A model generated the notes under the pieces. That model was not told where the DNA came from. It saw nothing but the letters and a program-made list of their open reading frames with translations, and did not search any database. 64,000 bases of DNA from Barthelona sp. PCE. Taxonomy: Eukaryota. The stretch is from assembly GCA_040285745.1 (NCBI GenBank), contig JAUFOR010000004.1, positions 806,001-870,000 of the forward strand. Reading direction: 5' to 3'. The position numbers were made by a program, and so were the translations under genes. Position 1 is the stretch's first letter; the number at the start of each line of letters is the position of its first letter. This document shows, piece by piece, positions 1-64,000 of the stretch.

Positions 1-856
1 ATTCTCTTAAATCTAAACTATTATATAATGTAGAGATAGCCATACGAACAAAATTGGGACAAATTCTAAATAATGTATCCGTGTTTAACACCATTTGTTC
101 CAATAGCTTCAGCAAATGCCTGTTTTTGCAATAGAAACGAATATAAATTAAATAAAAAGACAGTCCTGTGTAAAAAAGAGTTTGAATGCATACATTCATA
201 CATTCAATCATACCACCACATTTCATGATGAAAGACACACATGCAATTGCCTTGCCTCTTTGCGGTAAACAAGGATACTGTTGTTCAATACGAACTAAAT
301 TGAAAAACTCTAATGCCAGATTGAGGAATCTGTCATCTTCATCTCTATTAGGAGTTTCATCGAGTGTAAACCCACGTGTAGGGTACACTTGATTGATCTC
401 TTCTTCTTCTATACCTTCACCAATCGCACAAAAACAAAAAGGTTGCTCACTATCTTCAAATATTGATCGAAAAATCTGCACTTCATCTCCAAAAAAGCGA
501 TACCGCAGGACAACAAATTGTGTTAATAAGGCTAAATTCTTGGCCAATTCAAGATTGCCAGCAATGAAAGTAACTTTGTTTCCAACAACATTTTGTTCAA
601 TTCCTGTTATCTGTGAACGATAACGCTGTAATACATGGTACATTTGAGTAAGAATGACGACAAAATCATCTTTTGAAGGTATTTGATCCTCATAAACAAA
701 GCAAAACTGTGATAGAACCTCATCAGAAGGTAAGTGACATATATTTTCCAACACTCCTTTAATAGTTGGACAATTTCCGTACAAACTAGATCGATCGACA
801 CATAATTGGACTGGTCTTGAATTATCTTCTTCTGAAATCATGTTCAAGCCTTCCAT
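1..856 (-). CDS. Hypothetical protein, 3'-truncated by the window edge (MEGLNMISEEDNSRPVQLCVD...)
   Basis: I translated it by hand. The frame is open from ATG 856 to base 1 (285 codons) and is absent from the ORF track because no stop falls in the window. An upstream TTAACCCTTTTC motif lies at 895-906. Confidence 0.75.
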   Translation of the reverse strand, partial: MEGLNMISEEDNSRPVQLCVDRSSLYGNCPTIKGVLENICHLPSDEVLSQFCFVYEDQIPSKDDFVVILTQMYHVLQRYRSQITGIEQNVVGNKVTFIAGNLELAKNLALLTQFVVLRYRFFGDEVQIFRSIFEDSEQPFCFCAIGEGIEEEEINQVYPTRGFTLDETPNRDEDDRFLNLALEFFNLVRIEQQYPCLPQRGKAIACVSFIMKCGGMIECMNVCIQTLFYTGLSFYLIYIRFYCKNRHLLKLLEQMVLNTDTLFRICPNFVRMAISTLYNSLDLRE

Positions 857-1242
857 TGGTGTTTAATTTGTCATTATGCCCATCTTTCGCAATAGAAAAG
901 GGTTAAATAGGTGAATTCAAAATACTATTGTATTACAAGTTTAACAGGAAATAAAAAGTGAACCCAGCACCGCCTCACACTGCTTATCACAGAGAAACGT
1001 TGCTTTTTAGTAAATAGGATATGAGAGATAAATTGCCTGATTGTAATTATTCAAGTATATTACTTAACAAATTCATCAGTGGATCTTGTTTATTCACTAT
1101 TTAGGATTGTTTGCATATTAGAATAAATGATATTAAGATGTTTTTGAATATTTATTTATGACCTATCACCAAGAATCATACGCATATATATACACACCGT
1201 GTTTAACACACCCCTATATCTCGAAAAGTCGAAAAGTTTCAC

Positions 1243-2733
1243 TTAGCTGAGCATTTCTTCCAATGCCTTGAAAGATTCCTGCATGTTAAATTCAGAAGGT
1301 TGTGTGGATTCAGATTTTTTGATTGGACTCTTCCTCTTAACAGTTTGTGGTTTAGCTGCCTTTTGCTTTGGAAAAGACAGATATTTAGTCATGTTTTGAA
1401 TCGTTGTATGTTGCAAATCTTGCTTAGTGTGATGTCGCATTTTTTCCATAATTCTTATTGTTTCTCTTTGCTTTCTTTTCTGCTTCTGCTTCTTACCTAC
1501 ACTTTCAAGATAACTCATTGCTTGTATTGTATCTTGATGATTATCATTAGCAGAATAACTTTCAATACTGTTATTTTTTAAATTTTTAATGCTACTTTGA
1601 GTTGGTAACATATATCTGTGAACTTTGAACGGAGATTTTTTTTTTTTCATAGATAAAGTGTGTTTATCATGTTCATATTCTTCGCAATTAACTTCAGAAC
1701 TATTATTACATCTGCTATCGCTATCAATTGACTTAATCTCTTCATCTTTATCTACTATATCATTTGGTGATTGAAAAGCATTTTCCACCTTACTGGCAGA
1801 TTTAAATGGTGTGATTTTAATACTTTTTTCAGTTTCTGTATCCATTGGAGTTTCAATTTTTTCAAAATTTTTATCTTGAACTGGGGTAATTGGTGAAGAA
1901 TTTTCTAAAGGACTTGGCTCAACGATATTTGATACTGTTGTAGGACTAAAAAATTTGTGTTTATCAACAATTTTGGAATCTTTTAAAGGGATCTCAATAC
2001 TTTCTTTTTTTGTTCTCGTCAATTCAGTTTTCCGCAACACTTTTCTTTCATTAATAAGTACTTCAGCGCTCTTTAGATCCAATAAGAACCTCAATCTATT
2101 CTCCTTCAAAAAATTGAACTTCTTCCTCACTTCATGCATTCTCTTTTGTATTTCATTAACTTTAGAAAGTGAATCACTGATCACTATCTCATAATTTGAT
2201 ATACTTTTTTGTTCTTCCAATTCTTCCTGAGTCTCAAAATCTGTTTTTTGAATACAAACATTACGAGTGGAAAATGGTGTTTGTTCAACAACATCTAATT
2301 GAGGTGTTGATAGTGTTTCATTGGAGAAATCCTCAATTTTATCATCATGAAAACTGAAAACTTTGGTATTATTAAAAGGAGATTCTCGAGTTACTAATAA
2401 AGATCGTGGATGTGGTGTTTTAAGCTCCAAATCCTCAACATGTGAACTAACGTGCTGTCTCCCGTGCTCAGGCGCTTCTTCAATTACTTTATCATCTGAA
2501 TATTCGCTATCAGGCGAGAAGAAATTTTGCTCTGCAATGTCTTCCAGTCTAGGCTTAATTTCATCTGGGGAAGGTAACTGTGTGGTACGCGTTTCACCCA
2601 GTCGTGCCTTTGAAATAGGAGATGCACTTGTGAGTTCTTTTGTAACAATTGTTCGAGTTTGAAACAGGAGCACCAGTAAAAATACAATGATTCCGAGTAG
2701 AATCGAGAAAGTGATGGCAACTAGAAAACCCAT
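1243..2733 (-). CDS. Hypothetical protein with an N-terminal membrane anchor and a low-complexity/coiled-coil body
   Basis: 496-aa ORF. Residues 3-24 are hydrophobic (FLVAITFSILLGIIVFLLVLLF) and the remainder is S/E/K-rich. Confidence 0.75.
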   Translation of the reverse strand: MGFLVAITFSILLGIIVFLLVLLFQTRTIVTKELTSASPISKARLGETRTTQLPSPDEIKPRLEDIAEQNFFSPDSEYSDDKVIEEAPEHGRQHVSSHVEDLELKTPHPRSLLVTRESPFNNTKVFSFHDDKIEDFSNETLSTPQLDVVEQTPFSTRNVCIQKTDFETQEELEEQKSISNYEIVISDSLSKVNEIQKRMHEVRKKFNFLKENRLRFLLDLKSAEVLINERKVLRKTELTRTKKESIEIPLKDSKIVDKHKFFSPTTVSNIVEPSPLENSSPITPVQDKNFEKIETPMDTETEKSIKITPFKSASKVENAFQSPNDIVDKDEEIKSIDSDSRCNNSSEVNCEEYEHDKHTLSMKKKKSPFKVHRYMLPTQSSIKNLKNNSIESYSANDNHQDTIQAMSYLESVGKKQKQKRKQRETIRIMEKMRHHTKQDLQHTTIQNMTKYLSFPKQKAAKPQTVKRKSPIKKSESTQPSEFNMQESFKALEEMLS

Positions 2734-2786
2734 TATTCCATTACAAGAAAAAGAAAGGTGAAATTTTGTAAAACGACACTGTATTT

Positions 2787-4528
2787 TTATTCTAAGTCGA
2801 TAAAATAACCATCTGTTATAGTAGACCCGTTACTTTCGAGGAGAACCTCCTTTTCTGTGTGAATAGTTTCAATAGAACCATCAAACAAAGTAAATGGCGA
2901 AGAAAATGTTACTTCAACAGGGAATAATTCTTCTTCAGTGCTGAAATCGTTTGTGATGAAAACAAGGCTTAAATCGTCTTCATTATCAACTGTTGCAATA
3001 TCCCAAATCAAAAAGTATCCATCTTCGTTCTCTTCAACAAATACCGTTCCACAACTGATCTCATCCGTTGAAAATTGGAACCCGGGCTCAACCTTGATGT
3101 GGATTCTAACATTATGCAATGCTTTGAAACGAGATAAATCGACAACACCTTCCAAACTGACCAACATTCCCTTATTTGTCTTTGATGGCCATAATTCAAA
3201 CACAACTGGTGGTTCGATGTTATTCTTGAGTAAATCTGCATCATAACGAACCAATTTGGTTTCAATATCGAGTGGGAAATTGCGATTTGACTTGGAACGT
3301 AAGATACCTTCATTTTTGAATGATTTTGAATCAAGTTCCTTCTTACAGCGTACCGAAAACATTTCATCTGGCTTATTGGCTAAAGCAATATAGGCATCGT
3401 CATGCGTGAGTGCTTCATCTTGAATGTGTAATGAAATACCACCACTAATCTTGAACTTTTCAACTGATCCTGAGTGAATTTCGCATGAAAGCTTCTCTTC
3501 TAAAGTCAAAAATGAGGAGCGGATGCGTGATTGCTTTTCTTCTTGCTTAACTTCAGAAACATCCGTAACATCTGTCATTTCCGTCATTTCATCAGGTTCC
3601 ATGCTAATTTCAACACCCTGGTTGGCCAACTCAGATAAAAGTTTGGTGTTACGCTTGTTAGTCGTCCCCTTTGTTCTCTTAAGTACAAGACCACGTTTAG
3701 GGTTGCGGTTAATGACAACAGGTGCCATACCCTCCTCAGACTTTGATACTAAGCTGTCATACTTGAGCTCAGTTCGTTGTTGACGATTGGGTCTTTCACT
3801 TTCAGTTTTATCTTTGGTTACACTTGCTTTAGTAATACCACCTGTTTTAAGGCTCTGAGAGCCGGATGTACTATCATTCTTCTTAACAGAGTTGCATGAT
3901 ATACCTCCCTGACTCTCGAAATAAGACGTATAAGCATTTTCAAACTGAGAGCCTTTTGCCATATCTTCCAAAATGGATTGCTTCATCTTTGTTTGGAAAT
4001 CTCTGTGTCTGCTTTGCATCGCCCGTTTGGTTTCGGATTCTCTCTGTAAGGTCTTCTGATGTTCCATCTCTGCTTGGTAGCTATACATTGTCAGAGCAGC
4101 TTTAACCTCCGCAAGAGGAATGTCGTTGAAGTAGCCCGTAGAGATGTATTCATCAATACCATGACATATTTTGACGCCCATTTCTGTAATGTTATCGGTT
4201 GAAACAACACGACAATAATCCCTAATGAAAGATGCAATGCTTTGAAGTGCATTATCTGCTTCGCTGTGGTTGAACTCCCTATCAGCAATTAACAAAACGT
4301 AAATATCATCCAAAGGACAATAAAAAATGCTGTAATTTTCCCCATAAACGACATTTGAAGAATTATTTGACTGCTTCAACAGCTTTGGAAACACTGTGAG
4401 CACCGTGCTGATCTGGAATTTAGGCTTGCGTAAAGTATTTCTTGACAAAATTACGTTTCCCGCCCTATTACTGAGAGCTAATGTGTATATCTAGGTGTTA
4501 GCTGTACCGATGTGAATTTTCATACCAT
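2787..4528 (-). CDS. ARCN1: Coatomer subunit delta (delta-COP), two exons: 4528-4526 and 4490-2787
   Basis: The spliced N-terminus MIYTLALSNRAGNVILSR matches the delta-COP longin start. Also YSIFYCPLDDIYVLLI, GIDEYISTGY, and a C-terminal mu-homology-like domain (EEKLSCEI...FPVEVTFSS). Confidence 0.9.
4491..4525 (-). other. Spliceosomal intron, 35 nt, immediately after the ATG of delta-COP
   Basis: GTATGAAAATTCACATCGGTACAGCTAACACCTAG. Removal places the ATG in frame with the 553-aa ORF and restores the conserved N-terminus. Confidence 0.9.
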
Positions 4529-4654
4529 TTTGAGCCTCAAAAAACAATAGAAGAAAGGGATAATAGCTAAAACAAGTCTTTGCATTAACAACTGCTTTAA
4601 CATTTTTTACCCAATTTCAAACGTTAATTCACGGCAGTAAGAGAATAGAATTCA

Positions 4655-5719
4655 ATGCAGCCCAACGTTTTTCACTTAGATATTAGTATTGATGATTTTC
4701 TAAATTTTTGTAATAGTTCTGTTGATAAAATTCCTGCTGTACAACACAACAACCAATTTGACAAGGTATTGGGCCTGATTAACTCTCGATGTTGGGCCCC
4801 AGCGCGTTTAGAGTTGAAGAAACTCCATCCAACCAATCCTTTTACATTCTATTTGTTATGTTTGTGTTGTTTTAAGTCCAGAAATTACTACGACCTGCAC
4901 AATCTTCTGGAAGAACGTAATCCTACTTTGGAGAATCTTGAAGAACAACCATTACCCCTGCTTGTAATTTATGTATTACATTTTTTCTTTATCAGAGAAC
5001 CTATTATAGCACTTCAGGAACTTTGTAAGTTGTTACATTACACACGAGTACAATTAAACATAGAGTTAAATGATTATCCTAACCAGAACTTTACTCCATT
5101 TTCTGATATGGAAAATTTTCATTGTACACCTCATTCACAGCAACACTTACAAACGTTTCTATGTATTTTACATATGTGTTTTTGTCACTTTTCGATTTTT
5201 TTAAATAACTTCATTAGTTTTGAACTACATATGAAATATTTGTATCAATTATGTTCGGAAGATAATGAATTTCTTGTTGAAATGGAATATTTTACTTTGC
5301 TAAAACTCGGAAATTATAAAAGAGCATATTCAATGTTCCAAACACAATTTACATCAATATCAAATCAGAAAAGAATTTTTTTTAGAGGTTTGTTAAGCCT
5401 TTTTTCCAATGATTATTCCAAGGCAAAATCAGATTTTGATAAGATAATTCGTTTAAACAATGATCCTCAATGGGTTTTCCTTTCTTCAATTAATATGAGT
5501 TTATGTCATATTTTAGAGGATGGGGATACTGAAAGTGCTATAACTTTGATGAAGCCGTATGTTAATGAACCGTACATGTTGAATGAAAGTTATATTCGAA
5601 TTTTTATTTTTTTGTTGAGAATGCATGAAAAATCAAGTGCTTTAGAGATATTTGAAACAATCATTTTCAAAACAAATGATGATCTTAAACATTATTTCAG
5701 AATTTACAAGAATCTTTAA
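4655..5719 (+). CDS. TPR-repeat protein, possibly TRAPPC12/TTC15-like
   Basis: 354 aa with TPR-like helices (LGNYKRAYSMF; RGLLSLFSNDYSKAKSDFDKII; INMSLCHILEDGDTESAITLM). The pattern W..A..L / P.PL.V / P..AL..L..LL recalls TRAPPC12. Confidence 0.5.
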   Translation: MQPNVFHLDISIDDFLNFCNSSVDKIPAVQHNNQFDKVLGLINSRCWAPARLELKKLHPTNPFTFYLLCLCCFKSRNYYDLHNLLEERNPTLENLEEQPLPLLVIYVLHFFFIREPIIALQELCKLLHYTRVQLNIELNDYPNQNFTPFSDMENFHCTPHSQQHLQTFLCILHMCFCHFSIFLNNFISFELHMKYLYQLCSEDNEFLVEMEYFTLLKLGNYKRAYSMFQTQFTSISNQKRIFFRGLLSLFSNDYSKAKSDFDKIIRLNNDPQWVFLSSINMSLCHILEDGDTESAITLMKPYVNEPYMLNESYIRIFIFLLRMHEKSSALEIFETIIFKTNDDLKHYFRIYKNL

Positions 5720-5729
5720 ACTTTTTTTC

Positions 5730-6427
5730 TCAGTTCGCACTCTCAGCAATTAGGTTTTTGATACAATTTAATACAATGATATCCTTAAACGTGATCCAAG
5801 CATCCTTATCATTAGGTAACTCTTTGATTAATGATACAAGGAACTCTTGTCCAATATTCTCATCTTTTCTAGACAAATGTGTGATTAAACCCAAAAATTC
5901 TTCTTTGGATAATGCTCCTGTAGCAGGATCTTTTGTAAATACAGTGAAAATTAATTCAAAAACGCTAATTAAATCGGTTGCTGCCAAACCCAAACATAAA
6001 ACAAGGAATTCAACATATAAAACCCTGTTGACATCTACAAAACCCGCATAAGCAGCGACATTTTCAATAGTTGCAATAGAAATATCGCAATTCTGTGCAC
6101 ATCTAAAAACTTGTTCCTGTGAAAGATAACCAGATTTTGACAAATCTAATTGTTCACACGCGTTTCTGAACTTGATCAACTGTTGAGGTGAAACGTCAGA
6201 TGGGAACTCTACAAAGGCGTCCTGATCCAAAGAAATGTTTGCAAGGCGTGACCAATAGCTGAATGTTAGCATCATATACTCGGTAAAAACGTGTCAACAA
6301 CATACTTACAGCAGAAACGAAGCAAATCGCTGGGTTGGTTTCGAATAACTTCCATACTGAACGATTTGATGATTTCAGGAAGCTCTGGAGGAACAGTGAT
6401 CTGCTCTGCAGAATATATTCTGTCCAT
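5730..6427 (-). CDS. RIIa dimerisation/docking-domain protein with degenerate EF-hands (ropporin/RSP7/RSP11-type radial spoke protein), two exons: 6427-6306 and 6258-5730
   Basis: Exon 1 IYSAEQITVPPELPEIIKSFSMEVIRNQPSDLLRFCC joined to NYWSRL forms an RIIa domain. Exon 2 has an EF-hand-like LDLSKSGYLSQEQV. Confidence 0.85.
6259..6305 (-). other. Spliceosomal intron, 47 nt, phase 2
   Basis: GTATGTTGTTGACACGTTTTTACCGAGTATATGATGCTAACATTCAG. It joins two separate ORF-track entries into one continuous RIIa domain. Confidence 0.9.
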
Positions 6428-6444
6428 TATTATGTGAAAGTGTT

Positions 6445-6456
6445 GAAAAGGGTTAA
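6445..6456 (-). promoter_or_regulatory. Candidate core-promoter/initiator motif TTAACCCTTTTC (representative copy)
   Basis: An identical 12-mer occurs at 895-906, and variants lie within about 40 nt upstream of many ATGs (see findings). Confidence 0.55.
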
Positions 6457-6771
6457 AAAAAGAACTGAGCAATTTTTTGGAAATCAATGATGCAGTATAT
6501 TTTGTTTGTCATATTTAAAGCGGTTTAAATCACTGTGTGACTCCGGTTCAGATCAATAAATTCCAATAGACCATAGCATATGAAGTGCCGGAAACCTTAC
6601 CTTTATGTATTATCGTTTGTACACTATTACATATAATAAACAAGAACCTCATTGTACTATATGGCTGGTCGAGGTGTTTTTAAATCCAGAACAAGCTATT
6701 CCAAGCTTCACAAATGATTTTGCTATTCACATCCTTTTCAGCGAATCATTCTTCATTAAGCTCGTTTGTTT

Positions 6772-9700
6772 ATGAGCGAATTCGAAGAACTGTTAGAACA
6801 AGACAATACACCCATTACAAATACTGAAACTCGTTTTAGTATGGTTTATTATATCTTTTTGCACTTTATCCGTGTTGTTATGGCACTTCTTCCATCCGGT
6901 GCCATATTTGTAATTGGAAAATATCCTTATAATGTTAACCAACACTATTGGACAGGTTTTATTATGTTATTTTCATTTTTTCCACCTTTTTTATTAACTT
7001 TATTTCACAAAGATAAGACAACATATGGTAATGTCAGGCGTAAGCTTGCCATTTTCATCTTAGTTTTACTGGTTTTAGTTCAAGGAGCTGCTTATTATCA
7101 ATACAATAAGAAAGAAGCTTTAGGTAGTTTTCAAGTAATTGATTTTAATATTTTCCTTATCATCAATGGTTATTTTATATGTTTACTACTGATATATATT
7201 ATTTTTCTTTCTTTTATCAAGAAGAAAATTTGTCCAGTTAAATTCTTTGACGAAGAACATGTCAAAAAGACCATTAACGAAGACGTTGAAGAAGATAAAT
7301 CGGGAAAATCGTTGAGATTTGCATTTTCTGATGCACCAATTCTGACAATATTTGTATTTTGTGCACTTATTTTCTGGATCGGAGAATGGTATTACAGATA
7401 TGCAATTTATGCAACTGCTGCGGCATTCTTTTTTGCTTTATTTCACATTAAAGAATCTGAAAATTTGGACGAAAATCAATATAATGAGTTTTACTCAGTG
7501 GGAAGATCTTTAGATTTTCCCACAAAACTTGCATTTTTATCATTATTGATAGCTGCCCTCTTATCTACAATCAAAACAAACTTTAGTGGTATTATCAGCG
7601 ATGAAGTGGATATGCTTCGGATTGGACGGGGAGTTGGTGTGTGGATTGGTGTATGTTATCTGTTATCTAGCTACACTAAGAGGCGCCGTACTAATTGGGT
7701 ACGTGTTGTTCTTAAATATTCAGTTGGAAAACTATCACGAACTTTATATTCTATTGTTTTCTTTACCTTTTTTATTTTCAATTCTTACATTCTTATGTAT
7801 CCATTGTTTATTTTAGGTATATTCTTAACAATAATTAAAGATAAAGTGCATCTAAAAATCACTAAATTACTCTTAGGTGTCATGATATTTGCTGCTGCCT
7901 TCATTAACACTTCAAAAAGCATAGATTCAAAGTATTCTGAACCTGCAATTAGTCTGTTAGAGAATGATAAATTGTTAATTACTTTAATTTCCTTCATTTG
8001 CATAGTTTTTTCATTTTTCTTACTTTGTGAACGTAAACAACTTCAAAAATCTACTTCTACTGAACCTACAAAAATCAATTCACTGATATTATATTTGGTG
8101 CGAAATAATCTTGCAATGACTTTTGGTTCATTTCATTTCATCGTTATGGTTGTTGTATATGTATTCTCTATGCTACAAATGACTTTCATCACGTACTTTT
8201 ATCTGATTGTATTGGTGATATTCTGCATCAAACCTTCGCTGGCACGCGAACACTTTGGCGTTTTCTTGCTCATTTTTTCAGTAAGTGTTTGTGCTATGTT
8301 CCCATTCATGTCATACACACGTTTTGATAGACTAGAAAAATTCTGCCAAATGGAAGATGATTTCTGTGGTAATATTGGTTTATATGTCGAGTATAAATCT
8401 GATGATATCCCTCTTGTCAAGCCAATCTTTTGGATTGTCATCAACATGGGTATGTGTATATATGGTGTCATTCAAAGAGAAAGCAACGGCTGGGCTAAAG
8501 TTTTGGGTAATATGGAGTTTGATATTATGAAACATCCAACTTTCATTACCTTTATGACTCATTTCATGAAGATCATTGAACGATTAAAGGGAATAGGACA
8601 CAGATTATTTGAAACACTCTTTATGTCATCATTGATGATCAGTGGTTTCGGTTTCCCAACATCATTAATTAATGGTGTTTATCTATTACTATTAGTACTC
8701 AATCTACCATATTATCGTGCAATGATGCGTAAGGAAACAACAAAACAAAAGAATGGACTCAAGGTTTTTACTTGGATTTTTGCATTTATCGTTCCTATTG
8801 CACGTTTCCTTGTTCAAATCCCGTTAATAGGATATACTCTAATTGATTGGTCACGTAAATTTGAGGCAATTAATCTTCGTGACATTGGCCTCATTGTGTA
8901 CGATTCAAATGATCGAATCATTGGTTTACTTCCCACACTAGTCACATTTCTTTTAAGTTCTTACAGATTCAGATTCAAGCATGTTGATGAAAACAGTCTT
9001 CTTTCAGTTGAAGCAGATCATGAAAGTCTTGAAATCAGTGTTGATGAAAGTGAACAAGAAGAAAATGAAGAGAAATGGTATGATGCTGTTCTTTCTTTCT
9101 GGAACGTTTGTTGGGATATGATTAAGAAAGGTAGTATGTTTGTATGGAAGATGATAGTTGTTGTGTTGGGACCATCATTATATATAGCCGTGGCATACTT
9201 CCTATCAAAAGATTTAGTTTGGTGGGGTAAGAGCTCATACCTGGACCTAACAGCAATGACAATTTTGTGTCTATTCCAGTTGAGCAGTGACCCAATTAAG
9301 CGCCGAAAGTTTTCATATTTGGTGTTCTTATTGCTTGTTGTTCAAATATTATGCGATTATGTATTTCAAATGAGATTCCTTGAACTTGACCAATTCATTT
9401 GGTTGAGTGATATACTTAAGTACGGAGTTGGTTGTCGTCTAATCGACCGCTCTTGGGAAAATTCATATTTCTATGTTTTTTCATCAACTATTCGTTACAG
9501 AGGTTGGTTGGTTATTATCAGTCTTGCAGGATACTTGCTAAGCTTTGAGCGCTTCAACACGGTGCTTGTTATCAACATGAAGGCTGTTGCTTCATGGAAA
9601 GACAATATTAAACACATATTCAGTTTATTGATGCCTTGTTATGGTAGTGATATTGTTGTATGTGCTTCGTTGCTATTGGCATTCTACAACCGTTCGTTGC

Positions 9701-12700
9701 TGGGAATTGTTATTGTTCTTGTGGTCAGTCCTTATATTTTATTTGGTGACCGAAAGAAGTTAACAAGAAATTGGCGCAAAATGTGTTCATTACTTTGTGT
9801 TATCCTTATTTTTGAAATGGCAATCGTCACAATCAGTATTGAGAAATGGTTCTTTAATTCTGCTATTGGTGGTTTCCTCATTAAATACTTCAATCTTGAT
9901 TCGGCTGTAACACGTGACTACGTTTTTGATTTTGCAATGTTTACTATCTTCTGTTGGGTCCTTAACTCACTATCTTTCAAGAAGGTGCTCATGTCGAACA
10001 CCGACGGTAACACCAAGATCGAAAACATTGATGATACACAACACAAGAAATTGACCAATCACGGTTGTTCTGAAGCTTTCTTACGTGTTTATGGTATTGA
10101 TAGCGATGATAGCATTGTTGCGTATGAGTATGACAGTGACATAATCCCTGAATTTTTTACTTACAGAGAGATACCGATGAAGAACAAAAAGTCAGTACGA
10201 ATTATAACTGGTTTCCTCATCAATTCCATACTCGTGTGTGTTTTCGTTTTAGGAACATTCAGACATTCGTTCATTGCCCTGGTTTATGTTTGTCTTTCTC
10301 TTGTTTGTTTCCTTCAAAATCAAACGCAAAAAATTTGGAAATGGTTGCGTATTTCTAATTTCGCTGCAATCTTTTTGATTTATTTCCGTCAATATCTTTC
10401 TTTTGACAACGCATGGTTGGACATCATTGGTATGCGTAAGATGTCAATCTATGATCTGTCAACCATCACGGATGGATACACTGGAGTTTTCTTAGATGTT
10501 CTCATGTTTGCACTCTTAACAATCCAACATAGAGTTGTCGTCAGTCAACACATGGCTGCCACGCAGGAGTTCCACGAGAACGAAATGACGTTGGCCAGAG
10601 AACGCGGAAATAAGTATATTTCTGGTCTTTTACATGATCATCAACTCCGTCAAAACAATGAAGTTTTACGTAACAACGCTCAAAAAGAGCGCCTGGATCG
10701 AGTTGCTTTACAGATGGAGAAGCTGCAGACGAAGCTATCGATCAAGGAAGAGCATCACTCTGAAACCGAGTCTGAACATGAAGAAAATGTTGAGCATGTG
10801 TCTACGGAGGTTGTTAAGGCGTTTGACCCATTGAGTCCGTTCAATCTTGATGTCAATGATGACGATGAAGAAATGTCTTTCAAAGAGCGCATTTTGTCAT
10901 TCATTACCATAAGACTTCTCAAGATTATTCATGTCACCGAGGGTGAAACCCTAAAGGAGGCATTCTACCGCACTTTATTCCAGATGACCGACGTTTTCTG
11001 TTATATTGTTATTGGTTTCTTCCTCTTCTTCCGTGGTTCTTTAATGAATGCCATCATTCCCTTCTTTACTTTCATGTATGCTGTTTTCCAACGTCCCAAG
11101 GTCTCACCCAAGTTCTGGAAGTTCGTCATGATCACATTATTCGTGTATATCGTTGCACACTACATTATTCAGTTCCCGTTCATTTGTGTGTGTAGAATTC
11201 ATCATTCTCAAGGCATCGGACTGGAGTATAGGATGGGACTTGACACGTGTACCACATGTATTCAATCAACTGCTGGTGTCTCACTAATTCACCAGTTCCC
11301 ATATATGCTGGGTTTGACAAAATTCAACGATGCGTTCTGGAAACTCGTATGGCCTGAAATGGCAACGCTCTTCATGGTAATTTTCCATCGTACCATCGCA
11401 TTACGTTACGGTGTGTGGGATACAACCGACAGCGCTCACTACTTTGAACATAGCATTGATGTTGAGGAAATAGAAAAAACAGCAGACGATGAAGAAACGA
11501 ACCCCAATACATTCATCATTTGGTGTAAGAAGTTGTGGGTGAACATTAAGACTATGTTCACTTATAAACCTTCGTGTTTCCAAGGTGTTGATCTTTACAT
11601 TCCGATGTTTATCATTGATTTCCTTACGCTTTTAGTTCTACCATTCGCTGTCACATCAAAGAAGTCTTTGGAAGGTGTTTCAAGCAGTTTCCTACCTGGT
11701 ACATTTGTTGTATCCCTGCTTGTGTTCTTCCTTATGATTATGGTTGATAGAGTGCTATATTTCAGACAATCTAACAAGTGGAAGCGTCAGTATCTAACTG
11801 GATCTGTCCTATTAGGCATTCTTTTATGTGTTGTTCTTGGTCCTCGTGCTGCTAATATTCTACCGAATGAATCACTGTCTTTGAGATTTGTGCTTTTGCT
11901 TCGATGCATACATGCACTCATTTCAGGTTTTCAGCTCAAATATGGTTTCCCCAGTTATACAAAGGGTAACTTTGTAATGAGGAACAATGATGGAGTTCAC
12001 AATATATTACACACCGCATTCACAAGTGTTCCATTTGTTTATGAATTGCGTGTCATCCTTGATTGGACATTCAGCGACACAGTTCTTGATTTCTTTGAAG
12101 AACTGAAATTCCAGGACATTTTCCACACCATTTTCAAACGAGAATGTGCTGTGGAGAAATTGAAACAGAACCCCGAGATTAAGAACGAGAAGCAAAAGAT
12201 TCTCACAAAAATCCTTTTTGGTGGAACACTTCTTTTACTCGTTATACTACTTCTATTTGGACCATTGTTTGCTTTCTCAAGTATAAACCCGACTAGTCGA
12301 CTCAACCCAATTACTGGACTTTCTATGTCAATAAGTATTAACAACTACTATCCTATATATGCAAACTCTCGAGCTGCAGAAGTTACACCAGTAACCTTTG
12401 AAGAATTACAAGCACAAGTCCGGAAAAATTCGTTCTTAGCCGCTGCAGAACCACGTGACGTTTTTAAGATAAAAATGTTTAAGGACAGTGAGAAGGTTTG
12501 GGCTATTACACCTCCTAACCGTGAAGCCCTAGTTGAATCTCTGAACAATTCAAAAATTGACGGTGATAATGTTGTATGGGTGACATATACATTCGAAAGA
12601 GAGTTTCCTGATGATCATAAATCCGTAGTTACATCTGTTCCTCAGCCTCTTAATGTCCAGCAGTCTAAAAGATTTGCTGAATGTATTGAGATAGGCAGAT

Positions 12701-13203
12701 CAGTCGAAACTATTGATTTTAATCTTGTTCCCAAGTATTTCTACCTGCCACTCTCTGGTGACGTTAAGAATTCTGCACCTTACAAACACTATGTTCAATT
12801 CGAGCACCATGTCAGTATGGGTGGTGAATACTTTTCATTTATGGATACAATGACGGATGACGGTGTTGATATCTACGTTTGGAGCATGGAATCAAGTCAA
12901 GGTCTTGATAAATACCTTTCTAATGGTCTAATTGGTTTCTACACTGGTTTAGTTCTTGTTGTCTGGCGTGCTATCCATGGTTTCGTGGTCAATAAGCACC
13001 CTAAGATTCCCTATGAGGATTTACAGAACCCTACCAATATTCTTTCTCTGTGTAACGATCTGCTACTCGTACGTGACAGTGTTGTTGGTCCTAATTGCGC
13101 TTTTGAAAGTGAAGAAGATAAACTAAAAGCAGAACGACGTATTTACGAACTTCTTCTAAACATTTATCGTTCCCAGAGCGCATTGGTTGCTTTTGGCAGT
13201 TAA
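6772..13203 (+). CDS. PIEZO: Piezo-type mechanosensitive ion channel
   Basis: About 2143 aa with many TM segments. Signature PFVYELRVILDWTFSDTVL (PFxxE-x6-W), DRVLYF, ISGFQLKYGFP and inner helix GLIGFYTGLVLVVWR. First ATG is at 6772. Confidence 0.95.
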   Translation: MSEFEELLEQDNTPITNTETRFSMVYYIFLHFIRVVMALLPSGAIFVIGKYPYNVNQHYWTGFIMLFSFFPPFLLTLFHKDKTTYGNVRRKLAIFILVLLVLVQGAAYYQYNKKEALGSFQVIDFNIFLIINGYFICLLLIYIIFLSFIKKKICPVKFFDEEHVKKTINEDVEEDKSGKSLRFAFSDAPILTIFVFCALIFWIGEWYYRYAIYATAAAFFFALFHIKESENLDENQYNEFYSVGRSLDFPTKLAFLSLLIAALLSTIKTNFSGIISDEVDMLRIGRGVGVWIGVCYLLSSYTKRRRTNWVRVVLKYSVGKLSRTLYSIVFFTFFIFNSYILMYPLFILGIFLTIIKDKVHLKITKLLLGVMIFAAAFINTSKSIDSKYSEPAISLLENDKLLITLISFICIVFSFFLLCERKQLQKSTSTEPTKINSLILYLVRNNLAMTFGSFHFIVMVVVYVFSMLQMTFITYFYLIVLVIFCIKPSLAREHFGVFLLIFSVSVCAMFPFMSYTRFDRLEKFCQMEDDFCGNIGLYVEYKSDDIPLVKPIFWIVINMGMCIYGVIQRESNGWAKVLGNMEFDIMKHPTFITFMTHFMKIIERLKGIGHRLFETLFMSSLMISGFGFPTSLINGVYLLLLVLNLPYYRAMMRKETTKQKNGLKVFTWIFAFIVPIARFLVQIPLIGYTLIDWSRKFEAINLRDIGLIVYDSNDRIIGLLPTLVTFLLSSYRFRFKHVDENSLLSVEADHESLEISVDESEQEENEEKWYDAVLSFWNVCWDMIKKGSMFVWKMIVVVLGPSLYIAVAYFLSKDLVWWGKSSYLDLTAMTILCLFQLSSDPIKRRKFSYLVFLLLVVQILCDYVFQMRFLELDQFIWLSDILKYGVGCRLIDRSWENSYFYVFSSTIRYRGWLVIISLAGYLLSFERFNTVLVINMKAVASWKDNIKHIFSLLMPCYGSDIVVCASLLLAFYNRSLLGIVIVLVVSPYILFGDRKKLTRNWRKMCSLLCVILIFEMAIVTISIEKWFFNSAIGGFLIKYFNLDSAVTRDYVFDFAMFTIFCWVLNSLSFKKVLMSNTDGNTKIENIDDTQHKKLTNHGCSEAFLRVYGIDSDDSIVAYEYDSDIIPEFFTYREIPMKNKKSVRIITGFLINSILVCVFVLGTFRHSFIALVYVCLSLVCFLQNQTQKIWKWLRISNFAAIFLIYFRQYLSFDNAWLDIIGMRKMSIYDLSTITDGYTGVFLDVLMFALLTIQHRVVVSQHMAATQEFHENEMTLARERGNKYISGLLHDHQLRQNNEVLRNNAQKERLDRVALQMEKLQTKLSIKEEHHSETESEHEENVEHVSTEVVKAFDPLSPFNLDVNDDDEEMSFKERILSFITIRLLKIIHVTEGETLKEAFYRTLFQMTDVFCYIVIGFFLFFRGSLMNAIIPFFTFMYAVFQRPKVSPKFWKFVMITLFVYIVAHYIIQFPFICVCRIHHSQGIGLEYRMGLDTCTTCIQSTAGVSLIHQFPYMLGLTKFNDAFWKLVWPEMATLFMVIFHRTIALRYGVWDTTDSAHYFEHSIDVEEIEKTADDEETNPNTFIIWCKKLWVNIKTMFTYKPSCFQGVDLYIPMFIIDFLTLLVLPFAVTSKKSLEGVSSSFLPGTFVVSLLVFFLMIMVDRVLYFRQSNKWKRQYLTGSVLLGILLCVVLGPRAANILPNESLSLRFVLLLRCIHALISGFQLKYGFPSYTKGNFVMRNNDGVHNILHTAFTSVPFVYELRVILDWTFSDTVLDFFEELKFQDIFHTIFKRECAVEKLKQNPEIKNEKQKILTKILFGGTLLLLVILLLFGPLFAFSSINPTSRLNPITGLSMSISINNYYPIYANSRAAEVTPVTFEELQAQVRKNSFLAAAEPRDVFKIKMFKDSEKVWAITPPNREALVESLNNSKIDGDNVVWVTYTFEREFPDDHKSVVTSVPQPLNVQQSKRFAECIEIGRSVETIDFNLVPKYFYLPLSGDVKNSAPYKHYVQFEHHVSMGGEYFSFMDTMTDDGVDIYVWSMESSQGLDKYLSNGLIGFYTGLVLVVWRAIHGFVVNKHPKIPYEDLQNPTNILSLCNDLLLVRDSVVGPNCAFESEEDKLKAERRIYELLLNIYRSQSALVAFGS

Positions 13204-13215
13204 TAATAATATAAT

Positions 13216-13240
13216 AGTAAAGAATATATACAAATTTACA
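13216..13240. terminator. Candidate WGTAAA polyadenylation signals of two convergent genes (AGTAAA + 13216-13221; TGTAAA - 13240-13235)
   Basis: Each lies just downstream of its own gene's stop codon on the matching strand. The same hexamer recurs after many other stops. Confidence 0.55.
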
Positions 13241-13241
13241 T

Positions 13242-14903
13242 CTACTTAAAATGATAAGAAGGTTTAGCAACTTTTAGGGGTGTACCTGCAGCTCCATTTT
13301 TCTTCCTGTGACTCAGACTGATTGATTTCTTTCCCCACTGCTTTGAATCAGATAAAACCTTGTTTGAAAATGGTCTTTGCAATCCAATTGCTAGTGTGCT
13401 CAAATGTGTCTTTTTTGGTGTTACAAAAGGTGTTTGAATCTCATCAGAAACTGTTTGCACCCCAATGGAAGATACAGAAGCTGTGTTCACTCGATCGTTT
13501 TGCTCAAACACAGATTTCTTAACAAAATTATACGCATCCATGTTGAGATGTGATAAAATCTTCTGTACAATACTCTTAAGAAGCACTTCCTGTTGGAAAG
13601 TATTGGTTAGCCCGAAAGAATCATTGGGTTTCTGCGTCATCAACTCCTCCATTGCTTTCTTCTCACTTTTTGAAAGAGACCCATACACACCGGTGAACTC
13701 CACACGTTCTTCCGATGAAGTTGCGTTTGGTAATGTGTGAACGTTTGAACGCATCTGTTCTTTTCTCTCGTACGACAAGTTCTCGCTACTAAGGAAATCA
13801 TATGGATGATACCCAAGATGGACCAACAGCCTCTGTATCAGGGATTGGATCACACCCTCCTGTTCGAAGTCTTCAAGCCTCTCAAGCTCACGCACGCTAC
13901 AGCTGTTAAGGTGAGACAACACAATATTCTCTAACTCACTCAATTCATTGTGCGATGTGATTGGTATGGGCTTCTCGCTCTTCATCACATCAATTTCAGC
14001 AGATAATTCAACTATTCTATGATCTTTTTCAGCCAAACTCTTGGCCTGCATCTCCTGCTGTACCACCATCCCACTATGGATCTTTCGTAACACAGCCTCG
14101 AGGATACTAGTCTGCCTAGCTGCCTCGCTACTCCTTTCTTGTTCCAGCTCCAGATCAGTCTGCAGTTTCTCTATCAACTTCACATTCTTCTCGTTTGTCT
14201 GATACAATTCTTCAATTTCCCTTGTTACAAGGCTCAGTTCTTGAGAAAGCTGCTGGTTTTCAAGAAGTGTACGACGCATAACATCATTAAGCTGTTCATC
14301 TGTAAACTTCTCCTCCTTAGCAGCTCTGACTTTGTTTTTTGCATCCAAGAGGATTTTATCCTTCTCCTGATACCAACGGCGCTCCAAGCCATCAATCTCA
14401 TCCTGATGTTCTTTTCTCTCTTTGGTCAGAATACTCTCCAAATTTTTGATATCATCTTTTAACTTCGGGATTATCTCATGAGCATGTCGCAACTCGTTAA
14501 GATGTTTTTCAAACTGCTCATGGGACTCCTTTAACTCATTCTTCAGAGCATCTTTATCAGAATTGATATTCTCTATCTGTTTGTTGAGATCTTCAATATT
14601 CCTTGTTAAGTCCTGCTCCTTTGTTTTGAGAGCCATTGTCCTCTGTTCATGCTCACGGTTGAGTTTGGATAACTGATGTTGCAAATGCTTAATAGTTTCA
14701 TGTGTGGTTTCGCTTTCGGTAGCTATATTGACCTCGCTCTTCGATATCTGTTCCTCGAGCTGAGATATTCTGTTTTTAGCTCTTGAAAGTTCTGATTTAG
14801 CTGCAAACACTTTCAGATTCATCTCTTCACGAATTTGATCGATATCGACCTCACCCTTACCCTTGCCTTTGGACTCGCCTTTTGCTTTGCGTTTTCCTGG
14901 CAT
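13242..14903 (-). CDS. Coiled-coil cilia/basal-body protein, CFAP157/BBOF1-like
   Basis: Basic N-terminus MPGKRKAKG..KGKGK, a long coiled coil, and the motif RRTLLENQQLSQEL seen in this group. Confidence 0.55.
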   Translation of the reverse strand: MPGKRKAKGESKGKGKGEVDIDQIREEMNLKVFAAKSELSRAKNRISQLEEQISKSEVNIATESETTHETIKHLQHQLSKLNREHEQRTMALKTKEQDLTRNIEDLNKQIENINSDKDALKNELKESHEQFEKHLNELRHAHEIIPKLKDDIKNLESILTKERKEHQDEIDGLERRWYQEKDKILLDAKNKVRAAKEEKFTDEQLNDVMRRTLLENQQLSQELSLVTREIEELYQTNEKNVKLIEKLQTDLELEQERSSEAARQTSILEAVLRKIHSGMVVQQEMQAKSLAEKDHRIVELSAEIDVMKSEKPIPITSHNELSELENIVLSHLNSCSVRELERLEDFEQEGVIQSLIQRLLVHLGYHPYDFLSSENLSYERKEQMRSNVHTLPNATSSEERVEFTGVYGSLSKSEKKAMEELMTQKPNDSFGLTNTFQQEVLLKSIVQKILSHLNMDAYNFVKKSVFEQNDRVNTASVSSIGVQTVSDEIQTPFVTPKKTHLSTLAIGLQRPFSNKVLSDSKQWGKKSISLSHRKKNGAAGTPLKVAKPSYHFK

Positions 14904-14965
14904 GAAAAAGCTGAAAATAGTGAAAAACGCTTGTTATTGTATATTGTCTTCTTCTCAATGCTGTT

Positions 14966-16510
14966 ATGTCATTGAAATCAAAGTTATCTCGGAAAGCCTC
15001 CGACTTTAGACGGCCAGTTTACGATTTTGGTCACAATGTAACACCAGAATATGAACTTGAGTTTAAGACCATCATTTCAGAAGTTATAGAACCACACCAC
15101 TGGGAAACAGGAGTTTTGGGGGATGTTAACAAATCCAAATTCGAAAAATGCACCAAAAAGCTGGATTCTACTTTGAATAAGCTAGAAAAAGCAAGCAGGG
15201 CTGTTGTTGATCTTCAAGCAAGGATCGAAAACGTTCTATCGACAGATTTACGGGAAGGATTAATCAGCACTGTTGGTTTATTAATGAGTACTGTAGCAGA
15301 CTTGCGAAATCCAATCATGAATCTACATGAACTTGCTCAATTGGCACTTGTACCACAAACATCCATACAGGAGCAGATTAACAAGCTACTTTTGGACGTG
15401 AATAGATCTTTAACAGATTCATCATTCCTCAATGCTCGAACGAGGAAATTGGCCAGTACACTAAAGAATAATTCACTTTTAATTAAAGACCTGAAGCAAG
15501 AACGAGGCATGTACAATTGGGTGAAGCTTATGAAGTCCTATGTTCGCAAACAAGAAGTTGAAAAGCTGAAATTAAAACTTGAAGTATCAATTGAGCAGAA
15601 TAGGGGTTTAAAGATAAAACTCAGGGAGAACGATCTAGACGGCGGTAACACCGAACGCACAGCGCATAAAGAAGATCTGGAAGTTGATAAAACAGTCAAA
15701 AAGAATGAGTTTGATGCAAGCAGGAACTATTACATGCCACCGAAAACACCAAACTCTCCTCGACCGAGGACCCCGAGAACCCCCATCCCAGTGCTTCCAC
15801 GAACGCCGTTGGATGGTCGCCCAAGGTCAAGCCCAATATCAGATTATTTCACAGCAAGACCAAACAGCAAGGGTAGAGTTTTTCCCAAAACGCCGAATAA
15901 CAGTGTTGTTCGTGACGTATCAACCCAGACGAAGCCTCTAATGAAGAAAGAAAAGAGCTCGAAGAAATTTAAGCGGAAAAAGAAGAAGCCCAGTCAGATC
16001 GCACAGCGTCTTTCCGAAATGAAGCACAATTTGTTGGAGGAAGTTAACAGCACAGTAACACGTGGAGTCAAGAAGCCTTCCTCGGGTAGACCAAGTAGTG
16101 TCCCATATCTACGAAAGCCAAAGGGGGATCCACTCGACAACTGGTCACGATTGGTCAAGGGTATGCGCCGTCATAATATGTTCAACATTATCCTTGATTA
16201 CATTCACAAACGGAATACACGGGAATTGGACGTTGTCATGCCATCAACTGCTTCATCATTTCAAACCGATGCAAAGAGACCGTTTAAGAAATTTGTTCCC
16301 AAAACATATGGTGAGAGGGAAACAATGTCGCCCACAGCTATGAATTTTTTTAGTCATCAAGGAAAAGACTCTAACCGAAAAGATTCTGCTGCATTGCCTT
16401 CGACGCCGAGTGTAGCGGGTAAAAAAGTTAAAAAATCAAAAGATAAGCAGAGGATCAAGAGACAAAAGTCAATGGATGATGACATTAAAGTGATGTGGGC
16501 TACCAAATAA
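14966..16510 (+). CDS. Hypothetical protein with an N-terminal coiled coil and a basic Pro/Ser/Thr-rich C-terminal half
   Basis: 514-aa ORF with repeated PRTP/PKTP motifs and Lys-rich patches. Confidence 0.75.
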   Translation: MSLKSKLSRKASDFRRPVYDFGHNVTPEYELEFKTIISEVIEPHHWETGVLGDVNKSKFEKCTKKLDSTLNKLEKASRAVVDLQARIENVLSTDLREGLISTVGLLMSTVADLRNPIMNLHELAQLALVPQTSIQEQINKLLLDVNRSLTDSSFLNARTRKLASTLKNNSLLIKDLKQERGMYNWVKLMKSYVRKQEVEKLKLKLEVSIEQNRGLKIKLRENDLDGGNTERTAHKEDLEVDKTVKKNEFDASRNYYMPPKTPNSPRPRTPRTPIPVLPRTPLDGRPRSSPISDYFTARPNSKGRVFPKTPNNSVVRDVSTQTKPLMKKEKSSKKFKRKKKKPSQIAQRLSEMKHNLLEEVNSTVTRGVKKPSSGRPSSVPYLRKPKGDPLDNWSRLVKGMRRHNMFNIILDYIHKRNTRELDVVMPSTASSFQTDAKRPFKKFVPKTYGERETMSPTAMNFFSHQGKDSNRKDSAALPSTPSVAGKKVKKSKDKQRIKRQKSMDDDIKVMWATK

Positions 16511-16603
16511 CTTAATATTGAATGTAAATAAATCTCCTAACTAAATAATGTAGACTTGAACACACCATCGTTATGAAATATTTACATGCTACGTTGCTAT
16601 ACG

Positions 16604-17692
16604 TTATGCCCAGATGCGAATTGTGTTATCCCATGATGCACTTGCAACACACGATCCATCTGGAGAAGTACGAAGACTGGAAATGGAATGTTGATGACCG
16701 GCCAGTGTCTGAACACAATTACCCTTTAGTGTATCAAAGACGAATATCAAACTCGATGTGCCGTTGCTCTGATCGTTATTACCTGAAGCAAACAGCAATC
16801 GACCACTCTGAGAAAAAGATATTGATGTGAATGGGATTCTCTTCGTTACGTTAACCGGCTTAAAGAAATGCAATGCCTGCTTGGCCCGTAAATCAAATAA
16901 ACCGCATGTACCATCGTCACAAGCACTGCCAAAAACATAATTATTATTCTTCAAGAACGCTACATTGTTGATCGGTGCATCATGACCTCCAAAAACGCCT
17001 TGACATTGCGATGTACGGGTGTCCCAGAGTCTGATAGTCTTATCACTACCTGCTGAAATGAAAAAATCTGTGTTGTTTTGGGGGGTAACGCTAAGAACAT
17101 CACCTGTGTGTCCTAAATACGTTGAAGAAGCACAAGACTGATTGAGGTCCCACAAGCGACATGACATGTCTGCTGAACCGGAGATTAATCTATTTGAGCC
17201 CATATACTTAATGGAAAAGCACATTGAACTGTGACCACTTAATTCAGAAAGTTTATATCGATCAGAATCTATCTCTGACGTCCTTGTTCTCAACCGCTGC
17301 TCCACGTCAAATATTAATATACGTTTTAATACACCTGCAACTGCAGCTGTTTTTGAATCTGGACTGATAGCAGTGCTCAATAACCACTTGGATCGGGCGT
17401 TCAGTGTATGTATTAATTGAGACTCAAAAGCGTCCCAAATTCGAATTGTGGAATCCTGTGAAACACTAATAAGATGTCTAGAATCTCTCATCCAATCAAT
17501 ACTGTATATCTTTGACTGATGCCCCTGTAGGATTCTCTGGCAGCCCAGCATTGTGGTATTAGCTAAATTGGTACATTGAGGACTTGTGATGTTAAGGTAT
17601 GGAATATCTCGTTTTGCATTAGATACTCTATCTATATCGCGAATGAGCTGCTTTATCTCATCAGCACACTGCTTGAACTGATCTGAGCTCAT
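16604..17692 (-). CDS. GNB: Heterotrimeric G-protein beta subunit (WD40)
   Basis: N-terminal helix, then RILQGHQSKIYSIDW..DSRHLISVSQD, FGSACDDGTCGLFDLRA, SISFSQSGRLLFA and ASASWDNTIRIWA, which match G-beta. The likely start is ATG 17692. Confidence 0.92.
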   Translation of the reverse strand: MSSDQFKQCADEIKQLIRDIDRVSNAKRDIPYLNITSPQCTNLANTTMLGCQRILQGHQSKIYSIDWMRDSRHLISVSQDSTIRIWDAFESQLIHTLNARSKWLLSTAISPDSKTAAVAGVLKRILIFDVEQRLRTRTSEIDSDRYKLSELSGHSSMCFSIKYMGSNRLISGSADMSCRLWDLNQSCASSTYLGHTGDVLSVTPQNNTDFFISAGSDKTIRLWDTRTSQCQGVFGGHDAPINNVAFLKNNNYVFGSACDDGTCGLFDLRAKQALHFFKPVNVTKRIPFTSISFSQSGRLLFASGNNDQSNGTSSLIFVFDTLKGNCVQTLAGHQHSISSLRTSPDGSCVASASWDNTIRIWA

Positions 17693-17737
17693 GGAAAGGG
17701 TAAAAATAATGTAAACACTTTTTCTCTTCATTTAAAG

Positions 17738-20700
17738 ATGTTGAAAACATCACAGACGTTTGATCTGGGCGATTGCACGTGGTTTAACTCTCTAGAAATT
17801 GTTTATTTCGACAATCTTCATATGAGAATTGTGGGAATTTGCATTGAAACAAGCGAAATTGGGTTTTTTTCGATCAACTCTGGGAATTTCACAACATCAA
17901 ACATTGAAAAATCATTCAAAACATGGTGTTGCACATCATCTAAACAAAATTCTATTGTTTTTTTGGGACATGATGATGGTACATGTACAGTCGTATTTGA
18001 CAGTGGTGTAACCAACAAGTACAAGTTTTTTATTGACCAGGGTATCGTAAACATCAACATATCCGTCATGAACCCAACGATTTTGCCGTGTATGACTTTA
18101 GTTGGGTCAGATGGTGTCCTTTGCTTTGTCAAAGAGGACATATTGTTTGCCATCACGCATATGTTTGATGATGAATTTGTTGAAGACAACTTTGAATATT
18201 TCGTTCTGCCAAGAGATATGATTGCAGCAAAAGTTTTTAGTGTTAATATTGATCATACTCTATTTATGATTGTGGGATCGAACTTCTGTCTTGCTTTGTT
18301 TGAGAGGAAGGCTAAAAAAATCAAAAAATTATTGGCAAAAGCGTCTAGATTTTTCAAGCGTTCTAAAGTTCCTACCATTCCTGAACTTCATCTTGTTAGT
18401 GTATTTTCTGATGATTCTCGTTTGTTTATTGATGTGTCTATGTTTAATACAGTCAACCATGAAACAAATCCGTATTTCTTGGGTCTGGATAACAAAGGAC
18501 GTTTATGTATATTCACATTCACATTAATTGATCACCCTGGCATGCACAACTACACTTCAATACAAATGTCTTCAATTATAAAGGGGCAGAGGAATTGTTT
18601 GTTTGATATCAGCACTTTCCCATTGTTTTCTGTGCTTAATACAAGGAGAAGTCTGCTTCGTGTACATAGTGTTTTCTCTGATATTCAACATGAATGCCAG
18701 TCAGAAGGAGTACTGTTGAGAACTATGTTCTGTTGTGAACCAGTTACTGCTTTTAGTTCAAGAACAACGGTGTTGAATGAAAATTCCCTCAAATCTTTTG
18801 TATTTGGTTCAAAAAAGGAGCAGTCAAAGGATTTTGAGCTCGTAAAAAGACACGTTAATGTCGTTCGTGTCACTGAAGTTGAGGCAACCAACATTGTGCT
18901 TGAGGATGACAGTGGAGCCAATATTATCAATATTATTCACAAATATGTCAGTGAAGACTTGGAGCAGGACGACAATGGGGTCCATCACGACCAATTACAT
19001 GCTTTAATTACAGTTATTCGACAATTAGCGACAGTTGATGGTGTAGCAAAAAGTTTTGAGCTAGCTGGTGTGATGCAGATGTGTTCAGTGTTGGGATGGC
19101 TTCAAAAATCCCTCCCTCTATCGTCTCTTTCACAAGTTGTTGCAGTTTCATTCGACATGCTGGATAATCTTAAACTAGATTATTATGAGGTTTACACCCC
19201 AAACGTATTAAGCGTGCTGGAGGCTTTTGATTTTGAAGGGAACAACCTGCAGTTGTGTGACGTCACGTGCCTTGACGAAGAAATCGTACGATGGTTGTGC
19301 TTCCCACCTATACTTCAGGAACTTCTCCCCATATTATCGCGCGAGAAATTGAAACAGCTACTTTTTACTTTATTCAAGTTCAATATACCAATCCACGCAT
19401 TGAGCGATGAATTCATAGCGCTCTGCCGGAAAATTTTAACGAAGAACGATTTTGAGGTTTCCGGTTTATATATTGATTTACCCATTGAAACAGGTGTGAG
19501 TATGATCATCCTGGCCAAAGAGCTTAACATACAGATCGACTTCAGTCTAAACGAGGTGCTCAGTTGCATTAGTGTAATAAGCAAGATCACCAATGCTGGC
19601 TTCAAGAACCAGCTCGATGAGTACTGTGGTGTCCTGCGCCTCAATGACCTGAAAGTATATCCAAGCGGTAGGCTTAGTGCATTCCATAATATATGCATGT
19701 ACAACAAAACAGATTCATGGGAGTTTTCGAAAGTTTTAACGGATGTAGACCACTTTTGGTTGTTTTGGGAGGCATGTAGACGGAATGAACTTGTTCTACT
19801 GAAGTTTCTGATCGAATCGCGAGGAGAATTATCTTTTTTCCTATGTTGTCTTGTATACGATTTCTTTTTACTTAAATGGTTACAAAATATTAGTAATGAA
19901 GATTATCAAGTGCTCACAGATCTTGTTTTTATTGTGGTTCGTAATCTCCAAAATCCCCTATTAGATTCTCAACCAACACTTGCTGTTCATCTGGACCCTC
20001 ATCTTTCCTTATTCGCAAGTCAAGTCTCATTCGTTCCTGAGGTTTCTGCTCTGTATGAGCTAAACATGTACGGTATAATGCTGTACAACATTCATAGATA
20101 TGGTTTGTACACTATTCCAATTGAGAGCTGCTTCCCACATGACATAAGTCTCATCAATCAACTAAATGTCGTTGATTTGGACAGCCTTAGCGTTGCTCTG
20201 AAGGATGGATCGGGAACTAAACCAATTGAAATGGTGAACAACACTAGTATATCGGGTACAGCATCAAATGAACAGATTATGTTTGCAAATCGCGAACGCT
20301 TTCTTGTTGGTCTTGCTCAGCACACACTGGATGATGCGTTGATTTTAAGTAACAGAATGCAGGTAACTGGATCAAAAATTTTGAACACACATGTTGTTGA
20401 GCTTCTAAAACATCAGAAAGCTGCTGAAGTCATTGAAATTCTTGAAGAACACACTGGGACATTTGAAAACTACGTTGCATTCTGCAATTCAATGGTTTTC
20501 CAGTTAAAGAATGAGGTTAAAAAAGTTCTAGATGCAAACGTTTCTGAAGCAGATAATGTTCGTCTACGTGCATCGTTACCACAAAACATATTTGAATGGC
20601 TCAACATTCCAATCAAAACAAACCAGATACTTATTCCGATTATTCAACTGGCAAAGCTTCTTGAACTAGTTTCTGGTTTTATTCCTACGTCTCAAGTTAC

Positions 20701-20749
20701 GTTGATGGAACAGTGCGAATATCTGATTTACCTAATTAAAAGCATTTAG
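17738..20749 (+). CDS. RAB3GAP2: Rab3 GTPase-activating protein non-catalytic subunit-like
   Basis: The motifs DDSR...DNKGRLCIF...IKGQRNC...VLNTRRSLLRV correspond to RAB3GAP2 D..R...D..GRV.L...WKGYRDA...IYAPRRG.LEV. Confidence 0.65.
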   Translation: MLKTSQTFDLGDCTWFNSLEIVYFDNLHMRIVGICIETSEIGFFSINSGNFTTSNIEKSFKTWCCTSSKQNSIVFLGHDDGTCTVVFDSGVTNKYKFFIDQGIVNINISVMNPTILPCMTLVGSDGVLCFVKEDILFAITHMFDDEFVEDNFEYFVLPRDMIAAKVFSVNIDHTLFMIVGSNFCLALFERKAKKIKKLLAKASRFFKRSKVPTIPELHLVSVFSDDSRLFIDVSMFNTVNHETNPYFLGLDNKGRLCIFTFTLIDHPGMHNYTSIQMSSIIKGQRNCLFDISTFPLFSVLNTRRSLLRVHSVFSDIQHECQSEGVLLRTMFCCEPVTAFSSRTTVLNENSLKSFVFGSKKEQSKDFELVKRHVNVVRVTEVEATNIVLEDDSGANIINIIHKYVSEDLEQDDNGVHHDQLHALITVIRQLATVDGVAKSFELAGVMQMCSVLGWLQKSLPLSSLSQVVAVSFDMLDNLKLDYYEVYTPNVLSVLEAFDFEGNNLQLCDVTCLDEEIVRWLCFPPILQELLPILSREKLKQLLFTLFKFNIPIHALSDEFIALCRKILTKNDFEVSGLYIDLPIETGVSMIILAKELNIQIDFSLNEVLSCISVISKITNAGFKNQLDEYCGVLRLNDLKVYPSGRLSAFHNICMYNKTDSWEFSKVLTDVDHFWLFWEACRRNELVLLKFLIESRGELSFFLCCLVYDFFLLKWLQNISNEDYQVLTDLVFIVVRNLQNPLLDSQPTLAVHLDPHLSLFASQVSFVPEVSALYELNMYGIMLYNIHRYGLYTIPIESCFPHDISLINQLNVVDLDSLSVALKDGSGTKPIEMVNNTSISGTASNEQIMFANRERFLVGLAQHTLDDALILSNRMQVTGSKILNTHVVELLKHQKAAEVIEILEEHTGTFENYVAFCNSMVFQLKNEVKKVLDANVSEADNVRLRASLPQNIFEWLNIPIKTNQILIPIIQLAKLLELVSGFIPTSQVTLMEQCEYLIYLIKSI

Positions 20750-20753
20750 ATAT

Positions 20754-23700
20754 TTATAATCGAAGACGTTTAAGACGATCCAACACTCTATTTAAAGCGT
20801 TCATAAAGTGTTGGGGGCTGTGTGGAGGTGCAGTCATAGAAAAGACAGACTGAGAGTTCTTCATGAACTCGTCTGGTGGATTTTTGTTAATGATTGCATT
20901 ATACTGCGACACTCGTTCCTGATCAAGCGTAAGTAGATTACCGTTGGCACGCAGTAGATCACATTCACCAAATTCTGTTGTGTAAACACTCATCCCAAGA
21001 CCATGGATTCGAGAACTAGTGGCAATAAAAACCAAATTAGTCGGAATATGCAAAAAAATCCCAACTCCAGTCTTCATCGCCATTTCATATATTTTTAACA
21101 CCGGACGATTAAACAAACCACTTGTTATGAGTTCATCCATAACAAATGGCTCAAGTGTTCGTAAACAGACCGCAGTTCTATTGTAATCCTCTTTACCGAC
21201 AATCTTTTCCGCTAAAACACGCAAAACCTCAAAGTTTTGAGGCAAACTGTGATTAAAAACACTGTAGTCAACAGTGGGATCAACAACCAGGTTTTTAAAT
21301 TGATCTCTAATGACAATCTGTACGTTTGCATTAATTGCATTTTTATATGGAAATACGTACATGTCTTGCGCTGCAGTTAGCTCGGAAGGAACTTCGAAAC
21401 CACAAACCGTGCCCAAGTACTGCAAAACATACATAGTAATGGGCTGAATGGAATTACTAATACCCACTACACTCATCATAATGGTTTCAGGGAATCGGCT
21501 ACCAAACAAGGCGAAAAAAACAGCTGTGGCGTCACTTCTGCCACAAATATGGCGGAAATAATGTTGTGACAAGACATCGGTTAAATTAACACATTCAGTT
21601 CCATAATCTTCAAACGCACATTCAATCCATTCGATGAAAAATGCAACAAAATTGAATAAAACAACATACAGTGTGATACGCGTTGTCGAAAAGTTAAAAC
21701 ACAGTGATGAATCAATGGTTATAGCTTCAGCGCTATCGTCCCACTTCTGCATGAAGTAATCTGAGAGAACTGTGGACAGCAGACCATCTAGAACTGCGAT
21801 ACCCAACGTCATGTGTGCAAAAACGCTATCAATAAGCTCGCCGTCGCGGATGGGAGTAAATAATCCCGAAAAATGCTCGTAAAGAGCCTGTACATCCTTA
21901 CCTTTCAACTGAAACTTCTTCTTGACATCATCATCGGTCAAAATACGATTATCAAGCTTCAAAACGTTCGGTAAAATTGGAATTTCAACGTTCGTATACG
22001 TGCGACACACACCACATCGGTCAGCAGAACTATTTGTCTGTTGAGTCTTACTGCGCTCGTAGCAGTCGCGGTGATAAATGTGCGTACATGTGCTAAATCC
22101 GAGAGGTGCGTAACGGTTGCTCTCGCTGTATTCACTGTAATCAACAACGTAAGTGCTGTTGAACACAGTGGACATTAAAACACACGGACGGTCCACAAGC
22201 GATCTGAAATCGTATTTTAACTGCTCATGACATAAGGGGCAGTTCTCACGTGCATGAATATCGGTGCAGTGTAACATGTCAACACTTTCAGCTTGCTTCT
22301 TTTCAGCGTCGCTCAGCTCAACCTCCACATCTATATCGTTTTCAATTGGTTCATCATCTAACGAGAACTGTGCCAGAAGGCTCTCCATGTCTTGATCAAA
22401 CTTGTTCATGAGCGACTGTTGTGCCTCAATCTTCTGCTCCTTTGAGAACATCTCCTCCTTTGGCTCTTCTGGTTTCATGTTCTCAATGGAAGAAGCCATC
22501 TCTATGAATGGAGCATAATTGAACTGTGCCATGTTCACAACAAAGAACCTTTTTGTATATTTATCAGCAACATGTGCACATCCAATCAGTGTCGAGAGAA
22601 TATCACCCCATGTGCTGTCTGCAAGAACAACCTCCGGCCCATTAATCCAACAAAAGACAAGCAACAGATGAAATGCGGAAATAACGTCAGTTGTCCACTT
22701 TCCTTTAATGGAAGTAGTAACTAAAGTACTGACCACATCAAGCAAGTACATTTTGATCGTCTCATCCTGGAACATGTTCTTCACAACAGTCAACTGTGAC
22801 GGTTCAACAAGATCCTCTGATAGATGTATGTCAAAGGGGATGCGTAGGAAAGCATCCAAATCAAAGTCATCCATCTTGCTCGAAAGATCATCAATCATCT
22901 GAATATATGTAAGTGGATGTTTGAAAGAATCACACATAGAAAGAAAACTGTATGCTTTCTTGTTAGGGACAATGTAAACCGCGTTATCGACTGTCATACC
23001 CTTTTTCAGAGTGCAAATCTCATGTATAGCGTCTTTCGTCATTGCCTTTGACTGTTGTGTGTATGTTAGAAGACGAGAAGGAGAATACCGTTGCTGAAAG
23101 ATACGAGATGCGACTAAAACATTTGCGGAATAACTGCTATCACGGATAAAAGAAAAACGCTGTAACGCTATTGAATTTAGCATAAAAAGTTGATAAGAAG
23201 TATGCAAAATACCAGTGCTAGGACTTGTAAAGAGCTCTGCACAAATTGAGAAAAAGTCACTCATGCTGACCAATCCTGAACTCACCAAACACTGCAACAT
23301 GAAAATATTCGGATGGAAACTGAACTGCACACATGAAGTCTTGTAAACGCTATCAACAATTGAAATCTCTCGAGAACAATATAACCAAGGGTTGATATTA
23401 TCACCATCAACGTTAGTGAGTACAGCAGTCGATGTGTGGAAATGAAGAGCAAGCTGACATATGCAAGTCTTACATATCCTATTGCGGTCAGTAATCGTCA
23501 ACTGCCTCAGTTCATCAACTACCATATCATGATACTGACAGAAACCAACAAATATATATGTCAAAAAATGATCGAAAACTGGGTGTAACAACGGATAAGA
23601 TGTATCAAAGAGTGAACCTTCCTTTGCTATACAATGACGATTGATCATAGATATAAAGAATCTCAATCTCTTCTTGACAACACCCAGATACGGCTGCATG

Positions 23701-25337
23701 TCATCATCATAAAGTCGCCTGTTGTATATCAGAGGTGATTCTGTATCTCTGAAACACACAAAAAAATCTGGAAGCTCACCTGTTTTAAGATAGTTAACCA
23801 GATGGTCTGGGACCTCGTTCAATCCATACACTAAGAACACACCTACACGTCTAAAACGATCCCACATGTCAACAGCACGAGAAAAAACCTTGTGGAAATT
23901 GACTCCGAAGTCACGATCCGGGTATTTATCAAGTGATACTATGGTATCCATCCAGAAGGAACATAAAGAGAAAGCATTTTCAAAAAATAAAAGTAATTGA
24001 TCGCTGATAACGTTATCAACAAACCAAAATCTACCAATCACGCAAATATTCTCGAAACAGACCATGAGACATGAGAACTGGTGAGATAAACACTGCAGGT
24101 CCTGCTGAGCCTTGTTGGCAATGATAGATCGCGTCATTTTTATGTTGTCATTTTCATACAGTTTTTCAGACCCGAAGTTTGCAATCTGTGGGAACAAAGA
24201 GATGTCAATGAAACTATCAAAATCCCAATGCTCTGTCAACTGTCTGTGATCGATTATGTTGCGATAACAACCAATACTGATTAATAAGGCGTCGCAAAAA
24301 ACTTTAAGCGGATGATGCGCAACATTCACTTCGTCATCATCAGCAAGCAACAGGCGAACGAAACAGTCGTCGTGGACGAACTGGACCGTGAGGTTGCTCA
24401 AAAACGAACCAAGCTCTCTGAACTCAATGGGGTTATGCATGAGTAAGATGACGCTATAATTATACCAGTGCAAAAACGGATTCAGCACTCTTTCTTTGAA
24501 CCCTTCGACGCTGAGAAGACTTGTAACCAGTGTAGAGAACTGATTGCATCCGGAAATAATGAAAAAACATAACGAACGGAAGAGGATATTCATGTGATCT
24601 TCATTGAGATAGTCCGTAAAGATGATCTTGATCCCCTCGTGACAATTGATCAAATCGTTGATCAAATCAGCATAATCAAGAGAAACTGTGATTAGGTCTT
24701 TCACTTTTTTGATAATTTCTGCAATTTCCAAGCGCTGCTTGATTGCTTTCTCGAACACATTACATATGACAGATAGACAGCGTATCCACAGATCGTTAAA
24801 CTTGAACAAAACATCGCTAAACTCACCAATACTCTGTTCAGATATATCCTTTGACCAAAGTGACATAAATATCTCAGTGCGTGTATGACTCTTATGACAG
24901 TTATCAGTGTTGCGCACGCCATTGGTTCCACAGTCACAGATAGCACTGAAATCTGAGCGAATTCTACGACGAGTGTAATTATGTGTGGTGGTTGTAAGAT
25001 TGTGCGTCTTCTCAAAGCATTTTTCACAAAATATAGCTGTTTTGTCGGCACAGCACTCCTCACATTCATAAATAAACTCGCCCTTACTAAGAACATGTCC
25101 ACAAACACTGCGAACATTATACTTCTTCAGTTCCCTCCATGTGCTGACAGCCATATCAAATTCAGACATGAGGAATGTTCCAGGGAACATGGCGTTTGAA
25201 AACTCATATACAATTTGCTGTACAGTTACCTCTTCAAGTTCCTTCCTAATATCTTCATATAGGCTGATCTCTTCGTCAAAAGCGTCTAATTCCGAAACAG
25301 TACTTCCCTTTAATACTTCATCAAGTGATGATATCAT
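20754..25337 (-). CDS. UBR-box RING E3 ubiquitin ligase (UBR1/2/3-type N-recognin)
   Basis: UBR box CGHVLSKGEFIYECEECCADKTAIFCEKCF...H...AICDCG, RING-H2 CPLC...CTHIYHRDC...CGVC and C-terminal YTTEFGECD. Confidence 0.9.
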   Translation of the reverse strand: MISSLDEVLKGSTVSELDAFDEEISLYEDIRKELEEVTVQQIVYEFSNAMFPGTFLMSEFDMAVSTWRELKKYNVRSVCGHVLSKGEFIYECEECCADKTAIFCEKCFEKTHNLTTTTHNYTRRRIRSDFSAICDCGTNGVRNTDNCHKSHTRTEIFMSLWSKDISEQSIGEFSDVLFKFNDLWIRCLSVICNVFEKAIKQRLEIAEIIKKVKDLITVSLDYADLINDLINCHEGIKIIFTDYLNEDHMNILFRSLCFFIISGCNQFSTLVTSLLSVEGFKERVLNPFLHWYNYSVILLMHNPIEFRELGSFLSNLTVQFVHDDCFVRLLLADDDEVNVAHHPLKVFCDALLISIGCYRNIIDHRQLTEHWDFDSFIDISLFPQIANFGSEKLYENDNIKMTRSIIANKAQQDLQCLSHQFSCLMVCFENICVIGRFWFVDNVISDQLLLFFENAFSLCSFWMDTIVSLDKYPDRDFGVNFHKVFSRAVDMWDRFRRVGVFLVYGLNEVPDHLVNYLKTGELPDFFVCFRDTESPLIYNRRLYDDDMQPYLGVVKKRLRFFISMINRHCIAKEGSLFDTSYPLLHPVFDHFLTYIFVGFCQYHDMVVDELRQLTITDRNRICKTCICQLALHFHTSTAVLTNVDGDNINPWLYCSREISIVDSVYKTSCVQFSFHPNIFMLQCLVSSGLVSMSDFFSICAELFTSPSTGILHTSYQLFMLNSIALQRFSFIRDSSYSANVLVASRIFQQRYSPSRLLTYTQQSKAMTKDAIHEICTLKKGMTVDNAVYIVPNKKAYSFLSMCDSFKHPLTYIQMIDDLSSKMDDFDLDAFLRIPFDIHLSEDLVEPSQLTVVKNMFQDETIKMYLLDVVSTLVTTSIKGKWTTDVISAFHLLLVFCWINGPEVVLADSTWGDILSTLIGCAHVADKYTKRFFVVNMAQFNYAPFIEMASSIENMKPEEPKEEMFSKEQKIEAQQSLMNKFDQDMESLLAQFSLDDEPIENDIDVEVELSDAEKKQAESVDMLHCTDIHARENCPLCHEQLKYDFRSLVDRPCVLMSTVFNSTYVVDYSEYSESNRYAPLGFSTCTHIYHRDCYERSKTQQTNSSADRCGVCRTYTNVEIPILPNVLKLDNRILTDDDVKKKFQLKGKDVQALYEHFSGLFTPIRDGELIDSVFAHMTLGIAVLDGLLSTVLSDYFMQKWDDSAEAITIDSSLCFNFSTTRITLYVVLFNFVAFFIEWIECAFEDYGTECVNLTDVLSQHYFRHICGRSDATAVFFALFGSRFPETIMMSVVGISNSIQPITMYVLQYLGTVCGFEVPSELTAAQDMYVFPYKNAINANVQIVIRDQFKNLVVDPTVDYSVFNHSLPQNFEVLRVLAEKIVGKEDYNRTAVCLRTLEPFVMDELITSGLFNRPVLKIYEMAMKTGVGIFLHIPTNLVFIATSSRIHGLGMSVYTTEFGECDLLRANGNLLTLDQERVSQYNAIINKNPPDEFMKNSQSVFSMTAPPHSPQHFMNALNRVLDRLKRLRL

Positions 25338-25959
25338 TATGTCGAGAAAACGAGAAAATATGGTAAAACATCAACTACCAGTTAAAGAACATGGACATCT
25401 ACCGATCCATAAGAATTCAACCCGCCTACAACTTGTCAAAGTTAGAAAACACCACAACATTGTTGTGAAAAAAGTGTAGTAGTTTTGCCTATTGAATATG
25501 GAACACTACTTTCTTTACACGTATATAAATACAATTAACCATTTGACAACGTTAAAAAAAACCTTGTAATCCAACTTTTCTTGATACTAATATTTGTGTG
25601 ATATTTCAATGACTTTACATGCATGCAGCACTTTATACCGTACATTTCCTTTGCACGAATGAATCTCGAAAGTTCAAAATCAAGCATAAGCTACTTGAAC
25701 AATTTACCCCTCTTCGACAACCCTAAGATGCTCAAGTGACTTACTCGGGGTATAATAATATAATATTTAACAGGAGGGCAGATTGCAGGAGCTTTTAAGT
25801 TGGGTTCTGGCCTTTATAATCACGCTTTAACCTCGTTCCCGCTTCAGATAGTTTTATTCATAATTAGTTGCCGTAAATTGTTCATTCAATGTTTTTAATA
25901 AAGTGTAAACGTTGTCTTTTCGACATCAGACTTGTTTTTTGCTTATATCTCTTTTATTG

Positions 25960-26808
25960 ATGCAAAGCTTCCCAGAACCCTTAAAACATATCGTACCTTA
26001 CATCAAACGTGCTGCTGAACTTGAAGAAAAGCATCCAGTCTTTTCATACTACTGCAATTTTTATGTCTTGGGCAAAATATTCGCTGTACAAAAGGCAAAC
26101 AATGATCCTGAAGTCAGAGATGTCCTCATGGCATACCTTGACATCTGTGAAACTCTAAAGAGCAATCTTCCACTCACAGACGATGATCATGATTCTTTTC
26201 TCAGCTTTGCAGTGGGTATCTTTAAGAATGCGCACCAAGTTGACATGGCCGGTGCAGCTACTGCTAAAACAGCACAGACATACTTTGCAGCAAGTCATTT
26301 TCTTGAAGTATATTCTGTTTTTGATAAAGACATGCAAAAGGTGAACAGCATGAAGATATTTGCTAAAAAGAGGGCTGGACTCATATCTTCATCACTTAAA
26401 GCTGGTATTCCGATTGCTCCTCCACCTGGAGGCAAATCCTCAGATGGTGTTGATGTATCCAATGAAATGGCTGAGCTTGAGAAGGAGGCACAGGAGGAGG
26501 AAGAGAAGACTCCTCACGGTGAACAGCCAACAATAGGATATAATTCTCCTACAACTGAGTATAATGCTCCAACAACTTCTACTTCATCTCCTGAGGAGAT
26601 TACACCTGTTGAACCCGAACCCGTTGTGCAACCCGCCCAAAGTTCAGGTTTTGGAAATATGTCAACTACACGTGATTTCTACAAAGACATGGCCAAAGTT
26701 CAGAGCAATTGTCGTGCCATAATTAGCGCGATTGACTTTGAAGATTTACCTGAAGCAAAGCGTTTGCTTGAAGTCTCTTTAGCTATGGTTAATAACCACA
26801 GTAAGTAA
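25960..26808 (+). CDS. VTA1: Vta1/LIP5 (ESCRT Vps4 cofactor)
   Basis: PEPLKHIVPYIKRAAELE..HPVFSYYC (MIT region), TAQTYFAASHFLEV, a Pro-rich linker and C-terminal VSL CRAIISAIDFEDLPEA. ATG at 25960. Confidence 0.92.
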   Translation: MQSFPEPLKHIVPYIKRAAELEEKHPVFSYYCNFYVLGKIFAVQKANNDPEVRDVLMAYLDICETLKSNLPLTDDDHDSFLSFAVGIFKNAHQVDMAGAATAKTAQTYFAASHFLEVYSVFDKDMQKVNSMKIFAKKRAGLISSSLKAGIPIAPPPGGKSSDGVDVSNEMAELEKEAQEEEEKTPHGEQPTIGYNSPTTEYNAPTTSTSSPEEITPVEPEPVVQPAQSSGFGNMSTTRDFYKDMAKVQSNCRAIISAIDFEDLPEAKRLLEVSLAMVNNHSK

Positions 26809-26847
26809 TTGTGAATATGTTTGTAAATAAATAAACTTGTATTCATT

Positions 26848-29800
26848 TTATTTATGTGACAGTTCTCTTCGTAATTCGAACAACCTCTCACGATATTTGG
26901 TACAGAATCCAACTTGATCGTTCAGTTCCTTCTTTAATTGCTGCTTTTCATGGACATGCATTGAGTTTTGCCTTTCTGAAACATGTAATCTTTGTTTGTA
27001 TTCCGTATTTAACTCGATTTCTGCATTCAACGCCCTCCTAACTTCCATAAGCTCAGTTTCTAAAGCAATGCTTGCTTCACCACTACTTTGCAAGATGAAA
27101 ATCTCCTTCTTCAATGTTTCAATCTCAACATTTTGTAATGAGCAAAGTTTACGTAACTCAACCAGTTCTTTTTCCTGTTGGGCAACCAAACTACTCAACG
27201 AACTAATTTCAGCTGTCTTTGCTCCAATCTTTCGTTCCAATGTATCCACCTCAACATTGTGTGTGTACTCATCAACTTTTGATATGTTTTTCTTCTCATA
27301 GTAATAGTTGTTTGATGAAGTTGTGCGGAACACTGGACTTACACTTGGTAGCACCTGTGAAACAGCCCTGGAGTTCTTTGGTGTATCCCCTTTAGATTCG
27401 ATCATCCTCTTACTTATATTCTTTCTAACGGAATCAGTTCTATCAAACGATCTGTCATTATAACGGGTATCAATATGATCATAATGTGTGCCAAATTGGT
27501 CATTCAAAGCGCCCATTCGATCGTCTTGTGTATTTGCATGGACAGACGTAAAACTATTTGTTGAATATGATGGCTTCAGCACACCAGGGTCTTCAGGTAT
27601 CAACATGCTCTTGTGACCCTCCCGCGTACTCTGTGTATTGGCTATCTTCTGATCTTCTATGTAACGTGTATCCATGTCAGTTAGTTCTGCATTGAATCCA
27701 ATGCCTCTTGATGGTGTTGGAGGATCAAAGTTGAGCCGGTGCTTATGTTTCTTGACGATGGTAGGTGATATCACATCAACCTTTTTTGAATAAACGGGCT
27801 TCTGTGCGCTTCTCAAAATTGCATCATCCAACGCCTGTCTATTCTGCTGGGTTACTGACCTTAACCTCTCTTGAACACTTCTGCTCTTTCTATTTTGTTC
27901 AATATCAACCATACGCTTCATAAAGTCAGTTTCAGGTGCCAACATCTTCCTATTCTCTACATTGGTATTTGGTAATGTAACGGTTTTATCCTTGTTTGAT
28001 GACAGAGATTTCCCTGCATTAAATGGCATATACGCTGTTTTCTTGCCTTCAATCGATGAAGTTTGATCCTTGAACACATCCTTAGCTGCAGATTCATGTT
28101 CTAGCTGCTTCTTCTTCTCTGCTTTCTCTGATAAATTTGATGAAAACCCAGTAAGCGTTGATTGCTCATTCCTGTAACTCTTATCTCTGGGTGCAACACT
28201 ATTTTCCTTATGAATGTCATCAACACGTTTTTCAACCTGATTAGTTACAGTTTTATATAAAACTGTGGGCATAGAACCCTTTTCCTTCTGCGATTCTATG
28301 CGTTCAGTCAAAACTTCTTGTTCGTGAACGGGTTCACTCACAATCTCTTTTTCAACCACAAACGGTGAGGGCTCTTCACTTGAAGAAATAAAACGGTTGC
28401 TAATACTGGCTCCAGTGTGAAAATCTTTCAAATTTTCTTCTTCATTCGGCAGTTCCTCAACATCATATACGCTATTAAGAAACTGATTAATTGTTCCGAA
28501 TTTGCTGGTCTTACCAAGAGCATCCTCACCGTGCATTTCCCCATCATTTATGGGGGAAATCTGTGAAAGAAACGAACTTGTCATTGGGGATTCATCCACT
28601 ACATCTTTGCTCTTTCTCACCACCGGTTCCTCATTATGATTCTCAACGGCTGTCAAATGGGACGACTTAACCTTGAGAAGAGGTTTGGGGGTTACTGGAT
28701 CCTGATTAGGGCTTAAAAGCAAGCTACTATCATCCATAGAAGGTGGTTTGATCTTATTCCACGTCACACTGAGGCGATCATTCTGGTTTGACATCGGCAC
28801 GATTTCTTGTGTCATGACCAAATCGATGTCTTCATCCATTGATTCGTTAGACTCGAAGAAATCCTCACGTTTCATTTTTGGCTTCTCAATATCAATACCA
28901 TCTTGGGCAAATAGCATCTGTTTTGATGACTCCCTCATCTGTGACAACTTAGACGGAGTTATGTGCTTGACAACAGCTGGACGTTTGGGTTTAAATCCCT
29001 TGGGAAAGTTAATAGGAAGCCTCGACAATAATTGAACATCACCTAATGAAAAGCCAAGGTAGTTTCTGATCCTCTGGAACATCTGCATTACGGTAACGTT
29101 ATAATCAATATCATCCAAATCTTTGCTCAAGTCACCATAAAAGATACAATCATGCAACAACATTGAGTCCTTTAACATCATTGTTAATATACTCTCTCTA
29201 AATGCTGGCAACCTGCCTTCGTATAGTTCTGATATACAATGTTCGATACTGGCTATATCATTCCGAACACTTTTCAATGCATGAGGGTGACTTTGAAAAT
29301 GATCACCCACACCATGACAAATGGTCAAAAAAGTAAATTTCCTGTACTCTATGTGCTTTTCTACTTCAGGGCTCATTATTCCAGTTGTTTTTGAGCTCCA
29401 CAAAAACTTAGACGGACTGGTAGGCATATATCCCAAATTATTAACACCCTTTAGTGTCTTCTTCATGAGACGGATGCGTAGATTCACGCCTAGATGTGCT
29501 GCCAGGTTGTTTAATGGTGGTAAATCATCGAGACGGTGTAATTGTGAAAGTACTGCTGATGTTGTGACTCTTCTTTGTTTAACAGCCATTTGTGTGAGTA
29601 TGTGGAAATCACCAAGATCACTGATTGGGAAGTAGGCTGCGGTATCTTCTGTTACTCCATTATGCCCAGTAAACGTTACTTCACGACCTTTTGAAAGAAG
29701 ATCATAAGCTTTGTTGCTTGTGATTAGATAGAAACTAGCTTCTAAGCGAATTGTCTTGACATCAGGAAGTGTTGCTCTTGCGTTATCAACAAAATTTAAA

Positions 29801-30159
29801 CACTGATTAACAGTATGTGAACACAAACCATTCTTCTTCAACAATAACTGTAATTTTGAAGTCTCTGAAGGACCGTAAACCGCAAATGAACCAAACCCAC
29901 CTTCACATGTACGAGAAACTGCAGGTTTAACGTACTTTTCAAAAATTGCACTTTCCCCAACGACTTCATCAACAACGAATCTGTGCGGTGAGAAGTCCAC
30001 GCTACCGTTGTGTGGGATCGCATCAAAACCACTGGGTAAAAGAGAAACAGTGTGGAATTTTTCATCAATATGAACAGATTCAACGGTTTCGCTTAACGAT
30101 ATTGCCTTTGCGGGTATTTTAGCGTGAGCCAGCACGTATAACATCTGCCTGTTTGACAT
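26848..30159 (-). CDS. Divergent kinesin-like protein (degenerate motor domain plus C-terminal coiled coil)
   Basis: FVVDEV...IFEKYVKPAV...EGGFGSFAVYGPSETSK, ASFYLITSNKAYDLL and PAFRESILTMMLKDSM align to kinesin motor motifs, but the nucleotide-binding motifs are degenerate. Likely ATG 30159. Confidence 0.8.
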   Translation of the reverse strand: MSNRQMLYVLAHAKIPAKAISLSETVESVHIDEKFHTVSLLPSGFDAIPHNGSVDFSPHRFVVDEVVGESAIFEKYVKPAVSRTCEGGFGSFAVYGPSETSKLQLLLKKNGLCSHTVNQCLNFVDNARATLPDVKTIRLEASFYLITSNKAYDLLSKGREVTFTGHNGVTEDTAAYFPISDLGDFHILTQMAVKQRRVTTSAVLSQLHRLDDLPPLNNLAAHLGVNLRIRLMKKTLKGVNNLGYMPTSPSKFLWSSKTTGIMSPEVEKHIEYRKFTFLTICHGVGDHFQSHPHALKSVRNDIASIEHCISELYEGRLPAFRESILTMMLKDSMLLHDCIFYGDLSKDLDDIDYNVTVMQMFQRIRNYLGFSLGDVQLLSRLPINFPKGFKPKRPAVVKHITPSKLSQMRESSKQMLFAQDGIDIEKPKMKREDFFESNESMDEDIDLVMTQEIVPMSNQNDRLSVTWNKIKPPSMDDSSLLLSPNQDPVTPKPLLKVKSSHLTAVENHNEEPVVRKSKDVVDESPMTSSFLSQISPINDGEMHGEDALGKTSKFGTINQFLNSVYDVEELPNEEENLKDFHTGASISNRFISSSEEPSPFVVEKEIVSEPVHEQEVLTERIESQKEKGSMPTVLYKTVTNQVEKRVDDIHKENSVAPRDKSYRNEQSTLTGFSSNLSEKAEKKKQLEHESAAKDVFKDQTSSIEGKKTAYMPFNAGKSLSSNKDKTVTLPNTNVENRKMLAPETDFMKRMVDIEQNRKSRSVQERLRSVTQQNRQALDDAILRSAQKPVYSKKVDVISPTIVKKHKHRLNFDPPTPSRGIGFNAELTDMDTRYIEDQKIANTQSTREGHKSMLIPEDPGVLKPSYSTNSFTSVHANTQDDRMGALNDQFGTHYDHIDTRYNDRSFDRTDSVRKNISKRMIESKGDTPKNSRAVSQVLPSVSPVFRTTSSNNYYYEKKNISKVDEYTHNVEVDTLERKIGAKTAEISSLSSLVAQQEKELVELRKLCSLQNVEIETLKKEIFILQSSGEASIALETELMEVRRALNAEIELNTEYKQRLHVSERQNSMHVHEKQQLKKELNDQVGFCTKYRERLFELRRELSHK

Positions 30160-30470
30160 TGCGTTTGAATAGAAAAGGTAAAAAAAGCGAATACACATAT
30201 TATGGTAAACAATCATGTTTATGGAATATTTACACTTGAATTGGATATATAGGCAAGCTTAGATAGTCGTGGTAACACAACAATAAAGAAAATGTAACAG
30301 TCTGGATCATATACGATTACAAGCAGCTCGAAAGTACTTTTTATCATACAAAATTAAAAGCCAAACCAATTGGGATTTTGATTCAAATTTAGATATCCTG
30401 AAAAGCCTATAAAATTTAAAATGTTGAAGAAGGCTAGATAAAAATCATTTCCAAACAAAAAAAGCATTTA

Positions 30471-32243
30471 CTAATGTGAGAAACTGTTCATACATTGGAA
30501 TATTCTCTGGATACGCTCAGGAACATCATTCAACTGATGTATGTTAAAAGATCTATTCTCAAACTCCTTTAACTCATCATTAACATGTTCCATACGAAGA
30601 ATATGGTTCCGCATGTTGTATGACACACATACACCCCCGTTAAACATGAAGTACTTGTTGTGACCATGAACACTCAACCACCCTACATCACCAAGGTATT
30701 CCCATTCGACTACATCCTCTACTTCGGTAAACATCTTTGATCTCACCGGTGGAGATAGTTGGATATTGATTGGACTGAATTGTGTTAATGGAGAGAATGA
30801 TGGTGCAAATGATGTGACTGATGGAGCTGGACTATTAATATTACTCAAAACCTCAATATCATCCAGCGGTTTTTCTGAGGCTACAATCGATATAAACCGA
30901 CCAGTATCCTCAAGTTCTACATAGCACACGCGCAACCGCTTTGCTAATGCAATAAAAGGACGTATATCTGTCTCAACAGAATTACTCATAAAACTCGATT
31001 TCGGAGAAAAAACATTGGAACTAAATAACCGTGATTGAGACAGTGATAAATCTTCTTCATTCATAATTGTACATTTGTTACTGATCGACTCAATCAAAAA
31101 AGATCGAGTCCCACTGTTAATTTGAACATCTCCACTTAAAAACAAAGTGGCTTCAAGTTCATCATCATCTTTAAACTTCAAAACAGAACTCTTACGTCTG
31201 AGCAATCTCACAGATTTTAATAAAAACTCAAGTTCACGCATTAACTTTGCAGAAAGTTCATCTCCAATCATAAACTCAATAATCTTTCTGTTTGAAGATA
31301 TTAAACGAACGTAACCTTTTCCATCACAATCTATCCTGATTGAATAATCTTTTTCTGTATTTGTTATGCTGACAAAATCACTGCATATGATCAAATCACC
31401 TCTTTTCACATTTTGTCTGTAATATGGTACATTTTTCAAATTTAAACTTGGTGTATAGTATTTCTTCAACAAATCATATGCTGTTGGACGATCTTTCTCA
31501 TAAAATGACAACATTTCTGTTAGAGAAGGCACTAAATCATCGGGTATATCTGGCGATAACCTTACAGTATGATTGCCAAAATCAATGTTTGGTACTTTTC
31601 CAGCTACAAGTCTATGCAAAACTACACCCAGAGCATATACATCCCTTCTACAATTGATAGAGACGGAACCTGTAGACTCATCAAATAGAAATGAGTGGTA
31701 TTCCGGGCTTAAATAATCAGGGGTTCCTACAAAATTATCACGAGAAACTTCACTATCAATTCTTTGAACCGCGCCAAAATCACATAATTTAAGACGCTTT
31801 TCACTATCAAACAGTATGTTGCCCAGCTTAACATCACAGTGAACAAAATTTCTCCGATGAAGAGCACCAAGATGCTTCAACATTTGCTTCATTATACTTC
31901 TTATGTGTTTAACAGAAAAGGATTGATTCTTTCCTTTCAGGATCTTTAAAACGTCAAACAGCGACCCATACCGACAGTATTCCATAAAAAAACCTGTCTC
32001 ATCATGATTTTCCCTTAAAAAACGAGGTGAAATTGTATTAAGCCAATCTGCATTGTTTTTAAGGAAAGTTATCTCATGGCGCAGACATTCAACTGTTGAA
32101 TTATCTCCCTTTAACATTTCCATATTCACCAACTTGTACACACACTCCTGAACATCAGATTGTATATGAAGAACTTGATGCTTACGCTGCTTCCCATTCA
32201 AGAATCGGACATCCCAACCCTCTTTTAGCCCATGCACGTTCAT
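30471..32243 (-). CDS. PLK4: Polo-like kinase 4 (SAK)-like kinase
   Basis: Kinase motifs HCDVKLGNIL, DFG, GTPDYLSPE. Cryptic polo box-like PSLNLKNVPYYRQNVK...IRIDCDG...VRLLRRKS and PB3-like VGW...MFNGG. Confidence 0.75.
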   Translation of the reverse strand: MNVHGLKEGWDVRFLNGKQRKHQVLHIQSDVQECVYKLVNMEMLKGDNSTVECLRHEITFLKNNADWLNTISPRFLRENHDETGFFMEYCRYGSLFDVLKILKGKNQSFSVKHIRSIMKQMLKHLGALHRRNFVHCDVKLGNILFDSEKRLKLCDFGAVQRIDSEVSRDNFVGTPDYLSPEYHSFLFDESTGSVSINCRRDVYALGVVLHRLVAGKVPNIDFGNHTVRLSPDIPDDLVPSLTEMLSFYEKDRPTAYDLLKKYYTPSLNLKNVPYYRQNVKRGDLIICSDFVSITNTEKDYSIRIDCDGKGYVRLISSNRKIIEFMIGDELSAKLMRELEFLLKSVRLLRRKSSVLKFKDDDELEATLFLSGDVQINSGTRSFLIESISNKCTIMNEEDLSLSQSRLFSSNVFSPKSSFMSNSVETDIRPFIALAKRLRVCYVELEDTGRFISIVASEKPLDDIEVLSNINSPAPSVTSFAPSFSPLTQFSPINIQLSPPVRSKMFTEVEDVVEWEYLGDVGWLSVHGHNKYFMFNGGVCVSYNMRNHILRMEHVNDELKEFENRSFNIHQLNDVPERIQRIFQCMNSFSH

Positions 32244-32302
32244 AAAGAACGTATAGAAAGGATAGAATTGTGTTATTGGGTTAATTTTCTATTTAAACAC
32301 TC

Positions 32303-34282
32303 ATGACTGTCGAACCATCAGAGAGCGTTGCACTTTTGGGGCATCTTATTGCAGACCTGCGTGATTGTGATGAAAGTGAAGCAAATGATATAGAAGAATC
32401 TATCATCGAAGTTATGGAGTATTTAGAAGACGTAAACGACGGGATCTTAATTATATCGACGTTATTGAGGGATTTTCCTGTTCAATCGACGCTGTATCGA
32501 CGATATAGCGTACGACTTATAGGATTTCTTGTGGGTATGTTTGAAACAGATCTGGAACCATTATTACGCACAATAATCGTGGAGTTGAGCTCTGTTTTCG
32601 ACGACAAAGATATCCAGGTGCAAGAATATGTTGTAAGAACGTTCAGAATTCTTATTAAATTTGCCATAACAGATGAGAAACGCAGTTATTTCGAGCATAT
32701 ATATTACATTTTCTTCAACACGTTAACAACTATCGTATCTAAACATGTACTTCCTCGTGTGCAATCGCTAGGATGCCGGTGTTTTAACTCAGTTGCTATT
32801 GAAGCTTTACCCACATACAAGAATGTTGACTATGATCTCGTTAATAAGTATTTCTGTAGCATCTGCAGAATGATATGTGAAGGTGATTTGATTGTCAATG
32901 AAAGTCTTTTAATTTTGCAAAGAATTATTGAAATCGGAGGATCAAAATTATCCAGTCATGCGATTGATCACTTTTGTAATATCGTTGAAACAAAAGGGGA
33001 TGAATCATTCTTGAACGCTGTACTTGAAGCTGTTTATATATTTTGTGTTGTTTTTATAGCTGATCAAATGGGGGTATTAACAAATTTTTCAACAGATCAC
33101 CGTGATAGAATTGAAACTGTACTTAATATGAGTGAGAACCCCCTTGCAGAGAGCATATCCGAACTGTTACCGAAGATCAGAACAAGTGAACCTGCACCAA
33201 TTGTGAAAAAAGTTGTGCATATACCCAGCAAAAAAGACAAAAAGAGAAGTTTTGTCGAACCTGATGAAAAAACTCCGTTAAAAAAGGAAGAAAAGAAAGC
33301 CCCACATACTTTTTTGAAACGAACACCCTCTTCAGTCAAATCAGCAAAAAGAAAGAAACGTAAGAACAGAACACCTAAAGTTAATGTTAATGATCGATTT
33401 GAAAACACAACCTTCCAAAAGTTTTATGGAGGTTTTCCCGAAGAAGAAAAAAAAGCTAATGTTGTTGATGATATTCCTGTGTTTATTTTTGCAAAACCAC
33501 CACCAGCCAGTGTAGAACGTTCTATTGAGAAGGAGCGTGAAGATATTGAGAGAGAGGAAGTTAAGCGTTTGGAGACAGAAAGAGAAGATATGAGAACTCC
33601 TGATAAACTTTCTGAATCTGTAATGAGCGAGAAGGAAGACGAACCCTTTGAAGATGAGTTAGTGGTGATGCCACCACAACCAACAAAGGAAGAAAAACGG
33701 GAAATAACTAAAACGGTAGAATCAAGTCAGGAGTCATCAATTGCATCATCGCTTCCTGTGATTCAGAATGATCCACATTACGTAAATACACCTGCAAATA
33801 GCTTTTACAACAAATTGCAACAGCGGGATGACAGCAGAGTACAACAGCCAACAGCCACAGTTTTAACAACACCAAGTACAACAACACCCATACAAAGTAT
33901 GTACACGCCATCAGGCGGCCAGATAGAGGTATCCAAGAATCCATTCCAAAATGACCTAGACTTTGCAACGCAATACACTGTATCGCCTCATCGTGTATCG
34001 CCTTATCACATGAATACAGAAGCTTTGCCTCAACGAGTACAACAACAAGTGAACTCGTTAATTGCGCTTGAAAAGCAAGCCATTGAGAATTACCACGCAA
34101 AACTGGAACAGCAACAAGTTGAAAACCTGGTTGATGAATATCGGCAATATGTGAAGCAACTTCAAAATACACTCAAACAGAACATTGTACAGATTAAAAA
34201 TCGAACAAAGGAGCTCGTAGTTCAAGATCTTCAAATTTTCAAAGAAACAAAGCTGCAAAATATTTGTCAAGCACTGATGTGA
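32303..34282 (+). CDS. TORTIFOLIA1/SPIRAL2-like HEAT-repeat microtubule-associated protein
   Basis: N-terminal HEATs RRYSVRLIGFLV...LEPLLRTII..L...FDDKDIQVQE...PRVQSLGCRCF resemble the TOR1/SPR2 N-domain, followed by a disordered middle and a C-terminal coiled coil. Confidence 0.55.
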   Translation: MTVEPSESVALLGHLIADLRDCDESEANDIEESIIEVMEYLEDVNDGILIISTLLRDFPVQSTLYRRYSVRLIGFLVGMFETDLEPLLRTIIVELSSVFDDKDIQVQEYVVRTFRILIKFAITDEKRSYFEHIYYIFFNTLTTIVSKHVLPRVQSLGCRCFNSVAIEALPTYKNVDYDLVNKYFCSICRMICEGDLIVNESLLILQRIIEIGGSKLSSHAIDHFCNIVETKGDESFLNAVLEAVYIFCVVFIADQMGVLTNFSTDHRDRIETVLNMSENPLAESISELLPKIRTSEPAPIVKKVVHIPSKKDKKRSFVEPDEKTPLKKEEKKAPHTFLKRTPSSVKSAKRKKRKNRTPKVNVNDRFENTTFQKFYGGFPEEEKKANVVDDIPVFIFAKPPPASVERSIEKEREDIEREEVKRLETEREDMRTPDKLSESVMSEKEDEPFEDELVVMPPQPTKEEKREITKTVESSQESSIASSLPVIQNDPHYVNTPANSFYNKLQQRDDSRVQQPTATVLTTPSTTTPIQSMYTPSGGQIEVSKNPFQNDLDFATQYTVSPHRVSPYHMNTEALPQRVQQQVNSLIALEKQAIENYHAKLEQQQVENLVDEYRQYVKQLQNTLKQNIVQIKNRTKELVVQDLQIFKETKLQNICQALM

Positions 34283-35323
34283 TCATCCAATTGTAAATAT
34301 ACTTTTGAACCATCCCAGCTCAATGTACTGGCCAACGAAGAGTGTTATCAAACCAATGAATATTGAAAAAGGCAACGCAGGTAGAGCATGACCAACTGAA
34401 AGAAGTACAACCAGGGTCAAAAAAAGACCAAATAGAACAGCAATGGCGACCAATAAAGCCACTCCACCAGAAATAATTAAAGCCTTATTGACCAAAATAG
34501 AATAAAAGATAAAATCCCCCAATCCCAACTTCATCTTTTTGGACTGGTAAATGAGACCTGGGATGGGCTCCTTGCGCTCTTCTGCCAATTCAACCAGCTC
34601 CTTGAGTGGTCCCTTTGGTGTCAGAACAGCATACATATCGTATACTGCCATTGCAAACAGCAGGAGATAAGTAATGCTATTTGGGAAGAAAGAAAATCCA
34701 AAGGCGGCCAACACTGAAACCAACACAAGTCCAACTTGCTGTATTTTGAGCAGCAATGGTTTAGACTCAATGTCTCTGACATAAAGTATTGTAAATAAAA
34801 ACGGTAAGCCGCAAATACCACATATTATTATGAGCCAACTTATTGAAATCGCTGGTCCATCGAATCTACTGAACAAAAGTGATACAACATAAGCAGAGAA
34901 GGTACCAAATATACTTAAAAGTGACAACGTCAGCCAACCATAAATAATTTTAGTATATCCCTTCTTGTACAACCAAACAATCAGCTTTGTAATGATGAGA
35001 ATAAGTGCAACAAATCCTAAAACAACGTAAACAATCGACTTCCAATCAACTTCACTAGATGACTCAGTAGAACTTATTTTATAGTATGCAGAAAGATCTA
35101 CTGTGTTTCCTGGCCTGACAAGTACGCTCAATGTCAATATACTGCTTAATATCATTGTAATGCACACAGGAATGACAACACTCATCAATTCGCCCGCTAA
35201 CGTGTTTAAAACCTTTGTAAAATCGAAATTGCCCATTAATGGAGGAAACATACACAATGCTGCAAAAAGAAATATTTTGATAAACAAATCAGATTGACCT
35301 TCATCATATACTTTCTGTCTCAT
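34283..35323 (-). CDS. PSEN: Presenilin (gamma-secretase catalytic aspartyl protease)
   Basis: AVYDMYAVLTPKGPLKELVE (YD), KLGLGDFIFYS (GxGD), ALPALP, multi-TM. Confidence 0.95.
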   Translation of the reverse strand: MRQKVYDEGQSDLFIKIFLFAALCMFPPLMGNFDFTKVLNTLAGELMSVVIPVCITMILSSILTLSVLVRPGNTVDLSAYYKISSTESSSEVDWKSIVYVVLGFVALILIITKLIVWLYKKGYTKIIYGWLTLSLLSIFGTFSAYVVSLLFSRFDGPAISISWLIIICGICGLPFLFTILYVRDIESKPLLLKIQQVGLVLVSVLAAFGFSFFPNSITYLLLFAMAVYDMYAVLTPKGPLKELVELAEERKEPIPGLIYQSKKMKLGLGDFIFYSILVNKALIISGGVALLVAIAVLFGLFLTLVVLLSVGHALPALPFSIFIGLITLFVGQYIELGWFKSIFTIG

Positions 35324-35653
35324 CACATTGATTTTGGCTTTTATCTAGGTTTTAATTACATAATATTGAATAAAAGCCTAATGTACCTACCTGCTCAATA
35401 TTTCAATTAAAAACCACTGATTTGGTGCATATTTGTTTTGGATACCTGCACTTGATCGTATTTTGACTCTTAAAAGCAGGTATTTAGTGACAATTCTGAT
35501 ATTGTGTGTTGCTCAGTAGTAAGGTAAATACTAAAAAATTTTTCACTAAAACATCAATAAAAATCACATAATACGCACATAATACGCACAAAAAGGTAGT
35601 TATTCGTTAGAAACACATCAGATCATTTTGTTAAAAGAAATATCAATTCTTTC

Positions 35654-37084
35654 ATGATGAAATTGTCTTGCCACACGTGCGTGTGGCTCATTCTGGTGTG
35701 TTTACTGTTAGTATCAGGGTCGAAAGAGTATCCCGTGTTTGGAGATACCTTTAGCAAATTTACCGTCAACAAAGATCTCTTTTACCAAGAGGCTGGTTCT
35801 CTCCACCGTGTAACAAACTGTTTCCCTTCTTTTTGCCGTTTGCTATCAGATAGACGTAATGTGTGCATTTTTTCAAGAAGAATTAACCCTGAATGTCCTT
35901 TCAAGGTTGCTGAGTTAATTGACAAGGAGGTTTCTTTGCTGAAATCCATTGTTGTTGATGATTTAATCTCACCTGAAGATATAATGGAAACATCAAATGC
36001 CATCTACATCCTTGACAGTGGTTATCGCAATTCACTAACATCCACTCCCCCTGCTTATGTTTTCCACGTCACAAAGCAGTTCCATGTTCATCAACGCTTC
36101 CCTTTGCATACATGTCTACTCAAAGGTAGCTGGCCTACGAAAATGACAATAACACGCACAACAAGGGAGATATACATATCTGACAGTGGTATGGACAGTC
36201 TCATTGATCCAACTGTGTTTGTTAATGCATTGGTTGGGCTCGATCTCGATACAGGTGATTGTATTCGAGTTTTTAACAATAGCAAATTCGTGATGCCTGA
36301 TCCAACACTACCTTTCCGATTCCTATCCTCCGATAAAAACCCACTGACGATGGGAATCCATGCTATAACTGCTTCTTTCGATGACGAATATGTCTATTTT
36401 GCCTCATTCAACTCGGACACACTTTGTGAAATAGCAATCGATGTTATATGGGACTCCATGCTCAATGCCAGTAACCATGTATCATGCAGGAGCACCTTTG
36501 GTAATATTGCTGGTCTGGAAGTATCTTGTGCAGATAATGTTTTCTTATTGGATGCAACCCACTCTACATTATTTGCAACATCACATAAGAGGGAGTTACA
36601 GCATGTTGCAGACTTTTCTCATTCTCGAATTCTCCCCCTTGATGTCTATTATGAACCAAACTCATATGATATACAAATTTTTCAGGGTAACTTAAATGAA
36701 TACATACATTCGACAGAAAAGAGCAAACCCATTCAATTTTCATTGAGTTACGTATATGTTTCGATGGCAGGAGACGGGAAGGCGTGCCTGAGCAGGCTCC
36801 CTGTTGATGAATTAGGGAATTGGATTACCAACCCTCCACAACCACACTCTTCATTCTTTTGGATCGTTTGCCTCATTTTACTTTTCTTTATTTCCTTCGT
36901 TTTTGGATGCTTTATAGGACAAACAAGTATTTACCGAAGCGTTACTAAGCTGAAGCAAAGACTGCAGTTGGCTTTTGAGAAATTGGAAAATGAGTTGCAT
37001 GAAATTAACCTTGACAGCGACATCGAAGAGCAAACTGGAGAAGTGGATGCGTCCATGCTCGCCCATATCAAACGTCGCCGTTAG
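35654..37084 (+). CDS. Yellow/major royal jelly protein-like beta-propeller with a signal peptide and a C-terminal TM
   Basis: IYILDSG, IYISDSG, ALVGLDLDTGDCIRVF and GIHAITASFDDEYVYFASFNSDTL match MRJP/Yellow blades. TM FFWIVCLILLFFISFVFGCFIG. Confidence 0.7.
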   Translation: MMKLSCHTCVWLILVCLLLVSGSKEYPVFGDTFSKFTVNKDLFYQEAGSLHRVTNCFPSFCRLLSDRRNVCIFSRRINPECPFKVAELIDKEVSLLKSIVVDDLISPEDIMETSNAIYILDSGYRNSLTSTPPAYVFHVTKQFHVHQRFPLHTCLLKGSWPTKMTITRTTREIYISDSGMDSLIDPTVFVNALVGLDLDTGDCIRVFNNSKFVMPDPTLPFRFLSSDKNPLTMGIHAITASFDDEYVYFASFNSDTLCEIAIDVIWDSMLNASNHVSCRSTFGNIAGLEVSCADNVFLLDATHSTLFATSHKRELQHVADFSHSRILPLDVYYEPNSYDIQIFQGNLNEYIHSTEKSKPIQFSLSYVYVSMAGDGKACLSRLPVDELGNWITNPPQPHSSFFWIVCLILLFFISFVFGCFIGQTSIYRSVTKLKQRLQLAFEKLENELHEINLDSDIEEQTGEVDASMLAHIKRRR

Positions 37085-37614
37085 TGGCTACTTTCAGCAA
37101 TGTATTTTTTTAATTTTTCCACTTTCGGAGCCACAACAAACTGACAGTATCCATTTGTCGATCCGCTTCGGTTGAAATAATCCTGGTGATATGCCTCTGC
37201 CTTGTGGAACAGTCTCAATGGCCGCACAAGCGTCGTGTATTCGTCTCTCATGAAAGTCGTAACGATATCGAGCTGTTCCTGATTCGAGTAGAAAATACAG
37301 CTTTGATATTGTGTTCCAACATCATTACCCTGCCTATTCAGCTGCGTTGGATCGTGTGCCCTGAAAAATAGATCCAAAATTCTTTGCAAATTCCTCTCCC
37401 CTTCATTGTACTCAACACGTACTACTTCTATGTAATTATTTGGATCCTCTTTGTGATTCGCGCTACACACAGCTTCGTAAGTTGGGGGATATGCTGGATC
37501 CTGATCCGCTGGGGATGAATACCCTGAAGATGCGTTCGAAACAAATGGAAGTTCCATTATGATAGCTTCAAGACACCAAAAACAGCCTGCGCCCAGAACA
37601 ATAGTAGACTTCAT
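37081..37614 (-). CDS. msrA: Peptide-methionine (S)-S-oxide reductase MsrA
   Basis: GAGCFWCLE, PTYEAVC, HDPTQLNRQGNDVGTQY, AEAYHQDY and GYC. Confidence 0.97.
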   Translation of the reverse strand: MKSTIVLGAGCFWCLEAIIMELPFVSNASSGYSSPADQDPAYPPTYEAVCSANHKEDPNNYIEVVRVEYNEGERNLQRILDLFFRAHDPTQLNRQGNDVGTQYQSCIFYSNQEQLDIVTTFMRDEYTTLVRPLRLFHKAEAYHQDYFNRSGSTNGYCQFVVAPKVEKLKKYIAESSH

Positions 37615-38063
37615 TTTTTTGCGGGTTAAAAATAAGTTTGAATAAAAGGTGACCTGTAAAGAAGGATAAAATTTGTATTACGATATTTAAGGGTAACCAG
37701 ATTAATAGTTAGGGTTTATGATGCAAAATTGAAATGATTTCCTCAATGAAATATCCCAGTAGATATGCAGAATCCGGAATTTGAAAAATCAGTGTATACA
37801 ACATTATCAATCAAGATTTCACAATTAAACAGTCCTGAATAACCAATCTCCCTGCTTGACATTTATCAAAAGCTAATAAACAACCTTCGAATATTGGGGT
37901 CACAGTCGGATTTTCAAAAACCTCTAAAAATGCATGTGACTCCAACCAAACAATTTCCACACTCACAGCGCCTGGTTTTTCCTACCAGTCTAAGACACAA
38001 ACTTGCTTTACCGTTTTAATCTCTGCTCTTTAATTGACTCCAGACTTTTTTGTTTGCTTGGGA

Positions 38064-39638
38064 ATGCAGTGGCCAACAATTGCCGTTGAAACGCGAACGA
38101 AATTCTCGTTTGCGTTGCAAAGGGATATCATTAATCAGTATCCATTATTGGGTGCAGCAAATTTTGAATTGACTCTTCCTACAGAACTTGAGAACCACAA
38201 ATACCTCATATTCCTACTTTTTGATAGTCTGAGCAATAACCAAAATATTTTTTTCGTAAGACATGCATTAATGGCACGTTTTGAAGCAGCTGTTGAGTTA
38301 TATTTCAGCAAGACAAGGGTAAAGCTGCTGTCTGTGGATGAAAAAGAGTATTTATTGGGTCTTCTGTACAAACTGGCATATTTGATTGGAAGTGATCCAG
38401 TTCTGCGCTATCTTGGAACAACAGATGCAGTTCAAGAGTTCATCAACCAAGGCCTTAACTGTATCTTAAAGTTTTGTTTTGCACTGCAATCATTAGGTGC
38501 ACAACTTCATGAAGTTCTTGTTGGATTTCTTAAATTTCCAACCATATTACTCAATTTATACAGTCATGGAAGCTTTTTAGAGATGTTTAAACCAGTACTA
38601 TTCAACATAATTGAGAAGTTTATGGATTTAGATCCTTATTTAATCAACGTGGTTGATTTCTGGTTATTTATCAAGCTTATCAATCAAATCGATGGTGAGT
38701 TATTGAATATTTTTTTTGATAGCCCCCTCAGTTTAAAATTTTTGAATCAAGATCTATTTATAAATGATTGTTTGGAAAATAGCTTGGAAAAGAGAAATGA
38801 AGATCATAAATGTGTTCGATTAAATTATCAATCAAGCGTCTATAATATTGTTTTGAATATATTATTGTATAGATTGGTGGAATATAACATTAGTCAATGT
38901 ATTATGTTAAATTATTGGTTTCCAACAGTGTTTTTCTTTTCTTTTGATACATTATTCAATTATCTAAAGTGTCAATTAGAGACCAATACAGAGGATTTTC
39001 TTGAAACGGATTTTTGCAAGAATATCTTTATACAATTACAATTTTTTAGTTCAAAACATGACTCTAATGCTATTAATGTAATGAAAAATGTTGATTTTTT
39101 TGCTGAAATGAATCAAAAAATTGAAAAATTAAATCAATTTTCCAACATTCAAATGATTATGTTCTATATTTTGCTTTATCCATATTCTACAGATATTATT
39201 GAAGGTTTTAACTCGTTTTTTACTCAAAAAATTGGGAATTCAAGAGAAAATGGTGTTTTTTTACAACTATTATTTGATTTAAAACATCTAGATGAAGAAT
39301 TAAGCAAAAAATTTTTTAAACATTTTGAGGAGAAAACCATCAGTTATCCATTCAATATGTTATATTATCTTTTACAAATCAATGATCTTTTCTTTAAAGA
39401 ATTAAATGGTGATGATTTTTGTATTGAGTTAAGATCTATTGAAGATTCTATCTTTAGAACAAAACTAGATTCGTTATTAGAACATATAGATAATGAAGGA
39501 TCAAACTCTGATGGTGTTTGGAAACTTTTTAAAATGTTCTTCCAGTTGGTAAAGCTGAAAGATTTTCCTATTAACCTCAAACAGAGTTTTACTCTCATTT
39601 ATAATACCATTATGAAACGTAGTAAACAAATTTTTTAG
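38064..39638 (+). CDS. Hypothetical alpha-helical protein (L/F/N/I-rich)
   Basis: Open frame of 524 codons from ATG 38064. The 3' half is very AT-rich and no family is recognised. Confidence 0.7.
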   Translation: MQWPTIAVETRTKFSFALQRDIINQYPLLGAANFELTLPTELENHKYLIFLLFDSLSNNQNIFFVRHALMARFEAAVELYFSKTRVKLLSVDEKEYLLGLLYKLAYLIGSDPVLRYLGTTDAVQEFINQGLNCILKFCFALQSLGAQLHEVLVGFLKFPTILLNLYSHGSFLEMFKPVLFNIIEKFMDLDPYLINVVDFWLFIKLINQIDGELLNIFFDSPLSLKFLNQDLFINDCLENSLEKRNEDHKCVRLNYQSSVYNIVLNILLYRLVEYNISQCIMLNYWFPTVFFFSFDTLFNYLKCQLETNTEDFLETDFCKNIFIQLQFFSSKHDSNAINVMKNVDFFAEMNQKIEKLNQFSNIQMIMFYILLYPYSTDIIEGFNSFFTQKIGNSRENGVFLQLLFDLKHLDEELSKKFFKHFEEKTISYPFNMLYYLLQINDLFFKELNGDDFCIELRSIEDSIFRTKLDSLLEHIDNEGSNSDGVWKLFKMFFQLVKLKDFPINLKQSFTLIYNTIMKRSKQIF

Positions 39639-39733
39639 TATAATCAACATAGGATCACATTTTATTACCCAAAGACAACAATTGCGAATGCGAAAAAGTT
39701 AAGAAACTGAAAAATTCTACATCATATACATGC

Positions 39734-40426
39734 TTAAAGAAGAGCACAGATTCGGGCAAAGAAACCCTTCTGCTCGTTTTCACTCTCTTCAGGGTTAGCC
39801 TTCTCAGCCTCCAGAACCTTAACACACAAATCGTGGAAAGTCTCTTCAATGTTAACCATTTCCTTGGCACTGGTCTCCAAGAAAAGACAACCAAGCTCTT
39901 CAGCAAGAGTCTGACCTTCAGCAAAGGTAATAACGCGGTGCTCATCTTCAAGATCACACTTGTTACCACAAATGATCATGGGAACATCCTTGTTCTGGGC
40001 TTCCTTAATCTGCTGGTGCAGCTCGCTGACCTTATGGAAAGATTCAAGAGAATCAATGGAATAAACGAGAATGAAACCAGATCCGGAATCATAATAAGCT
40101 TCACGGATAGAACTGAACTCCTGCTGTCCAGCAGTATCTAAGATGTCCAAAAGTACAGCGGTACCGTCTACATCATAAGGGCGACGGTGAGAATCTTCGA
40201 TGGTTGGATTATACTAGGTATTAGCTTATTATAACATTTTAGAATCTCGAAATGCTTCGCGGAACTGCTCTCATAACATTTAAAAGAACCTTCGCAAAAC
40301 TGATATTCAAGATTTTTTCTTAAAGTAACGTACCTTCTCGGAAAACTTACCTGAGACAAAGCGCTGGCATAAGCAACTCTTACCTACACCACCTGAACCA
40401 ACAATAACTATCTTAAACTGAGACAT
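39734..40426 (-). CDS. Ras/Rap-family small GTPase, two exons: 40426-40334 and 40213-39734
   Basis: Spliced sequence MSQFKIVIVGSGGVGKS...GKFSEK|YNPTIEDS...DILDTAGQQEF...GNKCD...ETSAK, ending in the CaaX motif CALL. Confidence 0.95.
40214..40333 (-). other. Spliceosomal intron, 120 nt, phase 0, with an internal hairpin
   Basis: GTACGT...GCTAATACCTAG. Removal joins the G1 P-loop exon to the effector loop in frame. Confidence 0.92.
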
Positions 40427-40820
40427 AATTGAAAACAAGGAATGAAAACGTTTTACAGGTTTTTATATTCATCTACCGGTTATAAGGAACATTAATACCA
40501 ATTTAAACACACTAATAAGTGACAATTTGCTGTATCTTGAGTATATTTTGAGTATTTTTAAAAATTCTCCCAAAAAACATAATCAACGGTATTTTGTGCT
40601 GTTTCTGAATCAATAAATATATTGTTAGCATTCAACGAAGCTGAATGCTTGTTTCAGAAAGGTTCAAACAACCCCTGTTTCAAAAATCTGTGTTCCTTAT
40701 TCATCTCTGGCTAAGTAATAGTCTGCAACATCGCCCCAAAGTGGTCCATGTGGTCCAAACAAAACGAAAGAAAACACTGTTTCTACAATTTTTTTACTTT
40801 TCACACACACAACTTTAAAC

Positions 40821-41063
40821 ATGAGTCTGACAGAGCGAATGGACAGAATAGGGGAGGTTTTCACCAAAGCACTGGATACCGCAGAAGAAAGCCTCATTAA
40901 CTCTGCAAAACATTTGGTTGTTGATCTTAACAGCGAAAAAACCAATGAGGTACATCAACAGCTTGCACTGGGGTATAATTCTAGCCATTTACACTCACTT
41001 AAAGAAGCAATGGCGTGCATAAACGAAATTGCCACATTAGCTTCTTCTGCTGCTGGTGAATAG
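40821..41063 (+). CDS. Small hypothetical helical protein (80 aa)
   Basis: ATG in an AAAC context after a pyrimidine-rich leader, protein-like composition, and it fills an intergenic gap. Confidence 0.5.
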   Translation: MSLTERMDRIGEVFTKALDTAEESLINSAKHLVVDLNSEKTNEVHQQLALGYNSSHLHSLKEAMACINEIATLASSAAGE

Positions 41064-41094
41064 TCTTCATATTTACAAAACACAATTCAACACA

Positions 41095-42598
41095 TCATCT
41101 GTCACAAATCTCTGATACTTTTTTCCCATTTTTGCGGACAATACGTACCTTTTTTGCAGGTGACATTGGTACTGATCCTCTTTGTGATTGATACCGACAT
41201 GAAACATTTCTATTCAACATGGAGCCGTGGACTGACCCGCGATGCGCTATCTTAGAAATAAAGGCATCAACCTGACCATCAGATGGTTGCATAACTGAAG
41301 TGGTTCAGCTTTACGTTATGCAAAAAATCAAAATTCCATATATCTTTTCCCTCTTGTAAAAGTTTCTCAATCTCTTGAGATTGAAAGAACAATTTCCCAC
41401 AATGACGGGAATACAATACCTTAAGTACGTGAACGAATAACTCAGCAGTTGAGCCAACAGAAGGACAAGAACTAATGTCTAATACATCAGCCAAATCGTC
41501 CACACTGCCCCTAACAGCCAATTCAACGCTGTCCAGCAAAGGTGATAAGAGTCTGCACTTGGGAGAACTACAATCCTGACTTTCATAACACCGTCCACAC
41601 TTACACCGCTTAACCAAAAGCTGCTGCACCCTCTGAACAATACTCGCAATGCTTTGGTTGCGTAGTTTATCTCCTGATATCTCTTCACTCACTAAATCCT
41701 GACAAGCTGCGTTTAACCATATCGAGTGTAAACTATCGGAATAAGCTCCACAATTGAAATTCTTTCGTTTACGCATTGAAGCAGCTATTAAAAGACGCAT
41801 ATCGGACATGGGTGCATCCTGTTTGTAACAAAATTTTGAATCTTCAACGCCACATTATCCAAACAGGAAATCGCATGGTATAGCAGAGTACTGTTCAACC
41901 GATGTATAGGATATGCTCCCGTGGTTTGCCTGAACTAGGCAATCAACCGACTTGAACATCGAGTGCGTGAACGGAAGCATGTCATTAAGGAATGAAGACC
42001 CACCACCCAACAAACACCTGAAAGGTTCTTTGGTGCTGTCACTCATTGGCACTTCAAACTCAACTGCAAAGGCTTCCTGTGTGTAATCTGTTGACTTCTT
42101 GCTCTTCACATGCGGGATAAATAATGTAGTTTTAAAAATGCGATCCCGAACAAAACAACGATAACCGTAATGACGCCCTTTTGGGAACATCCCCAACCGC
42201 ATGTGCTCTGAAGGTACACGTACATAATCCCACTCACTGTTTTCGTGAATAACGTCCCAGTCCGTTTCGTCACGTTGAATGTGTGTAAAACGAACTCCAT
42301 CCATCGATCTTATCACGTCACATAACTCTGATGTGTACCCGTTATAGCTATCGTCGGTGTACGTGTTGATTAATTCAATCTCCAGTGCTCCCTGAAGTAA
42401 ATACTCACTGCCCCACAACAATTCAAAAATCCTTTCAAACGCTATGCACCGATATCCTGTGTCAATGATCGCGGCATAATTACCTATTCTGACAACATAA
42501 AACATGTAAGTATGCTGTGTTGGCAGACAGATAAAAGATAGACAAAATGGCAGTTTCAGCTGTTCTCCATCTATCTCTATCACATCAAGCTCGCCCAT
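41095..42598 (-). pseudogene. Interrupted ComEC/Rec2-type metallo-beta-lactamase-fold gene (in-frame TAA at 41857-41855; possible +1 frameshift near 41290)
   Basis: AAIIDTG, LINTYTDDSYNG (cf. THxDxDHxxG), CLLGGG (cf. LLxGD) and VDCLVQANHGS (cf. vdxLKvxHHGS). ORFs 42598-41855 and 41809-41279 are in the same frame and separated only by one TAA. Confidence 0.55.
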
Positions 42599-43073
42599 TT
42601 GACCTTTAAAAGATTTAAATATCGGAAATTCACTATTCCCAAAGTCAGAAATGCATGTAAAACTGTCTTACTTCCCACAATCATCTAAAAATAACTGTAA
42701 ATCATCCAAAGTATCAACTGTGCCAGGTTTGCCCCCACAACAACATCATTATTATCGGTCATTGTTGGAAAAAGGTTGGAAATTGTAATCAATACTTTTG
42801 GTAACTATGAGTAAACAATATTTCGAGGGAATAAAATGGATTTAAAGTTAACATCGAACACACATAACGTAAAGTGCAATCTGTACACAATTCCGAACAA
42901 TAAGAATGGTAGATACTATTCTTAAAAGACACTGTGACGCTTCCACCGTTCTAAACCTAACAACATGTAACATGTGAGTACATGAACTAGTTAAATTGCA
43001 GGATAAGAAACGTACTAATACCAGGCAGCTTCTTGTTTTCTTTCCATTTACATTGTTGAAACTCTAATCTCAC

Positions 43074-46000
43074 ATGGAGCATTTATACCAGTTATTTGAG
43101 GAATATTCCGAGGCAAACACAGCCGAAAAACTGCACAACATTTCGGATTTAATACATGAACTTAAAGATAGCAGTCCTGACGATGTTGTAATCGGTTCTT
43201 TGCACCTTGCACGTGACAAGGATCAGGTGGTAGGTATTAGACAGACCAGTCTTTATTACCTGAGTCAATGGCTTTCTAAAAACGATAACTCAGCCTGGGA
43301 TGATCTTAACAATTCCTCTAGGGAGGAGATCAAACAGGGTCTGCTCGAGTTCGCCTCAGAAGTCAGCAATAAGGTTATCAGTATTCAATTAGCTACAACT
43401 ATTGCACATCTTGCCCGTAGTGCTTTTGCTGAGGGTGAGTGGGATGATCTTTTCCCATTCCTTGGTAGTTTTGCACAGGAAGATGACGTTGTTCCCCAAC
43501 GAATGGCTATGCTTATCCTCGCAGCTGGTGCAGCCACTTTTGTTCGTGCTTTGGAGGAAGACATTCACTATGTCGCTGATCTCATCCACCCTCTTATCTC
43601 CAGCAAGGACTCTAACGTTTGCGAATCAGCTATCTCTGCCTATGCTAACGTTGTTACACTCATTATCAATCCCGAGACTGTTTCGCACTTCGACGAGGGT
43701 TACCTTGCCTGTATCCAATCCCTAGGAGATCTCATTGAGGCTGAGAAGTACGAGTCCGCCACACATGTCATGAAGTATCTCATATCGCTGGCGACTAAGC
43801 ATCCTCGTTATGCCAAGGAGAACATTAATGTCCTCACTGATTTGATGCTGAGCGTCGTTAACGCTGATGTATATGAGGAGCTGCGTATGATATGCCTCGA
43901 ATATATGTGCACATTATGTGAATCTCTCCCAACGGAGATCAAGAAAGTTCCTGATTTCATCTCGAATTTGGTCCAGCAGTGTGTTCTTCTTGCTTCCACA
44001 TTTGAAGAGATTGAAGGTTTTGAGGATTTCGCACGAAGCGATCCAGTTGATGCCGAGGGATTCCCTCTTGCCATTCAAGCTATCGAGGTTCTTGATCGAA
44101 TCTCACCCTACGTTGCTGATGTTGAGTACTTGGAGATGATACTCGCATTATTCACAGAAATGGCACAATCAGAGGACTGGAATGATAGACTTGCTGTCGC
44201 TGATGCCCTAACTGTCGTCTTTGAGGGTATTGTTGATTTTATCACTCCACAAACGCTTCTTCAGATTGTGGAACTGGCTTGCAACCTCGCAAACGATAGT
44301 CATGTTCAGGTACAGTGGTCTGGTCTCAACTGTATCGGTGAGTTCCCGCTTCGCCTCCACTTCCGTATCAATGACGTTGCACTTCAGTTGCTCGAGTTCC
44401 TGTTTGAGTTTGCCCTCGAGGAACATGCTAACCGTATTATGGCACAGGCAGTTAACTCCATCGCAGCCATCATCCGTCTGGTAGACTTTGAGATTGCACA
44501 AGAAGTTATCGAACAGGTGTTACAGGTGTTTATTTCAAACATCCAGTCTGGTTTTGATGATACCCGTAACGATGTCGTTCTCATGCTCAGTTGCGCATGC
44601 TCAGAGTTCCCCTCCCTCATTGAGTATCAGGAGATATACGATGATATCGTCCCCTTCCTTAAGGAACAGATCGTCATAGATCACACAAAAGATTCAGCAG
44701 TGTTTCGCGGTCGTTGCTTTGAGTGCCTCACTCTTCTGGGTAACTGTTACGAAGAAAAATTCGCTGAAGATGTACCCGAAATTATTGAGTATCTTCTTGA
44801 ACTGCGTGAATTTTTCAATGAAAACGAAGCAGAAATTGAAGATTTCGACATAGATTTATTGGATCGTTCCATTGTTCGTATCTGTGATGCTATTAAGGGA
44901 GAATTTGCTTCTTATTATGAGCGTATTGCTGCTATCTGGTACCCCATCATCGAACGAAGAGAGTCAATGGTTGTCAACAACGATTTCTTCGGTGATTTGG
45001 AAGACCTTGAGCTTGATGATGGTATTGATGGTATGGTTGTTGATGAGAACAGTGGTCCTGCATTTTATGGATTCCACTCTGTTGCTTTCAAGGAGAAGTG
45101 TGAGGCTATCCGTAACATTAGCTGTTGTTGCAAGTTTATGGGAGCAGAGTCAATTCAGTTTTTGGAGAAGATCCTGGATTTGTTTGAAGAGAAAATTGAC
45201 TATTTTAAGTTGGAGGTTGCCATTGCTGCGATCGGTGGTTGTCGTACCGTCCTTGAACTTCTCATGTCCTTAGATATGGAAGACAGCACCGTTTCTACAC
45301 TCTTCACAACTACACTGCACTCGGTCACAAATCACATACTCGCTTCCTTGGAGAAGGATACCAATATTTACGCTATCCAACAGTATGCTGCCAACTTTAA
45401 ATTCCTGCTGGACAATGTCGATGTCGAATATCTTGATTATGATGTTATTGTCCGCCCTGTTATGGGTCTTTGTCTGGAAAAGTTCAACTTCATGCTCCAG
45501 CATCGTGAAACAAACATGCAAGATAGGGAGAACATTGTTATTGGAGACGAGATTGAGGATTATGAGCTTACAAAGGCTCTCTCTGAACTCGCAGAAGTCT
45601 TTATCATTAAACTTGGTGCCGATATCGAGGATCTCGCCCTTGCACTGGGTAAGGAGTTCCTTGCTTTCATCAGTGATGAAAACTCTATGAAGCATGATCG
45701 TCACTATATCTTCTGTTACCTTCTTGACTGTGTTGAACACATCCCTGAACCTTCTGAGGAGATGTTCGAGCTCCTTGAGACGATGAACAGTATTTTCGCA
45801 GACGTTGATCTCTTCGAAGCAGTTGAGAGTGATCCTGACTTTGCTCAGACCTTCATCTTTTCATTTGGCATGTTTGCTGAGAAGCAGCCGAACTTGCTGT
45901 CAGGAGATCGAATCAAGGAGAGTATGGACAACATTGTCACCTTCCTCAATTCTGAGATGGCCGATCACCCAAAGAACGGGCAGATCTACGACAACGCTGT

Positions 46001-46352
46001 TGCCACATTACATCGTTATCAGGAGTTCCTTGATGTTGATGATGAGACAAAGGAGCAGCTCTGGGAGATCGTCGCTTCAAGTCTGCCTCTGAAGCAGGAT
46101 GATCTGGAGGCCAAGGTTTTCTACCCCAAACTCATGAATGACTTCGATAGTCTTAATGATAGCTTGAAGAAGAGTATCTTTATTGGTTTGGTACAGGCTG
46201 CTGATACAGATATGTATCCTTACACTGAAATTTACACTCCTTTCCTTCGAAAGCACGCTGATGAGTTCGGTAGTGTCATTGAAGATGAGAAGCTTATGAC
46301 GAAATTTGAGCGTATTATCACATCCGATATTCGTCGAATTGTTCTTGAATAA
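43074..46352 (+). CDS. Importin-beta family karyopherin (importin-5/Kap121 or importin-4-like)
   Basis: 1092-aa acidic HEAT protein: GEWDDLFPFL, SEDWNDRLA, FRGRCFECLTLLG, YDNAVATL and LPLKQDDLEA. Confidence 0.88.
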   Translation: MEHLYQLFEEYSEANTAEKLHNISDLIHELKDSSPDDVVIGSLHLARDKDQVVGIRQTSLYYLSQWLSKNDNSAWDDLNNSSREEIKQGLLEFASEVSNKVISIQLATTIAHLARSAFAEGEWDDLFPFLGSFAQEDDVVPQRMAMLILAAGAATFVRALEEDIHYVADLIHPLISSKDSNVCESAISAYANVVTLIINPETVSHFDEGYLACIQSLGDLIEAEKYESATHVMKYLISLATKHPRYAKENINVLTDLMLSVVNADVYEELRMICLEYMCTLCESLPTEIKKVPDFISNLVQQCVLLASTFEEIEGFEDFARSDPVDAEGFPLAIQAIEVLDRISPYVADVEYLEMILALFTEMAQSEDWNDRLAVADALTVVFEGIVDFITPQTLLQIVELACNLANDSHVQVQWSGLNCIGEFPLRLHFRINDVALQLLEFLFEFALEEHANRIMAQAVNSIAAIIRLVDFEIAQEVIEQVLQVFISNIQSGFDDTRNDVVLMLSCACSEFPSLIEYQEIYDDIVPFLKEQIVIDHTKDSAVFRGRCFECLTLLGNCYEEKFAEDVPEIIEYLLELREFFNENEAEIEDFDIDLLDRSIVRICDAIKGEFASYYERIAAIWYPIIERRESMVVNNDFFGDLEDLELDDGIDGMVVDENSGPAFYGFHSVAFKEKCEAIRNISCCCKFMGAESIQFLEKILDLFEEKIDYFKLEVAIAAIGGCRTVLELLMSLDMEDSTVSTLFTTTLHSVTNHILASLEKDTNIYAIQQYAANFKFLLDNVDVEYLDYDVIVRPVMGLCLEKFNFMLQHRETNMQDRENIVIGDEIEDYELTKALSELAEVFIIKLGADIEDLALALGKEFLAFISDENSMKHDRHYIFCYLLDCVEHIPEPSEEMFELLETMNSIFADVDLFEAVESDPDFAQTFIFSFGMFAEKQPNLLSGDRIKESMDNIVTFLNSEMADHPKNGQIYDNAVATLHRYQEFLDVDDETKEQLWEIVASSLPLKQDDLEAKVFYPKLMNDFDSLNDSLKKSIFIGLVQAADTDMYPYTEIYTPFLRKHADEFGSVIEDEKLMTKFERIITSDIRRIVLE

Positions 46353-46363
46353 ATCAATATTAA

Positions 46364-49270
46364 TTAGAATATTTCATCTTGCAGCTCAACAACAACACGA
46401 TGATTTCTAACGCTCAAGATAATATCCTCATTCATTTCTATGTTGATAACCCTATAAATGAACTGATCTCGACATCTGATTTCTGTTAACAGTTCAAAAA
46501 TAGGTGCGGTGGGCAAATGATCACTTCCAAAAACGAAATCTTTGTCGAAAACCAATTTTTCATGCTCAAAAAAGTTCTTGTCTCCCATTTTGGCTCGGAT
46601 AACATCAAGTTCAGATTTTAAACTCAAAATTTCACGTCTAAACAAATCAGTACAGAAAACTCCTTCCAACATCTTAAATTCACTCGAATTTCCAAAAATT
46701 TTCAATTCTGTGAACGCTGAAGATGATAGTGAGAAGTTAGTTCCGTTAAAGAAACCCATACAAACCGGAATAACATCAATCACTAATGGAGGTTGAACAA
46801 TCCCGTATCTGGTATAAAAAAAACTCCCTAACAAATTATAAAACGTAGATACACATCGCTCCATACGCAACAGAGTCTGTAAATCACTCATATTGCGTTC
46901 AAATCGGCCCTGTTCAGTTAAATTACTCTTTGAAATGTGGTCTTCAAAAAAACCAGCAAGCACAATATTTTCATTAAAGCAAACTCGAATAATCCCCGTC
47001 TCTTCAGCCGACATTATGGCGTTGTATATAAAAACAACCGCCTCAGCTCTCTGAGACTCATTTAGAGTTGCTAGAAATCCATGAACAGGAAAAACCGCAA
47101 CAACAGCCCTTCTCATTGGTGCTTTTATCGCACAAGCATCCACCAGAAACCCGCGAGGGAAACAGCGGGCGATGTCCTTAGCAACAGCTGATACCATATT
47201 GTGACCGGCTACCAGTTTCTCCATAATTGCTGCATCAATATTCGTTGCAATCATAAGTGATGAATAATATGTGAATACCACAAAAGTCATACCGAATAGG
47301 CCTGTAGGGAATAAATCTAGGAATAATACTAATGATATTGGAACTACATATGCAAATAGTGCTGTGCATTTAACGCTGTATATACCCATACTGTGAATAA
47401 TCATGCACATGACCTGCAAAGATGAATCTAGTTTTTTGTTTCCAGATGCAAACCAAAACACAGCAGTAAAACAATATACGACAGCTAACATATTGTACAG
47501 CAGTCGCATTCTCCTCCTCATCTGGACTTCTGACAGTTTGTCAATGAAGCAAAGACGAAGCGAGACATACAGGAAAAACACAATGAAAGCTAGAGTGCAG
47601 TAACTGGAATAATATAAACCGCTTGCTAATATACTGGTAACAAGAATGGAAAAAACGAAAAATTGAATCACAAAAGCGAATAGTTCGAGGTTAAACAGTG
47701 GTGTGATAAACTGCAACATGCCGCTACAAACCTCATCGCTATCTGGGTTTAAAACAGTGCAATTCGTGCAAATACAGCGACCATACATGTTACGAACACA
47801 GCCCAAACTCTCATATCGCACTAACACATCTCTGTCGAACTTAAGTACTGGCTTGAGAACAGGATACTGCCTCTTCTCACATAGTGCTGCCAAAAGAGAG
47901 AGGCAGTTGCATCCCATAGATTCGGGCTCATGCATCAACATTTCACGTACACCGAACAACGAGCTTGTATCTGTTGCCATCGCAGTATCACAGTTGAGCC
48001 CATCCAAGCTACTGAGCCGCAGACAGACGTATGACTCGTCCAGTGTGTACTCAATATCAACGTTTTGAAGTAGTGCATCGCTACACAACGCACATCTAAG
48101 AGCTGATTTGTGAAGATACACGGTGTCCAGCGACGGTTCGTTGTCACCAAAGCAGCACATACAATCACTAATAGTTATCATGTTGCTGTCATAAAACCCA
48201 CAGATATAGTGCGAGGTCATTGCGGATTCAAACACAGTCACCGTCACATTCAGTTGATGCATCATCGTGTTGCTGAACAGAGATATGACGGCCAGTAAGC
48301 GGAAAGCAAATGGAATCACATCTGCATAGAAGGTTTTTGGGCACTCATCAAGGATAGCCTTCACTGATTTAGCACCACGCATAGGGTTGCACAAGTTAGC
48401 ATCTAGTGAGTGTCCAATATATAAGTGTGTATCACTTGACGTGTAAACTCGCAGTTCCGTGCCCAATATAAGTCGGTCAATGATATTACAGATCTTCGAA
48501 AAAATCCGTGTGCCGAATAAACCTTGATCATCCCTATGAAAGCGCACACCAATAAACGGGAGTCGCTCAGCTCCAAAAGAGAAGCCACGCGGGGTATGCA
48601 TGCTGGTTAGATCTTTGTTAGTAAGGTTCACAGTTCTACTCAACAGATACATCAAGCGACTATCTGGCTGACCATAAAACATCGAGCCATCTATCACTTC
48701 CGCAACTGGGACGCACATCCTTCCCCTATATGCCTCAAACAGAAATATCTGACCCGTTCGAGAGAACCGACTGCGAAGAATTACACAATCCTTAACTAGT
48801 TGACTGTGCATTGTTGATACTCCATTCATAACATCTTCACGTGTTCGGGTGTACTGGCTGCGCACCATCACCTCTATAACGAGTTCTAGGTCCACTATAA
48901 CCATTCTCACAGGATATTTGAAGACAACCGAATAAAACAAACCTGAAAGACAAGCAAGACGCCCTATAAGGCCAGAACGGTGATCAATCGCTGTTGAATA
49001 GAAGGTCATTAGCACAACGGGAAAATATAGCGGTGTACATGCGCGTGTAAATATTACAACACATCCAAAAACTGTAGGAAACGAAAAAATCAATGATATG
49101 GTTCTTCTAACATCTAAAGATGTTGAGTAAAGTATGTTTAACAATGCAAACATGCCCAAATTAACCGAAAAAAGCAAACGTAACCACAAAACTTCATCAT
49201 AAAACAAGACCATAAATATTTGCGAAATCAACCCCAATTTAAGTTGCCTTGTGATATTTCCCTGATCCAT
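46364..49270 (-). CDS. Polytopic membrane protein, probably a degenerate class III nucleotidyl cyclase (TM-C1-TM-C2)
   Basis: Two TM clusters, each followed by a soluble domain. The second soluble domain has CFPRGF...VVAVFPVHGF...AEAVVFIY...VIDVIPVCMGFF, with cyclase-like spacing but no catalytic Asp. Confidence 0.45.
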   Translation of the reverse strand: MDQGNITRQLKLGLISQIFMVLFYDEVLWLRLLFSVNLGMFALLNILYSTSLDVRRTISLIFSFPTVFGCVVIFTRACTPLYFPVVLMTFYSTAIDHRSGLIGRLACLSGLFYSVVFKYPVRMVIVDLELVIEVMVRSQYTRTREDVMNGVSTMHSQLVKDCVILRSRFSRTGQIFLFEAYRGRMCVPVAEVIDGSMFYGQPDSRLMYLLSRTVNLTNKDLTSMHTPRGFSFGAERLPFIGVRFHRDDQGLFGTRIFSKICNIIDRLILGTELRVYTSSDTHLYIGHSLDANLCNPMRGAKSVKAILDECPKTFYADVIPFAFRLLAVISLFSNTMMHQLNVTVTVFESAMTSHYICGFYDSNMITISDCMCCFGDNEPSLDTVYLHKSALRCALCSDALLQNVDIEYTLDESYVCLRLSSLDGLNCDTAMATDTSSLFGVREMLMHEPESMGCNCLSLLAALCEKRQYPVLKPVLKFDRDVLVRYESLGCVRNMYGRCICTNCTVLNPDSDEVCSGMLQFITPLFNLELFAFVIQFFVFSILVTSILASGLYYSSYCTLAFIVFFLYVSLRLCFIDKLSEVQMRRRMRLLYNMLAVVYCFTAVFWFASGNKKLDSSLQVMCMIIHSMGIYSVKCTALFAYVVPISLVLFLDLFPTGLFGMTFVVFTYYSSLMIATNIDAAIMEKLVAGHNMVSAVAKDIARCFPRGFLVDACAIKAPMRRAVVAVFPVHGFLATLNESQRAEAVVFIYNAIMSAEETGIIRVCFNENIVLAGFFEDHISKSNLTEQGRFERNMSDLQTLLRMERCVSTFYNLLGSFFYTRYGIVQPPLVIDVIPVCMGFFNGTNFSLSSSAFTELKIFGNSSEFKMLEGVFCTDLFRREILSLKSELDVIRAKMGDKNFFEHEKLVFDKDFVFGSDHLPTAPIFELLTEIRCRDQFIYRVINIEMNEDIILSVRNHRVVVELQDEIF

Positions 49271-49302
49271 AAGCGTGAATAAAAGAAAAAAAATGTTTAC
49301 AA

Positions 49303-50061
49303 CTATCGATTATGTTTTCTATCTTTCTCCTTCATTTTAACTTCTCTTTCAAATAGTTTATGGATTCTACCCTTGTTTAACCTGGTGTGATTTAGTTTTT
49401 TCTCCTTTCGTCGAGCTAATCGTTGAGGATTTAAAATTCGAAGCCAACTAATACTGAATGTGTTTAATCCCAATGGCGTAAAGTCGTTATACCAATCAAC
49501 CATTCCGCAGTACTGGAATATAAGCCTGAAAAAATTGCTAAAAGAATCTGTTATGTAATAGTACAAGCAATCTCTTGACTGAAGATAGAACTGAGGAGTA
49601 TCTATCCTATTCTTATGATACACCATCAAAAGATTGCTATTTGTCAGTGATGAGTCCAATTTAAAGCATGCAAAGTTCTTCATCGACACGCGGATGTTGG
49701 GACTTTCAGTCAGGTTTCCATCTTCATCTGTTTCATATGAATCACATAGCCATGACTCCTCCTTGGCGTTCGGGTGATACTGTTTAATCTCGCTTAAGAG
49801 ATTCAAACGCATACTACCCTGCATTGAAGAATCAGAAAATCTGTATGAAATATCGAACCCATTAAAGATAGAATAAAGGTTCCGTAGATCATCAGGAAGA
49901 ATATATGGTGAATTGTCCCGCTCCCATTGCACGAAATCAAGCTCTGTAACGCCAGGAAACAGTTGTTTCTTGATATCTTCAACCAAAGGACTGCTTTTCA
50001 AACGTAACAAGATCCCTGAGCCCTCCAAATCGCTTATTAATGCATCCTCATTGAAAGTCAT
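49303..50061 (-). CDS. TPGS2: Tubulin polyglutamylase complex subunit 2 (SMI1/KNR4-like fold)
   Basis: WERDNSPYILPDDLRNLYSIFNGF, GSMRLNLL and YYITDSFSNFFRL...G..DW...FTPLGL. Confidence 0.85.
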   Translation of the reverse strand: MTFNEDALISDLEGSGILLRLKSSPLVEDIKKQLFPGVTELDFVQWERDNSPYILPDDLRNLYSIFNGFDISYRFSDSSMQGSMRLNLLSEIKQYHPNAKEESWLCDSYETDEDGNLTESPNIRVSMKNFACFKLDSSLTNSNLLMVYHKNRIDTPQFYLQSRDCLYYYITDSFSNFFRLIFQYCGMVDWYNDFTPLGLNTFSISWLRILNPQRLARRKEKKLNHTRLNKGRIHKLFEREVKMKEKDRKHNR

Positions 50062-50222
50062 CGTATGCAACAAAAAGAAAAGTGGTGAAAATGTGAAGGC
50101 ATGTGTTTCTTGTCCTAACCGTTACTTTGTGGAGTACAACGCCCTAGCTTCTGTGTGCGCTGCAACTCAAAGAACTGTTATTTCCAACAAAATCGTTAAT
50201 TCGTATTCTACCTTTTTCAGCG

Positions 50223-52694
50223 ATGCAAAGTTTCAGCCATGCATCGAAGCCATCTTCAAAGGCAAAGAAGATTTTCGTGAAGAGACCGCTCACAGTTAGA
50301 GAAGTTATCAAAGATACAGTCAAAATTAAAGATGAAGTCTTTATTGACGATGCATTAGGGGTTGTGCGTGATTCGAAAACAAATAAGATCCAGGATTTCT
50401 CCATCCTTGGGCATACGGATGACTTCCAGGAAGACTATAAAGAAACAGTCCAAAAAAACAAAACAAAACGATATGGTGAAGCTTCTCCAATGTATATTAC
50501 GTCTGCGCGCGTCAGTGAGAAGCAGCCAAAGACTTTGACTGAAGATGAGCAACATAATTATGATGTAGTTGAAACTGTTCCTTTTAATCTTGGAGAAACC
50601 CTCAATCGCCTTGCTGAAAGCCGTCTTGCTGAGAACAAGTTGTATGAGGACAAGATGAAGAAGATGATGCCTTTTGAACGGCTCAAGGCACAAACTCAGG
50701 TTAACGCCCTCGCCCATTATAACAGTATGCAAGAGTACTGGAACAACTTCAAAGAGCGCATGGCAAAGAAGCTTGACCGCAACATTGATGACCTTGTCAT
50801 GAGCAGAACAGACTTTTACCGTGAGACAATAGAGACAAAGCACCTATTAGAGAATAGTATTCCTCTAGCCAAAAAGTTCGGCACAAACTTCTGGCAGATG
50901 AGCCTGCGCAACGGTGGCACTTTTTATGTGCCTCTCGGTGGCAAGTTCAGCGGTGTATTTTGTCCTGTTAAGGTTAACCTGGAACCTGAACGCATTGACT
51001 TGATTCGAAATCCCTTCAAAAAGAACTCTCTTCCCAGCAGTATTGCGCTGAGTGAACAGCAGAAGAAGCGCGTGCGCCGTTTCCAAGGGTATATCCCGGA
51101 AGACTTTTCCAGACTCAGTCTCAAAGGTGAGTCTATCTTGACAGAGGCGAGGATAGAAAACGAGTTTATCAGAGAAAAGGCAAAGATGGAGCGGGAGAAC
51201 GAGGAACAAGCTGGTGTCACTTCTGACGATGTCTCCAGTAAGACCAATATGCAGATCCTGCAGCGCCAACTCAGCCAAATTGTTAACAAGAAGAAAACAC
51301 TCTCTGAGTGCTTGTATGAGAAGCCGAAGCCCGTCGGCCCTTCGTTTAAGCTGTCAACTGATTCTCTAATGTTTGTTGTCACGCCGCCAAACACAAAGCA
51401 AAATTTGAATCTATCAATGGAGAACAACGGTACGACTGTGTTGCGATACCGCTGGGAGAAGGCGAAGAATCCATCGCTCAACGTGAACGTTGCATACACT
51501 GACAGCGCTTTTTCTTTGATGAAGGCTACAGGTGTGTTGCTCCCCGGACAGAAGGAGACTTTCACGTTCTGCTATCAGGCAGCGATGACTGGCAAGCACT
51601 CTGCGCGCTATGAGCTCATTGTTGACCCGAAACCAGCCCAAATGTATGGTCAGGATGAGAGGGAGCGATACTTTGTCAACCTGAAGGGCTTTGCCAAGCA
51701 AGCAGATGCCCTTCTCACAGACGAACAAGAGCAGCTCAAGCAAAACCTCGAAGAGCGTACAGTGTTGCGTACCGTCAAGGATGTTATCGAAGACACCATA
51801 TTCTTTGGTCTCGATGAGAAGACGACCGAAGACTTTTCGCACTACATGGACACTGAATACAACATGTTTTGCAACAGGAACAAGGATTACAATATCCAAT
51901 TCACCCGTCACGTGTACGATGTCTTCAAGAATTTGGCAGAGAATGTTTTCGCGAACGTGAAACGAGCAATGAAGGAAGAAGGGCAGGAAACTGAGATTCC
52001 TGCCTGGGACCACTCAATTGATGAGTTACTTGGTGTTGGAAACGCTATTAAGGATAGTGGATTGCATGACGCAACTATGAGTATGATATATAGCACGATC
52101 TCATATTGTTCACTGCCTGAGGAGTGTCACGACATCAAATTGGGTAACGAGATCTCATGTAGTATCTTCCGCTCGCTATTCCTGGAGCTGATTGAATCTA
52201 TTCCGGAGATGGAATCCAAATTAAAGGCGAAGAAAGACTGTTATGAGAGAGTATACTACCGTATTCGCGATGAAGACTTTGATGATACAATCCCAAAGAG
52301 TGAAGAAAACATGGAGGAGTTAATCAAGACAGATATCCTTGATGGATTGGGTCTTAACGCTAGTGAGGAAGTGTCAGCGGAGGATGACGATAAAAAGAAA
52401 AAGTCAAAACCAAAGAAGAAGGATGAGAAGAAAAGAAAAGATGATAAAAAGAGAAAGGATGATAAAAAGAAGGACAGAAGAGATGCTATTATTGTACCTG
52501 ATCCAACTGAGGCTCTTGTTGACGAAGATGAGGTTCATCCTGATTTTAGCCTGATCAACGATAATGCAATCCACGATCGACTGGTTATCAAGGTTCATAA
52601 TGCCTTTTCAAAAGCTATTGGTGAGTTTGAGACATTGATGGATGTGGCAAAGTCTCAGATAGAAATAGCAGCTCAGATTAAAGCTTTATTGTAA
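50223..52694 (+). CDS. MYCBPAP: MYCBP-associated protein-like (ciliary, Ig-like ASH/MSP-type domain)
   Basis: DLVMSRTDFYRE..E, FWQMSLR, LSMENNGTTVLRYRWEK and GVLLPGQKETFTF. Confidence 0.8.
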   Translation: MQSFSHASKPSSKAKKIFVKRPLTVREVIKDTVKIKDEVFIDDALGVVRDSKTNKIQDFSILGHTDDFQEDYKETVQKNKTKRYGEASPMYITSARVSEKQPKTLTEDEQHNYDVVETVPFNLGETLNRLAESRLAENKLYEDKMKKMMPFERLKAQTQVNALAHYNSMQEYWNNFKERMAKKLDRNIDDLVMSRTDFYRETIETKHLLENSIPLAKKFGTNFWQMSLRNGGTFYVPLGGKFSGVFCPVKVNLEPERIDLIRNPFKKNSLPSSIALSEQQKKRVRRFQGYIPEDFSRLSLKGESILTEARIENEFIREKAKMERENEEQAGVTSDDVSSKTNMQILQRQLSQIVNKKKTLSECLYEKPKPVGPSFKLSTDSLMFVVTPPNTKQNLNLSMENNGTTVLRYRWEKAKNPSLNVNVAYTDSAFSLMKATGVLLPGQKETFTFCYQAAMTGKHSARYELIVDPKPAQMYGQDERERYFVNLKGFAKQADALLTDEQEQLKQNLEERTVLRTVKDVIEDTIFFGLDEKTTEDFSHYMDTEYNMFCNRNKDYNIQFTRHVYDVFKNLAENVFANVKRAMKEEGQETEIPAWDHSIDELLGVGNAIKDSGLHDATMSMIYSTISYCSLPEECHDIKLGNEISCSIFRSLFLELIESIPEMESKLKAKKDCYERVYYRIRDEDFDDTIPKSEENMEELIKTDILDGLGLNASEEVSAEDDDKKKKSKPKKKDEKKRKDDKKRKDDKKKDRRDAIIVPDPTEALVDEDEVHPDFSLINDNAIHDRLVIKVHNAFSKAIGEFETLMDVAKSQIEIAAQIKALL

Positions 52695-52754
52695 AAAAAA
52701 TGTTTAATTTTTTACCCCCTTTTCAGAGCAAACAAATTGGGTTTTTAGTTAAGA

Positions 52755-55700
52755 ATGACTGAATCAAAGTATGACCTCGAGTGCGCTAAATTGGGTTATG
52801 TACCTAACGCGTCTTTACAAAATTTCATAAACAATCCGCACGCCGCGAAACTTGTGCTTAACGAAACACACACGGATAGGAGCGTTCCGTCCTTCCTCCG
52901 AACAGCAAATAGCATTAATCATATCAGAGAATTGGAGTTTTTGAACTTTGATTTTACCATTTGGGATGATTCAGCAAATGCATTGGCTTCTCTTCTTCTT
53001 GGGTCTATCTACATCAGCAATCTCACGATTACAAACTGTACCATTGATGCGGATAGTCTCAAACATGTTTTTTCTTCTTTAGGTCGCAATACAAGCCTCA
53101 CAGGACTTGTCTTAACAAATATGAGCATCTCTCTCGAATGCTTCTCGATGCTTTTTAGATGTCTTGGAGCAAATTCCAATATTTCCTCGTTAACGATTGA
53201 GCACTGTTACTTCAGTGACGACCACTGTGTCTTCTTGGCAAACATCCTTGCATTCAAGAAGACTCTGTGCTATCTCTCCCTTGCACACAACCTCATCACA
53301 GTCGACGGATGCACGGCTTTGCTCAAAGGATTGGAAACAAATACATCTCTTTCTGCATTCTACATTTACGACAATCCTATCCGTGATGAAGGTCTTGAAG
53401 TCATTGCTCCATTTCTAACCCGTTTTCCCGAGATCAACCTCAGTAACTGTTTGTTGAGCGGAACCAGTGTTGATGTTTTCGAAAAGCACTGGAAGGTTAA
53501 TGGTACAATCCCACGTTCAATTGATCTTCGCAACAACAGAATTTCTAACGGAATTGTGCAGCTAGCCCTCATGTTAGGTACAATGCCGAACCTTACAGCG
53601 CTGGACCTCGAGAATAACAAAATTGGTAGTGGCGCTGGTCTTCTCGCAATGTCTCTGAGTGTTCATCCCAGTCTGACGAACGTGAATTTGAGCAACAACC
53701 TCATTGGCGACGAAACCAGTCTTAAGATAGCTGAGGCGCTTACAACATCACCGAATCTTAAGCTGATTGACATGAAGCAAAATTTCATTTCTGACAGTGG
53801 TGAAGTGGAGCTGATAAAAATTATCCAAGCGTTGGAAAGCGATGCCTCAATTGATATTTCAAACCAATTCATTGTTTCTGAAGAGGAAATGGCTGATATA
53901 GTCACAGAGGAACTCTTTTTTACGAGATACGCAGGTATCAAGGCGACCGCACCTGTTTTACTGGAAGAGTACACCACCCAGTGCAAGGGAATTGGCATGG
54001 AAGTATGTCCTCTTGTTGTTGATCTTCTAGAGAGATTAGGTCGTCCAATCGTTTCACTTGACGAATGGGACGAGGTACCACTGGGACTTGGATTTGAGAA
54101 TTGTAACCTAGGCGTTCCTGGTTGCCACGTAATCGCTCAATTATTGAAGTTACTCCCGGGAACTCGCCTTTTAAAGCTGACAAACAGTCAGCTCAACTCA
54201 GGTTTCGGCCTGATCGTTGCTGCCATTCAGGACGACGGTATCACTGAACTTGACGTTGCTAACTGTGGTTTAAACGAGATGGACATCTCTGGTCTTGATG
54301 AAATGATTGCAAAGAACCAGCATCTAAAGGTGATCAACCTTTCTGGTAATGACTTGAGCTCTTACGAAGCCCAAGCACATCTTTGCAACCTCATTAATAA
54401 GTGCAGCAGCATCTCGAAGCTTGTTCTTGAGAATGTTGGCTTTTCAGAGTCAACTGTTCACGTTTTTGAGTCTCTTCTTGTACCCAACATCCCATGCACC
54501 GATCTTGTGTTGGATAACAACGCGTTCGGAGCGCAATCTGCTGTGCTTTGCCGCATGCTCTGCACTTTCTTCCCGTATCTCTGGAAACTGAGTCTTATCA
54601 ACTGTGGTATCGAGCCTGTCAGCATCAGTGGTGTCGCAACACTCATCAAGACGCATCCCACGTTGCGCCACCTGTCACTTGATAACAACGGTCTAAGTGT
54701 TGAAGTTTCAGACATACTCGCCCAAGCCCTACAGCTTTCGAGTTTGGAAAGCCTCAGCGTCCGCGGGAACCCTCTTAACATCGAAGCGCTTGGCAATATT
54801 TCACGTGTTGCCGAGACAGTCAACACTGACCAATTGCCTGCAACATCCATTGCCCTCTCTGTTCAAGATACCCCGATGTCGATGCGGTCAGCGTATGCGC
54901 CTGAGAGCACACTTGCTACCCCTGATACTAAGAAGAATCATGAGGAAGTAATGATACAAGAGGAGCTGGGTATGCTAGAGATGCAACTGCGTGAATTGTT
55001 GGATCAGAAAGACATGTTAGTTGGACGCCTACGTGTTATGAAAGAGCAAGAGAAGGAAGAGACGTTGCTTGAGGGTGTTGAAATTGAAAAATACGCTCCT
55101 CTACCGTCTTTTGATCCTTTCTCGGCTGAAACGGTTGAAAGGATGCAACAAATTCTCGACAGTCACGAAAAGGAAGCCTATGCCATTGACCAAAAGCTTT
55201 CCCGTGGTGAGGAAGAGTTTGAGGCACTCAAAATGACGTATGGTGAGGTACTAGACAAAATAGCTCATTCATGCAACCAGCTCACACATATCGAGGAGCA
55301 TCTAAAGAAGCTAATGCACGCTAATGATACGCAAACTATGACACAGGTCGTTCAGCAGAAGTCAGAGATTGAGAATATGATTATGGGTCTTGTCGGAGAC
55401 CGCGACAAAACCTTATTGCGAATGCGCACCCTTGCCAACCAGATGGTCACCGAGTGTGGTTCCGCTCACAGCCAGGAGGAGGCAACTAAAAAGCGCGTGA
55501 TCCGTGCGTTCAATGCAATCAGTGGTCTCGAGCTGATGGATGATAACGGTAACCTCAAATCGTTCCCTTATGAAACTGCTGTTCGATCACTCAGCAAGTA
55601 CAGCGAGTTACGCTCAAAGTTCGAGCGCTACCAGACTCAGGAGTTACGGGTATCTTCTGAATGGGTTAAAGCGCGTGAGAACGTGCAGAACATGCGTCTT

Positions 55701-56351
55701 GCCCTTAAAGAAGCTGAATTCGAAGAGGAGCGTAGGTATCAAGCGTTCGCCAGCATCGCTTGTCTCAGTAAGACAACAAAGATGCACTGCCATGAAGTAG
55801 CCGACCAAATGCAACTTGACATGGATGAGAACGTCGAAAAGCTCATGCACGCTGCCAACGAACGCAACGCCATGATGGCTGTGTTCAGGGAACTGTACGA
55901 CAACGTTATCGACCGCTCAGATATGTTCAAGCAGGCTGAAGATGATTATATGAGTGTTTGGAACGAGGTGAACGTTGATGACGGGTGGACCGAGATCCAG
56001 CGTATCCTCAATGAGCATGAACTGAAGCTGCAGGCTCAAGAGAGACTACGTGATCTGAAGCGGGAGTACACCGGTCAGATCAGCTCGATTAATCAACGTC
56101 AGAACCTATTGAAGGATGATATTAGGCTTGCACAGCGTACTGGAGATTATGAGTCCTTCCTACGAGGCCAAACCACCCTCAACCAACTGGAGGGTGAAAA
56201 GACTCTCCTTCAAAACAAGCTGACCGATCTAACCACAGCTCTTGTCGACAGTGTTGAGCGCATCAACGATTCACTAAGTTCTTTACATCAGGACTTCGGT
56301 GATAGGTACCAGGAGTATCTCATCAGATACAACCGTATGAAACGCAGATAG
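52755..56351 (+). CDS. RNI-like leucine-rich repeat protein with a C-terminal coiled coil (LRRC45/PPP1R37-like architecture)
   Basis: Repeated LxxLxLxxNxI units in two blocks, followed by about 450 aa of coiled coil. Confidence 0.8.
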   Translation: MTESKYDLECAKLGYVPNASLQNFINNPHAAKLVLNETHTDRSVPSFLRTANSINHIRELEFLNFDFTIWDDSANALASLLLGSIYISNLTITNCTIDADSLKHVFSSLGRNTSLTGLVLTNMSISLECFSMLFRCLGANSNISSLTIEHCYFSDDHCVFLANILAFKKTLCYLSLAHNLITVDGCTALLKGLETNTSLSAFYIYDNPIRDEGLEVIAPFLTRFPEINLSNCLLSGTSVDVFEKHWKVNGTIPRSIDLRNNRISNGIVQLALMLGTMPNLTALDLENNKIGSGAGLLAMSLSVHPSLTNVNLSNNLIGDETSLKIAEALTTSPNLKLIDMKQNFISDSGEVELIKIIQALESDASIDISNQFIVSEEEMADIVTEELFFTRYAGIKATAPVLLEEYTTQCKGIGMEVCPLVVDLLERLGRPIVSLDEWDEVPLGLGFENCNLGVPGCHVIAQLLKLLPGTRLLKLTNSQLNSGFGLIVAAIQDDGITELDVANCGLNEMDISGLDEMIAKNQHLKVINLSGNDLSSYEAQAHLCNLINKCSSISKLVLENVGFSESTVHVFESLLVPNIPCTDLVLDNNAFGAQSAVLCRMLCTFFPYLWKLSLINCGIEPVSISGVATLIKTHPTLRHLSLDNNGLSVEVSDILAQALQLSSLESLSVRGNPLNIEALGNISRVAETVNTDQLPATSIALSVQDTPMSMRSAYAPESTLATPDTKKNHEEVMIQEELGMLEMQLRELLDQKDMLVGRLRVMKEQEKEETLLEGVEIEKYAPLPSFDPFSAETVERMQQILDSHEKEAYAIDQKLSRGEEEFEALKMTYGEVLDKIAHSCNQLTHIEEHLKKLMHANDTQTMTQVVQQKSEIENMIMGLVGDRDKTLLRMRTLANQMVTECGSAHSQEEATKKRVIRAFNAISGLELMDDNGNLKSFPYETAVRSLSKYSELRSKFERYQTQELRVSSEWVKARENVQNMRLALKEAEFEEERRYQAFASIACLSKTTKMHCHEVADQMQLDMDENVEKLMHAANERNAMMAVFRELYDNVIDRSDMFKQAEDDYMSVWNEVNVDDGWTEIQRILNEHELKLQAQERLRDLKREYTGQISSINQRQNLLKDDIRLAQRTGDYESFLRGQTTLNQLEGEKTLLQNKLTDLTTALVDSVERINDSLSSLHQDFGDRYQEYLIRYNRMKRR

Positions 56352-56373
56352 ATTCAAACCGTAACACAATAAA

Positions 56374-58251
56374 TCAACATGGTACAGCCTGACTGAGCCA
56401 CTCTCTTAGATCGATTGTGCTACATGAATACACCACTTTCTCGTCGCTGATGCAATCAAAGCAGTATGTGGCGTAACCAAAATTATCAACAGAAGGAATG
56501 AGCACATACAACTTGGAATCGAAAACGCTCATTAATTTTGGTTCACGGAGTATCACTTCTATTTGCTCAGCACCAAAACAGTCGTCAAACGCAAATATGA
56601 GCTTATTTTCCTGTGATATGCTCATATTGTAAATACCGGTTGATAAAGCAATCAAATTTTTGCTGATGAAGCACAAGAATTTTCCAGTCACTGCGCAGTT
56701 GGGAGAAACGTCACCGACTATCAGACATCGCGTGCCCCCCAGAACCATAAGAACCATGCTTGGATCAAAAGGGTTGAAATACTGCTGGAATCGAGTGGTA
56801 TGCTTTTTGACCTTCAAACGATCTTCTGATACACAGTACAAACACTCCATCCCCGGTTCTGCAAGGTAATAGCCGTCCTCTACAATGCTATGGAGAGGAG
56901 GGAGTTTAACAGCCGTGAACGTTTCCGAGTCAAACTCGACTGTGCCGTCCTCGTATTGAATCATTAATGCTCCTTCATCGGATATACCAAGTAGTGTAGC
57001 TCGTATTGGAAGCACAGTTCTAAACATCTCACCCTCGAACGTGCATATTGTAACTCCTTTTTCATCCAAAAAATGCTGATACTCCCAAACTACGCAATCT
57101 TTGAGAATTCTGATTGGAGGGTCCAAAAAATTACTGGTATCTGGCTTCGAGATAATAAAACACTGGTATGTGTTGTTATTAATATCAAACTTAACCATTC
57201 CACGTGAAGTAGCTTGGATCAACACTGTACCATACAGTATGCGATGGGACTTCTGAGGAATCCAGAGATGGGGATCAGATACCCATCTATCGTAGATAAG
57301 TAACCGATTTGGCAGAACGTCAAACATTAGGATTTGATCTTCAAGACACATAATTGTAAAAGGTGCCAGAGGTGTGAACCCTGTAGTTTTTGAGAATTCA
57401 GAACCGTTGTACCGAATAAACGATGCATATGATCCACCATGTGGAACTAGAATTGCTGTGAATGTGAGAGCTTGAGGATCCAAATCTTTCAACAAAACAG
57501 AAAAATTACTGGCGTCAAACTTGCACAACTCTGGGAATGCTTGATCCTGGATAAGAATGTATTGCTCAAAGACATACGGGCCGATACAAACGTACAAAAC
57601 AAGTTTGGAAGGAGTAAATACAACAATGTACTGTGAGAAAAAAGTATATGAGGCATCCACATCATAATCACATAAAATAGACAGCTCTGGGCACTCTAGA
57701 TCCTGGATTATGCTTTGTGTAAGCTCAATGAAACAGATTTTTCCTTCGATCACAAAGAAAATATGTTCATTCACGAATCCAAGATAAATTGCATTTTTGT
57801 AGTTAAAAAGAGTTAATATTGTTCCATTTTCAACTGAAGCTACACATACTCCGGTTCTTGAACTCATAGAAAGGTATAGATCGTAATCTAACCATAAACA
57901 CACATTATTTATATTGCTGAAATACAACGTACATGAGTAACGCACTGTAGCTCCGTCCTTACGTTCAAATATGACATTGAACAAAGTTTTATGATCAGAA
58001 ACATGAGTCAAAGCAAATGTACGTGGCAAAAACATAAATCGTGTGAATATACATCCCTGTGGTACAGGATCGCTGATGGGTATAGAAATCTCGTGTTCTA
58101 GATCAATGGAGACATTGCTTTTATCGCAAACCTCATCTAGAGTAAAAGAACTTCCACTGTTCATCTGAACAGAACCAACAGCGGCACCAAACACCACAGG
58201 GCAAGACAGCCCTGCATTAAAAACATGAGTTCTTCTTGCAACTCGTGGCAT
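56374..58251 (-). CDS. Hypothetical beta-rich protein (possible degenerate beta-propeller)
   Basis: Open frame of about 625 aa from ATG 58251 with a beta-strand-like alternating hydrophobic pattern. No family recognised. Confidence 0.7.
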   Translation of the reverse strand: MPRVARRTHVFNAGLSCPVVFGAAVGSVQMNSGSSFTLDEVCDKSNVSIDLEHEISIPISDPVPQGCIFTRFMFLPRTFALTHVSDHKTLFNVIFERKDGATVRYSCTLYFSNINNVCLWLDYDLYLSMSSRTGVCVASVENGTILTLFNYKNAIYLGFVNEHIFFVIEGKICFIELTQSIIQDLECPELSILCDYDVDASYTFFSQYIVVFTPSKLVLYVCIGPYVFEQYILIQDQAFPELCKFDASNFSVLLKDLDPQALTFTAILVPHGGSYASFIRYNGSEFSKTTGFTPLAPFTIMCLEDQILMFDVLPNRLLIYDRWVSDPHLWIPQKSHRILYGTVLIQATSRGMVKFDINNNTYQCFIISKPDTSNFLDPPIRILKDCVVWEYQHFLDEKGVTICTFEGEMFRTVLPIRATLLGISDEGALMIQYEDGTVEFDSETFTAVKLPPLHSIVEDGYYLAEPGMECLYCVSEDRLKVKKHTTRFQQYFNPFDPSMVLMVLGGTRCLIVGDVSPNCAVTGKFLCFISKNLIALSTGIYNMSISQENKLIFAFDDCFGAEQIEVILREPKLMSVFDSKLYVLIPSVDNFGYATYCFDCISDEKVVYSCSTIDLREWLSQAVPC

Positions 58252-58307
58252 TTGAAAGGAAAAGAAAGAAAAAAATTCTACACAAAAAAGATTGTACATA
58301 CACTGTT

Positions 58308-60818
58308 TTACAAATTCAACATCTTAAACTTCTCGTCGATAGCTCTGCTGCGAGATTGAAAGACTTTTAGACGATCATTGATGTTGCCTGTTAAAGGTTC
58401 AGAGTGTAATTCGGCTGTTTCATCAACTACTGGTTGTTTGGGTCTCACAACAACTGAAGGCTTAAACGTTGACATTGGTGTTCTAAATGCAGCGGTCGGT
58501 GATACAACATCTCCCTTTGATTGAGGAATTGTAAGTCCCAAATCAGCACGGAGTCGAGCGTTTTCAGACTGCAACTGTTTCCTTTCCTGCTGAACAACGA
58601 ACAGAACCGATTGAGTCTTGGAAAGCTGTTCTCTGAACTGTTCCATGTTGGCGTTGAGACTACCCAACTGTTTTCTATAGCTTTCAGCATCGTTCATTGC
58701 TGTTGTCTTTGCGAATTCGAAGTCCTGGATGATCTTCTGTTTCGCTGCGACGTCCTTCTTCAACGAGTGATTCTCCTCAGACAACTTATTGTTGTCAGCA
58801 GAAAGTTCCTTCACAGAAGTTTTCATCTGATCAACAGTCATCTCCAGTGTGGAAACACGTTCTCCAGCAATAACGTCGTGCGATTTTGTCTTTTCCTGAA
58901 TTCCATGCAATTGGGCCTGTAACTTAGCCACGTCCTGCTGCAACTCAACGCGCTGCTTGTTAGCAACCATTAGCTGCTCGTTAAGCTTTGTGTAAAGGTC
59001 TGTCTTACGCAACAGGGAGTCGCGTGCCTGACGAAGATCATCTGTGAGTGACTGCACAGTTGATTCATACTCGAGTTTCATCGACTCGCGTGTGTTGTGC
59101 ATCTGGAGTTCAACGCCCTCCTTTGCAGTAGTCATGCGCTCCAACGTCTCCTGTGTCTCATCTCTCTCGCCCTCAACGCGTTGCACCTCATCACGATGCA
59201 TACGACACTCACCCACAAGTTCATTGCACTTGCTTTCTGCAGCAGCCAGCTTCTCTCTAAGAATCTCCATCTCATAGTGGATACCGTTAGTCTCGTTGTT
59301 GTACATGTTGTTCAGCTCGTCGAACTGGGTTGTCATGCTGTCGAGCTCTGATGTCAACGCATAATGTCCTTCTCTGAGTTCCTCCAACTCTTCGTTGTTG
59401 TCAATGAAAACATCGTTCATATTCATTAGTTCTGCCTTCACCTCCATCATTCTCTCATCGTGAGCTGCCCTCAGCGCATCAACCTTGTCTGCGTGGTCCA
59501 CCTTGTTGCTCTGTAACTGGCTCTCCAATTCTGCCAGGTCGTCTTCCAACTGTGCAACATGCCTTGTTTGCTTTGCCGCTTTCCGCTCGTAATCATCTTT
59601 TGTATTCTCCAGTATTTCAAACTGACTGGCCTTCTCCAACTGGATTACGCGCAGTTTATCGTGTAAGAGTGTGATTTCATTCTGTTGGTTACCCAATGAC
59701 ATCTGCAAGTTCTCAATCTCAGTGAAATGCGTTTCGTTGGCAGCGAGCAAACGGTCATCAAACCCCTTGACAACACTCTCCTCCTTGCGACGATATTGCT
59801 CAATGGTCTCCTGTGTTTTTTTAACAAGCCCATCGTTCTCAGTCTTTAAACGCTGGTTTTCAGCCTTGAGGGCCGCATTCTCCTCATTAACTGTACTACT
59901 CTCCAACAATAGTTGCTCACGGGTCTCTAAAAGACTCTCTCTTGCATGTTCAAGATCTTGTAGCTGATCCGAAAGTACACCGCTCTTTGTGTCAAGCACC
60001 TTTGTCAGCTTCATGTTCTCTGACTCAAGGTTTTGGACAATGTTCATCAACTCATGCTTCTCAATGCTCAGCGTGTTGATTTCTGTCTCATACAGTAATA
60101 CACGGTCGCTCAGCGCGTTCGTCTGCAGCTGAGTCTTATCCAGGTATGTGGCAAGGTCCTCAAGCTGCTTATGCATCTCAAGATTCTGCTCCAGTGTTGC
60201 ATCGTGCTTGTCTTGCAACTTAGCATACTCGCTTTCAACGTGGGACAGCGATGCGATGCGCTCTTTGCTTGTGTTAAGATCCATATGTGCGGTGCTAATG
60301 TCCTCCTTCAGTCCTCTAATCGTGAAATCTTTCTCATTCTCAATCTGCTGTAGATTCCTAATAGCATCACTCGATTTCTTCAGCTCATCCTTCAAGTCCT
60401 GATTGTTGGCCTTCAGCATGTTCAGCTCAAAAGATTTAGCCTTCATAGGCTCAAGTTCTTGCATTTCTTTACGCAAATCTTGGATAATTGCTTCCTTTCT
60501 ATTCAAATCATCAGTTAGTTCAACAAACTGCTTTTCTTTTTCGTTTGCAGCTTCCACAGCTTCCTTGGAATCACGCAACTTACCACGTAAATCAAATGCT
60601 TCGCGACGATGCGCATCAAGCTCTGCCCGAAGGTGATTGACGCTAGTTAAACTACGCGACAACTCGTGATTGAGGCTGGATTTAGTCTCCTCCAACTGTT
60701 GAATTTGTTGTAGAAGAGTGTTATTATACGAAATCTGAGTATTGAGAGTGTCAGACACGCCCTCCAATGATGTGTGCTTCTCGCCCAGCGGTGTTGTATA
60801 ACGGCTCGCCATGGACAT
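58308..60818 (-). CDS. Long coiled-coil protein
   Basis: 836 aa, E/L/Q/K-rich heptad pattern almost throughout. Confidence 0.8.
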   Translation of the reverse strand: MSMASRYTTPLGEKHTSLEGVSDTLNTQISYNNTLLQQIQQLEETKSSLNHELSRSLTSVNHLRAELDAHRREAFDLRGKLRDSKEAVEAANEKEKQFVELTDDLNRKEAIIQDLRKEMQELEPMKAKSFELNMLKANNQDLKDELKKSSDAIRNLQQIENEKDFTIRGLKEDISTAHMDLNTSKERIASLSHVESEYAKLQDKHDATLEQNLEMHKQLEDLATYLDKTQLQTNALSDRVLLYETEINTLSIEKHELMNIVQNLESENMKLTKVLDTKSGVLSDQLQDLEHARESLLETREQLLLESSTVNEENAALKAENQRLKTENDGLVKKTQETIEQYRRKEESVVKGFDDRLLAANETHFTEIENLQMSLGNQQNEITLLHDKLRVIQLEKASQFEILENTKDDYERKAAKQTRHVAQLEDDLAELESQLQSNKVDHADKVDALRAAHDERMMEVKAELMNMNDVFIDNNEELEELREGHYALTSELDSMTTQFDELNNMYNNETNGIHYEMEILREKLAAAESKCNELVGECRMHRDEVQRVEGERDETQETLERMTTAKEGVELQMHNTRESMKLEYESTVQSLTDDLRQARDSLLRKTDLYTKLNEQLMVANKQRVELQQDVAKLQAQLHGIQEKTKSHDVIAGERVSTLEMTVDQMKTSVKELSADNNKLSEENHSLKKDVAAKQKIIQDFEFAKTTAMNDAESYRKQLGSLNANMEQFREQLSKTQSVLFVVQQERKQLQSENARLRADLGLTIPQSKGDVVSPTAAFRTPMSTFKPSVVVRPKQPVVDETAELHSEPLTGNINDRLKVFQSRSRAIDEKFKMLNL

Positions 60819-61118
60819 GGGTGAAAAGGTTCAAATGAAGTAAAACAGATGCATTTTAGTGTTCAAACTGCTGTGCTTTTAATACTCAAAATAAATACAT
60901 TTATAGCGCTTAACATCCCAATGCGATCCACTTAATTTTGTGAAAAATGCTTGAAACGCTAAAAGAACCATAAAACTACTGCCTGCTTTTTCTCTTTTTA
61001 CAATTCAATAAAGCTCAGTTATAAGACGAAAAAGTATCTAATACAGTCATATTTAAGAAAGAATATACAGAAACAAAAAACACATTGGTATGGAACACCT
61101 GTTTACTATGCTTAAAGC

Positions 61119-61814
61119 TTAAGCTTCTTCCTCAGTCTTGCTGAAGACAGCCATAGGAACATCGTTGGAGGTCTCATCAGCCTTGGGCTCTCTGATCTCG
61201 ATGTGATCGGGGATCATCTTGGGGTCCTCGGCAGTGTGGGTCTTGGCCTTAGGAAGCATGATAGCAACCTTGATACCAAGGACACCCTGCTTCATGACAA
61301 GGTGACGAGTGGCAGACTCGATGTAATCAACCTTAGTCTGACCAGTCTTAAGAAGGACACCCTCAGTGTACTTCATAGCCTTAGCTCTCTGGGCACGAGC
61401 CTTACCGGACACGATGACCTCAGCACCAAGAGCACCAGCTCTCTTGATAGCTCTAAGAGAACCGTAACAAGCCTTACGCACGGAAACACCCTCAGCAAGC
61501 TTGGCACGGATCTGCTCGGCTTGAGCCTGAGCAGAAAGGGAACGCTCAGCAATGTCACGGGCAAAAACGCGAAGAGTCTTGAAGCCAAAACGCTGCTTGA
61601 GCATGCTGGTCAACTCGTTGATACGACGGTTGTTGGAGTTGGTGAGCTCACGATAGTCGGTACAGTGAATGATGATATCAGTCTTGCTGCTCTTAATGCG
61701 ACAAACGCAACCAGAATAACCAACGTTGGCGAGGTCTCTAGCAAGGAACTCGTTGAGCTCAGCGTAAAGTAAACCACGGTTGATGAACTTTCTCTTTAAA
61801 GTAAGTTTAGCCAT
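61119..61814 (-). CDS. RPS3: 40S ribosomal protein S3 (uS3)
   Basis: AELNEFLARDL...GYSG, RRINELTS...QRF, LSAQAQAE, GAEVIVSGKARAQRAKAMK and KQGVLGIKVAIMLP, with strong codon bias. Confidence 0.98.
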   Translation of the reverse strand: MAKLTLKRKFINRGLLYAELNEFLARDLANVGYSGCVCRIKSSKTDIIIHCTDYRELTNSNNRRINELTSMLKQRFGFKTLRVFARDIAERSLSAQAQAEQIRAKLAEGVSVRKACYGSLRAIKRAGALGAEVIVSGKARAQRAKAMKYTEGVLLKTGQTKVDYIESATRHLVMKQGVLGIKVAIMLPKAKTHTAEDPKMIPDHIEIREPKADETSNDVPMAVFSKTEEEA

Positions 61815-62227
61815 TGTAATATAGGTGATAAGTGTAAAAGGAAGCAGTTTACTTATTTCAACAAAACTGTATCACTAACCACATCTTTGCATTGTGTGGG
61901 TGATGTCTGTACTGAAAAAACAACTATGTTTACTTTAAATGAGCTGAAAAAAAAATCTATGCACTAAAGCATTATTCCACCAACTTACGATGACACGCCA
62001 CCACTTGTCTACATTACGAGGCTTAAATGATGTTATTACAAAGTCCACCACAGCATTGATAAAAGGATCAAAAAGTGCTTCCAGTTAATATTTGGAAATA
62101 AAATACTAGTGTCTGTCAAAGATTGTTGTAATCAACAAAACAACGCCACATAATGTGATTCATACATGAAAGGTCTGCTTCCAGAAGAATATTATGGTCA
62201 ATTTTGTATTTACTAGAAGTGGAAATA

Positions 62228-62665
62228 TTACTGTTCCCAGAGGCTGAGCTTGGTTACTTCATCGTAATGACGGGTTAATTCAAAGGGTTCACCGTCCATA
62301 TCAGTGAATTCCTCAATTATACATTCACAAGCAAAGATAATGGTATTTGGGCCGACATGACCACCGTAACACACCTCGTGCTCGTCAGAAAACGTACCGT
62401 GAATGTGAACAAAGCGTTTTCCTTCAAGATGTGAAACATTTCCAATTACGTGGACAAGCTCAAGCTTCTTATCAACTTCAGTGGTTGCATACTGTTTATC
62501 GTTCTGATCATAAAACATTAAACTCACCTTTTGAACAGCTCCAATACAGTTGATCTTTGCACAGTTGATTTCGTGCTCATTGACAAAATTAGTGAGAAAT
62601 TCCAACATGTCAGCACCGTGTGGAATACGGCCAATAAAATTTCTGCCCTTTTGAACTTGTTTCAT
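62228..62665 (-). CDS. Stand-alone PPC/DUF296-domain protein (prokaryote-type)
   Basis: GRIPHGADML, CIGAV, LELVHVIGNVS and FVHIHGTFSD...YGGHV (HxH...GGH). ATG 62665. Confidence 0.9.
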   Translation of the reverse strand: MKQVQKGRNFIGRIPHGADMLEFLTNFVNEHEINCAKINCIGAVQKVSLMFYDQNDKQYATTEVDKKLELVHVIGNVSHLEGKRFVHIHGTFSDEHEVCYGGHVGPNTIIFACECIIEEFTDMDGEPFELTRHYDEVTKLSLWEQ

Positions 62666-62813
62666 CGAAAAACTTGATGATGTAGGTAATAAGAGTATAA
62701 ACAAAATATACTCATCTTAATATCATTTACAGAACAATTCAATCCAGTACGATCTGCAAAAAAAGCAAATAAGTGTTTACCGAATTGTTACCCTTTTCAG
62801 GCCAGATTCTCAA

Positions 62814-64000
62814 ATGGGTTTATCAATCAAAAAGTATATCCTCATGCTTTTAGGCGTGATTTGTATGATCTTTTACTACCTCCACTACTCTACTGTAGGG
62901 TTTTCTGGGAAAACGCATATTTATATTCATTTCGAGGATAGATGTTACGAATGTGACAGTTTAACAGCATTCTTTGCTGCCCTAGAGTATGATGAGTCGC
63001 TTGTTTTCCACTATATTAATGAAACAGCCAACTCAAATCAACTTTCATACCTTGCACAAAAAACTTTCCAAAACTACGATGACACGAAGGCCCCCTTCAT
63101 ATCCATCGGCGACAGCTATTTCAATCGGTACGATGCCATCATGAGCACAGGATCTTTCCGTTTTTGGGATGCCATTGCTTATTATAACGGTCGATCTGAG
63201 CTTGATTTCACCGAAAGGCCGAACAGAGACCCACGCCTTGTGCCCTACGATGATCTAACAAACCATAGATACACTTTATTTGTTATACTCGTTATGTCAA
63301 CAATCTTCCTTGCTCCAGATCTGTTACTGGTCATGAACAACATATTCAAGGCAGCAGCTAGCACCCAGTTCTACAAGATGGTCCGCTTCAACACCCTTCT
63401 GTTCGCAACTTACGTTCTGAGCAGCGTCTTAATAGGGTACTTTCTAATGTATACGGCTACAACAATAGGATTTTTGCACTTTATCTCTCGATTTATTCCT
63501 GAGACAATGACGATCCTCTCTTTTGTGTACGTTGTGCAAGGATTCACGGGCTGCCCTACACTGGGAGCTCTTGCAGAGTATGTTGAAAAATCGAAACTTT
63601 CATGGTTAGGTGCTGTTAAATACGGTGTGCTCCTTTCTGTTTCTCTTCCAATCCTATCTGTCTTCTTCCTCATCCAAGCTCCATTCATCACAATGTCTTT
63701 ATTTGAGAAACGAGGCGCTTGGCTGTTCATCATAACTGTTATGGGACCCATGTTTGCTCTGTACATAACAAGCTTCTTCTTGTTCAATTTTAACTTCGCA
63801 CCATTCCGTACTGAAGAGATGTATGAAGCCATTGATGAGAAGGATGATGAAGGTGAGGATATTAAAAAGGTGAATGATGAAAAAACTGAAACATTAACTT
63901 TCAAGAGCTTCCCTGACTTTATTAAGAAATATTCTGTCCTTATTAGTGTCGTTAGAGCTACAGTTATGGTTGTAGCTATGGTTTTCTTAAAACACAAAAT
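62814..64000 (+). CDS. Membrane protein: N-terminal anchor, CxxC glutaredoxin/thioredoxin-like domain and about 6 TM segments (3'-truncated)
   Basis: I translated it by hand and it is open to the window end: MGLSIKKYILMLLGVICMIFYYL...HIYIHFEDRCYECDSLTAFF...APFISIGDSYF, then multiple hydrophobic helices. It is missing from the ORF track. Confidence 0.75.
   Translation, partial: MGLSIKKYILMLLGVICMIFYYLHYSTVGFSGKTHIYIHFEDRCYECDSLTAFFAALEYDESLVFHYINETANSNQLSYLAQKTFQNYDDTKAPFISIGDSYFNRYDAIMSTGSFRFWDAIAYYNGRSELDFTERPNRDPRLVPYDDLTNHRYTLFVILVMSTIFLAPDLLLVMNNIFKAAASTQFYKMVRFNTLLFATYVLSSVLIGYFLMYTATTIGFLHFISRFIPETMTILSFVYVVQGFTGCPTLGALAEYVEKSKLSWLGAVKYGVLLSVSLPILSVFFLIQAPFITMSLFEKRGAWLFIITVMGPMFALYITSFFLFNFNFAPFRTEEMYEAIDEKDDEGEDIKKVNDEKTETLTFKSFPDFIKKYSVLISVVRATVMVVAMVFLKHK

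What the first reader, a model, noticed from the sequence alone, without database searches (positions are those of the whole stretch)
40214..40333. The long Ras intron folds into a hairpin that shrinks it to the short-intron size
Seen: in the pre-mRNA, AATCTTGAA (40314-40306) pairs with TTCGAGATT (40251-40243; one G-U), followed by inner helices GTTTTGCG/CGCGAAGC and GTTCTT/GAGAGC. The hairpin covers 72 of 120 nt and leaves 19+29=48 nt, nearly the same as the 47-nt and 35-nt introns elsewhere in the window. Established: longer diplomonad introns (e.g. Giardia Rpl7a) use stems to bring splice sites together, and Giardia trans-introns pair in the same way. Inference: this spliceosome has a length limit of about 35-50 nt that longer introns meet by folding, a possible precursor of split introns. 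Alternatively the hairpin is an intron-encoded small RNA.
Basis: partly seen in the sequence, partly recalled or inferred. Interest (0 to 1): 0.7.

Follow-up and report, generated by a model that had tools for sequence, protein, structure and literature searches.

The report
Hairpin inside a barthelonid Ras intron
A 120-base intron in a Ras-like gene of the free-living protist Barthelona carries a stable internal hairpin that may pull its splice signals as close together as in the organism's short introns, a pattern already described in Giardia, Spironucleus and Trichomonas.

Summary
The hairpin exists exactly as described. Intron nt 20-91 (window 40314-40243, minus strand) form the minimum-energy fold at -22.4 kcal/mol, leaving 19+29 nt unpaired. 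The intron (40333-40214) is real: removing it gives exactly the 190-aa database protein of Barthelona sp. PCE. The organism is therefore a barthelonid, not a diplomonad. The 35-nt and 47-nt introns also match database gene models.

Support against chance is mixed. "Collapse to about 48 nt" is not special either: with splice signals held open, 97% of shuffles collapse to 50 nt or less. The interior alone is unusually stable:
- 11 of 2000 shuffles as stable
- 1 of 96 natural non-coding controls
- 5 of 1733 GC-matched windows of the whole 64 kb

The tails are also unusually free.

The idea, including the link to split introns, is already published for Giardia, Spironucleus and Trichomonas (PMC6679479). 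I rate this a probable new instance, in a new lineage, of a known kind. It rests on n=1, with no covariation, genome-wide or RNA evidence available here.

The parts
40334..40426 (-). Exon 1 coding part of the Ras-like GTPase gene (ATG 40426-40424; 31 codons, MSQFKIVIVGSGGVGKSCLCQRFVSGKFSEK, P-loop)
   Evidence: Sequence and ORF list. These are the first 31 residues of database protein P0001.
40214..40333 (-). 120-nt GT-AG spliceosomal intron, phase 0
   Evidence: Removing it joins ...FSEK to YNPTIEDS..., giving exactly P0001 (190 aa, 100% identity, Barthelona sp. PCE PCE1_001908). The product is colinear with Skoliomonas and Dysnectes Ras homologues. The other upstream donors that passed the frame scan (174 and 299 nt) give shorter first exons that do not match P0001. 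By my own reading, the GTAAGT donor 17 nt upstream would run into a stop.
40328..40333 (-). 5' splice site GTACGT
   Evidence: The other two introns have GTATGA and GTATGT.
40243..40314 (-). 72-nt internal hairpin (intron nt 20-91), 28 bp in three main helices plus a short apical one
   Evidence: MFE structure at -22.4 kcal/mol. Pair probabilities are 0.98-1.0 in the core helices.
40214..40225 (-). Fused branch-point/3' splice-site motif GCTAATACCTAG; the presumed branch A at 40221 lies 7 nt before the intron end
   Evidence: The same 12-nt layout is found in all 3 introns of the window: GCTAACACCTAG, GCTAACATTCAG, GCTAATACCTAG. The branch A is inferred from the CTAAY consensus and has not been mapped.
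39734..40213 (-). Exon 2 coding part (159 codons plus TAA stop), ending in the CaaX-like CALL
6259..6305 (-). 47-nt comparison intron (phase 2) in an EF-hand-type gene; almost unstructured (-3.0 kcal/mol)
   Evidence: Database model P0123 (216 aa, PCE1_002065) reads ...RFCCN|YWSRL... across the junction.
4491..4525 (-). 35-nt comparison intron directly after the ATG start codon; unstructured (-0.8 kcal/mol)
   Evidence: Database model P0124 (568 aa) equals M plus the 567-codon exon 2.

Best explanation
The 120-nt intron of the Barthelona sp. PCE Ras-like gene carries an internal 'zipper' hairpin (intron nt 20-91).

In the pre-mRNA the hairpin loops out 72 nt. [quoted passage not shown] The splice-site-to-splice-site path becomes about 48 nt. 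In the organism's unstructured 35-nt and 47-nt introns the corresponding 5'SS-to-branch distances are 28 and 40 nt.

The 5' splice site and the fused branch-point/3' splice-site motif stay single-stranded and free for U1/U6 and U2. A reduced spliceosome that recognises introns by fixed spacing could then treat the long intron like a short one.

Shown: the intron boundaries, the predicted fold, its strand specificity, and the unusual stability of its interior.

Inferred: that the hairpin forms in vivo, that it is maintained by selection, and that spacing matters to this spliceosome.
For: - The hairpin is the MFE and dominates the ensemble, with core pairs at p 0.98-1.0.
- It is RNA- and strand-specific. 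It has 5 G-U pairs; the opposite strand folds to only -11.2 kcal/mol, worse than 186 of 200 shuffles. No DNA inverted repeat is detected.
- Interior stability exceeds controls: 18 of 1000 shuffles with signals open; 1 of 1000 shuffles and 1 of 96 natural non-coding controls with yeast zipper-stem spacing imposed; 11 of 2000 interior-only shuffles; 5 of 1733 GC-matched windows across the 64 kb.
- Both splice signals are fully unpaired in the MFE, as in only 2.4% of 500 shuffles.
- The stem starts 19 nt from the 5' end and stops 21 nt before the branch A. This satisfies the >=10 and >=20 nt steric limits derived for yeast zipper stems (PMC12350175, passages).
- All three introns share the fused branch/3'SS layout. 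That layout goes with structured long introns in Giardia, Spironucleus and Trichomonas (PMC6679479).
- The two short introns have almost no structure.
Against: - Whole-intron folding energy is not significantly better than shuffles: z -1.25, 18 of 200; 9.4% of 500. Nor is it better than natural GC-matched non-coding 120-mers (11.5% of 96).
- The collapsed length itself is what almost any 120-mer gives.
- In the Boltzmann ensemble the tails pair weakly: mean exterior length is 22.6 nt rather than 48. At 20 C the MFE adds tail-tail pairs that touch the 5' splice site and the motif.
- The significant tests use partitions chosen after seeing the fold.
- There is only one long intron in the window.
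- No orthologous intron could be fetched, so there is no covariation evidence.
- No whole genome was held.
- The published precedent itself rests on MFOLD potential without randomisation controls: the words 'shuffl' and 'random' each occur 0 times in PMC6679479.
Confidence: 0.45

Rival explanations
1. The hairpin is a chance or neutral structure. The intron is simply longer, the spliceosome tolerates 120 nt, and the hairpin has no role in splicing.
For: - The whole-intron MFE is within the range of shuffles and of natural non-coding sequence.
- Predicted collapse of the ends is generic.
- Five other windows among the 1733 GC-matched windows fold as stably, and the most stable lies inside a long ORF.
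- This is n=1 with post hoc partitions.
Against: - The interior is in the top 0.3-1% of four controls.
- The tails are unusually free.
- The stem position fits independent steric limits.
- The same combination of features is reported in three related lineages.
Confidence: 0.33
2. The hairpin has a different job. It could be a precursor of an intron-derived small RNA (tailed-mirtron-like or snoRNA-like), or a binding site for a regulatory protein that controls splicing of the Ras transcript.
For: The hairpin is well defined, stable and about 72 nt long, which is roughly pre-miRNA size. A paper on Giardia raises the possibility that stably folded introns persist as RNAs (PMC10711314, passages).
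Against: - No Rfam family reaches its threshold in the window. The best local matches have E 1.4-5.1 and lie far below their gathering scores.
- There is no C box, no CUGA D box and no ACA triplet in the intron.
- The hairpin ends lie 19 and 29 nt from the splice sites, unlike classical mirtrons (a feature recalled from memory).
- No other copy of the sequence occurs in the window.
Confidence: 0.08
3. The hairpin is the decayed remnant of a palindromic insertion (a mobile element or a template-switch duplication) that lengthened a formerly short intron. Its origin is mutational, and any effect on splicing is a side effect that merely made the insertion tolerable.
For: Removing nt 20-91 leaves a 48-nt intron of the local short type. 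Mismatches, bulges and 5 G-U pairs are consistent with decay of a once perfect repeat.
Against: No second copy or related sequence occurs in the 64-kb window: blastn-short finds only matches of 12 nt or less. No DNA-level inverted repeat is detected. According to the genome paper the genome is repeat-poor, 4.46% (PMC11316075, Table 1 passage).
Confidence: 0.14

Closest known systems
Structured 'long' cis-introns of Giardia lamblia, Spironucleus vortens/salmonicida and Trichomonas vaginalis (Hudson et al. 2019, PMC6679479; abstract, section 8 and passages read)
   Same: - An intron-poor metamonad with GT-AG introns and an extended 5' splice site.
- The branch point is fused to the 3' splice site at fixed spacing.
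- Short introns are uniform in size. The intron longer than 50 nt has an internal stem-loop that leaves a single-stranded path (48 nt) like the short class (35-47 nt). Published values are 35-45 nt for Giardia, 40-42 nt for S. vortens and 25-44 nt for T. vaginalis.
- The link to trans-spliced intron halves is already drawn there.
   Different: - The lineage is a free-living barthelonid (BaSk clade, sister to Fornicata), not a diplomonad or parabasalid.
- The host gene is a Ras-like GTPase, not a ribosomal protein gene.
- The branch sequence here is CTAAT rather than CTAAC.
- Only one long intron was seen.
- The published cases were not tested against shuffles, whereas this one was, with mixed results.
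Zipper stems of Saccharomyces cerevisiae introns (RPS17B and others; Rangan et al. 2025, PMC12350175, passages read)
   Same: [quoted passage not shown] It has at least 6 bp (here a 9-bp outer helix).
   Different: - Yeast zipper stems sit in 300-500-nt introns and leave 42-85 nt of linker. Here the linker total is about 40-42 nt, at or just under the yeast minimum.
- In yeast there are in vivo probing and mutational data; here there are none.
Giardia trans-spliced (split) introns (cited in PMC6679479; original papers not read here)
   Same: Extended base pairing between a 5' part and a 3' part of an intron holds the splice signals together.
   Different: Here both arms lie in one contiguous transcript unit only 54 nt apart. 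The gene is not split. The stem is far shorter than what Hudson et al. consider sufficient for fragmented halves to find each other.

Membership tests
Structured long introns of intron-poor metamonads (Hudson et al. 2019 pattern) | [quoted passage not shown] | tested here: met
   3 of 3 introns in the window begin GTAYG and end in the 12-nt motif GCTAAYAYYYAG, with the CTAAY A 7 nt before the end. The strict motif gave one further hit (58953), which lies inside a continuous 840-codon ORF and was rejected.
Structured long introns of intron-poor metamonads (Hudson et al. 2019 pattern) | Long (>50 nt) intron whose predicted internal stem-loop leaves a single-stranded distance like the length of the short introns | tested here: met
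   48 nt are left outside the hairpin, against short introns of 35 and 47 nt. Caveat: 97% of shuffles meet the same numeric criterion.
Structured long introns of intron-poor metamonads (Hudson et al. 2019 pattern) | Two length classes genome-wide: uniform short introns and structured long ones | tested here: inconclusive
   Only three introns (35, 47, 120 nt) lie in the 64 kb. No whole genome was held.
Structured long introns of intron-poor metamonads (Hudson et al. 2019 pattern) | Structure exceeds chance expectation (my added criterion; not part of the published description) | tested here: inconclusive
   Not significant for the whole intron. Significant for the interior or with signals held open.
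Yeast-type zipper stem (Rangan et al. 2025 definition) | [quoted passage not shown] | tested here: met
   9-bp outer helix; 19 nt on the 5' side and 21 nt between the stem and the branch A. Definition taken.
Yeast-type zipper stem (Rangan et al. 2025 definition) | Total linker of 42-85 nt | tested here: inconclusive
   19+21 = 40 nt by my count, or 41-42 if end nucleotides are counted. This is at or just below the yeast minimum, and that limit was derived for the yeast A complex.
Yeast-type zipper stem (Rangan et al. 2025 definition) | Formation in vivo and an effect on splicing | not testable with these tools
   No RNA run was available, and there are no probing data.
Intron-encoded small RNA (snoRNA or mirtron) | C/D or H/ACA boxes, an Rfam family match, or hairpin ends that coincide with the splice sites | tested here: not met
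   No Rfam match at gathering score, and the best local E-values are 1.4-5.1. No RUGAUGA, CUGA or ACA in the intron. The hairpin has tails of 19 and 29 nt.
Split (trans-spliced) intron of the Giardia type | Two exons transcribed from separate loci, with intron halves that pair in trans | tested here: not met
   Both exons and the whole intron are contiguous on one strand, 39734-40426.

The most novel reading that the evidence does not exclude
Barthelonids are free-living and, according to the genome paper, have the smallest known genome of a free-living eukaryote. They may share the whole Giardia/Trichomonas intron syntax: a 5'-biased handful of introns, a branch point fused to the 3' splice site, a narrow short-intron size, and long introns zipped to that size by hairpins.

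If so, the syntax and the spacing-dependent, stripped-down spliceosome behind it would be either ancestral to a large part of Metamonada or a repeatable outcome of intron loss, independent of parasitism. Structured cis-introns of this kind would then be the standing raw material for intron fragmentation.
Probability: 0.3. Interest if true: 0.5.

Novelty: new member of a known kind. Interest (0 to 1): 0.3.

Why it matters
If confirmed genome-wide, this would extend a rule beyond parasites to a free-living sister lineage of Fornicata. The rule, so far proposed from a few dozen introns in parasitic diplomonads and Trichomonas, is that long introns fold down to the short-intron size.

It would also give a compact 10-Mb genome in which the rule can be tested statistically. 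The published cases lack randomisation controls.

On its own, one intron with mixed statistics adds little. My four searches found no paper describing barthelonid introns and nothing beyond the known literature. The intron syntax seen here, GTAYG...GCTAAYAYYYAG, may therefore be undescribed in the literature I could search.

Tried and rejected
- Whole genome: none is held for this window, so the genome-wide plot of intron length against collapsed length could not be made.
- RNA evidence: no RNA holder was listed. The three runs of one sample are kept as contigs and laid almost nothing on 32000-51999. The only piece in the gene is one 205-nt contig over 40011-40215, which shows no joint. It says nothing on splicing or expression.
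- Orthologous introns: a metagenome scan with exon 2 gave 17 loci, the best at 50% identity, and none was a barthelonid relative.
  - L001 has no intron here.
  - L014, a GC-rich unknown eukaryote, has an intron 1 nt away, in phase 2 of the K codon.
  - L017 appears to have an intron just upstream of the YNPTIEDS codons; I did not resolve its boundaries. These loci are unrelated in sequence and were not used.
  - DNA of the Skoliomonas homologues P0002 and P0003 could not be fetched.
- Candidate fourth intron at 58953/58974-59008 (56 or 35 nt): rejected, because it lies in a continuous 840-codon ORF and its removal would shift the frame.
- Other GT..AG candidates with weak 3' motifs (for example 35039-35253, 25269-25744, 8281-8642) were not accepted, because they lack the GCTAAY motif. 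They were not checked against gene models.
- Rfam, C/D and ACA boxes: nothing.
- Repeat or mobile-element origin: no other copy in the window and no DNA palindrome.
- Earlier findings of this scan: three look-ups, all empty.
- Literature on barthelonid introns: searches 'Barthelona'+'intron' (8 papers, none about intron features by listing; the genome paper mentions 'intron' once, in its methods), 'barthelonid'+'spliceosom' (1 irrelevant paper), and 'Barthelona/introns/genome reduction/splice' (no hit containing Barthelona). Supplementary files of the genome paper were not consulted and may hold intron statistics.

Full report
**What is there.**
The minus strand of 39734-40426 carries a two-exon Ras-like GTPase gene.
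- Exon 1 (40426-40334) encodes 31 residues including the P-loop.
- Exon 2 (40213-39737, stop at 39736-39734) encodes 159 residues ending in CALL.
- Between them lies a 120-nt phase-0 intron, 40333-40214, which begins GTACGT and ends GCTAATACCTAG.

Exon 2 used as a query returned a 190-aa protein at 100% identity, named by NCBI 'hypothetical protein PCE1_001908 [Barthelona sp. PCE]'. Its sequence is exactly exon 1 plus exon 2. The junction ...FSEK|YNPTIEDS... is colinear with the homologues from two skoliomonad isolates and from Dysnectes.

The window therefore comes from a barthelonid. According to the genome paper this is a free-living metamonad of the 'BaSk' clade, sister to Fornicata. That paper reports a 10.2-Mb, 40.3% GC, repeat-poor genome whose gene models were trained on RNA-seq mapping (PMC11316075, passages). 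The intron itself is well supported, although I could not see RNA reads directly.

**The other introns.**
A scan for GT donors combined with a CTAAY-N4-AG acceptor, plus a test of reading-frame continuity, found three convincing introns, all on the minus strand.
- 4491-4525: 35 nt, directly after the ATG.
- 6259-6305: 47 nt, phase 2.
- The Ras intron: 120 nt.

The two short ones were checked against database models. P0124 (568 aa) is M plus the 567-codon exon 2. P0123 (216 aa, PCE1_002065) reads across the 47-nt junction. A fourth motif hit at 58953 lies inside a continuous 840-codon ORF and was rejected.

All three introns end in the same 12-nt layout, GCTAAYAYYYAG, so the presumed branch A is always 7 nt from the 3' end. 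The short introns are essentially unstructured, at -0.8 and -3.0 kcal/mol.

**The hairpin.**
- nt 20-28 pair with nt 83-91, with one G-U.
- nt 34-41 pair with nt 73-80.
- nt 45-50 pair with nt 62-67, with a small apical helix above.
- In total there are 28 pairs (15 AU, 8 GC, 5 GU) at -22.4 kcal/mol.
- It spans 72 nt and leaves 19 and 29 nt free.

Core pairs have probabilities of 0.98-1.0. The structure belongs to the transcribed strand. The complement folds to only -11.2 kcal/mol, and 186 of 200 shuffles fold at least as well. No DNA inverted repeat is found.

**Is it more than chance?**
The answer depends on the test, and I report all of them.

Tests that do not support the claim:
- Whole-intron MFE against dinucleotide shuffles: z -1.25, 18 of 200 as good.
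- My 500 shuffles that keep the splice signals: 9.4% for MFE and 5.6% for ensemble energy.
- GC-matched natural non-coding 120-mers from this window: 11.5% of 96 as stable.
- The headline coincidence, 48 nt left against 47 and 35, has no evidential value. Unconstrained shuffles leave on average only 17.7 exterior nucleotides. With the splice signals forced open, 97% of 1000 shuffles leave 50 nt or fewer and 40% fall in 35-50 nt. This agrees with the general result, recalled from memory rather than from a call, that predicted RNA folds always bring the ends close.

Tests that support it:
- The native intron differs from shuffles in how its structure is distributed. All of it sits in the interior and none in the tails. 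Both splice signals are fully unpaired in the MFE, as in only 2.4% of 500 shuffles.
- Signals (7+12 nt) held open: 18 of 1000 shuffles reach -22.4.
- First 10 and last 27 nt held open: 1 of 1000 shuffles and 1 of 96 natural controls. [quoted passage not shown]
- Interior 83 nt shuffled on its own: 11 of 2000, z -3.1.
- GC-matched 83-nt windows of the entire 64 kb, both strands: 5 of 1733 as stable.

These partitions were applied after I had seen the fold, so the small p-values are optimistic. The ensemble also shows weak tail-tail pairing. At 20 C the MFE adds pairs that touch the 5' splice site and the motif.

My reading is that the interior hairpin is probably not a chance feature, but one locus cannot settle it.

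**Mechanism.**
The best-supported explanation is a zipper stem. The hairpin removes 72 nt from the path, so the 5' splice site and the branch A are separated by about 41 nt rather than 112. This is close to the 28 and 40 nt of the two short introns, and both signals remain accessible.

That it forms in vivo and matters for splicing is inference. Rivals are:
- a neutral or chance fold in a tolerated longer intron;
- a mutational remnant of a palindromic insertion, though no other copy exists in the window;
- another function such as a small-RNA precursor, though there is no Rfam match, no C/D or ACA boxes, and the hairpin ends are not at the splice sites.

**Comparison with what is known.**
The idea is in print. 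Hudson et al. 2019 (PMC6679479; abstract, section 8 and passages read) report the following.
- 'Long' (>50 nt) introns of Giardia, Spironucleus and Trichomonas can form stem-loops.
- These stems constrain the splice-site distance to that of the uniform short introns: 35-45, 40-42 and 25-44 nt respectively.
- The paper proposes that such pairing is a first step towards trans-spliced introns.

Later Giardia and Trichomonas papers repeat the idea (PMC10711314 and PMC12316389, passages). Yeast zipper stems are the experimentally grounded analogue (PMC12350175).

The present case meets the descriptive features of the metamonad pattern and most of the yeast geometric definition. The linker total of about 40-42 nt is at the yeast minimum. 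It is not a split intron.

What is new is the lineage, and possibly the first description of barthelonid intron syntax. My searches found no paper on it, though I did not consult the supplements of the genome paper.

**Verdict.**
- I rate it a new member of a known kind, with interest 0.3.
- The decisive analyses could not be run here. These are the genome-wide distribution of structure in Barthelona long introns, covariation in orthologous Ras introns, junction reads and structure probing.

Noticed in passing
window 4491-4525, 6259-6305, 40214-40333 (all minus strand): All three introns of the window share a 12-nt fused branch-point/3' splice-site motif, GCTAAYAYYYAG. The spacing from the branch A to the 3' end is the same as I recall for the Giardia/Trichomonas motif, which was not read in a call here. 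All three introns lie within the first 41 codons of their genes, one directly after the ATG. My searches found no paper describing barthelonid intron signals.
   Followed up: partly
window 40593-40675 (minus strand), in the intergenic region between the Ras gene and the divergent gene starting near 40819: A strong local fold (-23.9 kcal/mol in 83 nt) sits about 170-250 nt upstream of the Ras ATG and includes a near-perfect inverted repeat. It is one of only 5 of 1733 GC-matched windows as stable as the intron interior. Its function is unknown; it could belong to the 5' UTR or to the promoter.
   Followed up: no
window 21018-21150 (minus strand): This is the most stable GC-matched 83-nt fold of the window (-26.7 kcal/mol, a long hairpin). 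It lies inside a 1538-codon ORF (20754-25370, minus), so it is coding sequence.
   Followed up: partly
window 60893-60975 and 37868-37950 (minus strand): Two further strong folds (-22.9 and -22.4 kcal/mol) fall in ORF-free segments (60831-61115 and 37678-38033). They may be 3'-end or promoter-associated hairpins.
   Followed up: no
window 39734-39748: The Ras-like protein ends in CALL followed by TAA, a CaaX-type prenylation box. This fits the standard genetic code, with TAA as a stop, rather than the TAR=Gln code that I recall for hexamitid diplomonads.
   Followed up: partly
L014 1022-1170: An unrelated GC-rich eukaryote from a metagenome has a Ras-family gene with an intron of about 150 nt, one nucleotide away from the Barthelona intron site (phase 2 of the K codon before YNPTIEDS). 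The site or its neighbourhood may therefore be a recurrent or old intron position in Ras genes.
   Followed up: partly
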